Shown here piece after piece: positions 1 to 64,000 of a DNA stretch of 64,000 nt. Each line of letters begins with the position of its first letter. Within the stretch, counting starts at the first letter, position 1. This stretch comes from an uncultured bacterium (GTDB lineage Bacteria; Omnitrophota; Omnitrophia; Omnitrophales; Aquincolibacteriaceae). Below the pieces are notes generated by a model. The model was given only the letters and a program-made list of their open reading frames with translations. It was not told where the DNA came from and did no database searches. Location of the stretch: contig CAYLPP010000003.1 in assembly GCA_964385615.1 (NCBI GenBank), positions 11,288 to 75,287 on the forward strand. Reading direction: 5' to 3'. Both the position numbers and the translations under genes were made by a program.

Positions 1-999
1 ATGATTAGCAATTTCAATCGCCCGACCTTCAAGATTACAGAGATAAACATCGAAAATTGTCATCGGCTTGCCGCTTCGCAGCTGTGGTTCGGCAAGCTCA
101 CCACCCTGAGCCTGTCGAATGGGCATCCCAAGCATTTGATTGAAATCACAGTCATACAGCTTGCCGTCCCAACCGACATTGAGCGTGCTCCTGCACATGA
201 GACCTTCTAAAGTTGCGGGATTGAAACTGTTGACCAAGAGTTCCTGATAGGTTTCGTATTGATTAAGGGCTTGAAGATATTTTGCATACCGCGTAATCGG
301 CATATTCGTAATTGTATAAAGACGGTTAAATACAATGCCCCAATCCTCCTGAAGCCTTTCCTTATAATCCCTCTCGAGCCCCATCTGTTCGGGCGGAAGA
401 TGAGGGCCGACGGGGTTATAAACAAGATTCAAAACAAGGCCGGAATCCCGAGATTCCGGCACGCACCCAGGATCTTGACGATCCTGCGTCCGCAGGCCGG
501 AATTTTCTTTTCCATACCCAAGATTATTCAAAAGCTGAAGCCCTTTGATGGATTCATCGAAAGTTCCTTTTCCACGCTGTTTATCTACATTCTCCTGTAA
601 ATAGCATGGGAGTGATGCGACGATTTCCACCTTGTTATCTGCCATAAACTGGCCGAGATCTTCCTGCCCAGGGAGAAAAAGCACCGTCAAATTACAACGG
701 TCAATGACATGAACTCCAAAATTGCGAGCTTCTGTTACGAAATAACGGAAATTCGGATTCATTTCCGGTGCGCCGCCGGTCAAATCAAGTGTTTTGACAC
801 CTGAATTTCTCATATAAGCGACAACGGCTTCGGCAGTCGTCCGATTCATATTCTCTTTTGTCTTTGTCGGCCCAGCCTCCACATGACAGTGCGCACAGGT
901 TAGATTGCAAAGCTTTCCAAGATTGACCTGTAAAATTTCAACGGGACCTTTGGTCAATCGAGCGCCAGCAGACTTGACTTTATCCTGAAAACTTTCCAT
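1..999 (-). CDS. arsS: radical SAM/Cys-rich protein, ArsS-like (arsenosugar biosynthesis); 3' end beyond window start
   Basis: Hand translation from ATG at 999 reading toward position 1 gives MESFQDKVKSAGARLTKGPVEILQVNLGKLCNLTCAHCHVEAGPTKTKENMNRT... with the CxxxCxxC radical-SAM motif. There is no stop before the window edge, so it is absent from the ORF track, which needs an in-window stop. It sits next to arsM. Confidence 0.7.
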   Translation of the reverse strand, partial: MESFQDKVKSAGARLTKGPVEILQVNLGKLCNLTCAHCHVEAGPTKTKENMNRTTAEAVVAYMRNSGVKTLDLTGGAPEMNPNFRYFVTEARNFGVHVIDRCNLTVLFLPGQEDLGQFMADNKVEIVASLPCYLQENVDKQRGKGTFDESIKGLQLLNNLGYGKENSGLRTQDRQDPGCVPESRDSGLVLNLVYNPVGPHLPPEQMGLERDYKERLQEDWGIVFNRLYTITNMPITRYAKYLQALNQYETYQELLVNSFNPATLEGLMCRSTLNVGWDGKLYDCDFNQMLGMPIRQAQGGELAEPQLRSGKPMTIFDVYLCNLEGRAIEIANH

Positions 1000-1005
1000 T
1001 TTGAT

Positions 1006-2151
1006 TTATCCCCCTATCCTTGAAAGCACGAAGAAACTCCCGGCTGATAGAACTGCTGCTATCGGCAGAGTTAAAAGCCATGCACCAAGAATTGAAGTAA
1101 TCACCTTCCAGTTTGCTTTCCCATTCACAAGCCCAATGCCAAACAATGCCCCGCAGGAAACATGAGTCGTTGAAACCGGCATCCCCCATCCTGAAGCAAA
1201 GATCACAAGAATGGCCGTCACAAGATTCGCGGTAAATCCCTGTCCGTGATTCATCGATGTAATTCTGGTGGAAACAGTTTTGGCCACTTTGCGGGCGCCA
1301 AGAATTCCTCCAATCGCCATAACAGAAGCCACCAAAAACATGTTCCATCGCAGCCCCATAGCTCCAGCAGCGACAAGCAACGCTGCGATTTTGGGTGTAT
1401 CGTTGAGCCCCCGGGCAAAACTGACCGCTCCAGCGCTCAGAAAATGGAGGGAATCAAGGATCGTCTGCGCATTGACGCCCAAAAATTTCCCTTCGTAAAT
1501 CTCAATTGCTTTTGCCTGACAACTGGCTTCATTCCCAACAAAAACTTCCGGGATTTTTATTTCTGAAACAGCCATCGTCTTGCCGTTTTCTAGTCCAAGC
1601 TGTACTAGCGGAATCACTTTCTCTCCCACACAAAGACAACTTTTGCGTGTTATCCCAAGAACCTTTCTTGATTGGTGCATTATGAAATAAATAGAAGCTG
1701 TAAAAATAATAGCCAGAAATGGACTGACAATGAGCGGCATGAAAAAGTTTTTACCAAGGGTATTGAATCCAAGCTGCGTGCCAATCGCCATGAATCCCGC
1801 GCCTACAAGCGAACCTGTAAGCCCGTGAGTGGTTGAAATCGGAATACCGAACCTTGCGGCAAACAGCACAGTTAAGCCTGTTCCAATCGCCACAGCAGCA
1901 AGAAATGCCGGATGGCTGATCAAAATATCGGGAACAAGTCCTTTTCCTGTAAAAGTTTTCACTAAGCGAGTCGCAAGGAAGAATGCCGCACCTGAGCCGG
2001 CAAAAGTTGTCACCGTCGCCCAGCTTAAGGCCTTGCGATAATCCGTAGTTCCGCTTCCAAATAATGTTGCTACACCTTTAAAATTGTCGTTTGCGCCGTT
2101 AGCATAGGCTACAAATAAAACAGCCAATGTAACGCCCAATATCCAGATCAT
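1006..2151 (-). CDS. inorganic phosphate transporter, PiT/PHO4 family
   Basis: Multi-TM protein with a GANDNFKGVATLFGSGT motif typical of PiT. The likely start is ATG at 2149-2151 (MIWILG...), which overlaps the arsM stop as TGATG. The track ORF extends upstream to 2253. Confidence 0.7.
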   Translation of the reverse strand: MIWILGVTLAVLFVAYANGANDNFKGVATLFGSGTTDYRKALSWATVTTFAGSGAAFFLATRLVKTFTGKGLVPDILISHPAFLAAVAIGTGLTVLFAARFGIPISTTHGLTGSLVGAGFMAIGTQLGFNTLGKNFFMPLIVSPFLAIIFTASIYFIMHQSRKVLGITRKSCLCVGEKVIPLVQLGLENGKTMAVSEIKIPEVFVGNEASCQAKAIEIYEGKFLGVNAQTILDSLHFLSAGAVSFARGLNDTPKIAALLVAAGAMGLRWNMFLVASVMAIGGILGARKVAKTVSTRITSMNHGQGFTANLVTAILVIFASGWGMPVSTTHVSCGALFGIGLVNGKANWKVITSILGAWLLTLPIAAVLSAGSFFVLSRIGG

Positions 2152-3326
2152 CAGCAACACCCCCCATCCATACAAACCGATTTCATCGAAGATGGCTTTG
2201 TGTATTTTTTCCCTTTTGTTTCGCGAGCATCGCGTTCTTCGGTTCGTCGGCAATCAAAAGGCTTCGCCTTCGCCAACGGAATATCTTTTGACGGCGGTAC
2301 CAAAATAAATTCGTTCTGATACGGATGCTTTGAATAAATCTGAAATGTCTTATCGCAAACCGCCGTCCGGACTCCGCGCTTCAGCACATGCCCGTCATCA
2401 TCAACAACCTGCTTCCAGGGCCCCTTGTAAATCACTGCCTGATTTCTTTCCCAGCAGGGTCCCTCCTTCCCTTTGTAAGCCGTGATCGTCATGGAACGAA
2501 ATTCAATCCCTTGAACAATACGCCAGGGTCTTTCATCCAGTTTCTCGACTCTGACTCCGTAGAATCCTGCTTCTTCAAAAGCTTTGAGAAATTCTTTTTC
2601 CTGAAAAGCGCCGGAGATGCAGCCGCTCCAGAGTTCCGAGTCTTTCTGAAGTTCTTCGGGAACAAACTCATCTGAAACAATATCCGAAATGGCAACCCGT
2701 CCTCCTTTTTTTAAAACTCGGTGCATCTCGCGGAATAAAGCTTTTTTATCCTCAGAACGAACGAGATTCAGAACGCAGTTTGAAACAACGACATCGATCG
2801 ACTCATCTTCAACGAGCGGCGTGCGCCCTTTCACAAGATCTACGGCATCCTCAAAATGCATGAGATCGTCCACCGAATGAATAGGACTTTTTTTAAGTGT
2901 CTCCTCCAATGCCTCCAAATCGGTTTTTAAATCCTGAATCCGGCCGCGCCGGAACTCCACATTGCTCCAACCTATTCTTCCCGCGATTTTTTTTTCATAC
3001 TTGCGGGCAAGTTCAAGCATCGTGGGATTAAAATCCACACCAATCACTTTTCCTCTAGCCCCGACAACCTGGGAGGCGATGTAACAAATCTTTCCTCCTC
3101 CAGAACCCAAATCAAGCACCGTATCCCCTTCCTTAAGAAAGCGGGATGGATCTCCGCAGCCATAATCTTTCTCAAGGATCTCTTGAGGAATGACCTTGAG
3201 GTATTTGGGATCATAGTTTGTGGGACAGCACAAAGCTTCCTCCCGGACTTTGGCGCCCTGCGCGTAGCGCTCACGGACCGCTTGCTCAATGCTGTGATCC
3301 TTCTTTCCATTATTGGATGCTTTCAT
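2151..3326 (-). CDS. arsM: arsenite S-adenosylmethionine methyltransferase ArsM
   Basis: SAM methyltransferase fold (VLDLGSGGG) with a Cys-rich C-terminus (CMDGGCC) and the conserved CCP..YD N-terminus. It is adjacent to arsS. Confidence 0.8.
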   Translation of the reverse strand: MKASNNGKKDHSIEQAVRERYAQGAKVREEALCCPTNYDPKYLKVIPQEILEKDYGCGDPSRFLKEGDTVLDLGSGGGKICYIASQVVGARGKVIGVDFNPTMLELARKYEKKIAGRIGWSNVEFRRGRIQDLKTDLEALEETLKKSPIHSVDDLMHFEDAVDLVKGRTPLVEDESIDVVVSNCVLNLVRSEDKKALFREMHRVLKKGGRVAISDIVSDEFVPEELQKDSELWSGCISGAFQEKEFLKAFEEAGFYGVRVEKLDERPWRIVQGIEFRSMTITAYKGKEGPCWERNQAVIYKGPWKQVVDDDGHVLKRGVRTAVCDKTFQIYSKHPYQNEFILVPPSKDIPLAKAKPFDCRRTEERDARETKGKKYTKPSSMKSVCMDGGCC

Positions 3327-3330
3327 AAAC

Positions 3331-3933
3331 TCACCTCTCCTTATTCGATATTTTTAGTTCGTCTAAATCTTCCAGCTCAGGAAGCAGACAATGCGAAAGT
3401 TCTTCCTCCCGTGTCCATCCAAGCGTGGCCTTTAACACTTCCGGGGTACTCCAAGGAATATTTTCAAAAAGACTTTCGTGAAACTCCTTACATCCGATCA
3501 GGTAATACCCTCCGTCTTTTGCGGGGCCAATGACAACATCGTAAAATTGAAGATTGTCGAACGCCTTTTCAATCACTTCTTTTTTAAGTCCCAATGTGTC
3601 GCTTCCAAGAGCAATCACGGCACAGGCTTCTTCACCAAAAGATTCCTGAAAAGCCTGTGTCAGACGTTCTCCTAAGTCATTTCCCTTCTGAGCCACATAA
3701 TCGGATGCACCTGACAACCATTCTTTGATTTCACTTTCTTTCTCGGGAGGATCAAACATTACGGTAATTTTGAACTCACTGGCGGTAAGTTCTTGAAGAG
3801 TTCTAAAGCCGCTTTCCGCCAATCCTCGATAGGCGTTGGCCGCAGCTTCATTGCCTATAGACTTCGCAAGGCGAGTCTTGACCTTTCCGGGCTCCGGATA
3901 TTTGACAAAATAAAGGACGCATTTATACGCCAT
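3331..3933 (-). CDS. TIGR04282/DUF2064-family protein (arsenosugar-biosynthesis-associated glycosyltransferase-like)
   Basis: DGGYYLIG and IPWST blocks typical of DUF2064. It is translationally coupled to the downstream GT2. Confidence 0.65.
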   Translation of the reverse strand: MAYKCVLYFVKYPEPGKVKTRLAKSIGNEAAANAYRGLAESGFRTLQELTASEFKITVMFDPPEKESEIKEWLSGASDYVAQKGNDLGERLTQAFQESFGEEACAVIALGSDTLGLKKEVIEKAFDNLQFYDVVIGPAKDGGYYLIGCKEFHESLFENIPWSTPEVLKATLGWTREEELSHCLLPELEDLDELKISNKER

Positions 3934-4642
3934 GGGTCATGACCTTGTACCTTTCTCTGAGGGACTCCAAATCCTCACGGAGGATTTTATACCCAAACAT
4001 AATGCGCATATTTTTCAGGATTTGCTTTAATATCCCGGACTCAAAGTAACGCCGGGAGGAAACCGTAACCTTGTCATCAACGATAGCGATTCTCCCCCGC
4101 TTTGAGAGGCATTCTGAAAACATCAGATCTTCCAGAAACGCGACATCCGGGTAGCCGTGCGCCGCGTCAAAAACCGAACGCTGCGCAAATATGGCGTTTG
4201 AACCGACAAGGCACTTCATCATTCCTAAGTAGAAAGTATTCTGAAAAAATACATAAGAATTCATAATCCAATTTGTCGGGAAATATCTCTTTTTAAACCC
4301 GCCTCCGATGAAACCCTGCCCCAGCTTGTCACGGATACGGTCTACCGCATTGCCCGGCAGCCTCATATCCGCATGCACAAAAAGGAAAATATCCGACTTT
4401 GCCTCAAAAGCTCCCAAATTCATTTGCAGTGCACGGTCCGCATAAGCCGTTTCGAAACATCGGACCGACGAAAAATCCCGCCTGATAATTTCACAGGTGC
4501 CGTCTTTTGATCCACCATCCACGGCTATCACTTCATCCGCGCCAAGCGAAAGAAGATGATTTAGCGTGTCGGCAATAAGATTTTTTTCGTTGACCACCGG
4601 GACAATAATGGCAACGCTTGTTTTTTTGTCCATAGCTCCCAT
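3923..4642 (-). CDS. family 2 glycosyltransferase (TIGR04283-like partner of DUF2064)
   Basis: GT2 N-terminus (VAIIVPVVNE ... VDGGSKDGT) and an 11-bp overlap with the DUF2064 gene. Confidence 0.65.
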   Translation of the reverse strand: MGAMDKKTSVAIIVPVVNEKNLIADTLNHLLSLGADEVIAVDGGSKDGTCEIIRRDFSSVRCFETAYADRALQMNLGAFEAKSDIFLFVHADMRLPGNAVDRIRDKLGQGFIGGGFKKRYFPTNWIMNSYVFFQNTFYLGMMKCLVGSNAIFAQRSVFDAAHGYPDVAFLEDLMFSECLSKRGRIAIVDDKVTVSSRRYFESGILKQILKNMRIMFGYKILREDLESLRERYKVMTHGV

Positions 4643-6006
4643 CCTAAAAGAAAATAGAAAACTCCGTATTCAAATAGCTTCACAAAATTGAACGCTTGTC
4701 GCATCCCTTGATACTCGAAATAAAAATCCAAGTAATAGAAAAAAATAAGCCCTGAGAATAAAAGAAAGGCACGTGATGGCGCAAAAACAAGAAACGGAAA
4801 AACCCAGGTGAAGTACCAGGGATTTCCTGTAGGCGCGAGAAAAAAGAGCCCGGCTATTACAACAAGGCTAGCTTTCAGGAAGGCTTCGACATTTTCCCGG
4901 CTTTTCAACCATTGGATGGTTTGAATTGCGAGCGCTGCAAATAAAATACCCACGGTTGCGCGGCTCAACCACTCCGCGTGGTTCGAAAAAGGTTGCACAG
5001 CCAAGAACCAGACTCTTATCAAACCATAAATTCCTGCGTTAACCTGCCATTCCCCAGCAAATCTTCCGAGCCCTTCAAAAAGCGAGGACCCGGCTGAAGC
5101 AAAGGGTAGATAAAGCCCCGTCAATATGGCACCATAAAGCAGACTCCCTTTCACGACTTCTTTAGGCGCGGTTGCCCAAACCCATACACACAGAAGCGGC
5201 ATCAGGACAATAGGAAACAGTTTTATTCCTGACGCGAGAGCCAAGAACGCAAACGCCCATAAAATCTGCTGTCCGATCACTGCCCATACGGTTAATGTCA
5301 GAAATAAGACTGCAAAAACATCCAGATGAAGGCTGTTAGAAAATTCCTTCAGTACAAGAGGAGACCAGGCATACAGCAAAATCCATTCCTGCCGCAACCC
5401 AAGCTTTTTCAACGAGAATGCCAGCGTTATCAAAATGCTAATCTCAGCCAGAAGGATCATGAAACGCCAGCCATCAAGTTTCCAGGGTGATAAAAATTGT
5501 GCCGTCGCAAAAAGCATCTGCGCTAAGGGTGGATAAATCGTTTTGATACCTGCGTGATTGATTTTTTGAAATGTTTCAATAACTTCCGGCGCTGCTTTCT
5601 CGCCTGGAACCCGCTGGGTCCAGAAAGCCTCTTTCGGGGAATGCTCATAAGGGTTCTCACTCTTCAGAACCGTCTGACCATCCCAGACATAGCGATACGG
5701 GTCCGTTTCTTGAATAAGATTTGAGGGAAGAAACGCGATTCTGCATAGAAGACCAATAAGGAGAATCCAAAAAACAGCTCTCTGGTCACTTTTAAATGCT
5801 CTCGGAAGTCTCCTGACATACTCCAGTGCCGCAAAATAAAGTCCAAAAGTCACGAATTCTAAAATGAGAAACGAAATAATCGGCCGCTGAGCATGTCCCA
5901 TTCCGAAGACAAAGGATTTACTTACCCAGGATACGCCTATCTGCGTAAGAAGGATGAATACCCCAAAAACAAAAATCGGATTTTTTAAAATTCTATTCCA
6001 ATTCAT
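4561..6006 (-). CDS. polytopic membrane protein, putative GT-C-type glycosyltransferase (DUF2029-like)
   Basis: Many TM helices and a glycosylation context. The likely start is MNWNRILKNP at 6006; the track ORF extends to 6108. Confidence 0.4.
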   Translation of the reverse strand: MNWNRILKNPIFVFGVFILLTQIGVSWVSKSFVFGMGHAQRPIISFLILEFVTFGLYFAALEYVRRLPRAFKSDQRAVFWILLIGLLCRIAFLPSNLIQETDPYRYVWDGQTVLKSENPYEHSPKEAFWTQRVPGEKAAPEVIETFQKINHAGIKTIYPPLAQMLFATAQFLSPWKLDGWRFMILLAEISILITLAFSLKKLGLRQEWILLYAWSPLVLKEFSNSLHLDVFAVLFLTLTVWAVIGQQILWAFAFLALASGIKLFPIVLMPLLCVWVWATAPKEVVKGSLLYGAILTGLYLPFASAGSSLFEGLGRFAGEWQVNAGIYGLIRVWFLAVQPFSNHAEWLSRATVGILFAALAIQTIQWLKSRENVEAFLKASLVVIAGLFFLAPTGNPWYFTWVFPFLVFAPSRAFLLFSGLIFFYYLDFYFEYQGMRQAFNFVKLFEYGVFYFLLGWELWTKKQALPLLSRWSTKKILLPTR

Positions 6007-6010
6007 TTTT

Positions 6011-7303
6011 TTATTCCTCACCGGAAATCTGTCCTGATTGGCAAATCTCTGCAAACTGTTTACCGGAATCCCTGATTTTCCGGGATTGAGTCGCGTAATC
6101 AACTTCAATCAAGCCAAACCGGGGCCCATAACCTTCGGCCCACTCGTAATTATCAAGCAAGGACCAGTAGAGATAGCCCATGACTTGGGCTCCTTCTTTC
6201 ATGGCCTTTGCCAATTGAATCAAATGACTTTTGACAAACTCAAAACGCTCTTCATCCCGCTCAAGACAAACACCATTTTCTGTAATAAGAAGCGGCAGCT
6301 TATATTGAGAAAATTCTTTAACCAATTGATAGAGCCCTTGAGGATAAATTTCCCAGGAGAGAAAATTTCTTTTACCAACACTTCTATGATGCTTCAAGGT
6401 GCAAATGTCACCGAAGATCGCCGGGATTTGAAACCCTTCGTTGTGAACAAAATCACGCGTGTAATAATTTAAGCCGACAAAATCAAGCGTCTTTGCCTTA
6501 GGAAGCTGGATACGAAAAAGCCCGGGATAAAAAATTCGCCCGCGGATCAGGGCTTTAATAAAAAGATGATTGAACATTGCATTCCTCAAACTTACCGATA
6601 GCCGGTCTTTCCAGGATTTCGGCGAACACGGCGTAAATATCAGCACATGTTTGGCGATGCCTACTTGAGCGGAAGGGCGTTTGAGCTGACGACTTCCCCC
6701 TTTAATGGTGTCGTAGGCCAGGACATGTCCTTTAAGTAAATGTGACAAGGCTTTCAATGTTTTTTCATAGGACTTTTCTCCGGGAGGCCACTCCCCCATG
6801 AGATAGCCCTTAAAAACATAAGCCACGGGTTCATTGAGAGTGATCCAATACCGGATATGTTCTCCAAGTTCCTCGACTACTTTCCGGACATAGCGTGCAA
6901 ACAAATCAGGCGTTCCTTCAAACAGCCAGCCGCCTTTTTGAGAGAGCCAAACCGGTAATGTGAAGTGGTGTAATGTGACGATGGGTTCAAGCCCAAGGGA
7001 CCGCAGAGATTCAATCACCTCACGGTAATGAATGATGGCTTCATCATTAAACTGGCCTTCATGAGGCTCAATACGGCTCCATTCGAGAGAAAACCGATGG
7101 GCCTTATGATTCAACGATTTTGCCAGAGCAAAATCCTCACGGAACTGATTCCAATGATCACAGGCCTTCCCGGATTTTTCTTTAACCTTTCCGTTTTGCT
7201 CCCACTGCCACCAGTCGTTATTCACGTTATTTCCTTCGACTTGATGCGAAGAAGTCGCGGCACCCCACATAAAGTTTTTAGGAAATTCAAAGTTTGTCGT
7301 CAT
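6011..7303 (-). CDS. GH1 family beta-glucosidase
   Basis: LNEP acid/base and ITENG nucleophile motifs, with the N-terminal FMWGAATSSHQVEG signature. Confidence 0.85.
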   Translation of the reverse strand: MTTNFEFPKNFMWGAATSSHQVEGNNVNNDWWQWEQNGKVKEKSGKACDHWNQFREDFALAKSLNHKAHRFSLEWSRIEPHEGQFNDEAIIHYREVIESLRSLGLEPIVTLHHFTLPVWLSQKGGWLFEGTPDLFARYVRKVVEELGEHIRYWITLNEPVAYVFKGYLMGEWPPGEKSYEKTLKALSHLLKGHVLAYDTIKGGSRQLKRPSAQVGIAKHVLIFTPCSPKSWKDRLSVSLRNAMFNHLFIKALIRGRIFYPGLFRIQLPKAKTLDFVGLNYYTRDFVHNEGFQIPAIFGDICTLKHHRSVGKRNFLSWEIYPQGLYQLVKEFSQYKLPLLITENGVCLERDEERFEFVKSHLIQLAKAMKEGAQVMGYLYWSLLDNYEWAEGYGPRFGLIEVDYATQSRKIRDSGKQFAEICQSGQISGEE

Positions 7304-7311
7304 GGCTATTT

Positions 7312-7623
7312 TTATCCGTTCTTATCCTCACAATTTTCCGGCATCAAAAAATAGGCTTCGATCCCTTGTATGGCTTTCTCCGAATCTTCGCCACGGACTT
7401 CAATACGCAGCCGCGATTTCCACGCAGCCCCCAAAGCCAGCAATCCCAAAATACTCTTCCCATCGACGGCAAGTTCGCCCTTGATGATTTGAATCCTTGA
7501 GCGAAACTGACGCGCAAAAAGAATAAAACGTGTCGCGGTTCTCGCATGTAACCCCAACCGGCATGGCATGGTCACCTCCGTACTCCGCACTGCGCTCACT
7601 TTCTGCGGCACAAGCTCCATCAT
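7312..7623 (-). CDS. ptsH: HPr-family phosphocarrier protein
   Basis: GLHARTATRF active-site His region. The protein is about 100 aa. Confidence 0.7.
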   Translation of the reverse strand: MMELVPQKVSAVRSTEVTMPCRLGLHARTATRFILFARQFRSRIQIIKGELAVDGKSILGLLALGAAWKSRLRIEVRGEDSEKAIQGIEAYFLMPENCEDKNG

Positions 7624-7665
7624 CCACCCCCCTTAGTTGTTCACCTTTTTGCAGGACGGTCCTAT

Positions 7666-8220
7666 TCATACCTTATGTCTGCTTCCGCTTGTTTCCAATT
7701 CAACACCCAGGGCATCCGCGACCCGGTTGATAAAACTGAATAGTGCCACAACGGATGTGGCTTCAAGAATCTCGCTATCGGACCATCCAGCCTCCTTGAG
7801 CCCTACGATGTCCGAATCCGTCACTTTGTAGGCGTTTTTCGTGACCTTCTCCGCATACTCTAACAACCGAAGCGTTTTTTTATCAACCCCGGCCTTTCGA
7901 TAATCTTCTCCAATCGTGTTTGCCATCTCCGGATCGACCCCATACTGCTTCATAAAGTTAACGTGATGCGACAAGCAATAGCCGCATTGATTGATTTTTG
8001 ATGTCAGAGCAGCGATCATTTCCTTTACGGAACGAGGAAGCTTTGTTTCCGCAACCATGATGGTTTGAAAAATTTTCATATGCGCCTCAAAAAGTTCCGG
8101 CCAAATTGAAAAAATCTTCACCACGTTTGGCACAGCGCCCATCTGGCTCTTCATCATGCCGTAAACTTGTCCAATCATTCCTTCCGCTTGATTTTCTTCA
8201 ATAATGGATATACGGTTCAT
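7666..8220 (-). CDS. carboxymuconolactone decarboxylase/AhpD-like peroxidase-related protein
   Basis: CGYCLSHH (CxxCxxH) AhpD core motif. The start at 8220 is preceded by an AGGAGG ribosome-binding site; the track ORF extends to 8262. Confidence 0.6.
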   Translation of the reverse strand: MNRISIIEENQAEGMIGQVYGMMKSQMGAVPNVVKIFSIWPELFEAHMKIFQTIMVAETKLPRSVKEMIAALTSKINQCGYCLSHHVNFMKQYGVDPEMANTIGEDYRKAGVDKKTLRLLEYAEKVTKNAYKVTDSDIVGLKEAGWSDSEILEATSVVALFSFINRVADALGVELETSGSRHKV

Positions 8221-8405
8221 GGTTCCTCCTGATTTAAAAAGGCACTTTAATTTGATGCCCACATTTGGGACAAATCAAAACACGGTATTTCCCTGTAGAG
8301 TCGTTCACCACCCTTTCTTGCAGCACGCCTTCACTCACACAATTCAGGTTCATGCACCCCACTAAACTTATTGGCAGGAGCACAAAAAGTATCCTCAAGC
8401 ATAAG

Positions 8406-9839
8406 TCACGCAAATGGAATCAATCTCCTTGCCAGCTTCGGGAACCATCCCTTGAAGAGCTTTTCACGGTAATACTGATCACACGCCCGTTTCACCGCCT
8501 GTGAAAGCGTCGGGTAAACGTGAATCATTTGAGAAATCTTCGTGATCGGCAGCTTGGCTTTCATGGCGAGAGTAAACTCATGCAAAAGTTCTCCAGCGTG
8601 AGGTCCCAAAAGATGCGCTCCCAAAATCTGGTTCTTCTGATCACAAACCAGTTTGATAAAACCATGCCCTTCGCCCTCGATGATGGCGCGATCCACTTCA
8701 TCAAAACGAAACCGGAAAACTTGCACATTCTTTTCCCCGTATTCTTTCTTAGCTTCAGCTTCCGTCATTCCGACACGGCCAAGCTCGGGATCGCTGTAAG
8801 TGACCCAGGGAACAACGCGATAATCGGCCTTACGGTTCATGAACGGAAAGAGAGCATTCGAGACAACGATTCCTGCCTGATACTCCGCAGTATGCGTAAA
8901 AGGAAAAGGCCCGCATACATCTCCGCAAGCAAAGATATGCTTTTGGTTGGTCCTCATATCCAATCCTACTTTGATTCCTTTTTTATCGTCGTATTCAACA
9001 CCGGCCAGGCTGAGGTTCAATCCATCTACATTGGGGGCTCGGCCAATGGAAATCATGAGTTCTTCGGCTTCAAAATGCTTAATCCCCTCACCAGAGCATT
9101 CCGCCACAACAACTTTTTTACCTTGCGCTGTCTTCTGGATCTCCTTGACCTCGGTGCAGGTGCGGATTTCGATACCTTCCGTTTTAAGAATTTTTTCAAG
9201 ATCATCCGCAAGTTCCTTGTCTTCACGAGGCAGAACCTGCCCCATTTTTTCAATCACGGTGACCTTGGAACCCAAGCGGGCGAAAACCTGTGAAAATTCA
9301 AGACCAATGGGACCTGCACCCAAAATCACGATGGACTGCGGGAGGTGGTCCAGTTTGAGCGCGGTCACATTCGTAAGAGCCCCCGATTCTTTGAGCCCTG
9401 GAATCGGAAGCAGAATCGGACGCGAGCCCGTGGCAATCAGAAACTTGCGGCCTCGAAGCTGACGGTTGCCCACTTCAAATGTATGAGAATCCAGAAAATG
9501 TCCGGTCCCAAAAATAACTTCTACGCCCATTTTACGGAACCGCTCGGGGTCATCATTTTTTCCGATGCGTGCCTGCACGCCGCGCATTCTTTCCATCACT
9601 TTTTTGAAATCCACCTTGTAATCACCTTCGATCCCAAACTCTTCGGAACGCTTAAAAAGAGAGGCGACCTTGGCCGACTGAACCAATCGCTTCGTCGGAA
9701 CACAACCCCAATGCAGGCAATCCCCGCCCAGAGATTCTTTTTCAACAAGCGCCACCTTTGCCCCCAGTTGCGAAGCACCGCTCGCTGTGACAAGCCCTCC
9801 GACTCCGCCTCCGATAATGACCAGATCATACTTTTCCAT
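8406..9839 (-). CDS. class I pyridine nucleotide-disulfide oxidoreductase (dihydrolipoyl dehydrogenase / MerA-like, lacking the C-terminal CC pair)
   Basis: DLVIIGGGVGG FAD motif and a GGDCLHWGCVPTK redox-active disulfide. The start is MEKYDL at 9839. Confidence 0.75.
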   Translation of the reverse strand: MEKYDLVIIGGGVGGLVTASGASQLGAKVALVEKESLGGDCLHWGCVPTKRLVQSAKVASLFKRSEEFGIEGDYKVDFKKVMERMRGVQARIGKNDDPERFRKMGVEVIFGTGHFLDSHTFEVGNRQLRGRKFLIATGSRPILLPIPGLKESGALTNVTALKLDHLPQSIVILGAGPIGLEFSQVFARLGSKVTVIEKMGQVLPREDKELADDLEKILKTEGIEIRTCTEVKEIQKTAQGKKVVVAECSGEGIKHFEAEELMISIGRAPNVDGLNLSLAGVEYDDKKGIKVGLDMRTNQKHIFACGDVCGPFPFTHTAEYQAGIVVSNALFPFMNRKADYRVVPWVTYSDPELGRVGMTEAEAKKEYGEKNVQVFRFRFDEVDRAIIEGEGHGFIKLVCDQKNQILGAHLLGPHAGELLHEFTLAMKAKLPITKISQMIHVYPTLSQAVKRACDQYYREKLFKGWFPKLARRLIPFA

Positions 9840-10506
9840 AACGCGCCCCCTGAATTCGTTTATAAATGGCTGGTAAGAAAGAAATGAGAACAAGCAACAA
9901 ACTTGCGGCAAGAAGATTCAGAAAAGCTTTCTGATTGGCTCCTTGGACGCCCTGCAAAAGAGCATCCGCAAAGTAGGTGTAAATAAAGGTGCCGGGCAGC
10001 ATGCCTAAAAAAGATCCCAAAAAATAATCCCGGTATTTTACCGAAGACAGACCCGCGCCGAAATTCAGTCCATTGAATGGAACAACCGGAATCAGACGCA
10101 GGCGAAAGATGGTCTTGAATCCGGAATTCTGAATTCCTCTATCAAAGTCCGCAAGTTTTCCATTTTTAAGCAATCCTTGAATAAAATCCCGTCCCAAATA
10201 CCGCGCTGTAAAAAAAGCGAGGCTCGCTCCGAAGTTAGCCGCAAGCACGTTATAAACCGTGCCCCAAAATACTCCGAACACTGCACCGCCCGTGAGTGTC
10301 AGCAAAGATCCCGGCAGCGCGATCACGCAACCAATGCCATAGATGAGAATGAAAACAACCGGCCCCCACCATTCCTGTCTTATCGTTTGGAAGAAGGAAA
10401 GGATACTGTCTTTGGAAACAACCTGCGCCAGAGGAGTAAATCGGAAGATGACTCCGGCCATAACGAGGACAGCCATAAAGACAGCAAATTTCAGTTTTTT
10501 ATCCAT
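9826..10506 (-). CDS. DedA/TVP38/TMEM64 family membrane protein
   Basis: SNARE-associated Golgi-protein-like TM pattern. This family is commonly paired with MerA-like flavoproteins. Confidence 0.7.
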   Translation of the reverse strand: MDKKLKFAVFMAVLVMAGVIFRFTPLAQVVSKDSILSFFQTIRQEWWGPVVFILIYGIGCVIALPGSLLTLTGGAVFGVFWGTVYNVLAANFGASLAFFTARYLGRDFIQGLLKNGKLADFDRGIQNSGFKTIFRLRLIPVVPFNGLNFGAGLSSVKYRDYFLGSFLGMLPGTFIYTYFADALLQGVQGANQKAFLNLLAASLLLVLISFLPAIYKRIQGARYGKV

Positions 10507-10807
10507 GCTCCCCCTCCGCCCTAAGAATCACCGCATAATCTTTCAAAATGTTTTTAGCCCGTTGACGGCAGGCCAGCAAATGATCCGGCTGCACCGGTCC
10601 GCCCGCTTCAATCATCGAAACCAGTTCTTGATCGCTCACATCCAGAAGCGCAACGGTTGCCAGGTATTCCCGCTCCTGTTCGGTTTTCATCTGTTTCATC
10701 AATTCTTCCGTTTGAATATTTTCCACAAACCGCATTCTGACAAGCTCAATCAGCTTTTTCATGGGAATCTGGCAATAACAGGTTGTCACCGTAATTTTCT
10801 TTCCCAT
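10499..10807 (-). CDS. small hypothetical protein (about 101 aa)
   Basis: Internal start MGKKITVTTCYCQ with an upstream GGCGGAG ribosome-binding site. The longer track ORF (to 10999) would overlap the DUF547 gene. Confidence 0.35.
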   Translation of the reverse strand: MGKKITVTTCYCQIPMKKLIELVRMRFVENIQTEELMKQMKTEQEREYLATVALLDVSDQELVSMIEAGGPVQPDHLLACRQRAKNILKDYAVILRAEGEHG

Positions 10808-10808
10808 T

Positions 10809-11603
10809 TCAGCTCCGCCTTTCATTGAGACTCCAGTCATAGCTGAGCCACTCCATTTTGGAGTTCCCGGGAATTGAACGGGCAATACTTTCGGGGACAT
10901 ACTTTTTGATGAATGGGACAATCCCTCCAGTTTGTTCAAAGTCCTTCCGGAACCATTTAAAAATCGGTGACAGATAAAGCGTGTTCTTGGACTTGTCATA
11001 TCTGAATTTTTCTGGAGTGGCTAAAAACTGCCTGACTTGATCATCCAACTGCCCGTCCAAAAGCTCCGCACGGTACGGTTCCTCCCGCAGCACAGGACAC
11101 CCAATGGAAGCACAGACCAACGCAAAGTGAATCCTCGGTTCTTTGAATTGCTTTCTCAGAATCTCGTGCTCAATCTTACCAAGACTCGTTTTTTCTCCCA
11201 GCAGCATAAAGACAGGGCGGTCCCAGACATCCGGAATTTGCTGAATGCTGTTTTCAGGAAAAGCCAGGGCTTTCCAATTCAACCCTTTCTTCAAGGGATA
11301 AAATTGGACCACCGACAGAACCGCTCCCACGTTATAAGCATTCAGCCAAAATGCGATCTTTTGCCTCTCTGTCCAGGTTTCATATTCATCTTTTGTAACT
11401 TTCCCTATTACTTGATAGGCGTCAAGCAATCCAACCTGATTCGCCTTTAGCTTCGAATAATTGACCCGTCCTCCACTCGCATATTTATTTAGAAGCTGGT
11501 CCCATAAAGAATACTGATGATCAAAACCCGACGCCCCATAGAGAAAGGTATTTTGTGTTAAAAAAAAGAATGCCATGGTGAGAATAAGGCCTTTACGAAA
11601 CAC
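10809..11603 (-). CDS. DUF547 domain protein
   Basis: IAFWLNAYN block typical of DUF547, with an N-terminal signal peptide. Confidence 0.7.
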   Translation of the reverse strand: MFRKGLILTMAFFFLTQNTFLYGASGFDHQYSLWDQLLNKYASGGRVNYSKLKANQVGLLDAYQVIGKVTKDEYETWTERQKIAFWLNAYNVGAVLSVVQFYPLKKGLNWKALAFPENSIQQIPDVWDRPVFMLLGEKTSLGKIEHEILRKQFKEPRIHFALVCASIGCPVLREEPYRAELLDGQLDDQVRQFLATPEKFRYDKSKNTLYLSPIFKWFRKDFEQTGGIVPFIKKYVPESIARSIPGNSKMEWLSYDWSLNERRS

Positions 11604-11865
11604 GGCTAACCTCCTCCAAGGCTTTGCGGAGAATATGCCCCAATTCCTCAGCTGAAGGAATTCCTACGCTAATCGTTTTATCATTGAACACAAGAGTCGG
11701 TGACATTTTGATGCCTAATGAACTCGCCCTTTGACGTTCCGCGACTATGTTGATTTCTTTGAATGACACCTGCGGGAAATGCTTCAATACGTCCAGAACA
11801 AGCCGGGTCCCGTCTTCACGAACGATGCATCCAGGATGGGTAAACAACTCAAGCATATAAGGCAT
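11593..11865 (-). CDS. thioredoxin-fold/glutaredoxin-like small protein
   Basis: 90 aa with an N-terminal HPGC redox-like motif and a thioredoxin-like length and pattern. Confidence 0.45.
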   Translation of the reverse strand: MPYMLELFTHPGCIVREDGTRLVLDVLKHFPQVSFKEINIVAERQRASSLGIKMSPTLVFNDKTISVGIPSAEELGHILRKALEEVSRVS

Positions 11866-11902
11866 TTCGCCTCCTTCTGCTATAAGTCTACGGTACCGAA
11901 GG

Positions 11903-11928
11903 GAAAAAGAGTGTCAGCTAGCTGACAC
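11903..11928 (-). terminator. rho-independent terminator after the DUF1348 gene
   Basis: Perfect 18-nt palindrome GTGTCAGCTAGCTGACAC (11911-11928). On the minus strand it is followed by TCTTTTTCC. Confidence 0.55.
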
Positions 11929-11958
11929 ATTTTGATTATATTTTGTATTCCGAAGTTC

Positions 11959-12444
11959 TCATGCCACGCATCGACGTTCAGAGGCTTGAATCCGGATGTC
12001 ATTTGCGCTCATATCACGGCGCCGCATCAACCCATCATCCCTGAATTCCCAATGTTCATTACCATGGGTTCTATACCATTGCATTTCATACTCGTCATAC
12101 CATTCGTATTCAAAGCGAACCGAAATTCGATTGTCCGTAAAACACCAAAGTTCCTTTTTAAGCCGATAGTGTTTTTCTTTGTCCCACTTTCGGATCAAAA
12201 ATTTTTTTATTTTATCTCTCCCGGTGAAAAACTCATTCCGGTTGCGCCATTCAGAGTCTTCCGTGTATCCTAGGACAACAATATCCGGACTCCTCGTATT
12301 CCATGCATTTTCAGCAGCTTGCACTTTTGCTCTTGCGGTCTCATAAGAAAAGGGTGGCCTGATGTCAGTCGGTTTAATCGCATCGTAATGGGTCACTTCT
12401 GCCTCCTTCCAGTTGTTGGAGCGCTGGGGCGTATCGTCTAGCAC
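11959..12444 (-). CDS. DUF1348 family protein (NTF2-like)
   Basis: WNTRSPD..VVLGYTEDSEWRNRNEF..GRDKI..FL..KW block pattern characteristic of DUF1348. Confidence 0.65.
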   Translation of the reverse strand: MLDDTPQRSNNWKEAEVTHYDAIKPTDIRPPFSYETARAKVQAAENAWNTRSPDIVVLGYTEDSEWRNRNEFFTGRDKIKKFLIRKWDKEKHYRLKKELWCFTDNRISVRFEYEWYDEYEMQWYRTHGNEHWEFRDDGLMRRRDMSANDIRIQASERRCVA

Positions 12445-12463
12445 AACGACACGCCCCAGCCTT

Positions 12464-13516
12464 TTAGGCTACGTTTTTCCGCATGAATCCCCGGATTTTT
12501 TCAGAAATAAAATCGCCATCTTCTTCTAATGCGAAATGCCCGGTATCAAGCAGATAGAATTCGACATTTTTTAAATCCTTTTTGTATGGATGCGCACCCT
12601 CTGCCGGGAAAATGTGGTCATTCTTTCCCCACACAATCAACGCGGGCGGCTGATATTTGCGGAACTTGGCCTGCCATTCCGGATAGAGAGGTACATTGGT
12701 TCGGTAGTCATAAAACATTGCAAGTTGAATTTCGTTGTTTTCGGGGCGGGTTAAATGCTGTAAGTCAATGTACCAGTTGTCCGGGCTGATTTTTGAGGCA
12801 TCTCGGACTCCATGCGTATATTGCCACTTTAAACCATCCGGCGCATGAAAACCCTCCAATGCCTTTCCATTCTCAGCCGTCCTTTCACTCCAATACTTCT
12901 TTAAAGGAATCCAAAAATCACGGAGACCTTCCTCGTAGGCATTTCCGTTTTGAATAATCAACGCCTCAACTTTTTTGGGATTCTTCGAAAAAATCCGAAA
13001 CCCTACCGGCGCCCCATAATCCATCACATAGATACTGAATTTTTCAATACCTAATTTATCAAGAAATCCGTCTACAAGATTGGCCATATTGTCAAAGGTG
13101 TATTCGAAATCTGCCATGGGCGGCTGTTCACTTCTCCCATATCCTGGATAATCAGGCGCGATGAGATGAAATTCATCGGATAAATCTTTAATTAGATCTC
13201 GAAACATATGCGAAGAAGTCGGATATCCATGCAACAAAAGGATTGTAGGTGCACCTTTCGGCCCTGCTTCGCGGTAAAAAATCTCCACACCGTTAACTTC
13301 AACTGTCTTGTAGCGCACCTGACTTACAGATGCAGCCGTATCGCCAACAACCACCTCCGCATCACTCCCGGCAACGACTTTGGCACTTTGACCAGAAGGT
13401 GCTGTTGCCGCAGGCGCCGCCCAAACAGGCAACGCGCAAGTCATCGCGATCAGCAGCCCCCACATGGCTCCTATCAATTTTTTGTCTTTTAGTAAATTCC
13501 CTTTTTTATTTTTCAT
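12464..13516 (-). CDS. secreted alpha/beta hydrolase (epoxide hydrolase/haloalkane dehalogenase-like)
   Basis: Signal peptide, HGYPTSSHMF oxyanion region and an alpha/beta-hydrolase length. Confidence 0.7.
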   Translation of the reverse strand: MKNKKGNLLKDKKLIGAMWGLLIAMTCALPVWAAPAATAPSGQSAKVVAGSDAEVVVGDTAASVSQVRYKTVEVNGVEIFYREAGPKGAPTILLLHGYPTSSHMFRDLIKDLSDEFHLIAPDYPGYGRSEQPPMADFEYTFDNMANLVDGFLDKLGIEKFSIYVMDYGAPVGFRIFSKNPKKVEALIIQNGNAYEEGLRDFWIPLKKYWSERTAENGKALEGFHAPDGLKWQYTHGVRDASKISPDNWYIDLQHLTRPENNEIQLAMFYDYRTNVPLYPEWQAKFRKYQPPALIVWGKNDHIFPAEGAHPYKKDLKNVEFYLLDTGHFALEEDGDFISEKIRGFMRKNVA

Positions 13517-13536
13517 CGCATTTTTCTCCTTTGTTG

Positions 13537-13558
13537 TATACAGACAAGTTTGTCCTAC
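13537..13558. promoter_or_regulatory. putative TetR operator, site A (upstream of the hydrolase gene)
   Basis: TATACAGACAAGTTTGTCCTAC with inverted arms GACAA/TTGTC. It is 20/22 identical to site B at 14201. Confidence 0.45.
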
Positions 13559-13579
13559 TCGTAGGCAAAAAAAAGGACC

Positions 13580-14185
13580 CTACTTCCCACCGTCCAAAAT
13601 TTCTTTGACAGTCTTTCGGACTGCCTCTATTGGCCAGATTTCATTAAAATTCTGACTCGAAACAATCGCCCCTTCAAACATCACATAAATCGCCTGGGCC
13701 ACCTCCTTCACTTTCAGTTTTTTGTGCTTATTACTGGTTTCATGGAGCTCCTTCACCATTTCTTCAATTTCTGCCTGCAAAGCCTTTTTGTGCTGACGAA
13801 CCTCTTCTCGAATTCTGCTTTTTGAATCCGGGACCTCTGAAGCTATGTTCAAAAAGGCACATCCGCGGAAATCACAGCTCTTCATCCACTCAAGCAGATA
13901 ATCAAAAAGCCCCAAAATGCGGCTCTCCGGATTCTTGATTGATTTTATCTTCTCTCTGAGCCATCCCATCCAGGCATCGTGACGCTGCCTTAAATATTCC
14001 ACACAAAGCGATTCTTTTGACGGGAAGTAGTAATAAAACGTGTTTTTTGCAACATTCGATTCGGCAATCACCTGATTAATTCCTGTGGCAAGATAGCCTT
14101 GTGCATAAAACAACCTTTTGGCCGTCTCAATGATACGCTGCCTAGCTTCACTGGCTTCTTTTAACCGCGGAGTCTTTGTGTTCAT
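13580..14185 (-). CDS. TetR/AcrR family transcriptional regulator
   Basis: TetR helix-turn-helix near the N-terminus (RIIETAKRLFYAQGYLATGINQVIAESNVAKNTFYYYFPSKESL). The start is MNTKTPRL at 14185. Confidence 0.7.
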   Translation of the reverse strand: MNTKTPRLKEASEARQRIIETAKRLFYAQGYLATGINQVIAESNVAKNTFYYYFPSKESLCVEYLRQRHDAWMGWLREKIKSIKNPESRILGLFDYLLEWMKSCDFRGCAFLNIASEVPDSKSRIREEVRQHKKALQAEIEEMVKELHETSNKHKKLKVKEVAQAIYVMFEGAIVSSQNFNEIWPIEAVRKTVKEILDGGK

Positions 14186-14200
14186 GTGAAAATCGTAATC

Positions 14201-14222
14201 TATACAAACAAGTTTGTCTATA
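14201..14222. promoter_or_regulatory. putative TetR operator, site B (own promoter)
   Basis: TATACAAACAAGTTTGTCTATA, 16 bp upstream of the tetR start, with ACAAAC/GTTTGT inverted arms. Confidence 0.45.
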
Positions 14223-14271
14223 TCTATTTTTTCTAAAACCAGCTCAGTTGGGTCGGGCGCTGTTAAGTCAA

Positions 14272-14970
14272 TCAAACGGAAAGGGATTGAATAGCTTTAA
14301 GGTCTTTGACCGTTATTGATTTACCGGTAAATTCGATAAGGTTTTTGGCACGAAAATCACTGAGAGCCTCGGTGAGCGTAGGCCGGGCTGACCCAATCAA
14401 ATTAGCCAAATCCTGATGAGTCAGCGGAAGGTTAATCTTAATAGCAGAGCCAACCGGCTCTCCAAATTCATGGGTGAGTTCGATAAGAAGCCCTGCAAGG
14501 CGCTGAGGGATGGATCGAAAAATCAGATTTTCTAAGCGATTTTCAATGACTTTGCGCCTGAATCCGATCAGCTTACTGAGCTGGATTCCAAGCTTGGGCT
14601 TCATTTCCATCATCTGCATTAAATTTTCACGGCGAAGGACACATATGAGCAGATCGCTATGCGCTTCGGCTTGCGTATCACGAGTTGTCTCTCCCATGAC
14701 TTCCAGCTCACCAAAAATCTCGCCTGGCTTTAAAAATGCGAGCGTCAACTCCCGGCCATCAGGGGTCACTTTGGAAATCTTCACGACGCCTTTTTTAAGC
14801 AGATAAATGCTTTTCCCTGGCTCGCCCGGAAGATAAATGGTTTCCTTCTTGCGAAAGGATTTTTCAACTACCATCTTGGCCATCTGTTCCATGTCTTCCT
14901 TAGACATCCACTTGAACAGATTGACCTGCTTGAGATACCAGATTTTTGCCGTGGCTGATGTGGTTGTCAT
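14272..14970 (-). CDS. Crp/Fnr family transcriptional regulator
   Basis: cNMP-binding beta-roll (GEIFGELE) plus a C-terminal HTH (THQDLANLIGSARPTLTEAL). Confidence 0.8.
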   Translation of the reverse strand: MTTTSATAKIWYLKQVNLFKWMSKEDMEQMAKMVVEKSFRKKETIYLPGEPGKSIYLLKKGVVKISKVTPDGRELTLAFLKPGEIFGELEVMGETTRDTQAEAHSDLLICVLRRENLMQMMEMKPKLGIQLSKLIGFRRKVIENRLENLIFRSIPQRLAGLLIELTHEFGEPVGSAIKINLPLTHQDLANLIGSARPTLTEALSDFRAKNLIEFTGKSITVKDLKAIQSLSV

Positions 14971-15148
14971 AGGTGATAAAGATTATAGGTCAAACCCGCT
15001 TATTCTAAAACCTCTTATTTTTCGATATTTAGAGTTTTCAGGGTAGAGTCTAGTGGCCCCGGCACTAATCCGGTTTTTTTCAGAGCCACTATACTCCCTC
15101 CTATCTACGAGAGACTGCAGGTAGAATATATATCGAATTTTGATTAAT

Positions 15149-15577
15149 TTACTCTAGGTGTTTTGTAATTAAGGCGCTCATGTCCTTAAACCCCTGATCA
15201 GCCGTAAACTTCTCCTGAACTTTTTGCTGACTGTCTAGCAAAAGAATAAATCCTGTCCCCTGGTTTTCCTCGATAATCGGCGATATTCCGAGCGCGGCTC
15301 CCAAAAGTTGGGACTGATGGCGCGTCGTCGAATTCGTGAAATCCATCTGAACAAAAAGTACCGGCTTCTGATCAAACTTGTTACGAAGATCTTCAAAGAC
15401 AGGCCCCATCTTCTTACAACTCCCGCACCAATCCGCGTGAAATTTAACGGCAATTAACTTGGGGGTTGAAGCTTCATTCGCAGCAAAAGAAGCTACTGAG
15501 AATAGACCAGCCGCTGTTAAAAAAAGCAGTGAAAAGAGAAAGAACGTTTTTGGAAAAAAGCTGTTTTTCTTAATCAT
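15149..15577 (-). CDS. secreted thioredoxin-family protein
   Basis: WCGSC active site after a signal peptide. The start is MIKKNSFF. Confidence 0.7.
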   Translation of the reverse strand: MIKKNSFFPKTFFLFSLLFLTAAGLFSVASFAANEASTPKLIAVKFHADWCGSCKKMGPVFEDLRNKFDQKPVLFVQMDFTNSTTRHQSQLLGAALGISPIIEENQGTGFILLLDSQQKVQEKFTADQGFKDMSALITKHLE

Positions 15578-15668
15578 TTTGTTATCTCCTGTATTTTTTT
15601 GGTTGTACATAATTAAATTACTAAAGTGTTTTTACAGCCTCCTTTCCGCAAATTGCTTTTCTAAAAAA

Positions 15669-17870
15669 TCATTCTTTACGAAGCAGTTTCTGAAGCGTTT
15701 CAATGTCTTTCGCTGGAAAATCGCAGACATAATCCTTGCACACATAGGCAGTCGGTTTGCCGTCGATCATATTCTGCCTTTCAATAAAAGGCGACAAAGC
15801 TTCGATTTTTTTAGCTTCTTTCGGCTCCGTTGGATGCAATGCGGTTACTTTATTAGGGATGAATTTCTCATAAACTGTTTGAATCATGGCCCGCACTCCT
15901 GAATCATTTCTATCGCCCGCGATCACAATCTCGCGGGAAGGCCCGATGGCAAAATCAAGAGCGATTAACATTTGAGGATACCCGGCCGGAAATTTATCAA
16001 GGTCAGCGGAAAAGGCATCCAATGTTGTCCGGGCCCGGTCCTCTATCTGCCGATCCATCGTCAAACGCCCGACACGAAGCAGGGACAATGTCGCTACGGA
16101 ATTACCTGACGGAATAGCACCGTCATAGAGCTCTTTGCTTCTAGCGATCAACTTCTCAGCGTCCTTGCCCGTTAAGAAGAACCCCCCACCGGCTTCATCC
16201 CAAAATAAACGAGACATGTCCTTAAGAAAGAATTGGGCTTCCTCTAAGTACCGAGGTTCAAAAGTAGCTTCATAGAGATCGATAAGACCATGTGTGAAAA
16301 AGGCATAATCTTCGATAAACCCAGGGATCGCAACCTCGCCATCGCGGTAGCGATGCATCAGGCGGCCATCTTTCCGTTTCATTTTCTCAAGCAGGAAATT
16401 GGCTGCCTTTTGCGCGGCATCAGCGTAGCGGGGTTCGTTTAAAACCCGCGAACCAAAGGCAAGACTTGAAATCATAAGCCCGTTCCAATCGGTTAGGACT
16501 TTATCATCAAGATGAGGCCGCAATCTTTTAGACCGGAGATCAAAAAGAATTTGTTTGGATTCATTTAAAACAACTTCTAGTTCAGAAGGAGTTTTCTCAA
16601 ACCGTTGCGAAGTCTCCTCCTGAGAACGCTCCAGGTACAAAATGTTTCTGCCTTTAAATTCTCCATGGGGGTCTTGCAGTACATTTCCATTGGGCCCGAC
16701 ATTAAAATAAAAATTAAAAATAGCCGCCTTTTCCTTACCAAGAGCTTCGACGATTTCAGCATGAGACCAAATATAAAACGCCCCCTCGGATTTCTTTTTT
16801 GGCTGCGCTGGATCAGAGGCGCTGTCCGCATCCTCGGCAGAATAAAAAGCACCGCTCGGCCCTGTCATATCCCGCAGAACATACTCAAATATCTCACGCG
16901 CAATCCGGGCATACTCTTCTTTGCCAGTCGCTTGGTAGGCTTCGAGGTAGGTCTTGGAAAGAATGGCCTGGTCGTAAAGCATTTTTTCAAAATGAGGGAC
17001 GCGCCATAATTGATCGGTAGAATAGCGGTGAAACCCTCCGCCCAAGTGGTCGTACATGCCGCCCTTGGCCATTTCCTGAAGCGTTTTCTCAACCATTTCC
17101 AGCGCCTGCATATTTCCCGTCCGCTTCCAGTAGCGTAAAAGAAAAGATATCGTATGGCTCCGTGGGAATTTGGGCGCACGGCTGAAACCACCCATTCGCG
17201 AATCAAACTGCGAGCGAAGCTGCTGATAGGCTTTCTCAAGCGTTTTTTCGTCCAGAGCATGACTCATCGCCGCCCTGGCCTGAGCATCTGCACGAACGGC
17301 CTGCGTAATCGATTCACTGGATTCAAGAATTTCTTTTCTTTCGCTTTTCCACTTTTGCGCGATCGTCTGAAGAATGCTTGTAAATCCAGGCCTTCCCCAC
17401 CTATCTTCGGGCGGAAAATAAGTCCCGCCGAAAAAAGGCTTGCGGTCAGGCGTAAGGATAACCGTCATCGGCCATCCCCCTGAGCCAGTCATTGCCGTCA
17501 CCACTTGCATATAAATAGTATCAACATCGGGCCGCTCTTCCCGATCGACTTTGATAGAAACGAAATTATCATTCATAATCTTGGCAATTTCTGGCTTGGC
17601 AAATGATTCCTCTTCCATGACATGACACCAGTGACAGGTGGAGTAGCCAACCGAAAGGAGGATGGGTTTGTCCTCTTCTTTTGCTTTCCGAAAGGCTTCC
17701 TCTCCCCATGGGTACCAGTCCACTGGGTTATGCGCATGCTGCAAGAGATACGGACTTTTTTCATGAACAAGCCGGTTGGTATAGGTTTCTGAATCCGTCG
17801 CTGCGATTCCGTGACCCGCGAAAAATGCAAACAACAAAGCAGAAATTAATGCAATCGCCTTAAAGCGCAT
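15669..17870 (-). CDS. thioredoxin domain-containing protein, YyaL/DUF255 family
   Basis: [17 protein letters not shown]-terminal block of DUF255 plus a C-terminal six-hairpin glycosidase-like region. There is a signal peptide from M at 17870. Confidence 0.75.
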
Positions 17871-18087
17871 ACTGTACCCTTGCGACAATTTGATTGTCTG
17901 TGATTCCATCATTTCAGGATTTTCAACGGTAAGAAACACCAATGGGACACTCCAGAAAAACTCTTCGAGTTTCATAACAAACTCCAATCACAGTCACAGT
18001 TTTTTTGAATCATAAAAGAGAGCTAAAACAGAAAAGCGGCGAGACGGATTATGCCCTTGGCAAAATCCCTTCGCGCTGAAGGAAAGT

Positions 18088-18477
18088 CTAAATGCGGAGG
18101 TTACAGTTTAACTGGAAAAGCGGGAGAGCTAGAGGCGGACCATCCGAAGGCGGTGATAAACCGCTTCGCCTGAAAGAATCAGCCCTAAATGAGAAAAGGG
18201 GTTGCACAAAGATCGGAACGTCAACAATGCGGCCCGCTGGGGGCTGAGGAATTCTAAATGAGGACAAGAAGTCATACGCATCTTTCAGGGAAGCGCATGG
18301 GTGATGCACCTTTTTAATCCGATGCTCGTCCGGGGCTAGGCTCCCTTGGAACAAAAGCTTATCAGGATCAGGCCGGCAATAATCCCATGCCGTCGTAAGT
18401 AGGATAAAAGCAAAAACACCTACAACTCCACAAGCGATGAACTTTTTAGTCATACGATATTGTAATCCTGTCGTCAA
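18088..18477 (-). CDS. hypothetical ORF (doubtful)
   Basis: ORF-track entry with no recognisable motifs. The region may be non-coding (see the finding at 18000-18530). Confidence 0.15.
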   Translation of the reverse strand: MTTGLQYRMTKKFIACGVVGVFAFILLTTAWDYCRPDPDKLLFQGSLAPDEHRIKKVHHPCASLKDAYDFLSSFRIPQPPAGRIVDVPIFVQPLFSFRADSFRRSGLSPPSDGPPLALPLFQLNCNLRI

Positions 18478-18529
18478 AAATCTCCAATCATTTAATTCCT
18501 CATATGTCCGTAAAAAATAAGCAGCCTCT

Positions 18530-19072
18530 CTAGGAACGCACTACATGTGGCCCAACTTCTTTTGGATCATTTGGGTCGTTAATCCGGACTAACTTGCTAT
18601 TCTCATCGAGCATTGTTCGGAATAGAGCTAACTGTCTGGGTTCATCGCCCAAACGGACAACTTCTAATAGACGCCGCAAATGGAAATGCTTTACGATTTC
18701 TACTTCCTGGCTTTCTTTGAGAAAGCTTTGAATAGACTCGGGCAATTCTAACGTCTTTAGGACACGGGCTATATACGACCAGTCTTCACCTGTTATTTCA
18801 GATAATCCCCTGACACTCTTAACACCAGCGGACTGCTGGAGATTGCGGTAAAATTCAGCTTTTTTGAGGGGGAAATTTTCAAGTCGCTTGAGATAGGTCT
18901 GATGTTTTTCCCAGACTCTTTGATTAACAGCTTCCACCGACTCAAGATCTTTGGGGCGTTCCCCGAAAACAAACTGTTGCCGCCGATGTTGGTATTTGCT
19001 ATAAAAAGGCTGTGAGTATTGGAAGATACGCGACTCAAACTGTTGCGTCGCGGGGATCTTCGATGGCCCCAT
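18530..19072 (-). CDS. ParB-like HTH domain protein, copy A of a multi-copy family (3' part of the 506-aa ORF)
   Basis: It shares the WEKHQTYLKRLENFPLKKA and GVKSVRGLSEITGEDWSYIARVLKTLELPESIQSFL blocks with the ORFs at 40120-40815 and 58635-59168. A candidate internal start GGGGAACAAATGGGGCC (ATG at 19072) lies inside the proximal tandem repeat. Confidence 0.55.
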   Translation of the reverse strand: MGPSKIPATQQFESRIFQYSQPFYSKYQHRRQQFVFGERPKDLESVEAVNQRVWEKHQTYLKRLENFPLKKAEFYRNLQQSAGVKSVRGLSEITGEDWSYIARVLKTLELPESIQSFLKESQEVEIVKHFHLRRLLEVVRLGDEPRQLALFRTMLDENSKLVRINDPNDPKEVGPHVVRS

Positions 19073-19156
19073 TTGTTCCCCAGCTGCGAAACTGTGGGAT
19101 TTAAATTGTTGCGTAACAGGGAACTTCGCTGACCCCAATTGTTCCTCTGCTGCGAA
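19037..19156. repeat. two tandem 66-bp repeats upstream/inside copy A
   Basis: Units 19037-19090 and 19103-19156 (...TTGTTGCG..GGGAAC..CCCCA(A/T)TTGTTCC..CTGCGAA). They encode the peptide repeats AAEEQLGSAKFPVTQQFKSHSF and AAGEQMGPSKIPATQQFESRIF. Confidence 0.8.
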
Positions 19157-19159
19157 TCC

Positions 19160-20050
19160 ACAGCCTTCAGTTCCACAAGCTTTTTCGGCTTGAGAAGCGA
19201 CGGAGGCTGAATGGATCTTCGCAGCAGAGGGAACATCCTTGTTCAACGCAACCTCTCCAGATTTATAGGCTTTCGCAGTCGCTTCATTGCAAGCATCGGC
19301 CAATTCAGCCAAAGCGGTATTCCACACTTCGGCATTTTGACCGGCATTAAAAGGGCGTCCAAACAGCCCTATATCCAGCCGCCCAATCCCCTTTTTCTTA
19401 TCAATAATATGACACACAACATAGCTTATGAATCTCGGCAAAAGCATTTTAATTTTATCGGGCTTCCCCTTATACAACCGACAAAAATCCCCGAATAATT
19501 GTAGCGTTTGAATTTGGTCATGCGCGGCACCCGCCTGAGCCCGCTCGGCATTAATTTCCATAGCTATACGCTGCTCCTGTTCAGACAAATCCTTTTCTTC
19601 AATATTTAGAGATTCCAGTTTGTCTTTAACAGAACCCAACTGCGAAATTCCTTTTTCCGCCAATATGTCTACCAGATTAGATACCTGCGTTCTAACATCT
19701 TTGAGTTTTATTTTTACCCGTTCCCAATCTGTCTGTAATTCGTTGATTCTTCCTGCCGTTGACTGATTCGCCGACTGAACCGCATTAGTAATCATTTTGG
19801 AATCGAATTGCAAATTATGAATGAACTCAATAACGGCTCGATCAATTGCCTCAGCGGGCAAATAAATTAATTCGCAATCAATCCCACGTGTTTTATCTGC
19901 CTTCATACATGCATAATAGCGATGAATGTTGCTCCAAGGAAATACCCAAGAATATCCTGGCGGAACACATGAGCAATCCATTCGCCGGAATAAGAAGCTA
20001 ACCCATGATTGAAAATTGTGGCAACAAAAATTCCCGCCATAATGGACCAT
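19160..20050 (-). pseudogene. 5'-truncated large serine recombinase (zinc-ribbon and coiled-coil C-terminal region only), fused in frame to copy A
   Basis: RMDCSCVPPGYSW...RYYACMKADKTRGIDCELIYLPAEAIDRAVIEFI matches the Cx2C...YYxC...C zinc ribbon followed by the I.AE.L..AV helix of large serine recombinases. There is no resolvase catalytic domain upstream, and the frame runs into the UPF0016 gene. Confidence 0.5.
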
Positions 20051-20154
20051 GGCTTTTTAAAGCGTGCGGCCAAAGAAAAGGCTAGAAGCTGGGTTTTATC
20101 TCCCATTTCACTTAAGGCAACGAGAATGAAGGAACTTGCAATGACTTGAATCAT
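19903..20154 (-). CDS. UPF0016 (GDT1/TMEM165) single-repeat membrane protein, possibly truncated
   Basis: EMGDKTQL signature. Only 83 aa, and its 3' 148 nt overlaps the recombinase-remnant frame. Confidence 0.5.
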   Translation of the reverse strand: MIQVIASSFILVALSEMGDKTQLLAFSLAARFKKPWSIMAGIFVATIFNHGLASYSGEWIAHVFRQDILGYFLGATFIAIMHV

Positions 20155-20208
20155 TTAGACTCTTTTTTAAGGTCGAGTCCAAGAAATAATCATACGGCGG
20201 TGATAGTT

Positions 20209-21600
20209 TTATATTTTAAACGTTGTTTGGGTATAAAAGAAATTTGCGTCGTCATTAGCGCCTGTATCTCGTGTAAACGGACCTGCAAAAAAGTGCCCAT
20301 ATCCGATTAAAAGATTGAGGTGTTCTGTTATTTTAATATTGGCTAAGAGATCAAGCTCTTCTCCCAATTGAGTGTTCGCATTTGGATTTGCAGCGCGCAG
20401 GACTCCTCCATTGTCACTGAACCATGGCGATTCCTTAGCATCCAGAAAAAACCAATGAAAATCGGATATGAGTGACAATCGAGAATGAGGCTTAAGTGAA
20501 TTTCCGATCCGAATATCATTTATGTTCTTCAGGCCCACCAAATCCATGAAACCATATTTATCGTGATTGCTTGGGAAAAGATTATCGAATGTATTGAACT
20601 GGCCATCGCTTGGATTCCGGTCTCCTGAAGCGTGATTAAATTCCGCATAAAATCTCGGAGAGGCCCAAACCTTCGCAAAAGTGTAACCTGCTTCCTGATG
20701 GAAAGCCCAAGCCGCAATGCTATCGTGGGCCCGGCTTCCGAACTGAAGCGCATATTCAGTCCCGTAATCAAAATTCCACTTTTTACCTTTGAAGCGATTG
20801 CCCATTGTATATTCTTTTAACTGCCCCAATTCACCCGGACGCTCACCTTGAATTTCATTATTGCGGTCATGCCGAATAAAAAGAAATGTATCTAAAACCT
20901 GATCTTTAAAAGGTTTTAAAGTTGAATACATCCCATAGAGATTATCGTGATGCGCTGCCGTATCTGGTGTATCTTTTCTAACTGAAACCACTTGAGCAAA
21001 AAAAGTATCGAATTGAAACCAATCGCGAGGATGATAGACGGCCTTAACTGCGTCAAAAACGCGCCCGACATTCGACCAATCGGGCGAACCGATAAAACGC
21101 CCGTCACCATAAATCAATTCTTGCCGTCCGACTTTTACCGTCGCCGGTATTTTCTCAAAAGGAGAATCCATTTCTCCAAAGAGCTGCCTGAGATCAAACT
21201 GGTCAGTAAAAGCATTGGTCTTATCAAGGCTGCTCTCGGCAAAGCTGTGGGCCTCCTGCCCCTCTGTAAAAATACGAATCGATTTTGCGTTATCAAACGG
21301 CTTAACTTTCATATCAAGATTCAAACGATTTCTAAAAAGGTTTATCGCATCATCCTCGTAAGTCGAATCATTAAAATTAAAATCGTCCCTGTATTCAAAC
21401 CGGTACCGCGATTCAAGACCCGCCTTCATTTCTATCCTGCCGTTATCAAAGGAGACCGGTTGGACAATGGAGTCTACCCATGACTTTTTTTGAGATCCGA
21501 TTTCTACTGAGGCGAAGGTCTTTGCGCAAAAGGAGATCGTCAGAAAACACAGAAAAATATAAAGAGAAAGTCTTTCGAATAAATCAGTTTTCATAAGCAA
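20209..21600 (-). CDS. alginate export (AlgE-like) family outer-membrane beta-barrel protein
   Basis: Signal peptide, beta-barrel periodicity, a C-terminal aromatic residue and overall similarity to the Alginate_exp family (recalled). Confidence 0.5.
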   Translation of the reverse strand: MLMKTDLFERLSLYIFLCFLTISFCAKTFASVEIGSQKKSWVDSIVQPVSFDNGRIEMKAGLESRYRFEYRDDFNFNDSTYEDDAINLFRNRLNLDMKVKPFDNAKSIRIFTEGQEAHSFAESSLDKTNAFTDQFDLRQLFGEMDSPFEKIPATVKVGRQELIYGDGRFIGSPDWSNVGRVFDAVKAVYHPRDWFQFDTFFAQVVSVRKDTPDTAAHHDNLYGMYSTLKPFKDQVLDTFLFIRHDRNNEIQGERPGELGQLKEYTMGNRFKGKKWNFDYGTEYALQFGSRAHDSIAAWAFHQEAGYTFAKVWASPRFYAEFNHASGDRNPSDGQFNTFDNLFPSNHDKYGFMDLVGLKNINDIRIGNSLKPHSRLSLISDFHWFFLDAKESPWFSDNGGVLRAANPNANTQLGEELDLLANIKITEHLNLLIGYGHFFAGPFTRDTGANDDANFFYTQTTFKI

Positions 21601-21641
21601 ATAAATATAAGTTAAATCTCATGATCTTAATGTGATAAATA

Positions 21642-22205
21642 TCACGTCTTCAAATCCTCTTCAGAATTGATATTGACAAAGAAAGAAGGCTCAGATGGCA
21701 AAGGAATGAGTTTAATCGAGCGAGTTTTTTTAAGAAAAGCTTGCATTGAAAGCTCATTCTTTTTTAACCACTTCTCTGCGCTTTTCTTCAAAGATGAAGG
21801 ATAAATGCCTGGAAAAGGCTGGAATAAGTCATTGCCGGAATCAAAAAGCGTAATTGAAGAATATTGAAATACATTGAGAAGTTTTTCTAATGCTATTTTA
21901 TGAACATAAGGCATATCGCATGTGAGGATCAATAAAGAAGTACGAGGAAATAGACAAGCGGCTGTATAGATTCCCCCAAGCGGTCCTTTATCCGGAATCA
22001 CGTCATTTTCAATCCGGCAATCAAGAAAGGAATAATCCCGTGATGGATTTGCAATAACAATGGGTTCGATTTCCAGACTTTTAAGCAACTGCACTGGTTT
22101 TTCGATCAAACGCTCGCCGTCGATCTCAGCAAGCGACTTGTCAGTGCCGAAGCGCAGGCTTTTGCCACCTGCTAGCACGATTCCTTTAACCACGTTTCGA
22201 TCCAT
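21642..22205 (-). CDS. mobA: molybdenum cofactor guanylyltransferase MobA
   Basis: GIVLAGGKSLRFG...DK N-terminus. Confidence 0.8.
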   Translation of the reverse strand: MDRNVVKGIVLAGGKSLRFGTDKSLAEIDGERLIEKPVQLLKSLEIEPIVIANPSRDYSFLDCRIENDVIPDKGPLGGIYTAACLFPRTSLLILTCDMPYVHKIALEKLLNVFQYSSITLFDSGNDLFQPFPGIYPSSLKKSAEKWLKKNELSMQAFLKKTRSIKLIPLPSEPSFFVNINSEEDLKT

Positions 22206-22629
22206 GAATTACTTCTTCTGAATGAGCGCATGAAATCCAGGATTGTTTGCCATCAGCGTAAATTTCTTTTTTCCAAATGGGAACGTCACATTTTATTAAC
22301 TCGATAACATTCCGGCAGGCCTTGAAGGCTTCATCGCGATGCGCGGAATGAGCTTCGATTACAACCGCAATCTCTCCTATCCCAAGCCAGCCAATGCGGT
22401 GAAGCACACGGATTTCATCAACGCCCGTTTCCTTTTTGACTGCTTCAGCGATTCTCTGGATTTCTTTCTCGGCCATGGGTTCATAACAATCATAGAAGAG
22501 TTTTTGTACTTTGTGGCCGGCATGATGGTTTCGCACTCTTCCTACAAAAAAAGCCGATGCTCCACATGAAGCATTAGGCGATGAAAGAAAATCCTCAAGG
22601 CGAATAGGTTCACGGGTAATAAACTTCAT
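22186..22629 (-). CDS. moaE: molybdopterin synthase catalytic subunit MoaE
   Basis: MoaE length and blocks. It overlaps mobA. Confidence 0.75.
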   Translation of the reverse strand: MKFITREPIRLEDFLSSPNASCGASAFFVGRVRNHHAGHKVQKLFYDCYEPMAEKEIQRIAEAVKKETGVDEIRVLHRIGWLGIGEIAVVIEAHSAHRDEAFKACRNVIELIKCDVPIWKKEIYADGKQSWISCAHSEEVIHGSKRG

Positions 22630-22632
22630 TAA

Positions 22633-22878
22633 TCAACCTCCCGAAACCGGCGGCAATAAAACCAAGGTGTCATTCTCGTTTAAGATGCGATCATCAGCCG
22701 CCCATTCTTCATTGACCGCCTTGTTAAGGGCAAGTCCTCGTAGTTTTTCCGGTCCTGCTTGCCGGCGCAACACTTCCTCTACTTCCCCGACCGATATCTT
22801 TTCTGAGACATTGAGATCCTGACTATCACAACCAAAAATGTCGCGCAATTGAGCAAAGTATAAAACTTTGATTCTCAT
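22633..22878 (-). CDS. moaD: molybdopterin synthase sulfur carrier MoaD
   Basis: 81 aa ending in GG. Confidence 0.75.
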   Translation of the reverse strand: MRIKVLYFAQLRDIFGCDSQDLNVSEKISVGEVEEVLRRQAGPEKLRGLALNKAVNEEWAADDRILNENDTLVLLPPVSGG

Positions 22879-24089
22879 GGCAGTTTATCCACGGCTAATT
22901 GCCGGCCTTTCTTCAGATTTTTATTTCCCGGCGGAACCACAAGAAAACCGTTCGTTTCATGCAATGATGAAATCATGTGAGAACCCTGATACGGAAGCAC
23001 TGAAATGCGATTGTTCTCTTCTAATTTACTTTTAAGAAATAACGTTTTTGCAGAATCACATTTAATGTTTTGCTTCACAAGGACTTTCTGCCTTTCAAGA
23101 AAGGGATTATGAAACCCCATAAGATTGCGGATTGCAGGAAGGACGTATTCGTAGAAACACATGTGGGCACTTGCAGGGTTTCCAGGCAGTCCAAAAATGA
23201 GTTTTGATCCAATCTTACCAAAATAAATTGGTTTGCCAGGCTTCTGGCTTACTTTCCAAAAAAGAGTTTTGACGCCAATTTCTCCAAGAACCGTCTTAGA
23301 AAAATCATAATCACCTACTGAAACGCCTCCGGTAAGTAAAATCAGGTCACTTTTGCGTAAAGCCTGAACGAGCGCCTGACGTAAGACATCTGATTTGTCC
23401 GGAAGTGCTTTTAGAATATGAGGACGAATCCCCAATGAGATTAACGCGGCAAGGAGCATTGGAGAATTACTATCGTAGATTTTTCCAAACGCCAGCTTTT
23501 TTCCCGGCATTACAAGCTCTGAACCTGTTGTGAGAATAGCGACTTTCGGTTTGGCATAAACAGCCACTTTTGTTCTTCCAACTTGCGAGAGAAAAGCAAT
23601 GGTTCCTGAATGAATAGGAATCTTACATAGATCAAGCTGCACGCCTTTTTGGATTTCTTCGCCCTTCTTACGGATATGCCTGCCTTTTTCTATGGGCTCT
23701 GAAATTTTCAAGAATTCATTTTCGACAAGAGCCATTTCCTTTGCAAGGACAGTATCTGCGCCAACCGGAATCGGAGCCCCCGTCATAATGCGTACAGCTT
23801 CTTTGGTTTTCAATTTCTTCGTGGCAGGATCACCCGCTTTCAGCGTGCCAATTATTTTTAAGAATACCGGACTTTTACTTTGATGAGCTTTCAGCGTATC
23901 TTGAGAGTTTAAAGCAAAACCATCCATGGCAGAATTATCCCAATGCGGTAAAGGAATAGGGACTCGAATCTTTTCAGCAAGGATACAACCGAGCGCCTCC
24001 ATTAGCGGAACAGACTCGATGCGTTTAAAACGGCTATTTTTAAGAATGATTTTGTGAGCAACTTCCGGAGAAATCATAAAGCGCTCCAA
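22875..24089 (-). CDS. moeA: molybdopterin molybdotransferase MoeA
   Basis: MoeA domain order with a GGVSVGDYD block. Confidence 0.8.
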   Translation of the reverse strand: MERFMISPEVAHKIILKNSRFKRIESVPLMEALGCILAEKIRVPIPLPHWDNSAMDGFALNSQDTLKAHQSKSPVFLKIIGTLKAGDPATKKLKTKEAVRIMTGAPIPVGADTVLAKEMALVENEFLKISEPIEKGRHIRKKGEEIQKGVQLDLCKIPIHSGTIAFLSQVGRTKVAVYAKPKVAILTTGSELVMPGKKLAFGKIYDSNSPMLLAALISLGIRPHILKALPDKSDVLRQALVQALRKSDLILLTGGVSVGDYDFSKTVLGEIGVKTLFWKVSQKPGKPIYFGKIGSKLIFGLPGNPASAHMCFYEYVLPAIRNLMGFHNPFLERQKVLVKQNIKCDSAKTLFLKSKLEENNRISVLPYQGSHMISSLHETNGFLVVPPGNKNLKKGRQLAVDKLP

Positions 24090-24823
24090 AGAAGCCTGGC
24101 TGCGGCATACATGATAAAAGCGCCGATGACTCTTCTGAGATTGCGTTCAGGGATATGATAAGCGCCAAGCCTTGATCCGATTTGTCCGCCAATAAATACA
24201 GCAAGCATTAAAGGAAGAAGCCCCTGAAAATGCAGGGAACTTTTATGCAAATGCCCTGCAAGAGCCGCGAGTGAATTGACAAAAATAAAAAAGCTCGCTG
24301 AAGCCGCAGCTTCTTTGGCATCAACCCACTGGATCAAAAGGAGCAAAGGGCTCAGAAAAATTCCACCTCCGATTCCGAGCATCCCGGAGAAAAATCCAAT
24401 AATGCCGCCCAACGGAAGACCCAGTATCCAAAACTTTGATGAAGGCTGCACTTTCACTTCCGATTTTCCGCTGATCATCATTCGGATTGCAACCGCCATA
24501 AGAGCCAACCCCAGAAGAATCGAAAAGGCTTGCTTGGAAATAGGGATTCGGCCGCCCAAGTAGGCCATAGGAATGGAAAAGATAACGAAAGGCAGAATTT
24601 TTTTAAACTCAAAATGGCCTGCTTTAAAAAATTGCCAAAAGGCTGTTCCGCTTACGACAAGATTGCAGATTAAGGCAATAGGCGGAATATCGAGATAGGA
24701 ATATCCGGTTAAGATAAGAACAGCAAGGTAGGACGAACCGCCGCCAAATCCCATAATCGAATAAACAACCGCAACAAGAAAAAAAAGAACAATCGTAAGC
24801 GGAGCCACGCCAAATAACATCAA
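24074..24823 (-). CDS. TauE/SafE (DUF81) family sulfite-exporter-like membrane protein
   Basis: Two-repeat TM protein with GGG-rich motifs, embedded in the Moco operon. Confidence 0.65.
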   Translation of the reverse strand: MMLFGVAPLTIVLFFLVAVVYSIMGFGGGSSYLAVLILTGYSYLDIPPIALICNLVVSGTAFWQFFKAGHFEFKKILPFVIFSIPMAYLGGRIPISKQAFSILLGLALMAVAIRMMISGKSEVKVQPSSKFWILGLPLGGIIGFFSGMLGIGGGIFLSPLLLLIQWVDAKEAAASASFFIFVNSLAALAGHLHKSSLHFQGLLPLMLAVFIGGQIGSRLGAYHIPERNLRRVIGAFIMYAAARLLWSAL

Positions 24824-25722
24824 TGTCCCATTCCTTTCATCATTCCATACCCGTGAAGAATCGCTGGAAAAATCGCATTGAGCGTTTCCTCTGTTCCTTT
24901 AGAAGATCCTGGAAGATTCACAATCAAAGTGTTTCCTTTTTGTCCTGCGAGGCCGCGGGAAAGCATGGCATAAGGAGTTCTTTTCTGGCCATATGCGCGT
25001 CCTGCTTCCATAATTCCGGGGATCTCGCGCTCAATGACTTCGCGCGTGGCTTCAACGGTCACATCACGCGGCCCGAGTCCGGTCCCGCCGGTTGTCAAAA
25101 TGAGCTGCACTTTTTCATCACACATTTTTTTCAGTTCCTTGACAATGCGTTCTTTTTCATCCGGCAAAATCGTGTAGCGGGGCTCAATGCCAAAGCTTTT
25201 TAATCTTCCCTGAATCACCTTTCCGGATTTGTCCTCCCGCTTTCCCTGGGAAGTCCCGTCCGAAGTCACAATGATTGCGGCAGAGAAACCTTTCGGAATT
25301 CTTTCAATAAAGTCGCTTTTCCCTCCGCGCTTTGAAATCAGTTTGGTGGATACAATTTCAAGTTCAACATCGAGCGGCTTGAGCATATCGTAAAGCGTCA
25401 GCGCCGCGACCGAAGCCGCAGTAAGCGCTTCCATTTCAACGCCAGTCTTGGCAACTGTTGAAGCGGAGGCTGTGAAGGTGACTGAATCATTGCCCAATTC
25501 ATATTCGACCTCCACATAATCGAGCGGCAACGGATGGCAAAAGGGTATAATCTCTCCTGTTTTCTTCGCCGCCGAAATTCCCGCAATGCGGGCTACGACA
25601 AGCGCATCTTTTTTTGGCAGATCATTTGATTTTAACCGGCGAATCGCCGTGGGCGTTGTACGAAGCGTGCTTTGCGCCAAGGCTGTCCGTAAGGTTTCGA
25701 TTTTGTCTGAAACTGATTTCAC
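24820..25722 (-). CDS. moaC: bifunctional MoaC / MogA(MoaB) protein
   Basis: N-terminal MoaC blocks followed by a MogA-type domain (TTGGTGLGPRD). Confidence 0.75.
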   Translation of the reverse strand: MKSVSDKIETLRTALAQSTLRTTPTAIRRLKSNDLPKKDALVVARIAGISAAKKTGEIIPFCHPLPLDYVEVEYELGNDSVTFTASASTVAKTGVEMEALTAASVAALTLYDMLKPLDVELEIVSTKLISKRGGKSDFIERIPKGFSAAIIVTSDGTSQGKREDKSGKVIQGRLKSFGIEPRYTILPDEKERIVKELKKMCDEKVQLILTTGGTGLGPRDVTVEATREVIEREIPGIMEAGRAYGQKRTPYAMLSRGLAGQKGNTLIVNLPGSSKGTEETLNAIFPAILHGYGMMKGMGH

Positions 25723-25723
25723 T

Positions 25724-26722
25724 TTATCCCCCTATTTTCCGGATCGCCGGGCCTGCGCCACGCACGGTTTCTTCAGAAACGTCAAAAGGTTTATTGCGGA
25801 AAGCATTGCCTGCCGGTTTAATCCTTACCGCTTCGCGAATAGCTGTCTCAATGGCTTCATCTGGTGCATTCTCGCGCAAAAGTTGTTTGATCGGAACTTG
25901 GACATCTGAAAAAAGACAGGGCCGAATATTGCCGTCCGCGGTCAAACGGATACGCGAGCACTGATCGCAAAATGATTCTGTAAGCGAACCGATAAATCCC
26001 ACTCTTCCTTTACCAGAAAGCAAGCGAAAGGTTTGAGCGGGCGCATCGTCCCGCGGAATTTCTTCGAGTTCAAAGTGTTCCTGGACAATACTCCGGATTT
26101 TAGCAATCGGAAAAACAAGATCCGGCCGCCAGGCCTCGCCGCAAAGCGGCATAAATTCAAGAAATCTCACATCAAGCGGCCAATCTTTAGCAAGACCCAC
26201 AAACTCAAGAATCTCATCGCGCGTGAGGCCACGAAGTGCAACCATATTCAGTTTTACAGGAAATCCTATTTTGAGTGCGAGAAACACAGCCTGCATGACC
26301 TCTCGAAAAGCATTAACCAAAGTCACTTCATGGAAACGTTTTTCATTCATGCTGTCGAGACTAATATTAATGCGGTCAAGACCCGCTTCTTTTAAAGATT
26401 CAAGCATCGGAGCAAGACGGCTAGCATTTGTTGTAATGGAAACGTCTTTTGTGCCTGCGCTTTTTAAGGATTGAATGATCTCCGCGATATCTTCTCGAAG
26501 AAGCGGTTCTCCACCCGTGAGGCGGACCTTTTCTATTCCAAGTGAGTTTGCGATACGGACGAAGCGAACGATTTCATGCCGCGTTAAATAATGAGAAGGC
26601 GGTAGAATGGGAATAGACGAAGTCGTGCAGTAAGTGCAACGAAAATTACAAAGTTCGGTAAGCGATATGCGCAAAGAACGCACCCGCCTGCCGAAAGAAT
26701 CGAACAATCTTTCGGGTTTCAT
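25724..26722 (-). CDS. moaA: GTP 3',8-cyclase MoaA (radical SAM)
   Basis: LTELCNFRCTYC radical-SAM motif and a C-terminal second-cluster Cys motif. The start is MKPERL at 26722 with a GGAG ribosome-binding site. Confidence 0.85.
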   Translation of the reverse strand: MKPERLFDSFGRRVRSLRISLTELCNFRCTYCTTSSIPILPPSHYLTRHEIVRFVRIANSLGIEKVRLTGGEPLLREDIAEIIQSLKSAGTKDVSITTNASRLAPMLESLKEAGLDRINISLDSMNEKRFHEVTLVNAFREVMQAVFLALKIGFPVKLNMVALRGLTRDEILEFVGLAKDWPLDVRFLEFMPLCGEAWRPDLVFPIAKIRSIVQEHFELEEIPRDDAPAQTFRLLSGKGRVGFIGSLTESFCDQCSRIRLTADGNIRPCLFSDVQVPIKQLLRENAPDEAIETAIREAVRIKPAGNAFRNKPFDVSEETVRGAGPAIRKIGG

Positions 26723-26730
26723 GGATCTCC

Positions 26731-26880
26731 TTGGCAATTCATCCCTCAATTTAAGGGAATCGGCTGGCTGCACCGTTTCCGGTGAAGCCCCGTTCTGGGA
26801 GCCATAGCGTGCATGCTTTAGGCTATCAGAATCGGAGAATTCAAAATTAATATTGAAATTTATTATAAGTTAATTTTTTC
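26731..26880 (-). ncRNA. candidate Moco (molybdenum cofactor) riboswitch in the moaA leader
   Basis: About 150-nt leader upstream of the Moco operon. On the minus strand it carries GGGCTTCACCG-GAAA-CGGTGCAGCC, a 10-bp stem with one mismatch capped by a GNRA tetraloop, and a duplicated CCGATTC element. No consensus check was possible. Confidence 0.3.
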
Positions 26881-26900
26881 TATTTAAAAGGCTTTTGTGT

Positions 26901-27818
26901 CTATGCAACTTGTGAATGAGCGTCGTTCCAGCGCCAGCGGTTGTGCATCCAGAGCGTCCAATCTTCAGGACGTTTCATGATTTCTTGTTGAAGATGCCTC
27001 ATATAATTCTGGGTGTTGGCCAGGATATCGGCTTTAGTGTCATGTGTTTGCTTTAAAGGAAAAGGATCTCCGAAAACAAGAACGGATTTTTTATTTTCTT
27101 TCCGGTAAAAAAAGGCAGGGATGACCGCGGAATCATATTTTAAAGCTAAGACAGCCGGCAAAGATGAAGTCGCGGCTTTCTGCCCGAAAAAATCGGGCCA
27201 CACGGCTCCTTTTTTCGCATGTTCATCAATCAGCATTGCAATCACCTGATTTTGTTTCAATAAGCGCACACATTTTTGAACTGCCCCTTCTTTGTTGATC
27301 GTTTTTAGCCCGGTTAACCCGCGTAAACGTTTGATGTATTGATCTACAAAAGTATTTTTATGTGGTTTACCGATGGCATGGAGAGGAATGCCTTTGGCGG
27401 CAGCCGCAACTCCGGCCAATTCCCAATTCCCAAAATGGGAAACAACGAGAATTACTCCCTTCCCTCGACTAAGAGCTCGCCAAACATTTTCCTCACCTTC
27501 AATTTCAATGTAAGCGGCCGGCCTTTTTGAAATAATCGGCAAGCGGATAAATTCGAAAATGACTTTGATCATATTTTGCATAGAGCCACGGCCAATCCTT
27601 TGGATTTCCTTTTCAGATTTTTTGGGAAATGCTTGATGCAAATTCCGCGTACAAAATTCCCGTCTGCGTTTACGCAGATAAAGAAGAGAGCCAATCCCTT
27701 CTGCGAGGCGTGCAGAAGTAACGCCGCTTAGACGATTAACGACAACCGTGAGGGTGCGGAAGAAAAGATAGCTCAGGTAAGAAGTAAGTTTAGCGGGTTG
27801 TTGTTCAGTAGTATGCAT
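26901..27818 (-). CDS. lysophospholipid/lipid A acyltransferase (LpxL/HtrB-like)
   Basis: SHFGNWE HX4E acyltransferase motif. Confidence 0.7.
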   Translation of the reverse strand: MHTTEQQPAKLTSYLSYLFFRTLTVVVNRLSGVTSARLAEGIGSLLYLRKRRREFCTRNLHQAFPKKSEKEIQRIGRGSMQNMIKVIFEFIRLPIISKRPAAYIEIEGEENVWRALSRGKGVILVVSHFGNWELAGVAAAAKGIPLHAIGKPHKNTFVDQYIKRLRGLTGLKTINKEGAVQKCVRLLKQNQVIAMLIDEHAKKGAVWPDFFGQKAATSSLPAVLALKYDSAVIPAFFYRKENKKSVLVFGDPFPLKQTHDTKADILANTQNYMRHLQQEIMKRPEDWTLWMHNRWRWNDAHSQVA

Positions 27819-27858
27819 AGATGACTCCGATCCATTTGTCAGTTACACATAAATCAAT

Positions 27859-28503
27859 TTAAAGGCTTTGACTTGGCGCAATATAAAAAAGCATCCCAAA
27901 AAAATGAGCCATACTTCCACAAATCACAAAAAGATGCCATAACGTGTGATGGTAGGGAAGTTTCTTCCACGCATAGAAAATGGTTCCAAAAGTATAGGCA
28001 AGTCCCCCGATCAGGAGCCATAGAATGAGCCCCTTCTCGCAAGACTGAGTTAATGGTTTGATTGCGATCACAACTAGCCAGCCCATGATCAGGTATAAAA
28101 GAATGGACAGAATCTTGAACCGCTCTATTGCAAAAGCATGCAAACAAATGCCTAACAGTGCCATACCCCAAATGATCCCAAAGAGTGACCAACCCCATGC
28201 TCCGCGTAGAATAACTAGTGCAACAGGCGTGTAACTACCGGCAATAAGAAGATAAATACTGCTATGGTCGAGAATTTTCAAAACACGCTTTGCAGCATCA
28301 TGCGTAATGCTGTGATAGAGCGTGGACACCAGATATAAGATAATGAGAGTTGCTCCAAAAATACTAAGGCTCGTGACCGCCCGAACACTTCCCACAGTGG
28401 CCGATACAACAAGGAGAATAACAAGCCCTGCAATACTTAATAGAGTCGCAATACCATGAGTAATACTATTCGCAATTTCTTCTTCACGCGTTTGGATTCG
28501 CAT
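27859..28503 (-). CDS. hemolysin III / PAQR family membrane protein
   Basis: Seven TM helices with the HxxxH and HHT motifs of YqfA/Hly-III. The start is MRIQTREEE at 28503. Confidence 0.7.
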   Translation of the reverse strand: MRIQTREEEIANSITHGIATLLSIAGLVILLVVSATVGSVRAVTSLSIFGATLIILYLVSTLYHSITHDAAKRVLKILDHSSIYLLIAGSYTPVALVILRGAWGWSLFGIIWGMALLGICLHAFAIERFKILSILLYLIMGWLVVIAIKPLTQSCEKGLILWLLIGGLAYTFGTIFYAWKKLPYHHTLWHLFVICGSMAHFFGMLFYIAPSQSL

Positions 28504-29392
28504 TTTCACCCCGTTTCCCCGCTTCAATAACAATTCTATTTTTGCCCGTACGTTTCGCTTCAAGGAGATTCCGGTCCGCCATTTCGACAAGCATGGAAAC
28601 ATCGGAATCTTGCGTATCATCAAGTGAAAACAGTCCAAAACTCGCCGAGAAGGCGTTCAAAGTGCCTATCACATTTTTATAATACTGATTAATCGTTTCC
28701 TGAACTCGTTTAGCAACCAAGTTTGCATCATTTAATCGTGTCTCGGGGAAAATCACTAAAAATTCATCTCCGCCATATCTTCCCGTAATATCGATCTTCC
28801 GCGTACTCTTTTCCAGGATTCGGGCAAAGGTACGCAATACGCGGTCGCCTATGCAATGTCCATAATTGTCATTAATCTGCTTAAGATTATCGATATCTAC
28901 CATCATGACGCACAAATGCCGGCTATAGCGACGGGCACGCTCCAATTCCTTATCAAGCTCTGTAATGATATGCCGGCGGTTGTAAATACCGGTTAATTCA
29001 TCCGTGCGGGATTCCTCTTCTAAAATAGCATTCCATTCTTTTTGTTTGGTGATGTCCTGCCAAACTCCTATAAAATGGCTGATCTCACCACGGGGAGCTT
29101 TTATGGGCCCAATCGAGATGAGTTCCCAATAAAGGCGGCCGTCTTTTCGTTTATTACACAGTTCTCCGGTCCAGACCTTTCCGGCAAGAATTGTCATCCA
29201 TAATTCTTCATAAACGGAAACCGGTGTTTTCTTTGCGGATAATATCCGAGGACTCTTCCCGATCAATTCCTCTCGTTCATATCCGGAAAGTTCCAAAAAT
29301 CTCTGATTCACATACACAATGATCGCCTCCCGGTTTGTAATCAAAACCGGAACGGGTGCGAAATTCATTGCTTCGGCGAAAAGATTGTCCAT
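28484..29392 (-). CDS. PAS domain-containing diguanylate cyclase (GGDEF)
   Basis: PAS region followed by RYGGDEF. Confidence 0.85.
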   Translation of the reverse strand: MDNLFAEAMNFAPVPVLITNREAIIVYVNQRFLELSGYEREELIGKSPRILSAKKTPVSVYEELWMTILAGKVWTGELCNKRKDGRLYWELISIGPIKAPRGEISHFIGVWQDITKQKEWNAILEEESRTDELTGIYNRRHIITELDKELERARRYSRHLCVMMVDIDNLKQINDNYGHCIGDRVLRTFARILEKSTRKIDITGRYGGDEFLVIFPETRLNDANLVAKRVQETINQYYKNVIGTLNAFSASFGLFSLDDTQDSDVSMLVEMADRNLLEAKRTGKNRIVIEAGKRGENANPNA

Positions 29393-29436
29393 AACTTGTT
29401 AAGCCGCCTTACCAAAGCATACTTTCGTCCGATTTT

Positions 29437-29691
29437 TTAATCATCAATTGAAAGCGCGTTAAATTCCGGGTGATTGCGCTGGCAGATTTTGATGAGCTCC
29501 TCTGCAAGCCTTGCATGCATTCGTTCTTCGCCTACAAGGCTTCTCAAAAGAGGCACTGATTCATCCTCTCTGCCAAAATCTTCAAGCAATTCATCGACGA
29601 CTTCTTGATAGCTCCAGGCAGCCTGCTCCTCATTTCGTTTGATCTTTTCAAACCGGAGCATCCAGAGCGTCTTTAAGAATTCGTTTTTCAT
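29437..29691 (-). CDS. hypothetical small protein (possible ferritin-like ExxH)
   Basis: 84 aa, acidic, with an EERMHARLAEE block. Its start is coupled to the stop of the upstream ORF. Confidence 0.35.
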   Translation of the reverse strand: MKNEFLKTLWMLRFEKIKRNEEQAAWSYQEVVDELLEDFGREDESVPLLRSLVGEERMHARLAEELIKICQRNHPEFNALSIDD

Positions 29692-30014
29692 GGAATTTTT
29701 TTTCCTAAATTAGTGATAATCTGTTTCAGGATCTCTTTATGCCTTTTGCTATCCTCTGAGAGTTTTTTAAGGATTTGCAAGACTCGCTCTTTATCGTCGT
29801 TTTTAAAAAAAATGAGTTCTTCATGGTTCTGATAAAGAGTCGAGAACAGACTAATCCCGATATCCTCTTCTTCAATCTCATGCAAAAGTTTATTAATAAG
29901 TTCTTCTATTCTCTCTTTTCGCATGGATACTCCCAATGTCCCAATTCCTAACTGACCCAAAGAATCTTTATCCTGGAAGCCCAAACGCTTAATCATAAAT
30001 TCGCTGCCAAACAT
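29688..30014 (-). CDS. hypothetical small protein
   Basis: 108 aa, charged and alpha-helical. It overlaps the next gene by 4 bp. Confidence 0.35.
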   Translation of the reverse strand: MFGSEFMIKRLGFQDKDSLGQLGIGTLGVSMRKERIEELINKLLHEIEEEDIGISLFSTLYQNHEELIFFKNDDKERVLQILKKLSEDSKRHKEILKQIITNLGKKIP

Positions 30015-30032
30015 TACTAAACAGGTTTAAAA

Positions 30033-30461
30033 TCAAAAGGTTTTCTTTTTCGAATCCGACATCATTTGTTCAAGCGATGTCTTACTAAGCTCATTAATGA
30101 AATTTTGTTTCATTCTTTTCCAAACCGGATGAATGGGGCATGGGGACTTATCTTTACAGTGTGGAAGCCCCATCACACAACGATCATAAGCATGATCGCC
30201 ATCGATGATTCTTACGATCTGAAGAACCGTTATTACGCCCGGATCCGCTTTCAACCGATATCCTCCCCCGGGTCCTCTTACTGTTTTTAAAATGTCGCCG
30301 TGGACTAGGCGTTGGAATCCCTTGCGAGTAAAAGACTCAGGCACACCTGCCTCCCGGCAAGCGTCTTCCACGCGGAAGCCTTCTCCTTTTGCCGTTTCTA
30401 GACCACAAACTAATGCACGGAGGGTATATTCACAATTCTTAGAATAAAGAGAAAACATCAT
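30033..30461 (-). CDS. Rrf2 family transcriptional regulator (NsrR/IscR-like, three Cys)
   Basis: GPGGGYRL block plus C-x-C-x-C ligands (CVMGLPHCKDKSPC). It lies immediately downstream of nirK. Confidence 0.75.
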   Translation of the reverse strand: MMFSLYSKNCEYTLRALVCGLETAKGEGFRVEDACREAGVPESFTRKGFQRLVHGDILKTVRGPGGGYRLKADPGVITVLQIVRIIDGDHAYDRCVMGLPHCKDKSPCPIHPVWKRMKQNFINELSKTSLEQMMSDSKKKTF

Positions 30462-30473
30462 CAGCTCCTATTT

Positions 30474-30499
30474 AATACTGGACTTTATTGTCCACTATT
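30474..30499. promoter_or_regulatory. 10-6-10 imperfect palindrome upstream of the Rrf2 gene
   Basis: AATACTGGAC-TTTATT-GTCCACTATT (one mismatch), 13 bp upstream of the start codon. Confidence 0.4.
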
Positions 30500-30605
30500 A
30501 GGAGGGATGATGTCAAGGGCCTAAATTATGGCGAATAAGGATACGTGGAAAATCAAGGTCGCCGGCTATTTGAGGGCAGGTAAATTCGGGTGGGAATCCT
30601 GCACT

Positions 30606-31649
30606 TCAGGGGTGGACTAAACAGCCTTTACACGGCGTAGCATCACCTTTTGCGACATAAATATCATGGCGGGGTTCTCCATCGACTTGTAAATAGCCGA
30701 CAGCTCCTTTTTCGATTCGGAAAATTGCATGGTCTACCAAAGTGTAAGTTCCCGGCACTTCTAATTGAAATTCAACAGCTGTAGCGCCGCCTGACGGCAC
30801 GAGGGTGGTTTGAATGCTATGCGCGGGAGGATCAACAAGATCTCCTTCTCGATAAACACTATCAAAAATTTCGCCGATCACATGAAACGATGAAATAAGG
30901 TTCGGCCCTGCATTGCCAAAATAAATCCGGATGCGTTCACCGGTCTTGGCTTTAAGCGCTCCATCTCCAGTTAGCGAATTCATACGGCCGTTAAACACTA
31001 CGAACTTCGGATGCTCTTTAAGTCCTTCTTCATGGGAAAAATCCAAAACATCCTGCCCTTGCGCTGGTTCTTTTGCATAGATTTCGCTTTGCAGAACATA
31101 AAACTCACGATCCACTTTAGGAAGACCTTTTTCGGGCTCAACCAAAATTAATCCATACATTCCATTAGCAATGTGGTCCATGACAGGCGGCGCAGCACAG
31201 TGATAAATGAAAAGGCCGGGATGAAGCAATTTGAACCAAGCCATTCCTTCCATATCGGTAGTTGCGGTAGTCACAGGTGCGCCGCCGCCCGGACCTGTGA
31301 CTGCATGAAAATCCACATTATGCGGCATACCGCTCTTATCTCTATTGGTTAATTCCACCTGAAGCGTATCCCCTACTCTTGCGCGGATAAATGGACCTGG
31401 TACATGCCCATTAAAGGTCCAAAATTTATATTTGGTGCCGCCATTAATCGGTTTAATTTCTGAAGTCGCGTCTAAATGAACGCGAACAATAGCCGGCTTC
31501 TTTCGTGCAATTGGAGGAGGAACTTCCGGCGCAAAAGTAAGGATCGCATCTTCCCTAAGAGGTGCGTGGGAAGCTCTCGAATCTGAGGGCATAAAAATAA
31601 AATTGAACAAAACGATTGAAACAATGGCAACTGCTTTATTTTTTGTCAT
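30606..31649 (-). CDS. nirK: copper-containing nitrite reductase NirK
   Basis: HNVDFHAVTG and YHCAAPPVMDHIANGM type-1/type-2 Cu ligand blocks, with a signal peptide from M at 31649. Confidence 0.8.
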   Translation of the reverse strand: MTKNKAVAIVSIVLFNFIFMPSDSRASHAPLREDAILTFAPEVPPPIARKKPAIVRVHLDATSEIKPINGGTKYKFWTFNGHVPGPFIRARVGDTLQVELTNRDKSGMPHNVDFHAVTGPGGGAPVTTATTDMEGMAWFKLLHPGLFIYHCAAPPVMDHIANGMYGLILVEPEKGLPKVDREFYVLQSEIYAKEPAQGQDVLDFSHEEGLKEHPKFVVFNGRMNSLTGDGALKAKTGERIRIYFGNAGPNLISSFHVIGEIFDSVYREGDLVDPPAHSIQTTLVPSGGATAVEFQLEVPGTYTLVDHAIFRIEKGAVGYLQVDGEPRHDIYVAKGDATPCKGCLVHP

Positions 31650-31681
31650 TATATTTTTCTTGTGATTCCATATCAGCATTT

Positions 31682-33016
31682 TCAATTTTGCCGAGGGGAT
31701 TTACCGGATTTCAAATCCGCAACTCTTTTTTTGGCTTCCTCATGGCACCGCTCATACTCTTCCGCATCAATAGTTCTAAATAAGGGAGCCGAAACGTGGA
31801 AGAACCAGCAAGCGGCAGCGGCCAGCCAAAAGAGAGCTGAAACAGCTAAAAACGAAAAGTAAAAAGATGGGAAAAAAACTGAAACGACTCTGAGGACAAG
31901 CGTCGCACCCAGGGCAACCGCAATGGCGCTAAGCGGCCAGGCGTTTTTCTTTAAAGCAGACGACATTCCTCCATGGCTAAAGATCACCATAATCGAAACT
32001 GCAAAGGTCATGAGCGCATAGCCTCCGATAAAAATGACATGCAGCATGGCCGTACGGAAAGAAGGAAAAAACGCAAGCAGCCAATGGCCTAAAAAAACCA
32101 TCCAAAAAGAGGCCCAAAGCAACCGCACAAAAGGATCTTGAACAAGAGGTTTGGGATTGATCGTCCGCGTTGGAATATAAATCGCGCTTACAATAAATGC
32201 CCGCAAGAAGTAAGCTAATTTTGAAAAATCTAATCCTTCTAAAATAAAGCTAAAAAGCAATAGCCCGCCAAGAAACAAATAAGTGAAGACTTTTTTGACG
32301 CGAATGCGCTTCTGGTCCTTTTGATCTCCTACGATAAACTCCGGCTTATAAACACCCATGAGCCTGGGACCAAGGAACGCTCCTACTCCGAGCACGAGTG
32401 ACAAAAGAAACCCCTGGTCCATAAATAATTTTCCTATTTTCAAAAATACGGGCGTCGAAATTACTTTGTGAGTCTCGCGCAAAACCATAAGGGTTCCCGC
32501 AATACCCTGCGCGAGAGCAATCGGAATCCAAATAAACTCAACTGGCGGTTGAACAGAATGGTCTTTTCTCTTAAATCTTTTGAAAGCAAAAATTGCGAGA
32601 GAAATCATCCAGCCCAAAAAACACAATCTCCCCAGCGTCCAATGATTCGAGAGATAAAAAATAGGAATTAAGCCTATCCAGACCAAAAAAATTAAAAGCT
32701 CCACAGCAGATGCTGGAGGAGCTGAAGCAAAGCGAGGCATTGCAGTCAAAAGAAAACCGAGGACAAAAGAACCCATATAGACTTGAATCTGGATCGAGGC
32801 ATGGAAAAGAGCGGAATAATGCGGAATCCACCCCATTGCATAAAAAAACCAGTGGCTAATCCCGAGGACTCCGCCAAGAACCGCGAGAGGAAAAAAAATC
32901 CGGTAAGGTTCTTCTGCGATCCGTTTAAGAATACCGAAACTTTTATTTTGCAATTTTTTTAAAACCGCCTTGGACAAGATAATGGAGCATGCCTGCAAAA
33001 GTAACCGTCCATACAA
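31682..33016 (-). CDS. nnrS: NnrS family heme-copper membrane protein
   Basis: EEPYRIFFPLAVL...HWFFYA N-terminal signature and 12 TM helices. It is a paralog of 53016-54326. Confidence 0.65.
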   Translation of the reverse strand: MYGRLLLQACSIILSKAVLKKLQNKSFGILKRIAEEPYRIFFPLAVLGGVLGISHWFFYAMGWIPHYSALFHASIQIQVYMGSFVLGFLLTAMPRFASAPPASAVELLIFLVWIGLIPIFYLSNHWTLGRLCFLGWMISLAIFAFKRFKRKDHSVQPPVEFIWIPIALAQGIAGTLMVLRETHKVISTPVFLKIGKLFMDQGFLLSLVLGVGAFLGPRLMGVYKPEFIVGDQKDQKRIRVKKVFTYLFLGGLLLFSFILEGLDFSKLAYFLRAFIVSAIYIPTRTINPKPLVQDPFVRLLWASFWMVFLGHWLLAFFPSFRTAMLHVIFIGGYALMTFAVSIMVIFSHGGMSSALKKNAWPLSAIAVALGATLVLRVVSVFFPSFYFSFLAVSALFWLAAAACWFFHVSAPLFRTIDAEEYERCHEEAKKRVADLKSGKSPRQN

Positions 33017-33983
33017 AAATCGGAAGATAAACGAAATAACGCGGAATGAACATGAGGAAATCGAGCTGGAAAACTTCGGCGAGCTTGTAGGTGCAGGTCA
33101 CATACATTCCGAGCGGAAAAACAATGCCCCAATATTGCGGATCATAAGTAAGCGGTTCTTTTTTATAGCCATGCCGCCAGAAACCTAAAATGAAAAGCGT
33201 AGGAATCCACCAAGTGCATGCGGACCAGAAAAAAAGCGTAAATCCTTTTAAGAAAGGTTCAAGCTGTTGCAGAAAATTCCAGTGGCCGGAATTTTCTACC
33301 AGCCTTACTCCGGCAAGCGTGGTAATTGCAACGGCTCCCATGTTGATCCAATAAGGCGGCGTTAGTGCTTTTGCTTCCACATTCACAAACATAAGGCGGT
33401 AAAAAATAATTGAAATAATAAGCAGATAAAGCATGCTTCCTAACAAGTACAGGCATAGACACAGAAAAAGGACAGGAGCAGCGCTCACCGAAAGAACCGT
33501 TTTTGTAAGCAAAGCTCCAAGAACGGAAAGAGATTGAGTGGCTACAATCGCCAAAAGCCAGGCTCCATTAATTCCCGTTTCAAGAGTGGGTTTGGGCGAA
33601 CGCACTGTGGCAGCCGTAAAAAAGACATACATTACAATAAACCAAAGCGCGAGGCTTATTTGCCATAACACTAAAGCAACTTTGGCGGCAGAAGCCAAGA
33701 GCAAAAATTGAACGCCAAGAATACAGGAGCCGGCAACAAGTGTAAAAAATCCCGGACCTCGGGCATGATCCGTTAAATCGCGGAAGAGACGTTGAGGGAA
33801 AAGGGTCAGCCTCAAAATCGTTAAAACAGCGAGAATGAGATAATTGACCACATTAATTTTAAAAAGTAGATAGGCAATAAAATTAATTTTTAACAGAAAA
33901 GTGGCTATGGAAACAATGCCAGTAGCCATCACTAAAGCAAAATAACCGGGGAAAAGATTTTCAATAAATTTGGGCTTAGTCAA
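32943..33983 (-). CDS. TDT (TehA/SLAC1/Mae1) family anion transporter
   Basis: Ten-TM protein of about 346 aa consistent with the TDT family (recalled). Confidence 0.45.
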   Translation of the reverse strand: MTKPKFIENLFPGYFALVMATGIVSIATFLLKINFIAYLLFKINVVNYLILAVLTILRLTLFPQRLFRDLTDHARGPGFFTLVAGSCILGVQFLLLASAAKVALVLWQISLALWFIVMYVFFTAATVRSPKPTLETGINGAWLLAIVATQSLSVLGALLTKTVLSVSAAPVLFLCLCLYLLGSMLYLLIISIIFYRLMFVNVEAKALTPPYWINMGAVAITTLAGVRLVENSGHWNFLQQLEPFLKGFTLFFWSACTWWIPTLFILGFWRHGYKKEPLTYDPQYWGIVFPLGMYVTCTYKLAEVFQLDFLMFIPRYFVYLPIFVWTVTFAGMLHYLVQGGFKKIAK

Positions 33984-33990
33984 AGGGATT

Positions 33991-34239
33991 TTACCTCGAG
34001 TCTTTCTCGCTTGAAGTTACATTTAATGCCGTCGTGAAAGCCATAAAACCACAGCATAGAAGTGCAATACCGCTTAAGATTATTGCGCCTATCAGGTGGG
34101 ATGTTTTCCCTTCCAGATAGGATTCCATCGCTGAAAATAAAATCCATATTTGAGTGAAAATGGCCCCCAAACTCAGAATGAGACAGACATTTTCAATCAT
34201 CTGAGCGTTTTCGTTGTACCTATCTCTAAATTTCATCAA
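33991..34239 (-). CDS. small membrane protein, hypothetical
   Basis: 82 aa with two TM helices, in an operon with the Rieske gene. Confidence 0.35.
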   Translation of the reverse strand: MMKFRDRYNENAQMIENVCLILSLGAIFTQIWILFSAMESYLEGKTSHLIGAIILSGIALLCCGFMAFTTALNVTSSEKDSR

Positions 34240-34781
34240 TCCCCAATTTGTCCTTCGATTCCAGCAAAGAAAACACCTTCCTTTCGGACATCAAGTTTGA
34301 TGCGAGGAAGCGGCCGTTCAGGAGGCCCATAAAGCACATCGCCTGTTTTCACATTAAAAGCACCGTGGTGGCAAGGGCATACGAGTTTCGATTCGCTTTT
34401 TTTCCAAATCACCGGGCATTGCAAATGAGTGCATTTTTGAGAATATGCCACGTATTCATTTTCAGAAAGACGCACCAAGATCACTGGCCCTTTGTCTTCG
34501 GGCAGACTAAAAACGTACGAGCCGCCGACTTCAATATCTTCCGAGCCTAAAATACGGAATTCTTTGATCGGATGGATGCGATGCCACAAACTTTTTATGA
34601 AAACTCCAATCGTCCCGGTGAAAAGGCCTAACGAGACAAGGAAGAGAAAACGGATAAAATCTCTTCGTGCGATATGCGTATCCTGAGCGACATCAACTGG
34701 AAAATCATCTGCCCACTTCGGATGATTTTTTTGCTTTATATCGTTTGATGCATTTTTTTCATCGCCCATTAAATCACCCAT
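34236..34781 (-). CDS. Rieske [2Fe-2S] protein, membrane-anchored
   Basis: CTHLQCPV...CPCHHGAF (CxH...CxxH) plus an RRDFIRFL Tat-like/TM anchor. Confidence 0.8.
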
Positions 34782-35392
34782 GGATCAGATTCTCCCAAAT
34801 CGTTGTGACTTATAAAGTCCAAAACATCGAGAGAAATTTCCGAATCTTCTTCTGCGGTCATGATGTAAACCTTGGTTGTGATCTTTTGGCGGCCAAACCA
34901 GAATTGATTCGTCGGTTTATTTTTGCGCGTCTTTTCAATTTCGGAACGCGGCCCGAAATAAAGCGCCTGCGAAGGACATACGGTTGCGCACATGGGCTTT
35001 TGTCCGATTGATGTGCGGTCATAACACATGTCGCATTTCAACATTTGCGCGGATTCCTCATATATATGAGGAACTCCAAAAGGACAAGCGACCTGGCAAT
35101 TGGAGCAGCCAATACAGCGAGGATTTAAAGAGGACTGTACGACACCGTCTTCCGTACGTTTGATTGCATCAGCGGGACATACAGCCGCACAAGACGGAAG
35201 ATCGCAATGCATGCAAATAGTAGGCGCTGTCTTTACGGATTGCGACCGGTCAAAGGTATCCAAATGAATCATCGGAACTCCGCGATGAGTCGCGCATTCC
35301 GCACAAGCCGCCATGCAGGCTTTACAACCGATACAGCGCTGTGGATCTACAAAAAAATCCATTTCTTCGTGGAGCGGATCACGAATGGGCAT
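34769..35392 (-). CDS. 4x[4Fe-4S] ferredoxin subunit (DmsB/NrfC/HybA-like)
   Basis: Four CxxCxxCxxxCP-type motifs. Confidence 0.8.
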
Positions 35393-37565
35393 TTTCTACC
35401 TTCTCGATTTTTACAGCACTAAATTTAAATTCGGGAATCTTTGAAAGCGGGTCTAGCGCCCTTTGAGTCAACCGGTTGGCTGATTTCTCGCCCGGCCAAT
35501 GATAAGGAATGAAAATAGTATCAGGCCGGATGGTCTTAACGACTTTTGCTTTTAGCGTGATGCTTCCTCTTCGTGAAGTGATCTTCACAAGCTCGCTTTC
35601 CCGAATCTTATATTTTTGAGCAAGCTGCGGATGCAATTCGACATAGGGTTCCGGACATTGCTCTGTCAGAAAGCCAATACGACGGGTCTGTGTTCCAGAT
35701 AAATACTGGAAAATCACACGGCCGGTTGTGAGGCATATCGGGTATTCTTCATTGATCTCATCTGCGGAAGGCCGGTATTCCACAGGATTGAAACGGGCCT
35801 TCCCATCGGGATGAGCAAACTTGCCGTTTTCAAATAACCGCGGTGTCCCAGGATGATCGAGTGTGGGACAGGGCCAAAAAATCCCCATATTCTTTTCAAT
35901 TTTTTCATAAGTAATTCCATAATAATTAACGGGACTGCCATTTGAAGCAACGCGCAGTTCATTGAAAATGTCTTCCGCGCATGAATAATTGAAATATTTC
36001 TTTTTATCAAGTCTCTCCGCTAAATCTAAAAAAATATGCCAATCGATTTTCGCTTCTCCCGGCGCTTTAACCGCCTGACGGATTCTGACGACTCTTCCCT
36101 CCGCAGTGGTGGCCGTACCTTCGTCTTCTTCGTGCAAAGAACCGGGAAGAATAATGTCTGCGTATTGAGCGGTTTCACTCATGAAGAAATCAATAGCGAC
36201 ATAAAATTCAAGCTTCTTAAGCGCTTCTTCGGTAAATTGAGTATCGGGAAGGCTTACAAGCGGATTGAAGCATATCGAAAGTAATCCTTTAATTTCTCCG
36301 GCATGAATGGCATTCATGATTTCCTGCGCGGACAAGCCCTTGCCTGGCAGGTCTTTTTCATCAATGCCCCAAATATCCGCGATATATTTTCGGTGTTCAG
36401 GATTGGTAATATCGCGATTTCCCGGAAGCTGATCGCATTTATGGCCGTGTTCTCGTCCGCCTTGGCCGTTGCCTTGTCCTGTAATCGTTCCATAACCACA
36501 GCCCGGCTTTCCGATCCGCCCACTTGCAAGCACAAGATTAATACAGGATAGAACGTTATCCACGCCCTTCGTGTGATGCTCAATGCCACGGGCATGAAGC
36601 AACATGCTACGCTTTGCTTCTCCCCACCATTCTGCTGCAATCCGAATATTTTTTGCTGGCACTCCCGTTATCTTCTCGCATTTTTCAGGCGTATAAGAGG
36701 AAACAGCTTTTTTTACTTCTTCAAAACCTACGGTGTGATTACGAATAAATTCCTCATCCACTTTTCCATTCTGGATCATCAGATTGAGCATCGTATTAAA
36801 GAGATGCGCATCCGTTCCAGGACGGACAGGAAGAATTAAATCAGCAGTGCGGGCAATCGGGGTAATGCGAGGATCTACAATAATGAGTTTTGCGCCTCGG
36901 TCCCGCGCGCGCCATATGTAATCTGTCGTGATCGGAGAGCATTCCGAAACGTTCGTTCCTGCGCATAAAATCAAATCCGTTTCCAGAATATCTGCCCAGG
37001 AATTTGCGGCGCGGTCAACGCCAAATGCCTTTTTATTGCCGGTGCCGGCAGAAACCATGCAAAGCCGGCCGTTATAATCGAGATTCTTGGTTTGCAATGC
37101 GACTCGCGCCCACTTACCGATTAAGTAAGACTTTTCATTCGTAAGCGAAACACCCGATAAAACTGCGAAACTGTCTTTGCCATATTGCTGTTGGATTTTT
37201 TTAATTGCGGTAATGACCCGATCATAAGCGTTATCCCAGCTTATGCGCTCATAGCCAATGCCCGGCTTATTTTCTAAAGGATAAAGCAGACGATCCGGAT
37301 GATTGCCCTGCATGTAACGCTTCACGCCTTTAGGGCATAACTTCCCTTCATTAAATGGGAAATCTTCCCAGGGATCAAAGCCAATGACCTGATTGTTTTT
37401 TACTTTGAGTTCAATCCCGCATCCCTGTCCACAAAAGCAACAATGAGTTTTAACACGAGCATCCGGCTCTTCTCCCGCGCTATCCCAGCCTCCAGGCGGC
37501 TCAAAATTGAGATGCGGACCGAACTGCTCAAAAATCTTTTCTTTTGAGATAGGTAAATTAGCCAT
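35379..37565 (-). CDS. molybdopterin oxidoreductase catalytic subunit, Nas/Nap/NarB-type (nitrate reductase-like), cytoplasmic
   Basis: N-terminal [10 protein letters not shown]...KLCPKG [4Fe-4S] site. The [10 protein letters not shown] block has the CM.SA-type Mo-ligand Cys context of Nap/Nas enzymes. No Tat signal. 728 aa. Confidence 0.7.
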
Positions 37566-38646
37566 GATGCGTTTCCTGTTTCATGTGTTCACGGTCAAAC
37601 TGTCCAGCAAGATCTCGGTGCTGAATCCACATTAAAAGCCGTCTCCGGCACAAAGGACATAAATCCTGCACACTTGGAGATTCCTTCGATTGATACTGAA
37701 AACCGATTTCCGCAAGCGACTCTTTAACATCCTTCGCTTGAATCGTGCTAGTAAAAGGTGCAGAGCATTTGGCGCAGGCAACCGTTTCACCCAATTTCTT
37801 TTGCTGAATATAAACCGACGCACCAAGCTGAGAGCCTCTTTGAAAAATATGAAAAAATTTTCCAAAGGGTAAATAAACTAAGAAAATAACAACCGTAAAA
37901 CAGTGAACCGTAGACAGAACCCGGTAATGCTGGCCTCCGAGAAATCGATTGCTAAAGGTGAGAAACAATCCCGTAATGGCTACCGCGAAGAGAATAAGAA
38001 GCGGAAGCATATCATGAATAAAGTTTTGATTCGCGACATTATCCGGATGCGTGATACGCCGTGTAAAGGCCATCACAGTTCCAAGAATAACCAGAACTGA
38101 AGATAAGTTGAGGGCGTTGAAGAAGAAAAAGCCAATCAGATCGTCAGGATGAAATTGAATCTGTGGGAAGCCAAATGCATAAACTTGGTAAAGTTCTGGA
38201 TGATGGGGAACCGTTTCAAAATGAAGCCAGCCGAAAACAAGAGGAAATGTCACAGCAAATGCCAGCATCGTTCCCCATGCCAGAGTGAAATGCATCAGCC
38301 AGCGGTAGAAACCTCGGTTTTGAATAAAACGCTGTAAAATGACTTGTTGGAAGAACGTTTTGAAGACCGCGGCAAGCTGTTCCAACACATGCGGTGCAAA
38401 TAAAAGCGTAGCGCTTCGCTTCCATAATCTGCGCGTGGGAGGCCGGTCTAACCAAACTGTGTAGCGATAAACAACTCCCATGAGAGCAAATAGCGTCGCG
38501 AATAAATAAGGAACGAGCGCCGCGTCAAAATAAAGCAACCTTCGAGATCCAACAAGAACCAAGACGCTTAGAAGTCCGCTCGCTAAAATTCCGTTGAGAA
38601 GTCCCCTCTTATGAAGTTTTACGCTCTGTAATCTCATGCTTCCCAA
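37558..38646 (-). CDS. NarI/DsrM/HdrE-like di-heme cytochrome b membrane subunit with a C-terminal Cys-rich tail
   Basis: Five or more TM helices, a [13 protein letters not shown] block resembling the NarI-family PFSKL.H motif, and C-terminal CAKC...CPLC. Confidence 0.5.
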
Positions 38647-38652
38647 TATGCT

Positions 38653-39069
38653 TTAGGCCGCGGCAATATTCAAGCTTTTTTGATGCCGAACATGATGAGA
38701 ATGCGGCGGTAGTTTTTCTTTTAAATCGTCGGTGATTTGACTTTCTATAGCCTGAGCTTCGAAATCCTCGAAGTCTTCATGGAATTTCTTTTTTACACCC
38801 ATCTTCGTTAATTCATAATGGAATGTGGGAGCAAGCCCTTGTTGCTGCAAACACGCCTTAACGCAGGCAAGCGGACAGCCATCAATCCCAATAATGACTT
38901 CAGCGTTTTTTGCTTTTTGCACGAGCGGGGATACGCTGCCTCCCACTCCCGCGATACAGGACATTTCAGCAATTCCTCTGCGGTCCAGTCCAATAGCAAT
39001 GCGATTCGCCATTTGCGCCGCAGAAGAACATCCCGAACAAGAATAGACAAGAACTTTGCTATTTTTCAT
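38653..39069 (-). CDS. DGC domain metal-binding protein
   Basis: CSGCSS and IGIDGCPLAC blocks typical of the DGC domain. The start ATG overlaps the upstream stop as ATGA. Confidence 0.55.
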   Translation of the reverse strand: MKNSKVLVYSCSGCSSAAQMANRIAIGLDRRGIAEMSCIAGVGGSVSPLVQKAKNAEVIIGIDGCPLACVKACLQQQGLAPTFHYELTKMGVKKKFHEDFEDFEAQAIESQITDDLKEKLPPHSHHVRHQKSLNIAAA

Positions 39070-39548
39070 CTGTGATGTGCGCCGCAACAAGTCTCATACC
39101 TCTCCGCCGGTATGGTTTCCATCGCAAGAAAAATCTGTGCGGCTTCCCTTTCTGTAATCAATTGATCGATCGCAGGGTAAAGAACCTGCTCTTCTTTATG
39201 ATTATGGGCCTCTAAGATTTCAACGAGCATTTCTTCATCGTCATCACTAGATGGATCGGCTTTTCTGACCTTTTCATGAATACGGTCGAGCAATGCCCCA
39301 ATGCGGCGGTGTTCTTCACGCATCACAAATGTAGGACCGCCTTGGCTGGTGCCGGACTTTTTTTCAAAAAGAGGAAAGAGAACGTCCTCTTCCCAAACAA
39401 TATGCCGTTTGAGCCCTTTAAAGAAGACCTTAAAATGCTGTTTTGCTTCGGGGAAGGATTCTCTTTTAAGCTCTTGAAAACTTGCGAAGGCCGCATCAAG
39501 ACGATTATGATCTGCTTCAAAATATTGAGTAACGATATTTTTTACCAT
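39066..39548 (-). CDS. hemerythrin HHE cation-binding domain protein (NO-stress-type di-iron protein)
   Basis: H..EE..LFP repeats. It is about 70% identical to 50833-51315 and directly downstream of an Rrf2 gene. Confidence 0.7.
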   Translation of the reverse strand: MVKNIVTQYFEADHNRLDAAFASFQELKRESFPEAKQHFKVFFKGLKRHIVWEEDVLFPLFEKKSGTSQGGPTFVMREEHRRIGALLDRIHEKVRKADPSSDDDEEMLVEILEAHNHKEEQVLYPAIDQLITEREAAQIFLAMETIPAERYETCCGAHHR

Positions 39549-39551
39549 TGT

Positions 39552-39986
39552 TTAATCCCCTTTATGAATTTTATGCAGAGAATGCTTACCGTTCTTTCTT
39601 AAATCCGACAGAGTTGTGGTTTTCAGAAGAGTTATGTACCGGCCCGAAATGTCAGCCCATTTATGATGCAATGTGCATGGATTGCTGTCCGAGCAAGAAG
39701 CTCTGCCCATAATACAGCGCTCCCACTTTCCCACCTGCTCAACAGGCTCGATAATGTCATATAAAGTGACTTTTTCAGGCTCCTTTACTAATCGAAAACC
39801 GCCGCCTAATCCCTTTTGAGATTCCACAATGCCCGCTCTGCAAAGAGACTGAAGCAGCTTACTCAGATAATTTGCCGGCGCCTTTAATTGCTTGGCAATC
39901 TGTATCGCTCCAGCGTATTTGCTTTCCGGTAGCTCGGAGAGTGCCATCAAAGCCCGAATCGCAAGCGTTCCTGTTTTACTAATCAT
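39552..39986 (-). CDS. Rrf2 family transcriptional regulator (three Cys)
   Basis: GLGGGFRL block plus CIMGRASCSDSNPC. Confidence 0.75.
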   Translation of the reverse strand: MISKTGTLAIRALMALSELPESKYAGAIQIAKQLKAPANYLSKLLQSLCRAGIVESQKGLGGGFRLVKEPEKVTLYDIIEPVEQVGKWERCIMGRASCSDSNPCTLHHKWADISGRYITLLKTTTLSDLRKNGKHSLHKIHKGD

Positions 39987-39994
39987 TTTAGGAT

Positions 39995-40016
39995 AATAGC
40001 ATGTCTATATGCTATT
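39995..40016. promoter_or_regulatory. 8-6-8 perfect palindrome upstream of the Rrf2/hemerythrin operon
   Basis: AATAGCAT-GTCTAT-ATGCTATT, 9 bp upstream of the Rrf2 start. Confidence 0.45.
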
Positions 40017-40119
40017 TAAAAGAGTTTTTTGCTTTCTTTTTAGATGATCCTTCTAGGCAAACGAGTAGGAAGAGCGCAGCATTAAATGTCCCTGCGTGCG
40101 ATCAGGAAATGACTCTGTC

Positions 40120-40647
40120 TTATATTTTGGATAAGAATCCAAGAGAATCGGCTTTTAAGAGGTGGGACTCCACTAACTCATCAAGCATTGTTCGAAATCG
40201 AGCTAACTGGCTGGATTCATCGCCTAAGCGAACAATTTCTAGTAGCCGCCGCAAATGAAACTGTTTTACGATTTCCGCATTCTGATTTTCTTTGAGAAAG
40301 TTTCGAACAGACTCGGGCAGTTCTAACGTCTTAAGAACACGGGCAATGTAAGACCAATCTTCTCCTGTTAATTCTGATAAGGCTCGGACGCTTTTAACTC
40401 CAGTAGTTTCTCGAAGCTTACGGTAATAGGCAGCTTTCTTTAAGGGGAAGTTTTCTATTCTTTTGAGGTACGTCTGGTGCTTTTCCCAGATCCTCTTGTC
40501 GATAGAGTGAACGTCGGTCAAATCTTCCGGGCGCTCTCCAAAAACTATCTGTTGTCGGCGATTGTTGAAGATGCTATAAAACGCTTGGGAAAATTTAAAA
40601 ACACGGGTCTGCGCCTTATTCACGCAGAGTAACCGCGCGGGCCCCAT
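40120..40647 (-). CDS. ParB-like HTH domain protein, copy B (track ORF extends to 40815)
   Basis: Shared blocks with copies A and C. The candidate start GAGGAACAAATGGGGCCC (ATG at 40647) lies inside the proximal tandem repeat. The longer ORF's N-terminus is encoded by repeats and hairpins. Confidence 0.55.
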   Translation of the reverse strand: MGPARLLCVNKAQTRVFKFSQAFYSIFNNRRQQIVFGERPEDLTDVHSIDKRIWEKHQTYLKRIENFPLKKAAYYRKLRETTGVKSVRALSELTGEDWSYIARVLKTLELPESVRNFLKENQNAEIVKQFHLRRLLEIVRLGDESSQLARFRTMLDELVESHLLKADSLGFLSKI

Positions 40648-40735
40648 TTGTTCCTCGCCTGCGAATACGCGAGATTTTAAGCCACTAGAAATATTCGCGT
40701 GGAGTAACTGCGAGGACCCCATTTGTTCTGACGAA
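40621..40735. repeat. two tandem ~65-bp repeats at the 5' end of copy B
   Basis: Units near 40621-40665 and 40694-40735 share ...GAGTAAC.GCG.GG.CCCCATTTGTTC... with the copy A repeats. Confidence 0.75.
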
Positions 40736-40755
40736 CCGAAGGAGTAAAACTCCAC

Positions 40756-40794
40756 GTTTTTGATACGCACTGCTATAGAGTGCGTATCAAAAAC
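40756..40794. promoter_or_regulatory. 16-bp perfect inverted repeat between copy B and the divergent XRE gene (candidate operator)
   Basis: GTTTTTGATACGCACT-GCTATAG-AGTGCGTATCAAAAAC. Confidence 0.45.
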
Positions 40795-40976
40795 ACGGTT
40801 CGTTGAGGGTAACATGAGGACCCGTCAAAAGGGACTAGAACCATAGTAGCAGCTATCTCCGCTTTTCCTCTCCTTTTAGTTAGTCGCCGACAAGTTCGCA
40901 TAAAGTTTCTTAACCTCCGAGCATACCCATGTGACGTCAGCCGGTCGGAGGAAAAGAACGGATATTTGGACTCATA

Positions 40977-41171
40977 GTGAGAAAACTACGAGAGCAGAAG
41001 GGTTTTACCCAGGAATCCTACGCGGATCACCTCGGGATTGACCGCAGCTATGCGGGGCGCATTGAGCGCGGAGAAGCCTCCGTTACCCTGCATAAGATTG
41101 GGCTTATTGCAAAGAGCTTTGGCATGAGCAAGTGGGAACTCCTCAAAGAAGTTGAGAATAAAGCAGTCTAA
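40977..41171 (+). CDS. XRE-family (Cro/CI-type) HTH transcriptional regulator
   Basis: GTG start, then (M)RKLREQKGFTQESYADHLGIDRSYAGRIERGE: a typical XRE HTH of about 64 aa. Confidence 0.65.
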   Translation: MRKLREQKGFTQESYADHLGIDRSYAGRIERGEASVTLHKIGLIAKSFGMSKWELLKEVENKAV

Positions 41172-41276
41172 ACGTTTTAACCTTCCTCGCTTGCCTTATT
41201 TACCTTCCAAGGACTGATACTTCACTCATGCGCTCTATTTGATCCCATTGTTCACCTGCAGTGAATCCGAACTCGT

Positions 41277-41789
41277 CTAACTACCGATGGCTCGTTTAAC
41301 CTCAATCAATTCCCTTACACGGATTGAAGCAAGTCCGCGGATCGGAAAATGCATCAGATAAGCTCTGACATTCCTGATATTTTTTTGCCATCCATATTCA
41401 CATTGCTTGGAACCTTGAAATAGATTGTAGGTGACTTTACCTATAAAGCAAATAACTTGGGGCTTGTGCATTTGTATCATTCTTAATACACGTTTTATGC
41501 CGGACCGCCCTTCGTCTTTTCTGAGCATAGTCACATCGATCGTAGGCCTATTCACCAAATTCATAAAATTTAATTCATATTTCTGTAGGAATTTTTTATC
41601 GTAAATATTCTTGAGAGACTCGTCGCACTTGAGATTGCTTTCAAGTTCATTCAGAAGACCGGCTCTATTCAACAAATACCAAAACATTTTGTTGTTTGAA
41701 AAAGGCACACCTCTTCGGTATGAACCCGGATGGGGGTTAATTCCCACAAACAGGATTTTTGCATTTTTCGATATTTTATATTTGATCAT
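41277..41789 (-). CDS. mismatch-specific uracil-DNA glycosylase (MUG/TDG family)
   Basis: ILFVGINPHPGS and NNKMFW blocks resembling the MUG GINPG...NRFW motifs. The start is MIKYKIS. Confidence 0.55.
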   Translation of the reverse strand: MIKYKISKNAKILFVGINPHPGSYRRGVPFSNNKMFWYLLNRAGLLNELESNLKCDESLKNIYDKKFLQKYELNFMNLVNRPTIDVTMLRKDEGRSGIKRVLRMIQMHKPQVICFIGKVTYNLFQGSKQCEYGWQKNIRNVRAYLMHFPIRGLASIRVRELIEVKRAIGS

Positions 41790-41823
41790 GACAACTTTCC
41801 GGTGACAAAACGAATCGTTTGGG

Positions 41824-43185
41824 TTATTTCTGTACGGGATCAACGATCAGGCGTGCCGCGCGGTCGTAACGAATATAATCCCAGAGCCAATTAATAAAAG
41901 CAACGACACGATTACGAAAACCGACCAGTGACATTAAATGAAACAAAACCCATATTAGCCAAGCTGCTGCGCCGTGAGATTTCAAAAATTTTAATTCTAC
42001 AACCGCCCGGTTGCGTCCGACTGTGGCCATAACGCCATAATCCTTATAAACAAAGGGTTTCATTTCTTGTTTCATCAACAGCCTCTTGAAATTTTTGGCT
42101 AACATTGTCGCCTGCTGAATCGCCACAGGAGCCAACATCGGATGACCTTTAGGAAACTGCTCGGAAACCATGGCTGCCGTATCCCCAATTGCAAAAATAT
42201 CTTCACAGCCTTCTACTCTGTTAAATCGATCAACCTTAAGCCTGTTGGAAGAAGTAAACTGTTTTGAATCCAGTCCCTGAATTTCGTTTCCCATAACGCC
42301 GGCAGCCCAGATCACAATTTTCGAATACAGTTGCTTCCCATTTGAGAGCTTCAATATTTCCCCATCATAAGATTCAACCTTCACATTCAACTCTATATTG
42401 ACCTTTAATTTCTTCAAAGATAGCTCCGCAAAACGCGACGCCTGCTCCGACAACGTTTTGAACAAACGGTCTTGCATATCGATAATATAAATTTGCATTT
42501 GATCAATGTTCAGCTCAGGGTAATCTCTGGGGAAGATATCTTTTTTTAATTCCCCGAAAGCTCCTGCTAATTCGACTCCCGTAGGCCCGCCCCCGACAAT
42601 GACAATGTTCATCAATCTTTCTTTTCTCTTTTTATTATCCGTCAGGAGAGCCTGCTCAAACCTTTTCAAAATCAGATTTTTCAGGTTCACAGCCTCGGGA
42701 ACACCTTTCATATCAATGGCATTGCGCTTCATATCCTCAAGCCCAAAAAAATTCGTGCGGGCGCCGGAAGCAATCACTACATAATCGAATGAAATAATAC
42801 CAATCGATGTTTCCAGGAAGTGCTGAACAGAATTAATCTTAAATACTTCCGCCATCCGAAAGAAAAGATTGTCCTGCTTGTGGAAAATCTCGCGGAACGG
42901 AGAGGCAATTGACGGCGGTTCCATGGCAGAGGTCGCCACCTGATATAAAAGCGGTTGGAAAGTATGATAATTATTCTTGTCAATCAGAACAACCTGAACG
43001 TCTGTGTTTCTTAACCTCTTAGCCAGCTCAAGGCCTCCAAATCCCCCGCCAATAATAACGACTCTTGGTTTGCCGATGTCCGGAAGATTGGGCGATATCT
43101 CTTCGGGACAGCTGTCGAATTCTTCACAACGGTTCTTAAGGGACGGCATCAAATCGTCTTGTTTTTTCATGATAAGCTCTGTCAC
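41824..43185 (-). CDS. ndh: type II NADH:quinone oxidoreductase (NDH-2)
   Basis: Two GxGxxG Rossmann motifs (VVIIGGGFGG, IVIVGGGPTG) and a C-terminal membrane-anchor helix. Confidence 0.75.
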   Translation of the reverse strand: MTELIMKKQDDLMPSLKNRCEEFDSCPEEISPNLPDIGKPRVVIIGGGFGGLELAKRLRNTDVQVVLIDKNNYHTFQPLLYQVATSAMEPPSIASPFREIFHKQDNLFFRMAEVFKINSVQHFLETSIGIISFDYVVIASGARTNFFGLEDMKRNAIDMKGVPEAVNLKNLILKRFEQALLTDNKKRKERLMNIVIVGGGPTGVELAGAFGELKKDIFPRDYPELNIDQMQIYIIDMQDRLFKTLSEQASRFAELSLKKLKVNIELNVKVESYDGEILKLSNGKQLYSKIVIWAAGVMGNEIQGLDSKQFTSSNRLKVDRFNRVEGCEDIFAIGDTAAMVSEQFPKGHPMLAPVAIQQATMLAKNFKRLLMKQEMKPFVYKDYGVMATVGRNRAVVELKFLKSHGAAAWLIWVLFHLMSLVGFRNRVVAFINWLWDYIRYDRAARLIVDPVQK

Positions 43186-43427
43186 TGCTGACGCTTTTTT
43201 GATGGGTGATTTATTTTATCGAGTTTTCTGAGCGCTGAGCCTTTGTGCATGGCCAAATGATCGGTCTTGTCACTCTTAATCAAATATTGCGGTGTCTCCT
43301 TTGAAGCGTGGACCATATACCCCTTGAATTTGATAGGCGATGCAATCTTTTTCTTGATCGTTCCCCGAACGTATCCGGCTTCCGAATTCCACTCCACATG
43401 ATCTCCAATTTTAAATTTCTTGATCAT
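43182..43427 (-). CDS. DUF2945 (HVA1/Tudor-like) family small protein
   Basis: KFKIGDHVEWNSEAGYVRGTI block. Confidence 0.5.
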   Translation of the reverse strand: MIKKFKIGDHVEWNSEAGYVRGTIKKKIASPIKFKGYMVHASKETPQYLIKSDKTDHLAMHKGSALRKLDKINHPSKKRQQ

Positions 43428-44029
43428 CTTTTTTTGCCGCCTTTGACACCACGCCTATTTGCGTAGGATCGCTTCTTTGTAAGTTGTTTTGGTTTTGATA
43501 ACCCCTTCAGATTATCCGAGGGATACCAAATCTTCGTTCCTTTCACCGCGATCCAAGGTGTCAATTTGTGAGGGCTAGCATTTTTTAAATTCATGATGTG
43601 CCGCACTTCCCATCCACGCACAGTCAGCGCATCGGCGATCAAAGAGCGATGGCAACGCCAGGGAACCGCCTCGGCGCACATGATCGCGACACGGCGCGTC
43701 TTCGCCAGAGATAAAAGCCTTTTTAACCCCTGCCGGAACTGCAAGGTTTGCATATAATCCGCATATCCCCGGAACGAAGCATTTCGCCAGCCCGTATTCA
43801 CTGAATTCGATATCGTTTTCCGTAAACCTCCTAAACCGGAGAGATGCTGGTAGCGTATATCGCTTAAAGCCAGTTCAGCGGGAAGCAACTCTTTGTTGAA
43901 TTGAGGATTGTGCCGTGAGCGTGGAATGGTACGGACATCCACCAGCATTCTGATTTGATACGCCTCCAAAAGACGAATGAACTCCAATACCGGTGAAGTG
44001 GAGTGCCCGATGGTAAAAATCTCTTTCAT
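43424..44029 (-). CDS. DUF488 family protein
   Basis: TIGHS...LVDVRTIPRS N-terminal block. Confidence 0.5.
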   Translation of the reverse strand: MKEIFTIGHSTSPVLEFIRLLEAYQIRMLVDVRTIPRSRHNPQFNKELLPAELALSDIRYQHLSGLGGLRKTISNSVNTGWRNASFRGYADYMQTLQFRQGLKRLLSLAKTRRVAIMCAEAVPWRCHRSLIADALTVRGWEVRHIMNLKNASPHKLTPWIAVKGTKIWYPSDNLKGLSKPKQLTKKRSYANRRGVKGGKKR

Positions 44030-44032
44030 AAA

Positions 44033-46768
44033 CTATGACCTCGCTAGATCCAAAGAGAAAATAACTTTATCGTCCGATTCCCCGATTATGGCGAAATTAA
44101 GTTTTTCGAAAATCTTTCTCATGACAATATTATCCATCAGCATTTCAGCCGCAACCGTTGCGACGCCTTCCTTTTTCGCGATATCGGTGACGAGACTCAG
44201 AAGCTTTTCTCCGATACCTTGATTCTGATTTTGATCGTTTACGATCATTGAAAATTTGGCGGCGTCTCCTTGAGTTTTAGTTAAACGCGCTACGGCTAAA
44301 ATCTCATTTTTTGACTCTTGAGATTCAACAACCAGAGCAATTTGTCGGTCGTAGTCGTTGTAACACACGCGTGAAAGACGGTCATGGGCAACGCGTTCGG
44401 TCAAGCCGATGCTTTTAAAATACCGCCGCCGTACGGTCTTTTCAGATAACGCACGGTGAAAATTTACCAGAGAAGGCTCATCTTCGGGTCGGATGGGCCG
44501 AATGACAACGGACAATCCGTTTTTTGTTGTCCACCGGTAAATATATTCAGACGGATAGGGCCGGATCGCCGGGCGCGGAAGTTTATTGTCCGGCATGTTC
44601 TGCTCGTGAAGCACGATTCGTGCATCCAAGGCAATCATCTCTTCCCCTGAAACCAACAAAGGATTGATGTCGATCTCCCGGATCCGTGGATGTTCGAGCA
44701 CTAACCGTGAAAATTTCACGAGGATATCCGAAAGTTTTTCAAGGTTGACCGACGGCTGCCCTCTGACTCCGGTTAATGCTTTAAAGATGCGTGTTTTCTC
44801 GATTAATTGCCGGGCAAGCGTGGCATTAAGCGGCGGCAATGCAAGGGCGTAGTCTTTCATAACCTCTACGAGCTGACCTCCGGCTCCGAACGCAATAACC
44901 GGACCGAATTGTGGGTCGGCCGAGCTTCCAAGCAGAAGTTCATAGCCGTTCCGATCAATCATCCGCTGGACCGATACGCCTTGAAACGAATCTTCTCCTT
45001 TTAAAGAAACAACCGAGGAACGGATCGCCTTAAACGCGGCGCGTGTTTCCTCCGCCGTTTGGAGATTTAAGCGTACCCCGCCGACATCCGTCTTGTGAGT
45101 AATCGTCAAAGAGAAAAGCTTAAGGACTACGGGATAGCCGATATGTTCTGCAATCTTGACAGTTTCGTTCTCATCATGGGCAATAATTGTTTCAACCGCC
45201 GGAATCCCGTAATGGGTCAGGATTTTTTTAGCTTCATCCTCAGTTAAAACATTTCTGCCTGATTCTTGGATAAGCCGGATGAGATTTGCGGTATCCAAAC
45301 GAAGAGCGCTGTCTAAATTTCCGGATGAAGCAGGCGTTTGATAAAGCAGATCAAGGCCATGCTGATATTTCCACATATAATTGAACATCTGAGCTGCCTG
45401 ATCCGGATAATCCGAAACAGGAATTCCCGCTTTCGTTAGAAATGGGATTCCTTTGGATGTCTCGACCCCTCCCATCCAACTCGCAAGAACGGGTTTTTGA
45501 TTCGACTTAAGGCGCTCTGAAAGGAGTTCGGCAGTCTTTGCAGGATCCGTCATTGACTGAGGCGTAAGGATCACGAGAAGAGCATCCGTTGTTTCATCGC
45601 CGGCAAGAATCTCAGTCGCCTGGGCATAGCGCTCAGGGCCGGCATCTCCCAAGATATCAACGGGGTTTCCGTGACTCCAATGCGGCGGAAGGAGCTTATC
45701 AAGGGAACTTATCGTACTCGGCGAAAGTTCCGCGAGCTTGCCGCCTCCTTCTATTAAGCTGTCGGTCGCCAGAACACCGGGGCCGCCCGCATTGGTAAGA
45801 ATCGAAAGCCGCGGACCGCGCGGACGCAGCTGTTTGGCCAGAATATTCGCCAAATGAAAAAGTTCCCCGATATTTTTGACACGGATAACGCCCGCCCGTT
45901 CAAACGCAGCATTTAATACTTCATCACTGCCGGCCAGCGAACCTGTGTGAGAAGCCGCGGCTTTGGCAGCGGCTTCCGTCCGGCCCGCTTTAAGGATAAT
46001 AATGGGTTTGCAGAGAGAAACCTCTCGTGCCGCAGACATAAACGAACGCGCGTCTCCAACCGATTCCATATAAATCAGAATACTTTTCGTCTTCGGATCA
46101 TTGCCCAAATAATCAATCAGGTCCCCCCAGTTCACGTCCAGCATCGAACCCAATGAAACGAAAGAGCTGAAACCCACACGGGCCCCAAAACTCCAATCTA
46201 GGATCGCCGTGCATAAAGCGCCGCTTTGACTTAAAAATGCAACGCTCCCCGGTTTGGCCATGCGGTCCGCGAACGTCGCGTTGAATTGCATGTGCGGGTT
46301 CATCACTCCAAGACAATTAGGCCCGATGATACGGACGCGCCCCCGGGCGGCCTTAAGCACTTGCCGTTCGAGCTCCGCTCCAGGCGCTCCCAGCTCTTTG
46401 AAGCCGGCTGAAATAATAATTGCGGACCTGATTCCGGCCGCAGCGCATTCGGCGATGAGGTCCGGCACGGTCTGCGAAGGCGTGACAATCACAGCAAGAT
46501 CTGGTTTTTCTGGTATCCCGGCAATGGACTGATAGGCAGGCACTCCGCAAACAGCGGTTCTCTTGGGATTGACCGGATAAACCTTCCCCTTAAATAAGGA
46601 GACAAGATTGTTGGTAAGCGTAAAGCCGACACTGTGCGGCTTCTCTGTCGCTCCGATAATGGCAACGGAATTAGGTTTAAAGAAAGCGTCGAGAGCGTGT
46701 GAACCAAGACGCCAAATATCGTGTGCCGGGTCTCGGAGAATTGATTGGCTTTTGATTTTTTGAGTCAT
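44033..46768 (-). CDS. bifunctional ADP-forming acetyl-CoA synthetase-like / GNAT protein acetyltransferase (Pat-like)
   Basis: CoA-binding and succinyl-CoA-synthetase-like ATP-grasp domains followed by a C-terminal GNAT. 911 aa. Confidence 0.75.
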
Positions 46769-46849
46769 GATAAATCTTTTTATCCTCTAGCTAAACTATC
46801 TATAAACTCAAATGATTGAATCCCTCAGGAGAAATTTGTAACGATTCAA

Positions 46850-46880
46850 AGGTGCGAGTCGATTTGCCCCGCACCTTTTT
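46850..46880. terminator. hairpin terminator-like element downstream of the FNR-like gene
   Basis: AGGTGCG-13 nt-CGCACCT followed by TTTTT on the plus strand, flanked by AAAGG on the other side (possibly bidirectional). Confidence 0.35.
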
Positions 46881-46973
46881 GCGTAATCTCGATTCTTACG
46901 CCACTTGTTCCATATCCATTGGCAAACCCGCTTCTTTCCATAATCAAACTTAAACATATAATTTCTTGGGTTT

Positions 46974-47675
46974 TTAATAGTTACTTTCGTCATATCCCGG
47001 AAACCAGTCTTGCTTGATACTGACTCCGAGTTCGCGTAAATTCGCGCCAATACTTTCCACCATAGGCTCTGGACCAGATAAATAAACAATTTGATTTTTC
47101 GATTGAGGCGCAAGCTCTAATATCTTTTCTGCTGAAATTGGCTCACCGACGATACTATTGAGAACAAATTCCGGATGATCTTGTTCCAGTAACCGGAACT
47201 CATTCTCAAACGGAATTTCGCTTGTACGGTTAAAATATAAAAGCGTGGCGTTAAGCGGCTTTCCCACGGCCTTTCGTTCAAGCAGGATGCTTCGAAAAGG
47301 CGTTACGCCAATACCTCCCGCGACGAGCACAACTCTTTCACTCTCCTTCTCTTCCCAAATAAAATCTCCGCTGAGACCGTACACCTGCATTTCATCGCCT
47401 AATTTCAAGGCATTGAGCGCCTGTTTGAACTTACTTTTGGATATCCGCGTCGAGATATTGATCGTCCCTTCACTTGGGGCTGAAGCGATGGTAAACCAGC
47501 GTTGATTTTCTTCTTTGGTAACTCCTGCCCGTGGCAGCACACAAGCCTGGCTCTGTCCGGCAATCCAAACAAGTCCTCCGGTTTCAAATATAAATGTCCG
47601 GATATTTCCAGCCTCTTTCCGCGAAGAGATGAGTTTCAATGTTCTTGTTTTTTGCTTTTCGTTCATCAAGGTCAT
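46974..47675 (-). CDS. FAD/NAD(P)-binding oxidoreductase (ferredoxin-NADP reductase-like)
   Basis: RWFTIASAP (RxYS-like FAD site) and LVAGGIGVTPF NAD(P) motifs. Confidence 0.65.
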   Translation of the reverse strand: MTLMNEKQKTRTLKLISSRKEAGNIRTFIFETGGLVWIAGQSQACVLPRAGVTKEENQRWFTIASAPSEGTINISTRISKSKFKQALNALKLGDEMQVYGLSGDFIWEEKESERVVLVAGGIGVTPFRSILLERKAVGKPLNATLLYFNRTSEIPFENEFRLLEQDHPEFVLNSIVGEPISAEKILELAPQSKNQIVYLSGPEPMVESIGANLRELGVSIKQDWFPGYDESNY

Positions 47676-47796
47676 AAATTCTCCTTAATATTTTTTGTTT
47701 GTTTCGGAGGTTGAAACGATTCCGGGCATCCACGCACCCGCAATCAATCCTCTTGTTCCGGGTTTCACGGCAACCGGAATAATATGCCCCCACAGG

Positions 47797-49722
47797 TCAT
47801 TCTGCGGGTGTTTTCGAAGCTGTGCCGTATCCCGTTTCCGATTCGCAGATACAGCCTTCTTCCCCTTTACTGCTTTTCGATAACTTTCCGCAATTGGAAC
47901 AGAACACCGGATCACCTTGCTCGTTCTGTAAAGGTTGGTAAGAAGGGCCTCGGACGCCCTTCGATAATTCCTTTGTGCCGCAAGGACTGATTTTATGAAT
48001 GCAATCTTTGATTTGCTGAATGGTGCCAAGCCGGAGTACTTGTCCCGCTAATTTTTCTGCGTCTTCTATCGTCGTTGAGCGTATCGCGTTCTTAATCTCC
48101 AGTATTTCTCCAGGATTTACACTGAAATTACGATATCCAAGTCCTAACAAAAGTTCTGTGTACAAGGGATTGCCTGCGATTTCACCGCAAATAGAAATGC
48201 TCTTGCTCTTCTCCTTTGCCGCGGACGCAATTGAGGCAAGTACTTGCAGCATCGCGGGATGAAGCGGCTCGTAATAGACCGCGACCCCGCTGCTAGTCCG
48301 GTCTGCGGTCAAAAGGTACTGCACTAAATCGTTTGTACCAATACTGAAATAATCGATTTCCTCGGCTAATTGCCCGGCCATAATTGCCGCTGCCGGAGTC
48401 TCGATCATCGCACCGACAGGAATATGGGGATTGAACGGCAGGCCTTCGGATGCCAAACTCTTTTTTGCGGCTTTAATAGCAGCTTTTGCCGCATGCAAAT
48501 CTTCCACGCCTCCCACCATCGGAATGAGAATAGAAACGGAGTGAGTCGCGCTTAGCCGAAGAATGGCCCGAAGCTGCGTGAGTAAAATCTGAGGATGTTT
48601 TATCAATAACCTTATTCCCCGGCACCCAAGCGAGGGGTTTGCCTCGAATGGAAGTGGAAAATAGGGAAGACGCTTATCGCTTCCGAGATCCAACACCCGT
48701 ATCACCATCTCCCCCGGCTTAATGCGATCTGCAGTATTCCTGTAAATTTGATATTGCTCTTCCTCAGAGGGAAAGTGATCCTGAACCAGAAAAACAAATT
48801 CGGTCCGGTACAGGCCCACTCCATCTGCATTCAATGCCTTTGCTGCGACCGCGTCGGCTGATTTTCCGATATTCGCACAGAGCTTAATGAGGGTTCCGTC
48901 TCGCGTCTCCGCCGGTAAGGCAATCAAACTTTTCAAAACGGCGTTATGGGCTTGAAGATCTGCCTCGAGACGGTCATATTCGCGTTGAATGGAAGGAGCC
49001 GGATTAATAAAGACCCGGCCTGAAAAACCATCTGCGATTAGGGAATCACCTGTTCGGATTTTTTCCGTGGCAGATGCGGTATGGATGAGCAACGGAACGC
49101 CTCCTGCCCGTGCCAAAATAGTGGCGTGTGCCGTTTGTCCGCCTTCTTCAATAATCAATCCTCGGATAGCACGGCTGCTCAGTTGCGCCACGATGGAAGG
49201 AAGCAGTTCACGCGCAACTAGGACGCTTCCGTCAGGAAGAAGAGGTATTTTAGGAAGTTCACTTTTGACGAGAATGTCATGCAACCGCTTCCCGACGTCT
49301 CGTAAATCCGCAGCGCGATCGCGGAAAAAGGGATCTTCCATTTGCACAAACAATAACGCAAGCTTGTCAATCGCTTGCTCCAAAGCAGTTTCCACGTTAA
49401 TAAGCTGCGTGAGACAGAGGACGCTGACCTCCTCGCGCAGCAAAGGGTCATGCAAAAGTTGAATATGTGCCCCGAAAATGGAAGCTTCTTTTTCTCCAAT
49501 AGTTTCCCGGACTTTTTTTTGTAAATTCAACAACTCATTTTCCGCTTCAGAAATTGCAGCATCAAACTTTTGAAGCTCCTTCTGCGTGTCGTCTTTGCTA
49601 ATAGCTCGTCTCGGCGCAATGCCAAGATCACCACAGGTACATACAAAGGCCGCTCCACGAGCCAAACCAGGTGAAGCCGCCTCGCCTACAATCATCGCGG
49701 AAGATTTTGCGTTCACAGTCAT
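47797..49722 (-). CDS. ptsI: phosphoenolpyruvate-protein phosphotransferase (PTS enzyme I) with a ~60-aa Cys-rich C-terminal extension
   Basis: GGQTAHATILARAGGVP phospho-His region and the FSIGTNDLVQY PEP-binding block. The tail reads CIHKISPCG...CSNCG...GCIC. Confidence 0.75.
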   Translation of the reverse strand: MTVNAKSSAMIVGEAASPGLARGAAFVCTCGDLGIAPRRAISKDDTQKELQKFDAAISEAENELLNLQKKVRETIGEKEASIFGAHIQLLHDPLLREEVSVLCLTQLINVETALEQAIDKLALLFVQMEDPFFRDRAADLRDVGKRLHDILVKSELPKIPLLPDGSVLVARELLPSIVAQLSSRAIRGLIIEEGGQTAHATILARAGGVPLLIHTASATEKIRTGDSLIADGFSGRVFINPAPSIQREYDRLEADLQAHNAVLKSLIALPAETRDGTLIKLCANIGKSADAVAAKALNADGVGLYRTEFVFLVQDHFPSEEEQYQIYRNTADRIKPGEMVIRVLDLGSDKRLPYFPLPFEANPSLGCRGIRLLIKHPQILLTQLRAILRLSATHSVSILIPMVGGVEDLHAAKAAIKAAKKSLASEGLPFNPHIPVGAMIETPAAAIMAGQLAEEIDYFSIGTNDLVQYLLTADRTSSGVAVYYEPLHPAMLQVLASIASAAKEKSKSISICGEIAGNPLYTELLLGLGYRNFSVNPGEILEIKNAIRSTTIEDAEKLAGQVLRLGTIQQIKDCIHKISPCGTKELSKGVRGPSYQPLQNEQGDPVFCSNCGKLSKSSKGEEGCICESETGYGTASKTPAE

Positions 49723-49743
49723 AGTAAAATCCCTACTCTTCTC

Positions 49744-50097
49744 TTATTTTACTTTAATTTTCTCAAGAACCTGTTTTAAGACCATAGCATTATTGTGCTT
49801 GATGTCATGAGCCGCGTAAATGAACGTCATTGTCTTTCCTGAGAATTTTATTTTCAATTGCTTTAAAGCCTCTTTGCGCGCCTTCAATTCTTCGAGATAA
49901 CGGGTACGGAATAGATTCCATTTTGCAGGATCATGGCCGAACCATTTTCTTAATTGCCGGCTGGGTGCAATTTCCTTCGACCATTCGTGTATATCCGCCC
50001 GCTTGCGGGAAATGCCTCTTGGCCATAATCGATCCACTAATACCCGTACACCATCTTTTCTCTCAGGATTTTCATAAACACGCTTTAGCTTGATCAT
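49744..50097 (-). CDS. DUF488/YeaO family protein
   Basis: MIKLKRVYE..GVRVLVDRLWPRGISR N-terminus. Confidence 0.6.
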   Translation of the reverse strand: MIKLKRVYENPERKDGVRVLVDRLWPRGISRKRADIHEWSKEIAPSRQLRKWFGHDPAKWNLFRTRYLEELKARKEALKQLKIKFSGKTMTFIYAAHDIKHNNAMVLKQVLEKIKVK

Positions 50098-50118
50098 AAG
50101 ATTTCTCCTACCGGCTGT

Positions 50119-50829
50119 TTAGAGGCTGTCGCTTGCCCCCAGCGAGTATTCCAAAATGGCTTCGGCATGGATCTGCGTTGTGTCGTAAAGAGGCCGCAAA
50201 CTATCCTCGGGTTGGATCAAAAGAGATAATTCTGTACATCCGAGGATCGTCGCCTCAACGCCTTTTTTTTCCAAGTCCGAAATGATTGTTTTTGCCGCTT
50301 CCCGGGACTCCGGACGAATGACACCATGAGAAAGCTCTTCCCAAATAATACGGTCCAGCTCACGGCGCTGGAGCTCATCCGGCACAAGCGTTTCGATGCC
50401 GCATGAATTGAAATGTTTTTGAAAAAACCCGAATTCCATAGTGAGTTTTGTCCCAAGGAGAGCCACTTTTCTGCGGCCATCCCGGGTAAGAGCCTCAGCG
50501 GTCGCGTCCATAATTGTTAAAATTTTAAGCGGACTTTTATCACGGATCTTGTCGTAAGCATTATGCGGAGTGTTGGCAAGAATTGCCGCAAAGTCAGCCC
50601 CACCTCTCTTTAGACGATCCAAAGATTCCAAAAGAGTGACGGCAACACCTTCCCAATCATTTTCTTCGAAAAGCTTAATGAGTATCTGAAGATTTAAACT
50701 TTGAATCGTGATCTCCGGAAAATTCAATTTACCGAAGCGCCGGTTGTATTCACGACAAAGAAATTGGTAGTAGTGCACCGTCGATTCGGGACTGAGACCG
50801 CCGATTAGACCGATTCGTTTCATAACCAC
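50119..50829 (-). CDS. aspartate/glutamate racemase family protein
   Basis: IGLIGGLSPEST N-terminus and a C-terminal ILGCTE block. Confidence 0.75.
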   Translation of the reverse strand: MVMKRIGLIGGLSPESTVHYYQFLCREYNRRFGKLNFPEITIQSLNLQILIKLFEENDWEGVAVTLLESLDRLKRGGADFAAILANTPHNAYDKIRDKSPLKILTIMDATAEALTRDGRRKVALLGTKLTMEFGFFQKHFNSCGIETLVPDELQRRELDRIIWEELSHGVIRPESREAAKTIISDLEKKGVEATILGCTELSLLIQPEDSLRPLYDTTQIHAEAILEYSLGASDSL

Positions 50830-50832
50830 TCC

Positions 50833-51315
50833 CTAATGATGTCCGCCGCAGCAAGTTTGATAGCGCTCCGCAGGTATGTTTTCCATCGCAAGAAACGCTC
50901 CGGCAACCTCTTCTTCGGACAAGAACTTGTCTATAGCAGGATAAAGCACTTGTTCTTCTTTCTGGTTGTGCCCTGCCAAAATTCCAAGAAGTACTTGCTC
51001 ATCCTCTTCGCTTGAGGAATCCGCTCTGCGCACTTTGTCATGAATGCGCTCAAGAGCAGCTCCGATTTGACGATGCTCTTCACGCATCACAAAAGTCGGT
51101 CCGCCGGCCTTCATACCCGACTTTTGTTCAAATGCGGGGAATAAAACATCTTCTTCCCAGATGATATGGCGCTTGAGGCCGTTGTTGAAGCTTTTAAAAT
51201 AAGCTTTAGCTTCGGCCATGGATTCTTTCTTTTTATTCTGGAATTGTTTAAATAATGAATCCAACCTGCTGTGGTCCGCTTCAAAATATTGAGCAATGGT
51301 ATTTACCGTTTTCAT
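50833..51315 (-). CDS. hemerythrin HHE cation-binding domain protein (paralog of 39066-39548)
   Basis: Same length (160 aa) and roughly 70% identical to 39066-39548. H..EE..LFP motifs. Confidence 0.7.
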   Translation of the reverse strand: MKTVNTIAQYFEADHSRLDSLFKQFQNKKKESMAEAKAYFKSFNNGLKRHIIWEEDVLFPAFEQKSGMKAGGPTFVMREEHRQIGAALERIHDKVRRADSSSEEDEQVLLGILAGHNQKEEQVLYPAIDKFLSEEEVAGAFLAMENIPAERYQTCCGGHH

Positions 51316-51348
51316 GCAATCCTCCGAGGATAGTCGATTCCTGTTAAT

Positions 51349-51717
51349 TTAAGAACCGAATGTGAGCAAAAAAACGCATTCCGTATGAGCTTTAACACGG
51401 TGCGTAATACTTTGATGAAGCATCAGGATCTGTCCTTTTTTCAAAGTTTCGGTTTGTGCGTCCGTTCCGAATTCCAATTCTCCTTCCAGCACTTGTACAC
51501 TAATCGGATGATTCGCTTTATGCGGTTCTAGGCTAGCGCCCTCATGAAGAGCGACAATCACCATCCGCAGTCCGGCTCCCATATTTAAAGTAATGGAATT
51601 CTTCTCCGTGTTCTTCCAAGTTTCTTCATTTTTAAGTCTGGTAATCAATTCTTGAATTTCAAATGTCAAAAGCGGTGCATCAAGAATCCTTTGCTCGCGT
51701 TTCTCGGAATTAACCAT
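51349..51717 (-). CDS. cupin domain protein
   Basis: Small beta-barrel with cupin His motifs. The start is MVNSEKREQ at 51717 with an AGGAGG ribosome-binding site. Confidence 0.5.
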   Translation of the reverse strand: MVNSEKREQRILDAPLLTFEIQELITRLKNEETWKNTEKNSITLNMGAGLRMVIVALHEGASLEPHKANHPISVQVLEGELEFGTDAQTETLKKGQILMLHQSITHRVKAHTECVFLLTFGS

Positions 51718-51780
51718 GTCTCGCCTCCTTGGTAAACCTACGACACGTTTACAGTCAATAAAACCTTGCATTTTTTAAAT

Positions 51781-51797
51781 ATGTATTTAAAATACAT
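51781..51797. promoter_or_regulatory. NsrR-box-like palindrome in the divergent promoter (cupin/hemerythrin <-> nsrR-AOX-nnrS-norZ)
   Basis: ATGTATTT-A-AAATACAT, matching the remembered NsrR consensus AAGATGyATTTTAAATrCATCTT. It is 44 bp upstream of the Rrf2 GTG start. Confidence 0.6.
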
Positions 51798-51840
51798 GTA
51801 TAAGCTATCACGCTTTACGGCCGCTCACAAGGAGATATTC

Positions 51841-52269
51841 GTGCGAATCACTTATTTTTCGGACTATTCATTAAGGGTGCTGATTTACTTAGGAGTTAAA
51901 GACGAAAAGGCATCGATTGCAGAAATTAGCAGAGCTTTCGCAATTTCTAAAAACCACTTGATGAAAGCAGTTCATAATCTGGTTCAGTTAGGTTATGTCA
52001 ATTCAATGCGTGGAAAGTCAGGCGGAATTGTTTTGGCGCAATCACCCCAATCAATCAATTTGGGTGAGATCATTCAAAAACTTGAGCCCGATATGGATAT
52101 TGTTGAGTGCTTTAACCGAAAAAATGATTCTTGCGCCATCGCGATCACCTGCCGGCTCAAAGGAGCTTTTCAGGAAGCAACTATGGCCTTTTTGAAAACC
52201 TTAAATAAATATTCGCTTGCCGATCTCATACAAAACAAAACGGAACTCAAACGTTTGATTATGCAATAA
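51841..52269 (+). CDS. nsrR: Rrf2 family NO-sensing repressor (NsrR-like)
   Basis: GTG start, then VRITYFSDYSLRVLIYLG... with three Cys (CFNRKNDSCAIAITC) and an NsrR-box immediately upstream. The track ORF begins at an upstream ATG at 51766 that lies over the box. Confidence 0.7.
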   Translation: MRITYFSDYSLRVLIYLGVKDEKASIAEISRAFAISKNHLMKAVHNLVQLGYVNSMRGKSGGIVLAQSPQSINLGEIIQKLEPDMDIVECFNRKNDSCAIAITCRLKGAFQEATMAFLKTLNKYSLADLIQNKTELKRLIMQ

Positions 52270-52309
52270 TCATCTTGAGCGCAAACACCCATTATGATGA
52301 AGGATTTAC

Positions 52310-53044
52310 ATGGATCTCATAAACTTAAGTAAGATGAAGTCGAGTGAAGAGCTTAAAAGAGAGCAGCAGGTAACGCTTGAAACTCCCAGAAGGCGTTATG
52401 GACTCCTCGCCCGCCTTCTTTTCCTCTTCATGGATCTTTTCTATGGAAAGAAGCGCACATTTTCAAAATTCAAAGTCCTGGAAGTGATTGCCCGCGTCCC
52501 CTATCAGGCATGGGAACACGTGGCCTATATCGCCATGACGCATACCTATGCAATGCCGGATTTTGCCCGCCGGATTTTTGATTTCCTAAAAGAAGCTCGC
52601 GAACAGCAGGATAATGAGCAATGGCATCTGCTCATTCTCGAAGAATTAACTCAGAAAGAGAACGTGCCGGAGAACTTTTTCCGCTTTAGAATCCTTCCGC
52701 AGTTTATGGCGTTTTTCTATTACCATGTTAGCTGGCTTCTCTATGTCATGAAGCCTTCTTGGAGTTATGGGCTCAATGCTGACTTTGAAGATCACGCCGA
52801 ACACGAGTACATGTTGTTCGTCCAGGAGAACACTGAATTTGAGAATAAACCCTTTACAAGCGACTTTAGAGAAGATTATGGTTTTTACGCGAATCTCGGC
52901 GACCTTTTTCGCCGCATCGGCGTCGATGAACGCATGCATAAGATAGAAAGCTTAGAGAGAGCAACCCATGCCCGATTCTCTCTGCCTCACAATGTCGGCA
53001 AAGAAGAACCAACGGATGGCGGTAAACTTCATGAACGTCCTTAA
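52310..53044 (+). CDS. alternative oxidase-like di-iron carboxylate protein (AOX/PTOX family)
   Basis: Four E / ExxH blocks (LEVIARVP, ILEELTQKE, DFEDHAEHEY, DERMHKIE) resembling the AOX LET.AGVP / LEEA.NE / EEEA.H.Y / DEA.HR motifs. Confidence 0.45.
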   Translation: MDLINLSKMKSSEELKREQQVTLETPRRRYGLLARLLFLFMDLFYGKKRTFSKFKVLEVIARVPYQAWEHVAYIAMTHTYAMPDFARRIFDFLKEAREQQDNEQWHLLILEELTQKENVPENFFRFRILPQFMAFFYYHVSWLLYVMKPSWSYGLNADFEDHAEHEYMLFVQENTEFENKPFTSDFREDYGFYANLGDLFRRIGVDERMHKIESLERATHARFSLPHNVGKEEPTDGGKLHERP

Positions 53045-54326
53045 TATTTCCCGTTGGTTCAAATCGGCAGCCGAAGAACCCTATAGAATTTTCTTTCCTC
53101 TCGGCATCCTGTGGGGAATAGTCGGAATAAGTCATTGGTTCTTTTATGCCCTCAAATGGATTCCCACCTATTCCATGCAGCTTCACTCGGCAATCCAAAT
53201 ATCGGGTTACATGGGTTGTTTCATTGCCGGGTTTCTTTTGACAGCGATGCCCCGGTTTGCTTCAGCGCCGTCCGCTTCTCTGCAAGAATTTTTAACTTTT
53301 TTAGTTTTAGTCAATGCGGCGCCGGTCCTTTACCTACTGCATGAATGGGCCTATGCGCGGTTTTGTTTTGCAACCTGGCTTCTTATGCTCATTTTTTTTG
53401 CCGCCCGTCGATTTCTGAAGGAAAAAAGTGTCGAAATCGAATCGCCGGTCGAGTTCGTATGGATTCCCGCGGCCCTTTTAAATGGCTTATTGGGCGTACT
53501 CTTAATGACAGGAGCCGACGCTCATCTGCTCTCGGGTGCGGCTGGTAAAATAGGAAAACTTTTATCGGAGCAGGGCTTTCTTCTCAGCATTGTTCTTGGT
53601 GTCGGCAGTTTTCTAGGACCGCGGCTCATGGGCACTTTTCGCCCTTCCTTTCAAACCATTCGAGACATAAAAATCCGGAAATCTCAAAGAAGAAATGCTC
53701 TTTACTACCACGCAGCTGCGGCTTTTTGTCTTTTACTGACTTTTTTTCTTGAAGGAACAGGCCGCCTAGGCACCGCTTTCTTTGCGCGCGCATTCATTAT
53801 CGGTTTGATTTATGTTCATTCGCGCACCCTCGTTTTAAAGCCGCCTGCAAAAGATCAATTTGTGAAATTGCTTTGTATTTCGTTTTGGATGATTTTTATC
53901 GGGCATCTCAGCCTCATCTTTTTTCCGGCTTATCGAGCCACTTTGCTGCACGTCACTTTCCTGGGAGGTTATTCTTTAATGACATTTGCCATTGCGACGA
54001 TGGTTATTTTTAGCCATGGCGGACAAATGGCGGATTTAAAACAAGCCATTTGGCAGCTTCCTGCGCTTGGAGCCCTTCTCGCCTTAGCGCTTTGTTTAAG
54101 AATTGCGGCTATTTTCTTTCCGGAATCTTTTTTTACTTTTTTGGGGGCAGCATCTGCATGCTGGCTCTTTGCCGCAGCTTTGTGGCTCATTTTTATATTC
54201 AAACCCATTTTTAAGTTTCCTTCTTCAAAGGAAGAGTTCGAACGCTGCCACGAAGAGGCTAAAGAACGGGTTGCCGCCTTGAGATCCGGGCAGCCGCTCA
54301 ATCAAATAAAACCACAGGAGAGTTAA
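53016..54326 (+). CDS. nnrS: NnrS family protein (second paralog)
   Basis: EEPYRIFFPLGILWGIVGISHWFFYA, TAMPRFASAP and a C-terminal ERCHEEAKERVAALRSGQ block shared with 31682-33016. The start was chosen at an internal ATG; the track ORF starts at 52968. Confidence 0.65.
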   Translation: MAVNFMNVLNISRWFKSAAEEPYRIFFPLGILWGIVGISHWFFYALKWIPTYSMQLHSAIQISGYMGCFIAGFLLTAMPRFASAPSASLQEFLTFLVLVNAAPVLYLLHEWAYARFCFATWLLMLIFFAARRFLKEKSVEIESPVEFVWIPAALLNGLLGVLLMTGADAHLLSGAAGKIGKLLSEQGFLLSIVLGVGSFLGPRLMGTFRPSFQTIRDIKIRKSQRRNALYYHAAAAFCLLLTFFLEGTGRLGTAFFARAFIIGLIYVHSRTLVLKPPAKDQFVKLLCISFWMIFIGHLSLIFFPAYRATLLHVTFLGGYSLMTFAIATMVIFSHGGQMADLKQAIWQLPALGALLALALCLRIAAIFFPESFFTFLGAASACWLFAAALWLIFIFKPIFKFPSSKEEFERCHEEAKERVAALRSGQPLNQIKPQES

Positions 54327-56600
54327 ATGAATTACAAAAGATTATGGCTATGTTTCGGTGCAGTGATCATCTTTTCCTTTTCCATACTCGGATACTTCGG
54401 GCGTGAAATTTACCGTCAAGTTCCGCCTATCCCCAAACAAGTCACCACCGCAAGCGGACATTTGCTCTTTACCGGCGAGGATATACAAGACGGCCAGAAT
54501 GTTTGGCAATCAATCGGCGGGCAGGAATTGGGATCCATCTGGGGACATGGTGCTTACGTTGCTCCCGATTGGTCCGCTGACTGGCTGCATCGTGAGGCCC
54601 AATATCTTGTCAATACATGGGCTCAAAAAGATTTTGGGAAAGATTTTGAGGCACTCGACACAGAAAAACAAGCCATGTTGAAAGCCCGTTTGGAAAAAGA
54701 ACTCCGCACCAATACCTATGATCCTAAAACCGGACAACTGACGGTTTCTGAGATAAGAGCTGAGGCCATTGATGCGGTCAGCCGCCATTACGCGTCTCTT
54801 TTCATGAATGATCCCGCGCTTGAAAAAACACGCGAAGCTTACGCCATGGCTCGAAATACGATTAAAGACCCGGCTCGAATGCCCAAACTTAACTCTTTTT
54901 TCTTTTGGACGGCATGGGCATGCGGAACCACCCGTCCCGGTACCGATGTTACGTACACAAATAACTGGCCTGCCGATGAACTGGTCGGTAATCGTCCCAC
55001 ACCGTCCCTTATCCTCTGGACCGGATTTAGCGTCATTCTTCTGTTGGCGGGAATCGCGCTTCTTGCGTCCTACTATGCTGCAAATCGGGACGAGCCGCAT
55101 GCTCAAAGGGAAATCCCCGAAAATGATCCCCTGCTGGGTCTCGCTCCTACGCCCTCAATGAAAGCCACGCTTAAATACTTTTGGGTTGTCATGGCCTTAA
55201 TTGTTGTGCAAGTTCTCTTAGGTGCCATCACTGCACACTATGGTGTCGAGGGAAGCGGATTTTACGGGATTCCCCTTGCAAAGTGGCTGCCCTATTCGGT
55301 CACGAGAACCTGGCACATTCAACTTGCGATTTTTTGGATTGCGACCTCTTGGCTTGCCACAGGTCTTTTTATTGCTCCCGCCGTTTCAGGACATGAACCT
55401 AAATTTCAACGCTTGGGAGTCAACTTTCTATTTCTGTCGCTTCTTGTAATTGTCGTCGGCTCTCTTGCCGGTGAATGGTTCGGCGTCATGCAAAAGCTTG
55501 GATTTGTCTCCAATTTTTGGTTTGGTCATCAGGGATATGAATATGTAGATCTTGGCCGATTCTGGCAGGCTTTTCTTATTGTCGGACTTTTTTTATGGCT
55601 CGGTTTGATGGTCCGTGCCATTTGGCCAGCCCTCCAAAGAAAAAGCGAAAGCAGACATCTGCTTTTTCTTTTTTTGATTTCCTCAGCCGCCATCGCTCTT
55701 TTCTACGGAGCAGGACTTATGTGGGGGCACCGCACCAATCTTGCGATCGCTGAATATTGGCGCTGGTGGGTCGTTCATCTCTGGGTGGAAGGATTCTTTG
55801 AAGTCTTCGCAACCGTGGTCATTGCCTTTTTATTTGTGCGAATGGGACTTCTCGGTGTAAAAATCGCGACCGCAACCGTTCTCTTTTCGACAAATGTTTT
55901 TCTTACGGGTGGAATTATCGGAACCTTTCATCACCTTTATTTTACGGGAACCCCCATCGCAGTACTTGCCCTGGGCGCTACCTTTAGTGGCTTGGAAGTG
56001 GTCCCTCTTATTTTAATCGGGTTTGAGGCTTACCATAATCTTCGCTTATCGCGAGCACGGCCATGGGTTCAGGCTTATAAATGGCCGATCTATTGTTTCA
56101 TCGCCGTCTCTTTTTGGAACCTGGTCGGCGCTGGCCTTTTTGGCTTTTTAATCAACCCGCCGATTGCACTTTATTATATGCAGGGTCTCAACACCACGGC
56201 CGTTCATGGTCATACCGCTTTGTTCGGCGTTTATGGGATGCTCGGCATCGGCCTAATGCTCTTTGTTTTAAAAGGATTAGCGGGCCATAAACCATGGAAA
56301 GAAGGCACTCTTCGTTTTGCATTCTGGTCGATCAATATCGGTCTCGCGTTAATGGTTCTTCTGAGTTTGCTGCCCATCGGACTCGCTCAAACGTTTGCGA
56401 GTGTAAAGTATGGATTATGGTATGCCCGCTCATCGGAGTTTATGCAGAATCCCTGGCTGCATAACATTCGCTGGATGCGTATGATCGGCGATACTCTTTT
56501 TGCCCTGGGGACGCTTGCGCTGGGATGGTTCGTTGTAGGGTTAAAAACCGGCTGGTCCTTTAAAAATCAAGAAAACGCAGTTAATTCTAAGGGCTACTAA
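54327..56600 (+). CDS. norZ: quinol-dependent nitric oxide reductase (qNor/NorZ large subunit)
   Basis: 757 aa with the N-terminal WGHGAYVAPDWSADWLHRE block and 14 TM helices of a heme-copper oxidase core. Confidence 0.8.
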   Translation: MNYKRLWLCFGAVIIFSFSILGYFGREIYRQVPPIPKQVTTASGHLLFTGEDIQDGQNVWQSIGGQELGSIWGHGAYVAPDWSADWLHREAQYLVNTWAQKDFGKDFEALDTEKQAMLKARLEKELRTNTYDPKTGQLTVSEIRAEAIDAVSRHYASLFMNDPALEKTREAYAMARNTIKDPARMPKLNSFFFWTAWACGTTRPGTDVTYTNNWPADELVGNRPTPSLILWTGFSVILLLAGIALLASYYAANRDEPHAQREIPENDPLLGLAPTPSMKATLKYFWVVMALIVVQVLLGAITAHYGVEGSGFYGIPLAKWLPYSVTRTWHIQLAIFWIATSWLATGLFIAPAVSGHEPKFQRLGVNFLFLSLLVIVVGSLAGEWFGVMQKLGFVSNFWFGHQGYEYVDLGRFWQAFLIVGLFLWLGLMVRAIWPALQRKSESRHLLFLFLISSAAIALFYGAGLMWGHRTNLAIAEYWRWWVVHLWVEGFFEVFATVVIAFLFVRMGLLGVKIATATVLFSTNVFLTGGIIGTFHHLYFTGTPIAVLALGATFSGLEVVPLILIGFEAYHNLRLSRARPWVQAYKWPIYCFIAVSFWNLVGAGLFGFLINPPIALYYMQGLNTTAVHGHTALFGVYGMLGIGLMLFVLKGLAGHKPWKEGTLRFAFWSINIGLALMVLLSLLPIGLAQTFASVKYGLWYARSSEFMQNPWLHNIRWMRMIGDTLFALGTLALGWFVVGLKTGWSFKNQENAVNSKGY

Positions 56601-56753
56601 ATTGATTGATATCCTGCGTCTCATTCTATGAATGGGGCGCAGGATAAGTAACTCTTACTTCAAACTTAAAGTTAAAGCTGCAAAGATTATTTCCAGACTA
56701 AACACAACATCTTTTTAAATGATTCATTTTATGATAATATTTTTCTCTAAATT

Positions 56754-58604
56754 ATGAACGCTGTCCCCTCGGAAGAACCCAACATGGAAGGCTTACCCGT
56801 TTCACCAACGTTGAATCCATCACTTCAACGTACAAAGATTACTCCACATTTATCACATCTCAAACCTCGGATCCTGTTGATTTGTCTCTACGCCATTGTC
56901 ATCGGTGCCTTAGCGGCTTTGGCCGCTTATGGATTAACACTTCTCATTTCGCTCATTACTAATCTGTCATTTTATGGGCATTTTTCTACTCGTCCCGTAT
57001 CCCCGGCCGGGCATCCGTTAGGTTTCTTTGTGATTTTTGTTCCGGTCATTGGCGCTCTGATTATCGGGCTCATGGCTCGTTATGGTTCCACGGGCATACG
57101 AGGTCATGGCATTCCGGAAGCTATGGAACGTGTCCTCCTGCATGAAAGCAAAATTCCAATACGTCTTACGTTTCTTAAACCTTTATCCGCCGCTATTTCC
57201 ATAGGAACCGGTGGGCCTTTCGGGGCAGAAGGTCCCATCATAGCAACGGGCGGTGCATTAGGGTCGCTTTGGGGCCAACTCGCCAAAATCACAGATCACG
57301 AACGCCGCACTCTTCTTGCTGCGGGTGCGGCTGCCGGTCTTGCAGCAACTTTCGCGAGTCCGGTAGCTTCCGTCTTGCTGGCGATTGAGCTTCTCTTGTT
57401 TGAATACCGAGCCCGTTCTATTATTCCGGTTGCCTTAGCGGCAATTACCGCACAAGCCGTAAGACTCCTTTATTTTGGCACCGGCCCAGTTTTCCCCATG
57501 GAAAACGTGATCGCTCCAGACGGAACGTCCTTTCTTATCTATGGAGTGATTGGGATTATCATCGGATTTGTTTCTGTTGGTTTAACCAGACTTGTTCACT
57601 CAGTTGAAAACCTGTTTGAAAAAATTCCCATCCATTGGATGTGGCATCCCGCGATTGGCGCGCTCGCTGTAGGACTCGTCGGATACTTTGATCCGCGTGT
57701 TTTTGGTGTCGGTTACCATTACATTGAGCAAACCTTAAACGGTGAGCTTTTAGGGAAAGCTTTACTTGTTTTAGGCCTCGTCAAATTTATTACTTGGACA
57801 ATTTATGTAGGAAGCGGGACTTCCGGAGGGACACTCGCGCCTATGTTTATTATGGGCGGAGCTTTAGGGACAGCTCTGGGTCTGCTTGCAGAAAAGTTTT
57901 TCCCAGGAATTGGCATAGACCATCGCATCGCGGCCTTGGTTGGCATGGCCGGAATTTTCACAGGAGCCTCGCGAGCCTTTTTAGCATCCGTTGTTTTAGC
58001 GCTAGAAACAACCCATCAGCCTTTAGCTTTTATTCCTGTTTTTACAGGATGCGCGGCTTCCTATCTAGTTTCGTGTCTTACGATGTCAACCTCTATCATG
58101 ACCGAGAGCATGACTCGTCGCGGAATTCGTGTGCCCGAAGGTTTTGGGACAGAATCTATGGCCCATGTTCGCGTTAAGGATTACGCGACCTATCCAGCCA
58201 TTGTTCTTAGGCAAGATCAAACGATTGAAGAAACCCGCCCGTGGCTAAACTCGAATAAACCTGAAACGCAGCATCATTTCTATCCACTCGTAGATCACCA
58301 AAATAGAATTGTAGGCTCTATTTCCCGCGCAGAACTCTGGCGTAAGGATATCTCTCTTGACCTGCCGTTAAAAGCCTTGTCCCACAGCGCACCTATCTGC
58401 ATTCGTGAAAGCGATACGCTTCAAGCTGCTATGGATCTCATGGCAAAAAATAAGATTTCACAGTTGTCTGTAGTGGAGAAGAAGAACTCTTCCGTTGTTT
58501 TGGGATTGATTACCTGGAATGATATTTTCAAAGCCTACTCGGCGCAATCTTACAAAGACCATCGCATCAAACGAACCCTTCGAAACCGGACTCATAAGAA
58601 ATAA
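56754..58604 (+). CDS. ClC family chloride channel/antiporter with C-terminal CBS pair
   Basis: GHGIPE and GTGGPFGAEGP selectivity-filter-like blocks, with a CBS region at the C-terminus. Confidence 0.75.
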   Translation: MNAVPSEEPNMEGLPVSPTLNPSLQRTKITPHLSHLKPRILLICLYAIVIGALAALAAYGLTLLISLITNLSFYGHFSTRPVSPAGHPLGFFVIFVPVIGALIIGLMARYGSTGIRGHGIPEAMERVLLHESKIPIRLTFLKPLSAAISIGTGGPFGAEGPIIATGGALGSLWGQLAKITDHERRTLLAAGAAAGLAATFASPVASVLLAIELLLFEYRARSIIPVALAAITAQAVRLLYFGTGPVFPMENVIAPDGTSFLIYGVIGIIIGFVSVGLTRLVHSVENLFEKIPIHWMWHPAIGALAVGLVGYFDPRVFGVGYHYIEQTLNGELLGKALLVLGLVKFITWTIYVGSGTSGGTLAPMFIMGGALGTALGLLAEKFFPGIGIDHRIAALVGMAGIFTGASRAFLASVVLALETTHQPLAFIPVFTGCAASYLVSCLTMSTSIMTESMTRRGIRVPEGFGTESMAHVRVKDYATYPAIVLRQDQTIEETRPWLNSNKPETQHHFYPLVDHQNRIVGSISRAELWRKDISLDLPLKALSHSAPICIRESDTLQAAMDLMAKNKISQLSVVEKKNSSVVLGLITWNDIFKAYSAQSYKDHRIKRTLRNRTHKK

Positions 58605-58619
58605 CCCTTGGTTATTTCT
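58597..58619 (+). terminator. hairpin at the ClC stop codon (weak terminator)
   Basis: AGAAATAACC-CTT-GGTTATTTCT, a 10-bp stem containing the TAA stop, followed by an AT-rich tract but no clean T-run. Confidence 0.3.
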
Positions 58620-58634
58620 TAAAGATTAAATTAA

Positions 58635-59168
58635 TTAAATTTCGGCAAGGGATTTATTCAAATGGCCTTCGAATTCATCAAGCATTGCTCGGAATTGCGC
58701 TAACTGGCTAGGTTCATCCCCCAACCGCACAATTTCTACGAGACGCCTCAAATGGAAATGCTTTACAATTTCTGGCTGCTGGTTATCTTTAAGAAAGCTT
58801 TGAATAGAATCAGGTAATTCCAACGTCTTAAGTACCCGGGCAATAGAAGACCAATCTTCACCTGTAATTTCGGAAAGACCACGAACGCTTTTGATGCCAG
58901 ATGATTCTTGTAGGTCTCGGTAATAAGCAGCCTTTTTCAGGGGGAAGTTTTCGAGCCTTTGTAGATAGGTTTGGTGCTTCTGCCAAACTTTTTGATCGAC
59001 AGTTTCAACATCGCTAAGCTCTTTTGGTCGTTCCCCAAAAATAATCTGCTGGCGGCGATGTTGGTAGATGCTATAGAATGCCTGCGTATACTTAAAAGTA
59101 CGCACCTCGCGTGAATCGTCGAGGGTAAGATAAAGGACCCCATATGTAACCACGAACCCAACCTCCAA
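58635..59168 (-). CDS. ParB-like HTH domain protein, copy C (5' end apparently frameshifted relative to A and B)
   Basis: Shared blocks FKYTQAFYSIYQHRRQQ...LKTLELPDSIQSFLKDNQ...LRRLVEIVRLGDEP. The conserved ATGGGG start element is out of frame here. The predicted Met is encoded by a hairpin. Confidence 0.5.
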   Translation of the reverse strand: MEVGFVVTYGVLYLTLDDSREVRTFKYTQAFYSIYQHRRQQIIFGERPKELSDVETVDQKVWQKHQTYLQRLENFPLKKAAYYRDLQESSGIKSVRGLSEITGEDWSSIARVLKTLELPDSIQSFLKDNQQPEIVKHFHLRRLVEIVRLGDEPSQLAQFRAMLDEFEGHLNKSLAEI

Positions 59169-59243
59169 GGTTGGGTTCTATTGATTAAAGCTGACTCTGA
59201 GTTTAATCAAATTCCCCTTATTCACTCAGAGTAACGGGACGAC

Positions 59244-59278
59244 CTGATGCCGGAACGCGAATACGCTCCCGGCATCAG
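59244..59278. other. 10-bp perfect stem hairpin in the copy C / arsP spacer
   Basis: CTGATGCCGG-15 nt-CCGGCATCAG with no adjacent T-run. Two further hairpins sit at 59158-59174 (CCAACCT-CCA-AGGTTGG) and 59195-59231 (CTCTGAGT-21 nt-ACTCAGAG). Confidence 0.5.
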
Positions 59279-59583
59279 CGTTTCTAAATCATTGACTCCC
59301 CGCTTCCGGCTCCTGACTCTGTCTTCGAGAATCAATAATGATATTGGCAAGGCCCTGGATCAGACTCTGCATGCGTTCTTCATGTAAGTTCGGTGCAGGA
59401 ATTTGAGGGATTTATTTGTAAATCGGGGTATGTTTCAGGCGGACAGCTTTTACTTCAAAGGTCCATTGTTTACGACGTTTTTTTCATTTTTTCTCCTTTA
59501 TCTTTTCTGATCATTTTATTCGCTCTGCAAAATAGCAAATCAATTTAAATCTTACAGCTAAAAATTCCAGGCATGCGGTTTAT

Positions 59584-60525
59584 CTAAAAAAGAAAGTTAA
59601 ACAAATATCCCGTAAAAATAATAGCCAGAGTAGTCACGCCAAAAAAAATAGCGATAAGCGGTAATCGTATCACCCTTCTGAGCATGATGGCTTCGGGTAA
59701 GCTTAGCCCCACAATTGCCATGGTAAACGCAAGGGCAGTTCCAATCGGGACTCCTTTTTGGAATAGAACCACGGCAATTGGCACAATCGCCGCGCAGCTG
59801 CCATACATCGGCACACCAAGAAGGGTTGCGATCGGCACAGAAAAAATTCCGGCCTTATTCAGAATCGATTGAATTGCTTCTTGAGGAATGTAATTATGGA
59901 TAATGGCTCCAACTCCGACTCCAACTAATACCCACACCCAGATTTTATGCACGATCGATTTTGCTTCATTCAAGCCGAATGCTATCCGTTTTAACATGCC
60001 TCCGTGGAAAGACTTTTCACTGGCAAGAGTCCCTTCCGTTAAATCAGTCACAAGGTATTTCTCCAAATGCAAGGCACCCAAAATAGCGCCGATCACCACC
60101 CCGATCAATATGCCGCTCAACACATACGCAGCGGTAATTTCACCCCCAAAAAATCCGAGCATCAAAACGATGAGGTATTCATTAATCAACGGCGATGTAA
60201 TTAGAAATGAGAAAGCAACGCCGAGAGGAATCCCAGCCCGGAGAAAGCTGATAAAAATCGGGATTGAGGAACAAGAACAAAAAGGCGTTACAGCCCCAAA
60301 AATCGAAGCATAGAGGTAACTACTCTTCTTCGAACTGAGCCACCCGCGAAGTTTTTGTTGCGGTATGAAGGTTCTTAAAAAACCAATGGCTGTGATCATT
60401 CCAAAAAGAAGCAGTATGATTTTTATTGAATCATAAATAAAAAAATCAACAACTCCGCCCAATTTGGATTCGGGCGTAAACTTCAATACGGAATAAACCA
60501 GCCAATCGACAATTACTTGCAGCAT
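59584..60525 (-). CDS. arsP: DUF318 permease, ArsP-like organoarsenical efflux permease
   Basis: [10 protein letters not shown] motif with the vicinal Cys pair characteristic of ArsP. Eight to ten TM helices. It sits in the ars operon. Confidence 0.65.
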
Positions 60526-60713
60526 GAGCTCGAATCCGAAGCGCTTTTATCATCTCCGCCACAGCACGGTTTACTTTTAGATTTTTCTTCCATTTTTTTA
60601 TCCAGCTTGTCTATAAGATTTCCAAAGAAACCTTTTTTCTTAGGTTTTTCATCCCGCTTCTCTTTTTCCATAAATCCCCCTTCTAAACTTTCTGTTTGAT
60701 CGTCGAAACCCAC
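60513..60713 (-). CDS. small Lys/Glu-rich protein with two vicinal Cys pairs
   Basis: ...[22 protein letters not shown]-terminus. It lies between arsC and arsP and overlaps both. Confidence 0.4.
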
Positions 60714-61120
60714 TTTTCGATCATTTCATTTATTGCATCACGAACCCGGCGCGTTTTATCTAACTTTTCTTCCCAAGTCCCTTGAAAGGACGACGGATCT
60801 TCAAAGCTCCATTGTAATTTCTGCAAAGCCCCCGGGTAAATCGGGCATCTTTCACTACTTGCCTGATCACAAACAGCTATGACATAGTTGTAAGTCCTGC
60901 CTTGTCTGAAGAGATCAAACGCTCCCTGCGTTTTCTTCCCAGAGATATCAATCCCGATTTCATTCATAGCAGCAACAGCAAGAGGATTTAATACTCCGGG
61001 CTCCAAACCAGCGCTTTGCACATCAAAAGCGTCTCCGCCCAAGCGATTAAGAAGTGCCTCTGCCATCTGACTTCTAGCAGAATTATGCACGCAAACAAAC
61101 AGAACTCTGATTTTATCCAT
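60683..61120 (-). CDS. arsC: arsenate reductase ArsC (LMW-PTP/thioredoxin-coupled type)
   Basis: [14 protein letters not shown]-loop and a downstream Cys in [10 protein letters not shown]. Confidence 0.8.
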
Positions 61121-61565
61121 TCGGAATACTCCTTTCGAGATTAGGCGCGAATCGCCCCGTTTGAGCTACCACTTTAAATTTATCCAAGATCAGGTCGCGA
61201 ACTTTTCTGAATTCGCTCAGCACTTCTTCCGTTATTTCCTTATCGTGCGGCGGATCAGGAAAAGGCCAGTGCAAGCGAGTGGTGCCTCCCGGAAAAATTG
61301 GGCAGGATTCTTTGGCGTTATCACACACCGAAATCACATAGTCGATTTTTTGCCCCGTAAATTCGTCAACGTGCTTGGAGCGATGCCCCGAAATATCGAT
61401 CCCGATTTCTTTCATCACCTTAATGGCCGTTTCATTCACCTTGGAAGGTTTGGTTCCGGCGCTAAAGACTTCAAACTTATCGCCTCCATAATGCCTCAAA
61501 ATTCCCTCAGCCATTTGCGACCTGCATGAGTTTCCAGTGCAAAGAATTAAAACTTTTGTTTTCAT
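61113..61565 (-). CDS. arsC: second LMW-PTP-type arsenate reductase paralog
   Basis: [14 protein letters not shown]-loop and [10 protein letters not shown]. The start is MKTKVLIL at 61565. Confidence 0.75.
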
Positions 61566-61566
61566 A

Positions 61567-62628
61567 TCAGCAGCATCCTTTTGTTTTCTTGATTTCCATA
61601 TTGATGAAATACTTTTTTTGAATCCAAAATGCCACATTCACAAGAGCAATCATGGCCGGCACTTCAACCAGGGGGCCAATCACGGCAGTAAACGCCTGGC
61701 CTGAGTTCACACCAAAAACCGCAATAGCCACAGCAATCGCGAGTTCAAAGTTATTGCTCGCCGCAGTAAATGACAGCGTGACGGATTTACCGTAGTCTGC
61801 ACCTGCTTTTTTCCCCATATAAAAACTAATCCCGAACATTACAACGAAATAAATAAGCAGTGGAATCGCGATCCTGACAACGTCCATCGGAATTTGAACA
61901 ATGTAATTCCCCTTCAAACTAAACATAACAACAATCGTAAGAAGAAGCGCAATGAGCGTTATAGGGCTGATTTTTGAGAGGAATTTATTTTCATACCAAT
62001 CATTGCCTTTTATCTTAACGAGACTAAAGCGTGTAAGCATCCCTGCAAAGAATGGAATCCCGAGATAAATAAAAACGCTTTCCGCAATCTGCCCCATGGA
62101 AACATGAACCGTAAAACTTTCGAATCCAAACAGCCGGGGAAGGAACGTAATAAAGAAGTAAGCATAAATACTGTAAAAGAGAATTTGGAAAATACTGTTA
62201 AAAGCCACTAGGCCCGCGGCGTATTCCGTATCCCCGTCTGCAAGTTTGTTCCATACGATCACCATGGCAATACAGCGCGCCAGCCCGATGAGAATCAAAC
62301 CTGTCATATAGGCCGGGTTGTCTCTCAAAAAAAGTATCGCGAGCCCAAACATTAAAACCGGACCAATAATCCAATTTTGAATCAGGCTCAAGGAAAGGAT
62401 TTTCCAGTCTTTGAAAACATCCCCTAATTCTTCATAGCGCACTTTGGCAAGCGGCGGATACATCATCAGGATCAGTCCGATTGCGATGGGAATATTCGTT
62501 GCGCCAACCTGGAAGGAATTGATTACCTTTTCAACGCCGGGAATGAAGTGGCCTATGGACACGCCTAATGCCATTGCGGTGAATATCCAAAGAGTAAGAT
62601 AACGGTCTAAAAACGATAACTTTTTCAT
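61567..62628 (-). CDS. acr3: ACR3 family arsenite efflux transporter
   Basis: Ten TM helices with the GLARCIAM conserved Cys block. Confidence 0.85.
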
Positions 62629-62677
62629 CGCGGCCCTTTCATATTTGTCTATGCAGATATATTAGAATCAAAAAAAA

Positions 62678-63031
62678 TTATTTACTGCAACAAGCTACGA
62701 GTTTCTTTTTCTTGTGATTCAACGCGGAAAGATCCCGGCATAACTCATCCACCTGCGAAGCACTTCCGCATAAGCCCTGAATAAACGGCCGAAAGATCTT
62801 TGCCCCATGCTCGGATAGCCGGTAATACATCCAGAGTCCTTGCTTCCGCCCCACAACAAGACCCGACTTGCGTAAATAGCTGAAGTGCCGTGATACCTTG
62901 GACTGCGGCTCACCGAGAACTCGCATCACATCGCAAACACACAATTCCCCTTCGCTTAGAAGGTTAAGAATCCTGAGCCGCGTTTCGTCAGAAAAAGCCC
63001 TGAATATGCGTTTTGTATCTTTAAGTTTCAT
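62678..63031 (-). CDS. arsR: ArsR/SmtB family metalloregulator
   Basis: ELCVCDV metal site inside a winged helix-turn-helix. Confidence 0.8.
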   Translation of the reverse strand: MKLKDTKRIFRAFSDETRLRILNLLSEGELCVCDVMRVLGEPQSKVSRHFSYLRKSGLVVGRKQGLWMYYRLSEHGAKIFRPFIQGLCGSASQVDELCRDLSALNHKKKKLVACCSK

Positions 63032-63174
63032 AGCCTAATTGTATTTGCTTAACCACATATAGTCAAGGCTCTCATTCAGAGGCATTTATTTGCTTAGATT
63101 CAATCCATTATCCAGTCCGTCCGTTTGTAGGCAGTTACTCTGATCGAATTTCAGCTAAAATTTCTCTAACCTAA

Positions 63175-63330
63175 AAGAGGCGGAAGCAAAGTCCTTAAAA
63201 TCTTCGCAATATGGGACCAATCCTCACCCGTAAGCTCAGATAGTCCCCTGACGCTTTTTACCCCGGTGGATTACGGAGAAATTTTTCACCACGGAATTAT
63301 TCGCGGGGAGTAACCGCAAGGACCCATCTC
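63175..63330 (-). pseudogene. degenerate fragment (copy D) of the ParB-like repeat family
   Basis: 63196-63250 aligns with copy C 58841-58895 (it encodes ...VKSVRGLSELTGEDWS...). 63285-63320 (CGCGGGGAGTAACCGCAAGGACCC) resembles the 5' tandem-repeat unit. There is no intact ORF. Confidence 0.5.
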
Positions 63331-63411
63331 CTTCTCATAAAAAACCGGCCGCCCGCCGGGGTTAACCCATGCGGACGGCCGGCAATCGCTCCCTGCGGTA
63401 AGTCTGCCTTT

Positions 63412-64000
63412 TTATTGAATCGGGATCGACCTGGCAGCAGGAGCTGTGGCGGGATCGGGTTGAAGCTTGGGCATGGTGATGGTCAGCACACCCTCTTCGT
63501 ATTTTGCGGTAATAGCCTCCGTTTTGACGTTGGCAGGAATCGGCAGCGCCCTCTGAAACGTGCCGTAGCTTCTCTCAAACATCTGCATTCCGTTCGGGTC
63601 TGACGCCTGTTTTTCATATTTTCTTTCTCCTGAGACCGTAAGCGCGTTTTCAGTAATGTTCAGATTGATGCGTTCTTTTTCCATGCCCGGGAGATCAACC
63701 TTGACCACATACTTGTCATTGAGTTCCTGAACATCCATACGGGGAGAAATCATCCCCGCCCCGTTTGTGAATCCCGCGGGACTGGACATCATGCTCCGCT
63801 GAAACATCCGGTGCATCTGCTGCATCATCCGGTCCATTTCCAAAAACGGATTACTCCAGGTGTCTTCCATGCCGAAACCGGCATTCCAGGGATCAGAAGC
63901 GTTCGAAACTTGCGGTGTCTGATTCTGTTTTACGGAAACACTGGAAGTCTGCGCGTGCGCCGCGCTTTCCCCGCTAAGCATCAGAAGAAATGTGAGTGCC
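63412..64000 (-). CDS. Hsp20/alpha-crystallin family protein (5' end beyond window)
   Basis: Alpha-crystallin domain (VKVDLPGMEKERINL..., GVLTITMPK). The frame stays open upstream of the in-window ATG at 63981 and reads like a signal peptide (ALTFLLMLSG). Confidence 0.7.
   Translation of the reverse strand, partial: ALTFLLMLSGESAAHAQTSSVSVKQNQTPQVSNASDPWNAGFGMEDTWSNPFLEMDRMMQQMHRMFQRSMMSSPAGFTNGAGMISPRMDVQELNDKYVVKVDLPGMEKERINLNITENALTVSGERKYEKQASDPNGMQMFERSYGTFQRALPIPANVKTEAITAKYEEGVLTITMPKLQPDPATAPAARSIPIQ

What the first reader, a model, noticed from the sequence alone, without database searches (positions are those of the whole stretch)
1..4642. Organoarsenical (arsenosugar-type) biosynthesis cluster with an embedded PiT transporter translationally coupled to arsM
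ArsS (radical SAM, CNLTCAHCH) and ArsM are the known pair for the 5'-deoxy-5'-dimethylarsinoyl-adenosine route. The DUF2064/TIGR04282-like and GT2/TIGR04283-like pair downstream matches the families named arsenosugar biosynthesis glycosyltransferases. A PiT phosphate/arsenate carrier is inserted between arsS and arsM with a TGATG stop/start overlap to arsM. This suggests dedicated uptake of arsenate (or export or uptake of a phospho-arsenical) as part of the pathway. A GT-C-like membrane protein and a GH1 glycosidase follow. The cluster appears here in a denitrifier-like background rather than a cyanobacterium. A separate ars operon with arsP (methylarsenite efflux) lies at 59.6-63 kb, and ArsM's methylarsenite product is ArsP's substrate.
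Basis: partly seen in the sequence, partly recalled or inferred. Interest (0 to 1): 0.55.

Follow-up and report, generated by a model that had tools for sequence, protein, structure and literature searches.

The report
Arsenic gene cluster with PiT transporter
An uncultured groundwater bacterium (Omnitrophota) carries the known arsenic-methylating and arsenosugar-starting enzyme pair with a phosphate/arsenate-type membrane carrier wedged between them, and that carrier turns out to be a conserved, cysteine-marked subfamily that travels with these arsenic genes in several phyla, which points to an undescribed arsenic-linked transporter.

Summary
On the minus strand lie ArsS (999..1, cut by the window edge; TIGR04167 381.7 bits, cutoff 300), a PiT/PHO4 carrier (2151..1006), ArsM (3326..2151), a TIGR04282 protein and a GT2. 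The arsM stop and PiT start overlap as TGATG.

Corrections:
- ArsM is below every NCBIfam cutoff, but its arsenic-binding cysteines align with CmArsM.
- The GT2 is a paralogue (168 bits, cutoff 182). The true TIGR04283 gene probably lies beyond the window start.
- The cluster extends to about 11.6 kb.
- The host is Omnitrophota.

The PiT is not incidental. Of 16 PiT-subfamily loci with at least 4 kb on both flanks, 12 carry ArsS and ArsM, always on the same strand, in four gene orders and with two ArsM lineages. Only 5 of 80 ArsS loci carry the PiT.

The subfamily keeps the full TmPiT phosphate-binding site and adds a near-invariant CxC…C triad in the cytoplasmic loop. It also occurs fused to periplasmic DUF547.

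The TGATG coupling is lineage-specific: the nearest relatives have a 74-aa DUF2582 gene at that junction.

The substrate and transport direction are untested. Arsenate/phosphate entry tied to the pathway is my best guess (about 0.4).

Verdict: a new variant of a known kind, of moderate interest.

The parts
1..999 (-). arsS, radical SAM enzyme; about 17 C-terminal residues lie beyond the window start
   Evidence: TIGR04167 381.7 bits (cutoff 300). Pfam Radical_SAM and DUF3641. CX3CX2C motif at nt 909..886..
445..501 (-). 57-nt in-frame insertion in arsS (19 aa), absent from the nearest relative; a second 39-nt insertion lies at 85..123
   Evidence: Alignment with the L089 ArsS. A 10-nt perfect direct repeat, AGGCCGGAAT, occurs at 437-446 and 494-503, with internal inverted repeats. 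There is a single copy in the window.
1006..2151 (-). PiT/PHO4-family carrier, 381 aa, of a subfamily with a Cys triad
   Evidence: PF01384 213.9 bits. Foldseek match to 6L85 at TM 0.71. The Pi-2Na site residues N21/D22, S106/T107/T108, N250/D251 and S327/T328/T329 are conserved. C172, C174 and C211 are kept in 86-87 of 88 members.
2149..2153 (-). TGATG overlap of the arsM stop codon and the PiT start codon
   Evidence: Relatives L088, L090 and L170 carry a 74-aa DUF2582 ORF here.
2151..3326 (-). arsM-like As(III) SAM methyltransferase with a C-terminal Cys-rich tail (CMDGGCC)
   Evidence: NF040538 376.5 bits (cutoff 500). CmArsM phmmer E-value 1.5e-37, with C57/C184/C236 aligned to C72/C174/C224..
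3331..3933 (-). DUF2064 / TIGR04282 family protein
   Evidence: TIGR04282 191.9 bits (cutoff 134); PF09837 114.5 bits..
3923..4642 (-). GT2 glycosyltransferase, a paralogue of TIGR04283 ('GT2a')
   Evidence: TIGR04283 168 bits (cutoff 182). The orthologous GT2a genes in L002 and L006 score 129 and 152 bits, whereas the second GT2b genes there score 220.7 and 221.3 bits.
4561..6006 (-). polytopic membrane protein, probably a GT-C glycosyltransferase (GT87 / MptA_B-like); its 3' end overlaps the GT2 start by 73-82 nt
   Evidence: It has no Pfam hit of its own. The 86%-identical orthologue in L170 has PF26314 on record. A 29%-identical homologue (E-value 9e-49) in L007 has GT87. An E100-x-D102 motif is invariant.
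6011..7303 (-). GH1 glycoside hydrolase
   Evidence: PF00232 299.6 bits. TIGR03356 323.8 bits (cutoff 478.5). NEP157 and ENG342 are present..
7312..7623 (-). HPr-family phosphocarrier protein
   Evidence: TIGR01003 60.7 bits (cutoff 47.9). It is present at the same position in L170.
7666..8262 (-). AhpD-like / CMD peroxidase-related protein with a CGYC motif
   Evidence: TIGR01926 128.4 bits (cutoff 81.8). It lies directly upstream of the PiT in L100, L104, L105 and L120. An ArsM/AhpD fusion family, NF041537, exists.
8406..9911 (-). class-I flavoprotein disulfide reductase (CLHWGC motif); likely start near 9839
   Evidence: Pyr_redox_2 220 bits. NF004991 512 bits (cutoff 620).. It occurs near 18 of 80 ArsS loci and 18 of 80 PiT loci.
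9826..10506 (-). DedA / VTT-domain membrane protein
   Evidence: PF09335 100.6 bits. It occurs near 17 of 80 ArsS loci and 17 of 80 PiT loci.
10809..11603 (-). DUF547 protein with an N-terminal signal-like segment and a CASIGC motif; predicted periplasmic partner of the PiT
   Evidence: PF04784 84.7 bits. PiT-DUF547 fusion proteins P0134 and P0203 exist, with no extra hydrophobic segment after the last PiT helix. It occurs near the PiT in 9 of 16 well-flanked loci.
59584..63031 (-). separate classical ars operon: ArsR, ACR3, two ArsC-like genes and an ArsP-type permease
   Evidence: TIGR00832 457.9 bits. NF033788 90.6 bits. TIGR02691 141.6 and 111.2 bits (both below the 174.3 cutoff). PF03773 203 bits with a VTPFCSCS motif..

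Best explanation
Positions 1 to about 11,600 (minus strand) are the Omnitrophota version of a widespread ArsS-centred gene system. The window edge cuts it inside arsS.

Inferred from family membership:
- ArsM methylates As(III) to dimethylarsenite.
- ArsS adds the 5'-deoxyadenosyl group of SAM to dimethylarsenite, giving 5'-deoxy-5'-dimethylarsinoyl-adenosine.
- The TIGR04282 protein, the GT2 paralogues, the GT-C protein, DedA and GH1 tailor or glycosylate this product, partly at the periplasmic face.
- The flavoprotein disulfide reductase and the AhpD-like CxxC protein supply thiol reducing power.

Shown here:
- The PiT between arsM and arsS is an integral, conserved member of this system.
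- It belongs to a distinct PiT subfamily that keeps the complete phosphate/two-sodium site of TmPiT, so its substrate should be a four-oxygen tetrahedral oxyanion such as phosphate or arsenate.
- Its third cation site is remodelled: H236 and N309 replace TmPiT Q243 and D327.
- It carries a near-invariant CxC...C triad in the cytoplasmic TM5-TM6 loop.
- It partners with, and is sometimes fused to, a periplasmic DUF547 domain.

My committed reading, which is inference: this carrier is the arsenate/phosphate entry route tied to the pathway. Arsenate that enters with phosphate is reduced and handed directly to ArsM and ArsS. The cytoplasmic Cys triad, which has the geometry of a three-thiolate As(III) site, senses As(III) and throttles the carrier.
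For: Conservation of the PiT in the cluster:
- The arsM-PiT-arsS trio or the whole cluster is conserved in L002/L003, L004/L005, L006, L088-L093, L095 and L097.
- 39 of 80 PiT-subfamily loci carry ArsS and/or ArsM, always on the same strand. Of 33 loci with at least 1.3 kb on both flanks, 12 have them within 300 bp and 16 within 6 kb. Of 16 loci with at least 4 kb on both flanks, 12 have both.
- The linkage survives rearrangement into four gene orders. It holds with two divergent ArsM lineages, about 60% and about 30% identical to the window protein.
- It is found in named genomes of Omnitrophota, Deltaproteobacteria, Nitrospirae, Verrucomicrobia and Planctomycetota.
- The association is asymmetric: only 5 of 80 ArsS loci have the PiT. 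The PiT subfamily therefore depends on the ArsM/ArsS context, not the reverse.

Fusion evidence:
- L169 encodes the system as fused proteins: [rSAM-ArsM] [PiT-DUF547] [DedA] [reductase] [GT-C] [GT2-TIGR04282-TIGR04283].

Protein features:
- The Pi-2Na residues are conserved in 85-88 of 88 members, and the triad C172/C174/C211 in 86-87 of 88, including a member only 35% identical.
- 112 of the 150 best 50%-identity cluster representatives keep the triad.
- Topology: TmPiT has its N- and C-termini outside the cell. DUF547 has a signal-like N-terminus, and in the fusions it follows the last PiT helix with no extra hydrophobic segment. This places the triad loop in the cytoplasm.
- The fold is confirmed by the match to 6L85 at TM 0.71.
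Against: - No experiment or sequence feature fixes the substrate, its selectivity or the direction of transport.
- TmPiT binds arsenate about 100-fold more weakly than phosphate, so an intact site does not imply good arsenate transport.
- The triad loop was modelled at pLDDT below 50, and no coordinates were available, so a three-thiolate site is not demonstrated.
- Close PiT homologues occur without ArsM or ArsS: L001 (89% identical), L007, and about a quarter to a half of the adequately flanked loci.
- Classical arsenate-handling genes (ArsC, ACR3, ArsR) are rarely adjacent, at 1 to 3 of 80 loci. That weakens a simple arsenate-to-arsenite-to-ArsM relay encoded in one cluster.
- The 80 loci are the closest relatives of the window's PiT, so they are not phylogenetically independent.
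- The roles of TIGR04282, the GT2 paralogues, GT-C, GH1, DedA and DUF547 are names or guesses, not tested functions.
Confidence: 0.4

Rival explanations
1. Phosphate supply under arsenic stress. The PiT is a phosphate-selective importer co-expressed with arsenic-transforming enzymes so that the cell keeps acquiring phosphate when arsenate competes. No arsenical is its physiological substrate.
For: - The phosphate-binding residues are fully conserved.
- TmPiT discriminates phosphate from arsenate about 100-fold.
- There is precedent. Phosphate transport genes are a recurrent part of arsenic islands (PMC3834237). A pitA gene sits in the ars cluster next to arsQML in Burkholderia gladioli (PMC8552651).
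Against: - This reading does not explain the near-invariant cytoplasmic Cys triad, the DUF547 fusion, or why the tie is to ArsM/ArsS rather than to ArsC/ACR3 operons, which are adjacent in only 1 to 3 of 80 loci.
- It does not explain the asymmetry of 12 of 16 PiT loci with ArsM/ArsS against 5 of 80 ArsS loci with the PiT.
Confidence: 0.2
2. Exporter, or carrier of a pathway-specific arsenical. By analogy with ArsQ in arsQML and with ArsP, ArsJ and ArsK, the PiT (with DUF547) removes a pentavalent methylated oxyanion such as MAs(V) or DMAs(V), or a trivalent species captured by the CxC motif. Alternatively it imports environmental methylarsenicals for ArsM and ArsS.
For: - The permease + ArsM + radical SAM architecture mirrors arsQML, whose authors note unrelated permeases next to other arsL genes.
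- The tightest partner is ArsM. In 20 loci arsM lies directly upstream of the PiT, and in 10 of these no ArsS was found in the sequence held for that locus, which is often short.
Against: - All eight hydroxyl and carboxylate ligands that contact the four phosphate oxygens in TmPiT are invariant. Methyl-substituted arsenicals should need a partly hydrophobic pocket.
- Characterised PiT-family members are importers (my own knowledge).
- The CxC lies in a soluble loop, not in the translocation path, according to the TmPiT alignment.
Confidence: 0.2
3. The larger system is not primarily about arsenic. The ArsS-family enzyme, TIGR04282/TIGR04283, GT-C, DedA, the reductase, DUF547 and the PiT would form an envelope or redox system acting on another substrate (for example selenium, tellurium or a glycan), with ArsM an optional add-on.
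For: - Only 21 of 80 ArsS loci have ArsM nearby, while TIGR04282-like and GT2 genes are each present in 30 and the reductase in 18.
- In L007 the PiT sits among DsbD, DsbA, thioredoxin, DsbH, GT2 and GT87 genes with no ArsM or ArsS.
- In L169 the radical SAM partner fused to ArsM is not of the TIGR04167 family.
- ArsS-family and ArsM-family selenoprotein variants exist.
- Phosphate transporters are reported to take up selenite (PMC9312934).
Against: - ArsS activity on dimethylarsenite is experimentally established in Synechocystis, as cited.
- The window's ArsM keeps the As(III)-binding cysteines.
- 12 of 16 well-flanked PiT loci have both ArsM and ArsS.
Confidence: 0.12
4. Incidental neighbour. 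The PiT is a housekeeping phosphate carrier that happens to lie between arsM and arsS.
For: - Genes are co-directional for about 50 kb in this window, so shared strand alone means little.
- L001 has an 89%-identical PiT in an unrelated context.
Against: The linkage recurs across phyla, gene orders and ArsM lineages, and in a fused-gene version of the system.
Confidence: 0.03

Closest known systems
ArsM/ArsS pair of Synechocystis sp. PCC 6803 (first steps of arsenosugar biosynthesis)
   Same: - A TIGR04167-family radical SAM enzyme above the trusted cutoff, with CX3CX2C and DUF3641.
- An adjacent ArsM-type methyltransferase that keeps the As(III)-binding cysteines.
   Different: - The host is an Omnitrophota bacterium.
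- ArsM is of the long type closest to NF040538 and scores only 144 bits on the arsenosugar-ArsM model NF038099 (cutoff 400).
- A PiT carrier lies between the two genes, and a large accessory set surrounds them.
- No product is known.
Conserved neighbourhood TIGR04167 / TIGR04282 / TIGR04283, named 'arsenosugar biosynthesis' in NCBIfam
   Same: - ArsS and a TIGR04282 member are present and pass their cutoffs.
- A TIGR04283-like GT2 is adjacent.
- 30 of 80 ArsS loci show the same TIGR04282-like and GT2 partners.
   Different: - The window's GT2 is a sub-cutoff paralogue. The member that passes the cutoff sits after arsS in relatives.
- The PiT, DUF547, DedA, reductase, AhpD-like protein, GT-C and GH1 are not part of the named set.
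arsQML arsinothricin cluster of Burkholderia gladioli GSRB05 (PMC8552651)
   Same: - A three-gene logic of permease + ArsM + radical SAM enzyme in one operon.
- The window's ArsM scores best on the model built for that ArsM, NF040538.
   Different: - The radical SAM enzyme here is ArsS (5'-deoxyadenosyl transfer), not ArsL (aminocarboxypropyl transfer).
- The permease is PiT-family, not GntP-family ArsQ.
- ArsM scores 376.5 bits, below the 500 cutoff.
PiT/SLC20 family: TmPiT (PDB 6L85), E. coli PitA, B. subtilis CysP
   Same: - The fold matches (TM 0.71).
- Both GxND and PxSTT motif pairs, and all Pi and Na1/Na2 ligands, are present.
   Different: - The third sodium site is changed: H236 and N309 replace Q243 and D327.
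- The first motif reads GANDNFKG.
- A conserved 60-residue loop carries the CxC...C triad.
- Some members are fused to DUF547.
- It scores far below the PitA cutoff (64.8 bits against 800) and the CysP cutoff (68.7 against 400).
Phosphate-transport genes in arsenic islands (pst/pho with aio genes, PMC3834237; pitA beside arsR-aioAB in B. gladioli, PMC8552651)
   Same: A phosphate/arsenate transporter gene is genetically linked to arsenic-transforming genes.
   Different: - In those cases the partner is arsenite oxidation or the classical ars genes. Here the partners are ArsM and ArsS, and classical ars genes are rarely adjacent.
- The Cys-triad subfamily and the DUF547 link are not described in the papers I could search.

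Membership tests
ArsS (TIGR04167) | Whole-protein score at or above the curated cutoff of 300 bits | tested here: met
   381.7 bits despite the truncated C-terminus. Orthologues in L002 and L004 score 440 and 433 bits.
ArsS (TIGR04167) | Radical SAM CX3CX2C cluster motif plus the C-terminal Cys-rich DUF3641 domain | tested here: met
   C31/C35/C38 are present. PF04055 36.6 bits and PF12345 137.3 bits. The final HCFGCTAGxGSSC segment lies outside the window.
ArsS (TIGR04167) | Transfers 5'-deoxyadenosyl from SAM to dimethylarsenite | not testable with these tools
   This needs an enzyme assay.
ArsM (As(III) SAM methyltransferase) | Score above an NCBIfam ArsM cutoff | tested here: not met
   NF040538 376.5 bits (cutoff 500). 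NF008823 205.7 bits (cutoff 263). NF038099 144.4 bits (cutoff 400)..
ArsM (As(III) SAM methyltransferase) | Conserved As(III)-binding cysteines equivalent to CmArsM C44, C72, C174 and C224 | tested here: met
   C57, C184 and C236 align with C72, C174 and C224. A C33-C34 pair lies where C44 is expected but falls outside the local alignment. The cysteine roles are taken from PMC6138428.
TIGR04282 (DUF2064) | Score at or above the cutoff of 134 bits | tested here: met
   191.9 bits.
TIGR04283 (GT2) | Score at or above the cutoff of 182 bits | tested here: not met
   168 bits. It is a paralogue of the GT2b genes that score 220.7 and 221.3 bits in L002 and L006.
PiT / PHO4 (PF01384, SLC20) | Pfam gathering score and the PiT fold | tested here: met
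   213.9 bits (cutoff 33.7). Foldseek match to 6L85 with E-value 4e-12 and TM 0.71.
PiT / PHO4 (PF01384, SLC20) | The two GxND and two PxSTT motifs that bind Pi, Na1 and Na2 | tested here: met
   N21/D22, S106/T107/T108, N250/D251 and S327/T328/T329 are present, and are conserved in 85-88 of 88 subfamily members.
PiT / PHO4 (PF01384, SLC20) | Third sodium site (TmPiT T29, Q243, S247, D327) | tested here: not met
   The equivalents here are T29, H236, A240 and N309. H236 and N309 are invariant or nearly so.
PiT / PHO4 (PF01384, SLC20) | Transports inorganic phosphate | not testable with these tools
   This needs uptake assays. It scores far below the PitA equivalog cutoff (64.8 bits against 800).
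GT-C glycosyltransferase (GT87 / MptA_B) | Pfam hit to a GT-C family | tested here: inconclusive
   The window protein has no hit at E-value up to 5, and its profile finds nothing relevant in the PDB. The 86%-identical orthologue has PF26314 on record, and a 29%-identical homologue has PF09594 GT87.
GH1 | Pfam score and the catalytic NEP / (T)ENG glutamates | tested here: met
   299.6 bits, with NEP157 and ENG342 present. The beta-glucosidase equivalog TIGR03356 is not met (323.8 bits against 478.5).
ArsP (gene at 59584-60525) | ArsP_1 domain and the vicinal cysteine pair in a TPFCSC motif | tested here: met
   PF03773 203.2 bits. VTPFCSCS occurs at residues 80-87. The significance of the motif comes from my own knowledge.

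The most novel reading that the evidence does not exclude
The Cys-triad PiT subfamily, together with its periplasmic DUF547 partner, is a new ars-type transport module dedicated to arsenicals. It would either be an arsenate (or methylated arsenate) carrier gated by As(III) or MAs(III) binding to a cytoplasmic three-cysteine site, or a carrier that feeds or clears the ArsM/ArsS pathway. This would add a PiT-fold member to the list of arsenic permeases (ArsB, Acr3, ArsP, ArsJ, ArsK, ArsQ). It would also imply that the ArsS system works partly across the membrane, via DUF547, DedA and GT-C.
Probability: 0.35. Interest if true: 0.7.

Novelty: new variant of a known kind. Interest (0 to 1): 0.55.

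Why it matters
Each new arsenic permease (ArsP, ArsJ, ArsK, ArsQ) has opened a branch of arsenic biochemistry, and the steps after ArsS in arsenosugar formation are still unknown.

This work yields a compact, testable candidate set:
- a PiT-fold carrier with a conserved cysteine triad;
- a periplasmic DUF547 partner;
- a dedicated thiol-reducing pair, a DedA protein and a GT-C protein.

All of these repeatedly travel with ArsM and ArsS in uncultured groundwater and anammox lineages. In one organism they are welded into fusion proteins.

If the carrier handles arsenate or methylated arsenate, it links phosphate acquisition to organoarsenical synthesis in anoxic aquifers, where arsenic mobility matters for drinking water. 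It would also give DUF547 its first functional context.

Public annotation currently calls these genes only 'methyltransferase' and 'inorganic phosphate transporter' or 'anion permease'.

Tried and rejected
- **Structure of the Cys-triad loop.** The AF2 model is good for the membrane core (mean pLDDT 78) but below 50 for residues 170-216. No coordinates are returned, so Cys-Cys distances could not be measured.
- **GT-C assignment for the membrane protein.** It has no Pfam hit even at E-value up to 5. A profile search against the PDB gave only a spurious hit. I fell back on orthologue annotations.
- **Literature on a PiT in arsM/arsS clusters and on DUF547.** Searches found nothing relevant. 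The library is incomplete, so absence there is weak evidence of novelty.
- **Is the 57-nt insertion in arsS a repeated element?** There is only one copy in the window.
- **Would classical ars genes (ArsC, ACR3, ArsR, ArsP) co-localise with the PiT?** They do so in only 1 to 3 of 80 loci. I dropped the idea of a self-contained arsenate-to-arsenite-to-ArsM relay operon.
- **Is the rSAM-ArsM fusion in L169 an ArsS-ArsM fusion?** Its radical SAM half is SPASM / Rv1681-like, not TIGR04167.
- **Incidental-neighbour reading.** Rejected.
- **One context look-up failed.** The look-up for P0097 (Lentisphaerae) got no answer from the server and was not repeated.

Full report
**1. What is in the sequence**

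All genes of the finding lie on the minus strand. In order of transcription they are:

| Gene | Coordinates |
|---|---|
| DUF547 | 11603..10809 |
| DedA/VTT | 10506..9826 |
| Class-I flavoprotein disulfide reductase | about 9839..8406 |
| AhpD-like CMD protein | 8262..7666 |
| HPr | 7623..7312 |
| GH1 | 7303..6011 |
| 481-aa polytopic membrane protein | 6006..4561 |
| GT2 | 4642..3923 |
| DUF2064 | 3933..3331 |
| ArsM-like methyltransferase | 3326..2151 |
| PiT/PHO4 carrier | 2151..1006 |
| ArsS | 999..1 |

From GH1 to ArsS the gaps between genes are 4 to 8 nt or overlaps. ArsS runs off the window and lacks about 17 C-terminal residues. The arsM stop (2153..2151) and the PiT start (2151..2149) overlap as TGATG. 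That ATG coincides with the N-termini of 69 homologues.

**2.

- ArsS passes: TIGR04167 381.7 bits against a cutoff of 300, with CX3CX2C and DUF3641 present.
- TIGR04282 passes: 191.9 bits against 134.
- PHO4 passes: 213.9 bits.
- The GT2 does not pass TIGR04283: 168 bits against 182.
- ArsM is below every NCBIfam ArsM cutoff. Its best hit is the arsinothricin-type model NF040538 at 376.5 bits (cutoff 500). The arsenosugar-type model NF038099 gives only 144.4 bits (cutoff 400).

ArsM is still a credible As(III) methyltransferase. It matches the crystallised CmArsM at 1.5e-37, and C57, C184 and C236 align with the arsenic-binding C72, C174 and C224 (cysteine roles from PMC6138428).

The GT2 is a paralogue. 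The orthologous clusters L002 and L006 each hold two GT2 genes. The one upstream of DUF2064 scores 129 to 152 bits. A second one, after arsS, scores 220.7 and 221.3 bits. The true TIGR04283 member of this organism therefore probably lies just beyond window position 1, as in L002 and L089.

**3. Host and background**

The ArsM is 96% identical to a protein of Omnitrophica bacterium RIFCSPLOWO2_01_FULL_45_10b. That organism's contig shows the same gene array. The best named PiT and ArsS relatives are also Omnitrophota.

The 'denitrifier-like' impression rests on a qNOR-type NorB (54327-56600) and a molybdopterin oxidoreductase. A non-cyanobacterial ArsS is not unusual. At least 594 relatives were found among GTDB species genomes, and the 80 kept span many phyla.

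The separate ars operon at 59.6-63 kb is real. It holds ArsR, ACR3, two ArsC-like genes, and an ArsP_1 permease with the TPFCSCS motif.

**4. Is the PiT an incidental neighbour? No.**

Starting from the PiT:
- Context look-ups of homologues showed the whole cluster with arsM-PiT-arsS in a groundwater contig (L002/L003, PiT 77% identical).
- They showed GT2-DUF2064-arsM-PiT-arsS in another Omnitrophota contig (L006, 67%).
- They showed a bare arsM-PiT-arsS trio in the anammox planctomycete Candidatus Loosdrechtia (L004/L005, 63%).

A metagenome scan returned 80 loci whose PiT is 51-96% identical to the window's.
- 39 of the 80 carry ArsS and/or ArsM, always on the PiT's strand.
- Of 33 loci with at least 1.3 kb on both sides, 12 have them within 300 bp and 16 within 6 kb.
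- Of 16 loci with at least 4 kb on both sides, 12 have both ArsS and ArsM. Nine have the reductase, 8 DedA, 9 DUF547, 9 DUF2064 and 9 the GT2.

The gene order varies:
- arsM-PiT-arsS in 10 loci;
- arsM-arsS-PiT and related upstream orders in 8;
- PiT followed by arsS-arsM in 6;
- arsM-PiT with no ArsS found in the sequence held, in 10.

The adjacent ArsM belongs to two divergent lineages, about 60% and about 30% identical to the window's. Both are ArsM-like by NCBIfam.

Starting from ArsS, only 5 of the 80 best loci from GTDB species genomes carry the PiT. They come from Omnitrophota, Deltaproteobacteria, Nitrospirae, Verrucomicrobia and Bythopirellula. By comparison, 21 carry ArsM, 30 each carry a TIGR04282-like gene and a GT2, 18 the reductase and 17 DedA.

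The association is therefore asymmetric. This PiT subfamily usually comes with ArsM/ArsS, whereas ArsS usually comes without it.

There are counter-examples. An 89%-identical PiT sits in an unrelated context (L001). A Scalindua PiT sits among DsbD, DsbA, thioredoxin, DsbH, GT2 and GT87 genes (L007).

**5. Fusion evidence**

Two 50%-identity cluster representatives of the PiT family (P0134, P0203) are PiT-DUF547 fusions.

The contig of P0203 (L169) encodes the whole system in fused form:
- an 862-aa radical-SAM/ArsM protein;
- the PiT-DUF547 protein;
- DedA;
- the reductase;
- a GT-C protein;
- a 709-aa GT2-TIGR04282-TIGR04283 protein (219.7 and 286.3 bits on the two models).

This is independent evidence that the PiT, DUF547, ArsM and the TIGR0428x proteins work together. 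The radical SAM half of that fusion is SPASM / Rv1681-like, not ArsS.

**6. What kind of PiT it is**

The AF2 model (mean pLDDT 78) matches only TmPiT, at TM 0.71.

Using the phmmer alignment to 6L85 and the published site (PMC7413737):
- Every ligand of phosphate, Na1 and Na2 is present: N21/D22, S106/T107/T108, N250/D251 and S327/T328/T329.
- These are conserved in 85-88 of 88 subfamily members.
- The third sodium site is remodelled. TmPiT Q243 and D327 become H236 and N309, both invariant or nearly so.

The protein has only four cysteines.
- Three of them, C172-x-C174 and C211, lie in the TM5-TM6 loop. They are kept in 86-87 of 88 members, including one only 35% identical.
- 112 of the 150 best cluster representatives keep them.
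- The fourth, C333, alternates with valine.

Topology was inferred in two ways. First, TmPiT has both termini outside the cell, which puts the TM5-TM6 loop inside. Second, the stand-alone DUF547 has a signal-like N-terminus, and in the fusions DUF547 follows the last PiT helix with no further hydrophobic segment. This places the PiT C-terminus in the periplasm, and hence the triad loop in the cytoplasm.

Three cytoplasmic thiols are the usual way proteins bind As(III). That is my own knowledge of ArsR, ArsD and ArsM; the loop itself was modelled with low confidence, so it remains a hypothesis.

**7. How it most likely works**

Shown:
- the composition of the cluster;
- the membership scores;
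- the conserved linkage;
- the intact oxyanion site;
- the cysteine triad;
- the fusions.

Inferred from family knowledge:
- ArsM makes dimethylarsenite.
- ArsS converts it to 5'-deoxy-5'-dimethylarsinoyl-adenosine (roles as cited).
- The reductase (CLHWGC) and the AhpD-like protein (CGYC) re-reduce the ArsM disulfide cascade. This is supported only by the existence of an ArsM/AhpD fusion family, NF041537.

Weak inference: the GT2 paralogues, DedA, GT-C and GH1 act on a lipid-linked sugar at the periplasmic face.

For the PiT, I commit to a phosphate/arsenate-type oxyanion carrier that is the arsenate entry route tied to this pathway, with As(III) feedback through the triad (confidence about 0.4).

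The rivals are:
- a phosphate-only supply role (0.2);
- an exporter or importer of methylated arsenicals (0.2);
- a system whose real substrate is not arsenic (0.12);
- coincidence (0.03).

The invariance of all eight oxygen-contacting ligands argues against methylated substrates. The rarity of ArsC, ACR3 and ArsR next to these loci (1 to 3 of 80) argues against a simple detoxification operon. It also means regulation is probably by the Crp-family or ECF-sigma genes seen upstream.

**8. The TGATG coupling**

The closest relatives (L088, L090, L170; 87-90% nucleotide identity) have 222 extra bases at this junction. These encode a 74-aa DUF2582 winged-helix protein (44.6 bits). Its start overlaps the arsM stop as TGATG, and its stop overlaps the PiT start as ATGA.

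The window lacks exactly the stretch between two ATGATC sequences. The direct arsM-PiT overlap is therefore a by-product of a deletion, or of an insertion in the sister lineage. More distant clusters have 3 to 232 nt between the two genes. Tight linkage is general; this particular overlap is not.

**9. Novelty and score**

- ArsS, ArsM and TIGR04282/TIGR04283 are known kinds, and the NCBIfam models already name them.
- New to the literature I could search are a cysteine-triad PiT subfamily bound to ArsM/ArsS, its DUF547 partner, and the wider accessory set.
- Precedents exist for phosphate transporters in arsenic gene islands (PMC3834237) and for permease-ArsM-radical SAM operons (PMC8552651).
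- I rate it a new variant of a known kind, with interest 0.55.

Noticed in passing
window 2149-2153; L088 1884-2108; L090 about 6892-7118; L170 11182-11409: The nearest relatives carry a 74-aa DUF2582 winged-helix gene between arsM and the PiT. It is chained to both by overlapping stop and start codons (TGATG and ATGA). The window lacks it exactly between two ATGATC sequences, which suggests a microhomology deletion.
   Followed up: yes
window 445-501 and 85-123 (inside arsS): There are two in-frame insertions (19 aa and 13 aa) relative to the closest ArsS. The first is flanked by a perfect 10-nt direct repeat, AGGCCGGAAT (437-446 and 494-503), and contains inverted repeats. It has no other copy in the window. 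Its effect on the enzyme is unknown.
   Followed up: partly
L169 2237-12516 (Logan SRR22387919); L168: This is a fused-gene version of the whole system: rSAM(SPASM)-ArsM (862 aa), PiT-DUF547 (633 aa), DedA, the reductase, GT-C, and GT2-TIGR04282-TIGR04283 (709 aa). Here a radical SAM enzyme that is not ArsS is welded to ArsM.
   Followed up: partly
window 10809-11603 (DUF547) and proteins P0134, P0203: DUF547, a domain of unknown function, has a conserved HFALVCASxGCP (CxxxxC) motif and a predicted periplasmic location. It is fused to the PiT C-terminus in two cluster representatives. This is the first functional context I could find for bacterial DUF547.
   Followed up: partly
window 7312-7623 and 47797-49722: An HPr phosphocarrier gene sits inside the cluster between the AhpD-like gene and GH1, and is conserved there in L170, L090 and L095. 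A PtsI (enzyme I) gene lies 40 kb away. What a PTS phosphocarrier would do here is unexplained.
   Followed up: no
window 4561-4642: The 3' end of the GT-C gene and the 5' end of the GT2 gene overlap by 73-82 nt, which is unusually long. The overlap is kept in L170 (8694-8766).
   Followed up: no
window 1-51771: By a simple longest-ORF call, about 50 consecutive genes all lie on the minus strand, with persistently negative GC skew. Shared orientation alone is therefore not evidence of an operon here.
   Followed up: no
window 11959-14275: Relative to L170, three genes (DUF1348, an alpha/beta hydrolase and a TetR regulator) are inserted between the Crp-family regulator and DUF547.
   Followed up: no
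L001 10001-11149: A PiT 89% identical to the window's sits in a quite different neighbourhood (Na/H exchanger, ECF sigma, TonB receptor), with no ArsM or ArsS within 10 kb. It may be a second copy or a transferred gene.
   Followed up: no
window 60683-61637: The classical ars operon has two tandem, overlapping thioredoxin-type ArsC-like genes. Both score below the TIGR02691 cutoff (111 and 142 bits against 174).
   Followed up: no
window 18530-20050: A 506-aa ORF has only faint ParB-HTH and recombinase zinc-ribbon similarity. It may be a remnant of a mobile element between the thioredoxin/DsbH genes and an alginate-export-like porin.
   Followed up: no

What the first reader, a model, noticed from the sequence alone, without database searches (positions are those of the whole stretch)
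18530..19156. Multi-copy ~180-aa ParB-like HTH gene family whose tandem 65-66-bp repeats carry its own start site
Three paralogous ORFs (18530-19072, 40120-40647, 58635-59168) and one decayed fragment (63175-63330) recur in the same orientation across the 64 kb. They share long identical blocks: W(E/Q)KHQTYLKRLENFPLKKA, GVKSVR(G/A)LSE(I/L)TGEDWSYIARVLKTLELP(E/D)S(I/V)QSFLK and EIVKHFHLRRL(L/V)E(I/V)VRLGDE. The SVRGLSEITGEDWSYIARVLKTLELPESIQSFL segment aligns position by position with the ParB/Spo0J helix-turn-helix pattern (..LA..LG.SRS.V.N.LRLL.LPE.VQ..L), recalled from memory. Each copy is immediately preceded by two (A, B) or one (C) direct repeats of 65-66 bp. In A and B the gene-proximal repeat contains G(A/G)GGAACAAATGGGGCC, a ribosome-binding-site-like GGA four nt before an ATG that is in frame with the conserved domain. 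The repeat therefore supplies the translation start and is also translated in the longer ORFs as AAGEQMGPSKIP... and AGEEQMGPARLL.... This looks like an iteron or parS-like autoregulatory cassette, or the terminal module of a mobile element. It does not match any standard IS, integron or CRISPR layout.
Basis: partly seen in the sequence, partly recalled or inferred. Interest (0 to 1): 0.8.

Follow-up and report, generated by a model that had tools for sequence, protein, structure and literature searches.

The report
Serine-recombinase island ends with mini-ParB
The repeated ~180-aa gene and the short repeats in front of it are the conserved end-module (a truncated ParB-like DNA-binding protein plus the recombination site) of an apparently undescribed family of serine-recombinase mobile islands that stack up next to the tRNA-His gene in Omnitrophota bacteria; in this window they carry arsenic, nitric-oxide and molybdenum genes.

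Summary
Three diverged paralogues and one fragment of a ~175-aa gene lie on the minus strand, each preceded by a conserved ~50-bp motif (two to three tandem copies at A and B). The protein is a truncated ParB/Noc-type HTH protein, supported weakly by sequence and consistently by fold.

The repeats are not iterons and do not generally supply the start codon. The ATG is present and in frame in only 19 of 55 related junctions. The motif is a recombination junction with three parts:
- The left half is the 3' coding tail of a large serine recombinase (LSR) gene.
- The centre, ATGGGGT, is the complement of the tRNA-His 3' end.
- The right half is the half-site next to the ParB-like gene.

In 119 related Omnitrophota copies:
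- 34 lie directly after an intact tRNA-His.
- 12 lie directly after an LSR gene or stub.
- One complete ~17-kb element runs ParB-like, cargo, LSR, tRNA-His.
- In 3 of 6 LSR contexts tested, the LSR gene ends at or overlaps the tRNA-His 3' end.

The window holds at least four tandem, recombinase-less elements with arsenic, NO-stress and Mo-cofactor cargo. This resembles SCC composite islands or tycheposons. The function of the mini-ParB is inferred, not shown.

The parts
18530..19072 (-). ParB-like gene copy A (conserved core 18608-19030). It is fused in frame to the upstream recombinase remnant in a 506-aa ORF.
19039..19090 (-). att-like junction unit A2, proximal to the gene: TTCGCAGCTGGGGAACAA-ATGGGGCC-ATCGAAGATCCCCGCGACGCAACAG. 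The ATG at 19072-19070 is in frame.
19105..19155 (-). att-like junction unit A1, 65 bp upstream of A2.
19235..19918 (-). C-terminal remnant of a large serine recombinase (end of the zinc ribbon, coiled coil and tail). It is 51-55% identical to full-length LSRs in L058 and L108. The N-terminal ~350 aa are deleted. It abuts a GDT1 half-gene at 19903-20154.
40120..40647 (-). ParB-like gene copy B (core 40183-40605). It is identical to database protein P0016.
40614..40665 (-). att-like junction unit B3, proximal to the gene. The ATG at 40647 is in frame.
40692..40737 (-). att-like junction unit B2: GGTTCGTCAGAACAA-ATGGGGT-CCTCGCAGTTACTCCACGCGAATA.
40716..40873 (-). Flank 'beta', including degenerate unit B1 (40797-40826) and a 20-bp hairpin (40752-40798). 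It is 88.6% identical to the 3' flank of tRNA-His in locus L002. Homology stops at ATGGGGT, where L002 continues into the tRNA.
58635..59168 (-). ParB-like gene copy C (core 58680-59102). The true start codon is uncertain.
59113..59158 (-). att-like junction of copy C: GGTTCGTGGTTACAT-ATGGGGT-CCTTTATCTTACCCTCGACGATTC. The ATG is out of frame.
59137..59489 (-). Flank 'alpha', including a half-site scar at 59215-59234 and a hairpin at 59154-59178. It is homologous (74%) to the 3' flank of tRNA-His in L055 and to the ParB-upstream region of L002.
63178..63270 (-). Decayed fragment D of a ParB-like gene (HTH segment only).
63295..63334 (-). att-like junction of fragment D (ATGGGTCCTTGCGGTTACTCCCCGCGAATA), directly after the Hsp20 terminator. 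This is probably the distal edge of the island array.
59490..63177 (-). Cargo of element D: arsR, ACR3-type arsenite carrier, two LMW-PTP-type ArsC genes, a small Cys-rich ORF and an ArsP permease.
40874..58634 (.). Cargo of element C: ClC channel, qNOR, NnrS, AOX-like, Rrf2, hemerythrin, PtsI-like, an acyl-CoA synthetase-GNAT protein, DUF488, NDH-2-like, UDG and XRE. It shares no nucleotide homology with the cargo at the same position in L002.
19919..40119 (-). Cargo of element B: Rrf2, hemerythrin, DGC, genes not annotated here, the Moco riboswitch with downstream ORFs not scanned here, MoeA/MoaE/MobA, an alginate-export-type porin and a GDT1 half-gene. It ends in the LSR remnant.

Best explanation
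The ParB-like gene and its upstream motif form the conserved end-module of a family of integrative, partly conjugative elements in Candidatus Omnitrophota. These elements are inserted by a large serine recombinase (LSR) at the 3' end of tRNA-His.

Layout of a complete element: [core + P' half-site] - ParB-like gene - backbone and cargo genes - LSR gene - [P half-site lying in the last LSR codons + core] - tRNA-His. In the window type ('W'), the tRNA is convergent with the LSR.

- The P arm ((G)GTTCG..GAACAA) is the LSR 3' tail.
- The core is ATGGGG(T), the complement of the tRNA-His end ..ACCCCAT.
- The P' arm lies next to the ParB-like gene.

New elements insert at the tRNA and push older ones outward. 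Recombinase genes then decay, which leaves arrays of 'ParB-like + cargo' segments separated by junctions. The window contains at least four such segments (D, C, B, A). Only B retains an LSR remnant.

Shown: the junction anatomy, the tRNA-His target, the LSR association, the arrays, the cargo turnover, and purifying selection on the ParB-like gene.

Inferred:
- The LSR catalyses the recombination.
- LSR-less segments may still be mobilisable in trans.
- The mini-ParB is a DNA-binding accessory factor of the excised or transferring element. It could act in regulation or partition, or in recombination directionality at the att site. In the circular form it lies immediately downstream of the LSR gene across attP, so it could then be co-transcribed with it.
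For: (1) Distribution. 43 genome loci are nearly all Omnitrophota, and 80 metagenome loci were added. Of 119 unique copies, 34 of 59 'T-type' copies lie 140-220 nt 3' of an intact tRNA-His(GTG). The other T-type copies follow a degenerate (G)ACCCCA remnant.

(2) LSR association. An LSR gene or stub ends less than 450 nt upstream of 12 copies (L004, L009, L045, L049, L050, L058, L060, L065, L078, L108, L121 and window A). L004 has the Resolvase, Recombinase and Zn_ribbon_recom domains. The LSR 3' end reads ..GGTTCGAAACAAAAGGAATGGGGTC.., which is the left half of the window motif.

(3) Occupied versus empty sites. The upstream flanks of window C and B are homologous to tRNA-His 3' flanks in L055 and L002. 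Homology runs exactly up to ATGGGGT. After that point those loci continue into the tRNA, while the window continues into P' and the ParB-like gene. L092 shows both junctions in one locus.

(4) A tested prediction. LSRs of the family to which the window remnant belongs were looked up independently. In 3 of 6 contexts the LSR gene ends at or overlaps the tRNA-His 3' end: L126, where the tRNA supplies the stop codon, L127 and L131. The other three (L128, L129, L130) end in a T-type P-core-flank junction.

(5) A complete element. L082 and L126 overlap and give a 16.9-kb element: junction, ParB-like, czc/DsbA cargo, LSR, tRNA-His.

(6) Mobility genes. Conjugation genes lie upstream of the LSR. L127 has CagX and TrbI. 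L129 has TrbI, a VirB11-like ATPase, a relaxase and a coupling protein.

(7) Arrays and cargo. Tandem same-orientation arrays occur in L060 (3 copies in 5 kb, with AbiE and XRE cargo and an LSR stub), L022, L041, L045, L105 and L121. Only the junction and the ParB-like gene are shared between loci; the cargo is unrelated.

(8) Constraint. The motif is conserved although synonymous sites are saturated. It is found only directly upstream of ParB-like genes.
Against: - No tRNA gene is present in the window, so the link of this array to tRNA-His is by homology of the flanks only.
- No excised circle, empty attB in a near-identical strain, or recombination assay is available. The exact crossover point is undefined because the B and P arms are similar.
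- LSRs normally do not recombine attP with attL or attR, so tandem arrays require relaxed specificity, as Ccr recombinases have (my own knowledge). This was not shown here.
- T-type and W-type elements lie in opposite orientation to the tRNA yet share the ParB-proximal half-site. This is unexplained.
- Two or three complete units 65-75 bp apart are not predicted by simple integration.
- At least two very different LSR clades (~21% identity) accompany the same module.
- The function of the mini-ParB rests on position and fold only. No sigma-70-like promoter was found in the junctions, but Omnitrophota promoters are unknown.
Confidence: 0.78

Rival explanations
1. The repeats are iterons or parS-like operators bound by the ParB-like protein for autoregulation, and the proximal repeat is conserved because it provides the ribosome-binding site and start codon.
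For: The protein has a ParB-type HTH. The motif always lies directly upstream of the gene. In window copies A and B the ATG is in frame and preceded by GGA/GAGGA. Binding of the protein to the att region is not excluded.
Against: Most loci have one unit, not an array. The triplet is ATG in 35 of 55 unique junctions and in frame in only 19. The left half of the unit is the coding tail of the LSR. The core equals the tRNA-His 3' end, and homology with tRNA flanks breaks exactly there. No ParA partner or conserved regulator target is nearby.
Confidence: 0.1
2. The ParB-like gene is an ordinary chromosomal gene that happens to lie next to tRNA-His. The extra copies arose by segmental duplication and the recombinase genes are incidental neighbours.
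For: T-type copies have conserved upstream synteny: tRNA-Pro, tRNA-Arg, a DUF748 gene, then tRNA-His.
Against: Copies within one array are deeply diverged, with dS 1.6-2.5. Downstream genes vary and are typical of mobile elements: AbiE, TraG_N-like, T4SS, relaxase. The LSR-junction-ParB arrangement recurs in 12 copies, and LSR-tRNA-His in 3 of 6 independent look-ups. Cargo differs completely between homologous junctions.
Confidence: 0.04
3. The elements are classical tRNA-targeting islands moved by a tyrosine integrase, as the tRNA 3'-half remnants would suggest. The LSR is cargo or belongs to another element.
For: Some T-type junctions carry 25-45-nt tRNA-His-like remnants (L022, L037, L120). 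Such remnants are typical of tyrosine-integrase attR sites (my own knowledge). One tyrosine integrase lies 2 kb beyond an LSR in L129.
Against: No tyrosine integrase appears among the conserved neighbours. The LSR gene ends precisely in the junction. In L126 its stop codon lies within the tRNA, and in L131 the called ORF runs on through the tRNA. The remnants share only (G)ACCCCA with the tRNA and look like a mimicking half-site.
Confidence: 0.05

Closest known systems
SCC / SCCmec composite islands of staphylococci (CcrA/CcrB large serine recombinases; from my own knowledge)
   Same: LSR-driven integration at the 3' end of one conserved gene. Tandem same-orientation arrays separated by repeated integration-site sequences. 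Many recombinase-less 'pseudo' elements. Cargo of resistance and metal genes. The window LSR remnant's weak NCBIfam hit is to CcrB.
   Different: The target is tRNA-His, not rlmH. The phylum is different. A conserved mini-ParB gene sits at the end opposite the recombinase. The P half-site lies inside the recombinase's last codons. Some members carry T4SS and relaxase genes.
Tycheposons of Prochlorococcus (bioRxiv 10.1101/2020.12.28.424599)
   Same: tRNA-targeted cargo-carrying elements. Successive integrations push older elements further into the island. Degenerated remnants and partial tRNAs are scattered in the islands. Cargo is adaptive. A minority (27 of 937) use an LSR.
   Different: Tycheposons mostly use tyrosine recombinases, carry replication modules and use several tRNA targets. 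No ParB-like terminal gene is described for them. The present family is LSR-based, tRNA-His-specific and confined to Omnitrophota.
ParB / Spo0J / Noc / KorB superfamily
   Same: The HTH DNA-binding domain fold and sequence pattern, including the box III-like region and the LxLP..IQ helix. A remnant of the GERR box is present as GERP.
   Different: The protein is only ~175 aa. The N-terminal CTPase (ParB/Srx) domain is truncated to two beta-hairpins. There is no Pfam ParBc hit and no ParA partner. The family is narrow, with 156 clusters among 1.84 billion representatives.
ICEs with a partition-type gene at the att-proximal end that is expressed across the circular junction (PAPI-1 soj, ICEclc, Tn916; from my own knowledge)
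   Same: A DNA-partition-family gene is the first gene inside one element end, opposite the recombinase. In the circular form it lies directly downstream of the recombinase end.
   Different: Those elements use tyrosine integrases, or different recombinases. Here expression across attP is only inferred.
Integrons
   Same: Arrays of same-orientation cassettes separated by a conserved recombination site next to a fixed docking point. Most units lack their own recombinase.
   Different: No IntI tyrosine recombinase and no attC or attI structure. Units hold several genes and each carries a 0.5-kb conserved gene. The recombinase is a serine enzyme encoded at the element end.

Membership tests
ParB/Spo0J/Noc/KorB superfamily | ParB-type HTH DNA-binding domain (Pfam PF17762) | tested here: met
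   The window copies score 16.5-19.5 bits, below the gathering score of 22.6. PF17762 is nevertheless the only recurrent family, matching 32 of 34 members with a best E-value of 4e-5. A family profile against PDB sequences gives Noc at E=0.0016 and ParB at 0.011. The top 39 Foldseek PDB hits of the AF2 model (pLDDT 75.6) are all from this superfamily.
ParB/Spo0J/Noc/KorB superfamily | N-terminal ParB/Srx CTP-binding domain (boxes I-III, GERRxR) | tested here: not met
   No ParBc hit at E<=1. Only ~45 residues precede the motif. GERP replaces GERR. The model shows two beta-hairpins and a disordered N-terminus.
ParB/Spo0J/Noc/KorB superfamily | Partner ParA ATPase and palindromic parS sites | tested here: not met
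   No ParA-like gene appears among the conserved neighbours in about 125 loci. No parS search was possible without a known site.
Large-serine-recombinase integrative elements | Recombinase with Resolvase, Recombinase and zinc-ribbon domains at the element end | tested here: met
   Met in relatives: L004 and the P0271-P0338 family. LSR genes end in the junction. In the window only a 227-aa C-terminal remnant survives, at 19235-19918.
Large-serine-recombinase integrative elements | Simple ~40-50-bp att sites with imperfect dyad symmetry around a short core | tested here: inconclusive
   The units are 46-52 bp and bounded by the inverted GGTTCG...CGAACC in many junctions, with a shared core GGGGT. 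The crossover dinucleotide is not defined and there is no functional test.
Large-serine-recombinase integrative elements | Site-specific insertion shown by comparing occupied and empty sites | tested here: met
   The same flank adjoins tRNA-His in L002 and L055 but adjoins P' and the ParB-like gene in the window. LSR-core-tRNA-His junctions occur in L126, L127 and L131. A complete element is reconstructed from L082 and L126.
Large-serine-recombinase integrative elements | Excision to a circular attP form | not testable with these tools
   No read-level data are available. No relative was found in viral contigs or plasmid records.
Tandem accreted islands (SCC composite / tycheposon type) | Several same-orientation elements sharing one att sequence, including recombinase-less members with variable cargo | tested here: met
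   The window has 3 copies and 1 fragment. L060 has 3 copies in 5 kb. L022, L041, L045, L105 and L121 have 2 each. Cargo is unrelated between loci.
Integron | IntI tyrosine recombinase, attI and attC-bounded cassettes | tested here: not met
   No tyrosine recombinase appears among the conserved neighbours. The junctions lack attC architecture and show no conserved fold (mean z -0.9).
Iteron / parS operator array | Multiple direct repeats as a general feature of the locus | tested here: not met
   Most of the 55 unique W-type junctions have a single unit. The profile hits one site per gene in most loci.

The most novel reading that the evidence does not exclude
The mini-ParB is an obligatory partner of the serine recombinase. 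It could act as a directionality or synapsis factor, or as a switch made only when the element is circular and the LSR gene reads across attP into it. The recombinase-less 'ParB-like + cargo' segments would then form a trans-mobilisable cassette array docked at tRNA-His, in effect an integron-like gene-capture system built on a serine recombinase. The conserved junctions, despite saturated synonymous divergence, and the in-frame LSR::ParB ORFs in window A, L108 and P0159 are compatible with this reading but do not show it.
Probability: 0.2. Interest if true: 0.8.

Novelty: new variant of a known kind. Interest (0 to 1): 0.55.

Why it matters
- It defines a mobile-element family and its insertion site in Omnitrophota, a phylum known almost only from metagenomes. 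No paper in the searched library links Omnitrophota, serine recombinases, tRNA-His and a ParB-like gene.
- The ParB-like gene and its junction motif give a simple marker for delimiting genomic islands and their adaptive cargo (arsenic, metal efflux, NO detoxification, defence systems) in these genomes. They also explain why such regions break assemblies.
- The elements use a tRNA 3' end as LSR target, which is unusual. About 70 related recombinase clusters have inferable att half-sites, which may interest developers of genome-integration tools.
- The conserved mini-ParB at the attP-proximal position is a candidate new accessory factor for serine-recombinase elements.

Tried and rejected
- Rfam on the window and on 12 loci gave only a Moco riboswitch and tRNAs. 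Nothing matched the motif.
- Folding of 54 junctions gave a mean z of -0.9. One subfamily has a strong hairpin, but no conserved structure exists, so an RNA-element reading was dropped.
- Tandem Repeats Finder does not report the 65-75-bp units because they are too diverged.
- Exact look-ups failed for P0016 and for a window protein, so the source contig could not be extended.
- A homologue search with the LSR remnant alone gave only 2 hits. A full-length LSR from L058 had to be used instead.
- PHROGs, the phage and plasmid collections and viral contigs contain no relative.
- I suspected that the 261-338-aa backbone protein is a 'replication-relaxation' protein. Pfam and BLAST did not support this, so it is not claimed.
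- The tmRNA-like sequence upstream of some junctions was not confirmed by ARAGORN or Rfam. ARAGORN does find a normal tmRNA in L131.
- The similarity of ATGGGGTCC to the tRNA was first read in the direct orientation. L002 and L055 showed that it is the reverse complement.
- The promoter scan found nothing usable.

Full report
**1. The observation**

Three ORFs on the minus strand are paralogues: 18530-19072, 40120-40647 and 58635-59168.
- They are 77-79% identical over 300 nt.
- Their 141-codon cores give dN/dS of 0.05-0.10 with saturated dS of 1.6-2.4.
- They are therefore functional genes that diverged long ago, not recent duplications inside this genome.
- A 93-nt fragment of the HTH segment lies at 63178-63270.

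Each copy is preceded by a conserved motif.
- GAACAAWTGGGGYC occurs four times, against 0.12 expected, and only upstream of A and B.
- A wider junction pattern hits B, C and D, against 0.01 expected.
- The spacing is 65-66 bp at A and 75 bp at B.
- B has a third, degenerate unit. C has one full unit and a scar.

**2. The protein**

- Pfam HTH_ParB scores below its gathering threshold in the window copies. It is still the only family that recurs, matching 32 of 34 aligned homologues.
- A profile of the family finds Noc and ParB first among PDB sequences.
- An AlphaFold2 model (pLDDT 75.6) has ParB, Noc, Spo0J, KorB and SopB chains as its top 39 Foldseek hits.
- No ParBc/Srx domain is detected. 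Only two beta-hairpins that include GERP precede the HTH.
- The family is narrow: 156 clusters among 1.84 billion representatives. It is absent from the phage, plasmid and viral-contig collections.
- Genome hits are almost all Candidatus Omnitrophota MAGs.

**3. Two contexts in related loci**

I collected 119 unique copies from 125 loci.
- 59 are distant 'T-type' copies. 34 of them lie 140-220 nt downstream of an intact tRNA-His(GTG), in a tRNA-Pro/tRNA-Arg/DUF748/tRNA-His neighbourhood. They follow the sequence ..CCACCCCA nnn GTTACCCTCATGCGAACC.
- The remaining T-type copies follow a degenerate ..(G)ACCCCA remnant with the same box.
- 60 are 'W-type' copies, the type in the window. None follows a tRNA.
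- W-type copies are often multicopy in one orientation. L060 has three copies within 5 kb, separated by AbiEi/AbiEii and XRE-type cargo.

**4. The recombinase link**

- In window A the ParB-like ORF is fused to the C-terminal third of a large serine recombinase (LSR).
- In L004 a complete LSR with the Resolvase, Recombinase and Zn_ribbon_recom domains ends just before the motif.
- Twelve copies have an LSR gene or stub ending less than 450 nt upstream.
- The LSR 3' end reads ..GGTTCGAAACAAAAGGAATGGGGTC.. (..GSKQKEWG..).
- It also explains why the ATG is not a conserved start. The triplet is ATG in 35 of 55 unique junctions and in frame in only 19.

**5. The core is the tRNA-His 3' end**

- The region upstream of window C (59137-59489) is homologous to the 3' flank of tRNA-His in L055.
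- The region upstream of window B (40716-40873) is 88.6% identical to the tRNA-His flank in L002, with about 100 nt identical.
- In both cases homology runs up to ATGGGGT. After that point those loci continue into the tRNA as its reverse complement, while the window continues into the ParB-proximal half-site and gene.
- L092 shows both junction types in one locus.
- Between homologous junctions the cargo has no nucleotide similarity.

**6. A prediction tested**

If the model is right, the LSR gene of a tRNA-proximal element should end against the tRNA-His 3' end. I retrieved the LSR family to which the window remnant belongs and looked up six members.
- In L126 the LSR ends inside tRNA-His, and its stop codon TGA lies within the tRNA sequence.
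- In L127 the junction is GGTTCGTCCGAGGGTATCAA-ATGGGGT-GAGCGACGGG (the tRNA).
- In L131 the called ORF runs through the tRNA.
- L128, L129 and L130 end in a T-type P-arm/(G)ACCC(CA)/hairpin junction.
- L082 and L126 overlap and give a complete 16.9-kb element: junction, ParB-like, czc-type efflux and DsbA cargo, LSR, tRNA-His.
- L127 and L129 carry T4SS, relaxase and coupling-protein genes upstream of the LSR, so some members are conjugative.
- Complete elements also carry conserved unknown genes after the ParB-like gene. T-type elements have a TraG_N-like 457-aa protein. W-type elements have a 134-aa protein and a 261-338-aa protein. None of these is in the window.

**7. Reading of the window**

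From 63334 downward the window is an array of at least four elements that have lost their recombinase and backbone genes:
- D carries the ars operon.
- C carries NO-stress and assorted cargo.
- B carries Rrf2 and hemerythrin, the Mo-cofactor biosynthesis genes with the nearby Moco riboswitch, and the LSR remnant.
- A extends beyond the window.

The junction of D follows the Hsp20 terminator and is probably the distal edge. The comparison with L002 suggests that B and A arrived later, on the tRNA-proximal side. The tRNA itself is not in the window.

**8. Mechanism**

Shown:
- the anatomy of the junction;
- the target site;
- the recurrent LSR and ParB-like end genes;
- the arrays and the cargo turnover;
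- the selective constraint on the gene and the motif.

Inferred:
- The LSR recombines a ~50-bp attP, which spans its own last codons, the core and the ParB-proximal arm, with the tRNA-His 3' end.
- Arrays arise through relaxed specificity, as with Ccr recombinases (my own knowledge).
- LSR-less segments may be moved in trans.
- The mini-ParB binds DNA of the excised element. In the circular form its gene lies directly downstream of the LSR gene across attP. In the integrated form it is preceded by terminator-like hairpins and by no recognisable promoter. It may therefore be made mainly after excision. This last step is speculative.

**9. Comparison and novelty**

The closest analogues are SCC composite islands and tycheposons. 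The fold places the small protein in the ParB superfamily, but it fails the CTPase-domain and ParA-partner criteria. I found no description of this element family in the searched literature. It is a new variant of a known kind of system, not a new kind.

**10. Open points**

- Why complete junction units occur in tandem, 65-75 bp apart.
- Why LSR and ParB-like ORFs are fused in frame in three cases.
- Why T-type and W-type elements have opposite orientation but share a half-site.
- Why the same module accompanies two very different LSR clades.

Noticed in passing
window 26711-26849 (-): Molybdenum/tungsten cofactor riboswitch (RF01055, 47 bits). The downstream ORFs (25724-26773 and following) were not scanned. 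MoeA, MoaE and MobA genes lie at 21642-24089.
   Followed up: partly
window 39066-39986 and 50833-52269: Two paralogous Rrf2 + hemerythrin modules. Short nucleotide repeats link them (39073-39131 vs 50837-50895, 86%). They lie in two different elements of the array.
   Followed up: partly
window 19903-20154 / 19918: A GDT1 (UPF0016) half-gene ends where the recombinase remnant begins. This is a deletion junction that removed the N-terminal ~350 aa of the LSR.
   Followed up: partly
L001 ~9760-9950; also L007, L011, L027 upstream of the junction: A ~200-nt structured-looking sequence with a tmRNA-like 5' end (GGGGCGGTCGACGGGAATTGGCGCC...). In L027 it also has a tRNA-like 3' end (..TTCAAGTCCCGTCGCTCACCA). 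ARAGORN and Rfam do not recognise it. It may be another small-RNA gene used as a docking site.
   Followed up: partly
window 18530-20050; L108 1155-3737; protein P0159: The recombinase ORF runs in frame into the ParB-like ORF with no stop codon in three unrelated cases, but not in L004, L066, L058 or L050. This could be chance, or an LSR::ParB fusion specific to contiguous (circular or tandem) junctions.
   Followed up: partly
L035 4523-~5930: An IS-like insertion, with inverted ends resembling GGTAACAGTTCGTACCGGAGACAT, splits the GTTACC|CTC box between tRNA-His and the ParB-like gene. Similar ends are seen at the start of L012.
   Followed up: no
L017 6465-7835 and 13 other T-type loci; L060 12506-13716 and ~11 W-type loci: Conserved uncharacterised backbone genes lie directly downstream of the ParB-like gene. 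T-type elements have a TraG_N-like 457-aa membrane protein. W-type elements have a 134-aa Cys-rich membrane protein and a 261-338-aa protein. All are absent from the window.
   Followed up: partly
window 52310-56600 (+): A quinol-type nitric-oxide reductase (NorB with a cytochrome c-like domain), NnrS and an alternative-oxidase-like gene lie next to an Rrf2 regulator. This is an NO-detoxification cargo block.
   Followed up: no
window 1006-3326 (-): A PHO4-family phosphate transporter and a 391-aa SAM methyltransferase lie at the low end of the window. With the ars operon at the other end, they might relate to arsenic handling. This was not tested.
   Followed up: no
L129 11803-14728: A second, convergent large serine recombinase, a MerR/HTH_17 gene and a tyrosine integrase lie immediately beyond the LSR end of a conjugative element. 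This suggests another element abutting the same site.
   Followed up: no

Follow-up and report, generated by a model that had tools for sequence, protein, structure and literature searches.

Among the closest described systems are the Dehalococcoides ssrA-specific genomic islands (ssrA-GIs), which carry the large serine recombinase (LSR) DsiB (McMurdie et al., 2011, PMC3146451). In the ssrA-GIs, integrative islands stand in tandem at the 3' end of a gene for a small stable RNA. The ORF of their CcrB-like LSR overlaps the att site or the RNA gene, with its stop codon past the crossover, and islands without an integration module lie beside complete ones, as in accretion. Their module includes a ParB-domain protein and their cargo belongs to accessory metabolism. 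In all these respects they resemble the elements described here, yet there are clear differences. The phylum here is Omnitrophota, the target is tRNA-His instead of tmRNA, and there is no 20-bp direct repeat, the shared sequence being limited to a TGGGG(T) core. Here the ParB-like protein consists of a helix-turn-helix (HTH) DNA-binding domain only, without ParBc, and its gene lies across the att site from the LSR, whereas theirs is found inside a six-gene module beside it. A second small serine recombinase was not seen here.

The LSRs of phages and ICEs (phiC31, Bxb1, A118/LI integrase, TnpX, and CcrB) combine Resolvase, Recombinase and zinc-ribbon domains, act on an attP-type site that is an imperfect palindrome of ~50 bp, and have an outer motif that is 5 bp nearer to the centre in attB half-sites than in attP half-sites (PMC3783163). 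The same architecture is found in the intact homologs of the LSR studied here, and the same site geometry in its family. Unlike these enzymes, the copy in our sequence has neither a catalytic nor a recombinase domain and retains half of the zinc ribbon, and no recombination directionality factor was identified beside it. The 3' end of a tRNA was not found as an LSR target in the literature searched, which is an absence of matches and not proof of novelty.

The Tycheposons of Prochlorococcus (Hackl et al., bioRxiv 10.1101/2020.12.28.424599) are also cargo-carrying integrative elements at tRNA genes that build genomic islands by repeated integration and leave fragmented integrases and partial att sites behind, as seen here. 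A minority of them use LSRs, as here, but most use tyrosine recombinases; they also carry replication modules, and no ParB-HTH gene overlapping attP was described for them. A further comparison is with the two-gene bacterial UPF0016/GDT1 transporters. A gene of this kind in our sequence has their EMGDKT motif and one complete Pfam repeat but, unlike them, ends abruptly within the third predicted membrane helix and is no longer accompanied by a partner gene.

The composite reading frame

In the 64-kb stretch of DNA that was analysed (the window), a preliminary description flagged a 506-aa ORF (18530..20050) as a truncated recombinase fused to a ParB-like domain. This ORF and the 83-aa UPF0016 ORF (19903..20154) that was said to overlap it do exist, both on the reverse strand, and the overlap is indeed 148 nt. 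The NCBI gene call is shorter (P0001, 458 aa, 18530-19906); it starts at M49 of the 506-aa ORF, with an ATG at 19906 that overlaps the GDT1 stop codon as ATGA.

Analysis of the 506-aa ORF indicates that it is an accidental read-through over four unrelated pieces of DNA and not one gene. The first 132 nt (44 codons) are GDT1 coding DNA in the wrong frame. They are followed by the final 792 nt of an LSR gene, by two tandem LSR attachment-type sites (A1 and A2), and by a separate gene for a ParB/Noc-type HTH protein. The LSR and ParB-like frames are continuous because this LSR lineage has no stop codon before the att site. Since the ORF spans a broken GDT1 gene, an integrase end, att-type sites and an HTH gene, it can be regarded as the scar of a tRNA-His-targeting mobile element.

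The stretch RMDCSCVPPGYSW was previously assigned to the recombinase, yet homology to intact LSRs, in protein as in DNA, starts only at residue 45 (nt 19918), and what lies upstream of 19918 is GDT1 coding DNA in another frame, including an apparent DCSC motif. A homolog of the whole 506-aa protein without a resolvase domain was looked for and none was found; exact-sequence look-ups of the 506-aa ORF and of P0001 returned no contig.

The recombinase remnant

The LSR remnant (19127..19918, reverse strand) corresponds to codons 347-610 of the gene, the homolog being 652 aa long. It spans the latter half of the zinc ribbon, the coiled-coil-motif region of LSRs and the C-terminal region. Residues 45-308 of the 506-aa ORF align with residues 347-610 of the intact homolog P0002 at 89% identity (264 aa, E = 2e-172, BLASTP) and the remnant is 71% identical to P0003, with 83% nucleotide identity to locus L002. 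A profile HMM of 19 LSR homologs matches it with E = 1.9e-116 over profile positions 345-609, and its descent from an LSR gene is evident from this C-terminal homology. The match to Pfam Zn_ribbon_recom (PF13408) is weak (E = 0.009, 16.8 bits against a curated cut-off of 25.3, positions 24-57 of 58), and two of the four zinc-ribbon cysteines are retained (C48 and C59 of the 506-aa ORF; YYAC...IDC).

Resolvase, Recombinase and Zn_ribbon_recom domains are present in both P0002 and P0003, neither of which has a ParB domain. The Resolvase domain (PF00239), which holds the nucleophilic serine, is absent from the ORF and from the whole window. The Recombinase domain (PF07508) is missing as well, as homology begins at homolog residue 347, past the Recombinase residues 220-300 of P0002, and a profile HMM search of the window did not find the N-terminal half of an LSR at any position. 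Lacking the catalytic serine domain, the remnant is unable to recombine DNA. The preliminary description was right in calling the LSR 5'-truncated and in seeing a relic of an integrative element at this locus. The remnant has no stop codon or frameshift and its dN/dS against the intact L002 gene is 0.064, a low value that is compatible with a recent truncation and equally compatible with a remnant that is still under selection.

The GDT1 gene and the joint

Based on Pfam GDT1 and on homolog comparison, the 83-aa ORF (19903..20154, reverse strand) is the truncated first gene of a two-gene GDT1/UPF0016 pair. It matches PF01169 with E = 1.8e-21 and 76.7 bits (residues 7-79, profile positions 2-73 of 75), and contains the EMGDKT motif (E-x-G-D-K-T) within one complete GDT1 repeat. 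Only 19919-20154 derives from GDT1; the final five codons (AIMHV) and the stop come from LSR DNA in another frame. Its C-terminus is not native. The orthologs are longer by ~20 aa or more and do not share its end, continuing with a W-T-L-x-P-D stretch that is present in at least 90% of the aligned homologs and missing here. The closest homolog, P0142, has 102 aa and is followed, with a 4-nt overlap, by an 87-aa second GDT1 gene, while no second repeat or partner gene was found anywhere in the window. The gene has lost ~22 C-terminal residues and is presumably non-functional.

The breakpoint between GDT1 DNA and LSR codon 347 was placed at 19918..19919 from the limits of homology. All LSR matches begin at 19918 (blastn to L002; tblastn and BLASTP to P0002, P0003, and P0017) and the GDT1 profile match stops at residue 79-80 (~nt 19915-19918). 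This joint falls within the coding part of the LSR gene, shows no att features, and is best understood as the endpoint of a deletion or rearrangement and not as an att site. An integration into or next to the GDT1 gene, as first proposed, does not agree with the relatives, in which, at 20 junctions, the LSR 3' end lies at an att site and directly meets the 3' end of tRNA-His. None of 20 scanned loci with the neighbouring alginate-export porin had a GDT1 gene next to it, the Omnitrophota relatives being at most 56% identical.

ParB-like genes and attachment-type sites

ParB-like copy A (18530..19072, reverse strand) is a separate gene of 180 aa with its own ribosome-binding site and an ATG at 19072. 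Its N-terminus, MGPSKIPATQQFESRIF, matches the stand-alone homologs P0034, P0037, and P0066. The family comprises 138 stand-alone homologs of ~150-230 aa, whose N-termini typically start as MGPARLL... at an ATGGGG core. Copy A matches Pfam HTH_ParB below the cut-off (E = 0.0017, 18.9 bits against 22.6), and the family profile matches Noc in the PDB with E = 6e-4. An AlphaFold2 model of copy A (mean pLDDT 82.7) was used in a Foldseek search, in which the top 46 matches are all ParB, Noc, KorB or SopB (best E 4.8e-3, TM-scores 0.3-0.55). The sequence, profile and structure signals are each weak, and their agreement suggests a ParB/Noc-type HTH protein. No ParBc or ParB/Srx (CTPase) domain with a GERRxR motif was matched in Pfam or NCBIfam, and in the predicted model only a short β-hairpin precedes the helical domain. 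A PHROGs search with the ParB-like proteins gave nothing. In viral contigs a single LSR relative was seen, 54% identical.

Two att-type sites stand between the LSR remnant and copy A, so that the ParB-like part, contrary to what was suggested, is not an integrase domain or a module fused to the integrase by deletion but a gene of a stand-alone family. Both sites are imperfect palindromes of ~50 bp on the reverse strand. Site A1 (19107..19157) has the left arm TTCGCAGCAGAGGAACAAT, the core TGGGG and an inverted right arm, and its start codon is degenerate (TTG). Site A2 (19041..19091) holds the ribosome-binding site and ATG of copy A; its GAACAAATGGGG is also the called gene start in L006 (7732). 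The two form a 66-nt direct repeat with 49 of 66 positions identical.

Similar sites accompany the other copies of the module, all on the reverse strand. Upstream of copy B (40120..40647; 175 aa, identical to P0036; copy match span 40177-40812) the region 40617..40823 holds a right-arm remnant B0 (40797-40823), a hairpin (40756-40794) and sites B1 (40687-40737) and B2 (40617-40667). Copy C (58635..59105; probable GTG start, 156 aa; copy match span 58674-59108) is preceded by a site at 59108..59158 with a left arm 5 nt shorter than those of the other sites. Copy D (63178..63327), upstream of an ars operon, is reduced to an att-type core and right arm (63297-63327) and a 31-codon ParB-like fragment (63178-63270). 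Under one of the two options in the preliminary description, copies B, C, and D would be relict integrase 3' ends left at old attachment sites. The first part does not hold, for there is no integrase-coding remnant; the second is near the truth, because these copies do carry an att-type site. A DNA alignment upstream of copy B showed no LSR homology upstream of the core, and a candidate integrase relic there (tblastn, 35%, 135 aa) was rejected as driven by the att units and crossing stop codons.

Tandem Repeats Finder reported nothing at A1/A2 or B1/B2 because each consists of only two diverged copies. An RNA leader was considered for the hairpin of the repeat units, which is better explained as the right arm of one palindromic site followed by the left arm of the next; at the gathering threshold no Rfam family matches the units. 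A Moco riboswitch is matched by Rfam elsewhere in the window. Searching the window for more att sites with a loose regular expression was not specific (12 matches against 4.1 expected). No tRNA gene was found in the 64 kb.

Relatives at tRNA-His

We compared 64 metagenomic LSR loci. In 24 loci, L002 and L003 included, the LSR gene adjoins a convergent tRNA-His gene and its frame ends in antisense tRNA-His. The same left arm abuts the tRNA-His 3' end in the 20 junctions that were measured, with the left-arm TTC[GA] 19 nt before TGGGG and the T-loop GAA ending 18 nt after it, except for two junctions with an anchor shifted by 1 nt, where the values are 20 and 17. At the ParB-side sites the left arm likewise measures 19 nt, and in the nine that were read by hand an inverted CGAA ends 23 nt past the core, which makes up the ~50-bp imperfect palindrome. 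Mirrored identity between the ParB-side arms is 8.5 of 19, against 4.9 in shuffled arms; covariation of left and right arms within sites was not detected (8.5 against 8.0 of 19). The tRNA half-site is therefore 5 bp shorter than the ParB-side half-site, a difference as would be expected if the tRNA carries the LSR attB and the ParB side the attP. Different LSR lineages read the left arm in different frames (EEQMG in one, VRGRVTNG in another), so that it is conserved at the DNA level.

The order LSR, site, ParB-like gene is found in four independent loci: L035 (the same sequence as L036), L045, L077 (the same as L083), and the window. Contig Ga0209515_10001383 (L035 and L032) and L077 show a tandem order of LSR, ParB-like gene, cargo, LSR, and tRNA-His. 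Two traits of the ssrA-GIs are thus present in the relatives, namely tandem element arrays (in these two) and an LSR abutting an RNA gene with its ORF over the att site (24 loci); the latter is not seen in the window. For most of the ParB-like copies no LSR lies within 10 kb, as is the case for copies B, C, and D, for one copy in L007 and for both L005 and L006 with two copies each. Either LSR genes were lost very cleanly or many ParB-headed segments never had one. Neither an unoccupied tRNA-His attB nor a circular contig was among the sequences recovered.

Proposed origin of the locus

We consider it likely that a read-through ORF, a family of tRNA-His LSR elements and a deletion scar together explain the locus. 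The LSR would belong to an Omnitrophota family of integrative elements in which it is the last gene and its frame continues, with no stop codon, into the att site. The chromosomal target would usually be the 3' end of tRNA-His, with a crossover at or next to its CCCCA end, and the ParB-like HTH gene would lie on the other side of the attP-type site. That these are functional att sites, recombined at the tRNA 3' end, is suggested by their recurrence and geometry in the sequences compared. The arrangement LSR, site, ParB-like gene would be expected at the boundary of two tandem integrated elements and equally in one element in its circular form. The scar may have arisen when a single deletion or rearrangement removed LSR codons 1-346, anything upstream of them, the second GDT1 gene and, from the first GDT1 gene, the last ~22 codons.

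A more speculative extension, which we regard as unlikely, is that a sensor of the recombination state is built into the element. The crossover would fall between the end of the LSR frame, which lacks its own stop codon, and the beginning of the ParB-like gene, whose ribosome-binding site and A of the ATG would lie in the LSR-side arm; both proteins would then be altered at each crossover. Integration at tRNA-His would give the LSR an antisense-tRNA tail and part the ParB-like gene from the LSR-side arm. In the attP or tandem state the ParB-like start would be regained and some lineages would produce an LSR::ParB fusion, as in L045 (839 aa). The LSR-less segments would be cassettes mobilised in trans and, if so, the array, anchored at tRNA-His, would be the serine-recombinase counterpart of an integron array.

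Another hypothesis is that the ParB-like genes and their upstream sites are multi-copy regulators of the host that serve as secondary landing sites, and that an LSR element inserted before copy A. Seven ParB-like copies without an LSR within 10 kb lie among ordinary accessory operons, and no ParB-like relative was found in viral contigs, both of which fit this hypothesis. Yet the ParB-side spacing is the long one (attP-type, 23 nt) and not the short one of tRNA-His (attB-type, 18 nt). In L077 and Ga0209515_10001383 the ParB-like gene stands at the far end of a segment that ends with LSR and tRNA-His, and the ParB-like module and its upstream region are conserved while the downstream cargo differs. 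We therefore give this hypothesis a low probability.

It could also be proposed that LSR::ParB is a natural functional fusion and that the 458-aa protein, a C-terminal LSR region with a ParB HTH, is retained under selection. L045, where an intact LSR runs in frame into the ParB-like domain, indicates that such fusions may occur naturally in some lineages. The LSR frame of the P0002/P0003 lineage is in register with the ParB ATG, the remnant is open with the low dN/dS given above, and the ATGA overlap with the GDT1 stop codon could permit translational coupling. On the other hand, the 24 loci at tRNA-His end the LSR frame in antisense tRNA without a ParB domain, the LSR and ParB-like genes of L035 are out of frame, and the linker is an att site that is translated in differing frames across lineages. 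The ParB-like family is also overwhelmingly stand-alone, and no other resolvase-less LSR-ParB protein is found among the homologs. On balance we find a retained fusion improbable.

In the SSV1-type and Mx8 tyrosine integrases, attP lies inside the integrase gene. A similar split integrase, whose integration into GDT1 divided both genes, would suit the sharp and precise GDT1|LSR joint, at which each gene misses one half. This model was considered and rejected as very improbable, as the att site lies at the LSR 3' end in the 20 junctions, no att-type arms are present at 19918, the LSR N-terminal half and the GDT1 3' half are both absent from the window, and intact LSR genes occur in the integrated, tRNA-adjacent form. 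Finally, an assembly chimera at 19918 might come to mind for multi-copy elements in a MAG, but its probability is very low: Logan contig L001 (SRR16481182), an independent assembly, is 100% identical over 1565 nt (19726-21290) across the joint, the joint is not in a repeat, and copies of the repeated module share only 74-77% identity and are therefore too divergent to mislead an assembler.

Under the preferred reading, an ordinary deletion scar inside an LSR element family, what is found at 18530-20154 is of pseudogene level. The annotation should be corrected accordingly, the 458/506-aa "protein" being a chimera of three genes and the 83-aa GDT1 gene a truncated half-transporter. The scar points to an LSR family in an uncultivated phylum, Omnitrophota, which has apparently not been described so far. 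This family offers an explicit candidate att pair, namely the ~50-bp palindrome before the ParB-HTH gene and the last ~23 nt of tRNA-His with the conserved 19-nt arm, and thereby supplies candidate LSR/att pairs that are aimed at a conserved tRNA end. The att-type sites can also serve as a handle for delimiting accessory islands in Omnitrophota genomes. The islands of the window encode arsenic resistance, synthesis of the molybdenum cofactor and a molybdopterin oxidoreductase cluster, and those of the relatives carry genes for metal efflux, iron uptake and oxidative stress.

A composite ORF at a probable deletion scar

The two overlapping ORFs of the preliminary description, one of 506 aa (18530-20050, minus strand) and one of 83 aa (19903-20154, minus strand) with a 148-nt overlap, are both present. 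Against curated profiles the 506-aa ORF gives only weak matches, to Zn_ribbon_recom (E = 0.009) and HTH_ParB (E = 0.0017) in Pfam and to CcrB in NCBIfam (E = 0.0034). The identity of its recombinase part is settled by the database search, which matches it to intact large serine recombinases (LSRs) of 589-675 aa with Resolvase, Recombinase and Zn_ribbon_recom domains. Residues 45-308 align with residues 347-610 of P0002 (652 aa), a standard LSR by Pfam and PHROGs scoring, with 89% identity (E = 2e-172), and a second intact LSR, P0003, is 71% identical to the recombinase part. Homology to P0002 starts only at its residue 347, which confirms that the LSR is truncated at its 5' end.

The 83-aa ORF is clearly a GDT1/UPF0016 repeat: it carries the EMGDKT motif, and residues 7-79 match the Pfam profile PF01169 (E = 1.8e-21). 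Its C-terminus is not native, as all 12 homologs compared extend past it with a nearly invariant W-T-L-x-P-D stretch, followed in most of them by a second EMGDKTQ repeat. The closest, P0142 (71% identity), has 102 aa and is followed, with a 4-nt overlap, by an 87-aa second GDT1 gene; a motif scan and an unfiltered HMM search found no second repeat in the entire window. It follows that the window gene has lost about 22 codons as well as its partner gene.

Homology to intact LSR genes, in protein and DNA alike, starts at one base, 19918 (by blastn, window 19126-19918 is 83% identical to 4054-3262 of L002, a locus with one of the two closest intact LSR genes), and the GDT1 profile match stops at residue 79-80, about nt 19915-19918. 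Since both homologies end there, the joint at 19918/19919 is sharp and the two genes do not truly overlap. Upstream of it the "LSR frame" is out-of-frame GDT1 DNA, including the supposed zinc ligands 'RMDCSC', and of the four cysteines of the zinc ribbon the LSR remnant keeps only two. The GDT1 frame continues past the joint for five codons that come from the LSR (AIMHV) and then meets a stop. A Logan contig from a separate assembly matches the window across the joint at 100% identity, evidence against an assembly chimera. Neither the N-terminal half of the LSR nor the missing GDT1 sequence was found within the window, and the joint, which falls within the LSR coding region, has no att-type arms. 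The simplest reading is a single deletion, whose endpoints would lie at LSR codon 346/347 and at about GDT1 codon 80. What was flagged is an ordinary scar of a mobile element, probably left by deletion, and three genes contribute to the composite ORF.

For the LSR piece, "truncated" fits better than the earlier term "decayed". Its reading frame is open, with no stop codon or frameshift, and its dN/dS of 0.064, taken against an intact homolog, practically equals the 0.062 between two intact genes; either the truncation is recent or selection still acts on the piece. The NCBI gene call (P0001, 458 aa) starts at M49, ATG 19906 on the minus strand; this ATG and the GDT1 stop codon share the sequence ATGA. 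Upstream of the closest intact LSR genes lie an NTP_transferase gene and a YhcG/DUF1016 nuclease-like gene (L002 103-1978; L003 566-2411), with tRNA-His downstream in both; these common neighbours indicate that the element end is conserved across the two genomes.

The ParB-like gene

With copy C as query the search gave 138 homologs, almost all of which stand alone and measure 125-240 aa. They most often begin with 'MGPARLLCANN...RVFKFSQPFYSIF', and relatives of copy A with 'MG[RP]SKIPATQQFESRIFQYSQPFYSKYQ'. Copy A has its own start, ATG 19072 (minus strand), with GGGGAACAA directly before it, giving a 180-aa product. Its domain was previously taken as a C-terminal extension of the integrase or a module fused to it, which the stand-alone family and the separate ATG speak against. 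The first of these options would have made copies B, C and D relict integrase 3' ends, and no LSR-coding sequence lies upstream of the site at any of them. What stands of the earlier interpretation is the 5' truncation of the LSR, the foreign C-terminus of the UPF0016 gene and the status of the locus as a relic of an integrative element; the ParB-like part is a gene of its own.

A profile of 50 family members matches Noc, of the ParB family, in the PDB (E = 6e-4 over the HTH DNA-binding domain). In a Foldseek search the AlphaFold2 model (mean pLDDT 82.7) has ParB, Noc, KorB or SopB as all of its top 46 matches, the best at only E = 4.8e-3, and no ParB CTPase domain was detected in the protein. 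We call it ParB-like on these lines of evidence, individually weak and mutually consistent.

Att-type sites and tRNA-His junctions

Between the LSR remnant and copy A lie two direct repeats, A1 and A2, of 66 nt each (49/66 identical), with a left arm TTCGCAGC.G.GGAACAA, a core TGGGG and a right arm that repeats the left imperfectly in inverted orientation. Copy B is preceded by two such sites and a third right-arm remnant, copy C by one site and the fragment D by part of one; like sites are found upstream of ParB-like genes in the loci L005, L006, L007, L035 and L077. The motif is read as 'MGPARLLCAN' or as 'NGAPLLTLGEP' in different ParB-like genes, or is 5' untranslated, and the left arm is translated in different LSR genes as 'AAEEQMG' or 'VRGRVTNG'. 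Conservation is therefore at the DNA level.

A metagenome scan gave 64 loci encoding relatives of the window LSR. In 24 loci, with L002 and L003 counted, a convergent tRNA-His gene follows the LSR gene directly, and the LSR ORFs as annotated terminate within the antisense tRNA. TGGGG is the reverse complement of the CCCCA 3' end of tRNA-His. In each of the 20 junctions examined (19 different sequences) the conserved left-arm TTC[GA] lies 19 nt before TGGGG and the T-loop GAA ends 18 nt beyond it, except that a 1-nt anchor offset makes these distances 20 and 17 in two junctions. At the ParB-side sites the left arm likewise stands at 19 nt, and an inverted CGAA ends 23 nt after the core (nine sites, read by hand), which makes a palindrome of about 50 bp. 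Identity of the mirrored arms is 8.5/19, against 4.9 when arms are shuffled. As the 18-nt spacing is fixed by tRNA structure, the informative figures are 19 and 23. The half-site in the tRNA therefore falls 5 bp short of its ParB-side counterpart, which matches the published geometry of LSR sites, in which the zinc-ribbon motif is moved 5 bp toward the centre in attB half-sites relative to attP (PMC3783163). From this recurrence and geometry we infer that the ParB-side palindromes are putative attP-type (P-P') sites and the LSR|tRNA-His junctions putative hybrid (P-B') sites; the crossover would then fall on or next to the final G of TGGGG.

Some smaller features accompany the sites. Upstream of copy B, the right-arm remnant B0 (40797-40823, minus strand) adjoins a near-perfect 39-nt hairpin (40756-40794), a layout kept in L006 (about 1200-1300) despite other downstream cargo, so that the mobile or conserved unit takes in 250 nt or more of the DNA upstream of the ParB-like gene. 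Just upstream of the copy B sites, and divergent from copy B, is a small ORF (…KLREQKGFTQESYADHLGIDRSYAGRIERGEASVTLHKIGLIAKSFGMSKWELLKEVE…; about 40940-41170, plus strand) of XRE-type HTH family by reading of its translation. An "empty" unit of ~75 nt (core, right arm, short spacer, left arm) occurs in L003 (4467-4572) and, just upstream of tRNA-His, in L042 and L073; it sits between the LSR gene and tRNA-His and gives two tandem cores. The duplications A1/A2 and B1/B2 resemble these units.

Tandem arrangements and known systems

The order intact LSR, site, ParB-like gene on one strand is found in three other independent loci. In L035 (and in L036, whose sequence is identical) the LSR ORF and the ParB-like gene overlap in different frames, in L045 (1221-3740, plus strand) a single in-frame 839-aa ORF runs from a complete LSR into the ParB-like domain, and in L077 (L083 being the same) the ParB-like gene has a second, distant LSR upstream. 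In LSRs of the P0002/P0003 type there is no stop codon before the att site, and the ParB ATG lies in the same phase as the LSR frame 'GFAAEEQMG'; together these account for the in-frame read-through in the window. Two contigs carry the complete order LSR, ParB-like gene, 9-12 kb of cargo, LSR, tRNA-His, which tandem integration of elements composed of ParB-like gene, cargo and LSR would yield. The succession of LSR remnant, A1/A2 and copy A in the window is the same boundary. The LSR sub-family L045-L070 does not adjoin tRNA-His and should therefore have another target; the 51-bp palindrome of L045 has similar arms and a different centre (GCTGCTACCCCATAT).

The closest described analogue is the ssrA genomic islands of Dehalococcoides (PMC3146451), which likewise are driven by LSRs and lie in tandem at the 3' end of a gene for a stable RNA, with an LSR ORF overlapping the att site, a module that includes a ParB-domain gene, and islands without an LSR that are attributed to accretion. 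Tycheposons offer a looser parallel. The Omnitrophota elements differ from the ssrA islands in their tRNA-His target and very short shared core, and in an HTH-only ParB-like gene that stands opposite the LSR across the att site and has its translation start inside the site. We found no description of a serine integrase at tRNA-His in the literature, which is an absence of matches and not proof. The family appears to be known in kind and new as a member, with one unusual feature.

Copies B, C and D and the accessory cargo

ParB-headed segments without an LSR are commoner than those with one; the LSR genes may have been lost, or the segments may be mobilised in trans. At the copy C site (59108-59158, minus strand) the left-arm TTCG lies 14 nt before TGGGG and not 19, hence 5 nt shorter. 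This spacing, expected for an attB-type arm, would fit an attL-like (B-P') site, a single case on which we do not rely. The core ATG is out of frame with the gene here, and the start is likely GTG 59105, as in the 157-aa homologs P0022 and P0023.

Fragment D and copy C flank an ars operon (59584-63031, minus strand) like one cassette. Its permease is ArsP-type (Pfam ArsP_1), and the other four ORFs, named by reading their translations, are putatively ArsR, ACR3 and two low-molecular-weight ArsC genes. Copy B stands at the head of 21 kb of accessory genes, which end at the truncated GDT1 gene and the LSR remnant and include Rrf2, hemerythrin, a molybdopterin oxidoreductase with Fer4 and Rieske subunits, NnrS, a multicopper oxidase, an alginate-export porin, and Moco biosynthesis genes behind a Moco riboswitch (Rfam RF01055; 26711-26849, minus strand; 47.1 bits, gathering score 36). 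The riboswitch lies directly upstream of the run MoaA, MoaC/MogA, TauE, MoeA, MoaE, MobA. In other genomes ParB-like genes head modules for catalase/ferritin, TonB, RND/P-type ATPase metal efflux and an ATP synthase operon with AtpR. The window also contains diverged duplicates of 67-69% identity: 39073-39540 (in the hemerythrin gene) with 50837-51304, and, inverted, 32682-32917 with 53070-53305 and 31967-32215 with 53775-54023, the copies at 31967-32917 lying in the NnrS gene. Such resemblance suggests that the segments are paralogous accessory modules.
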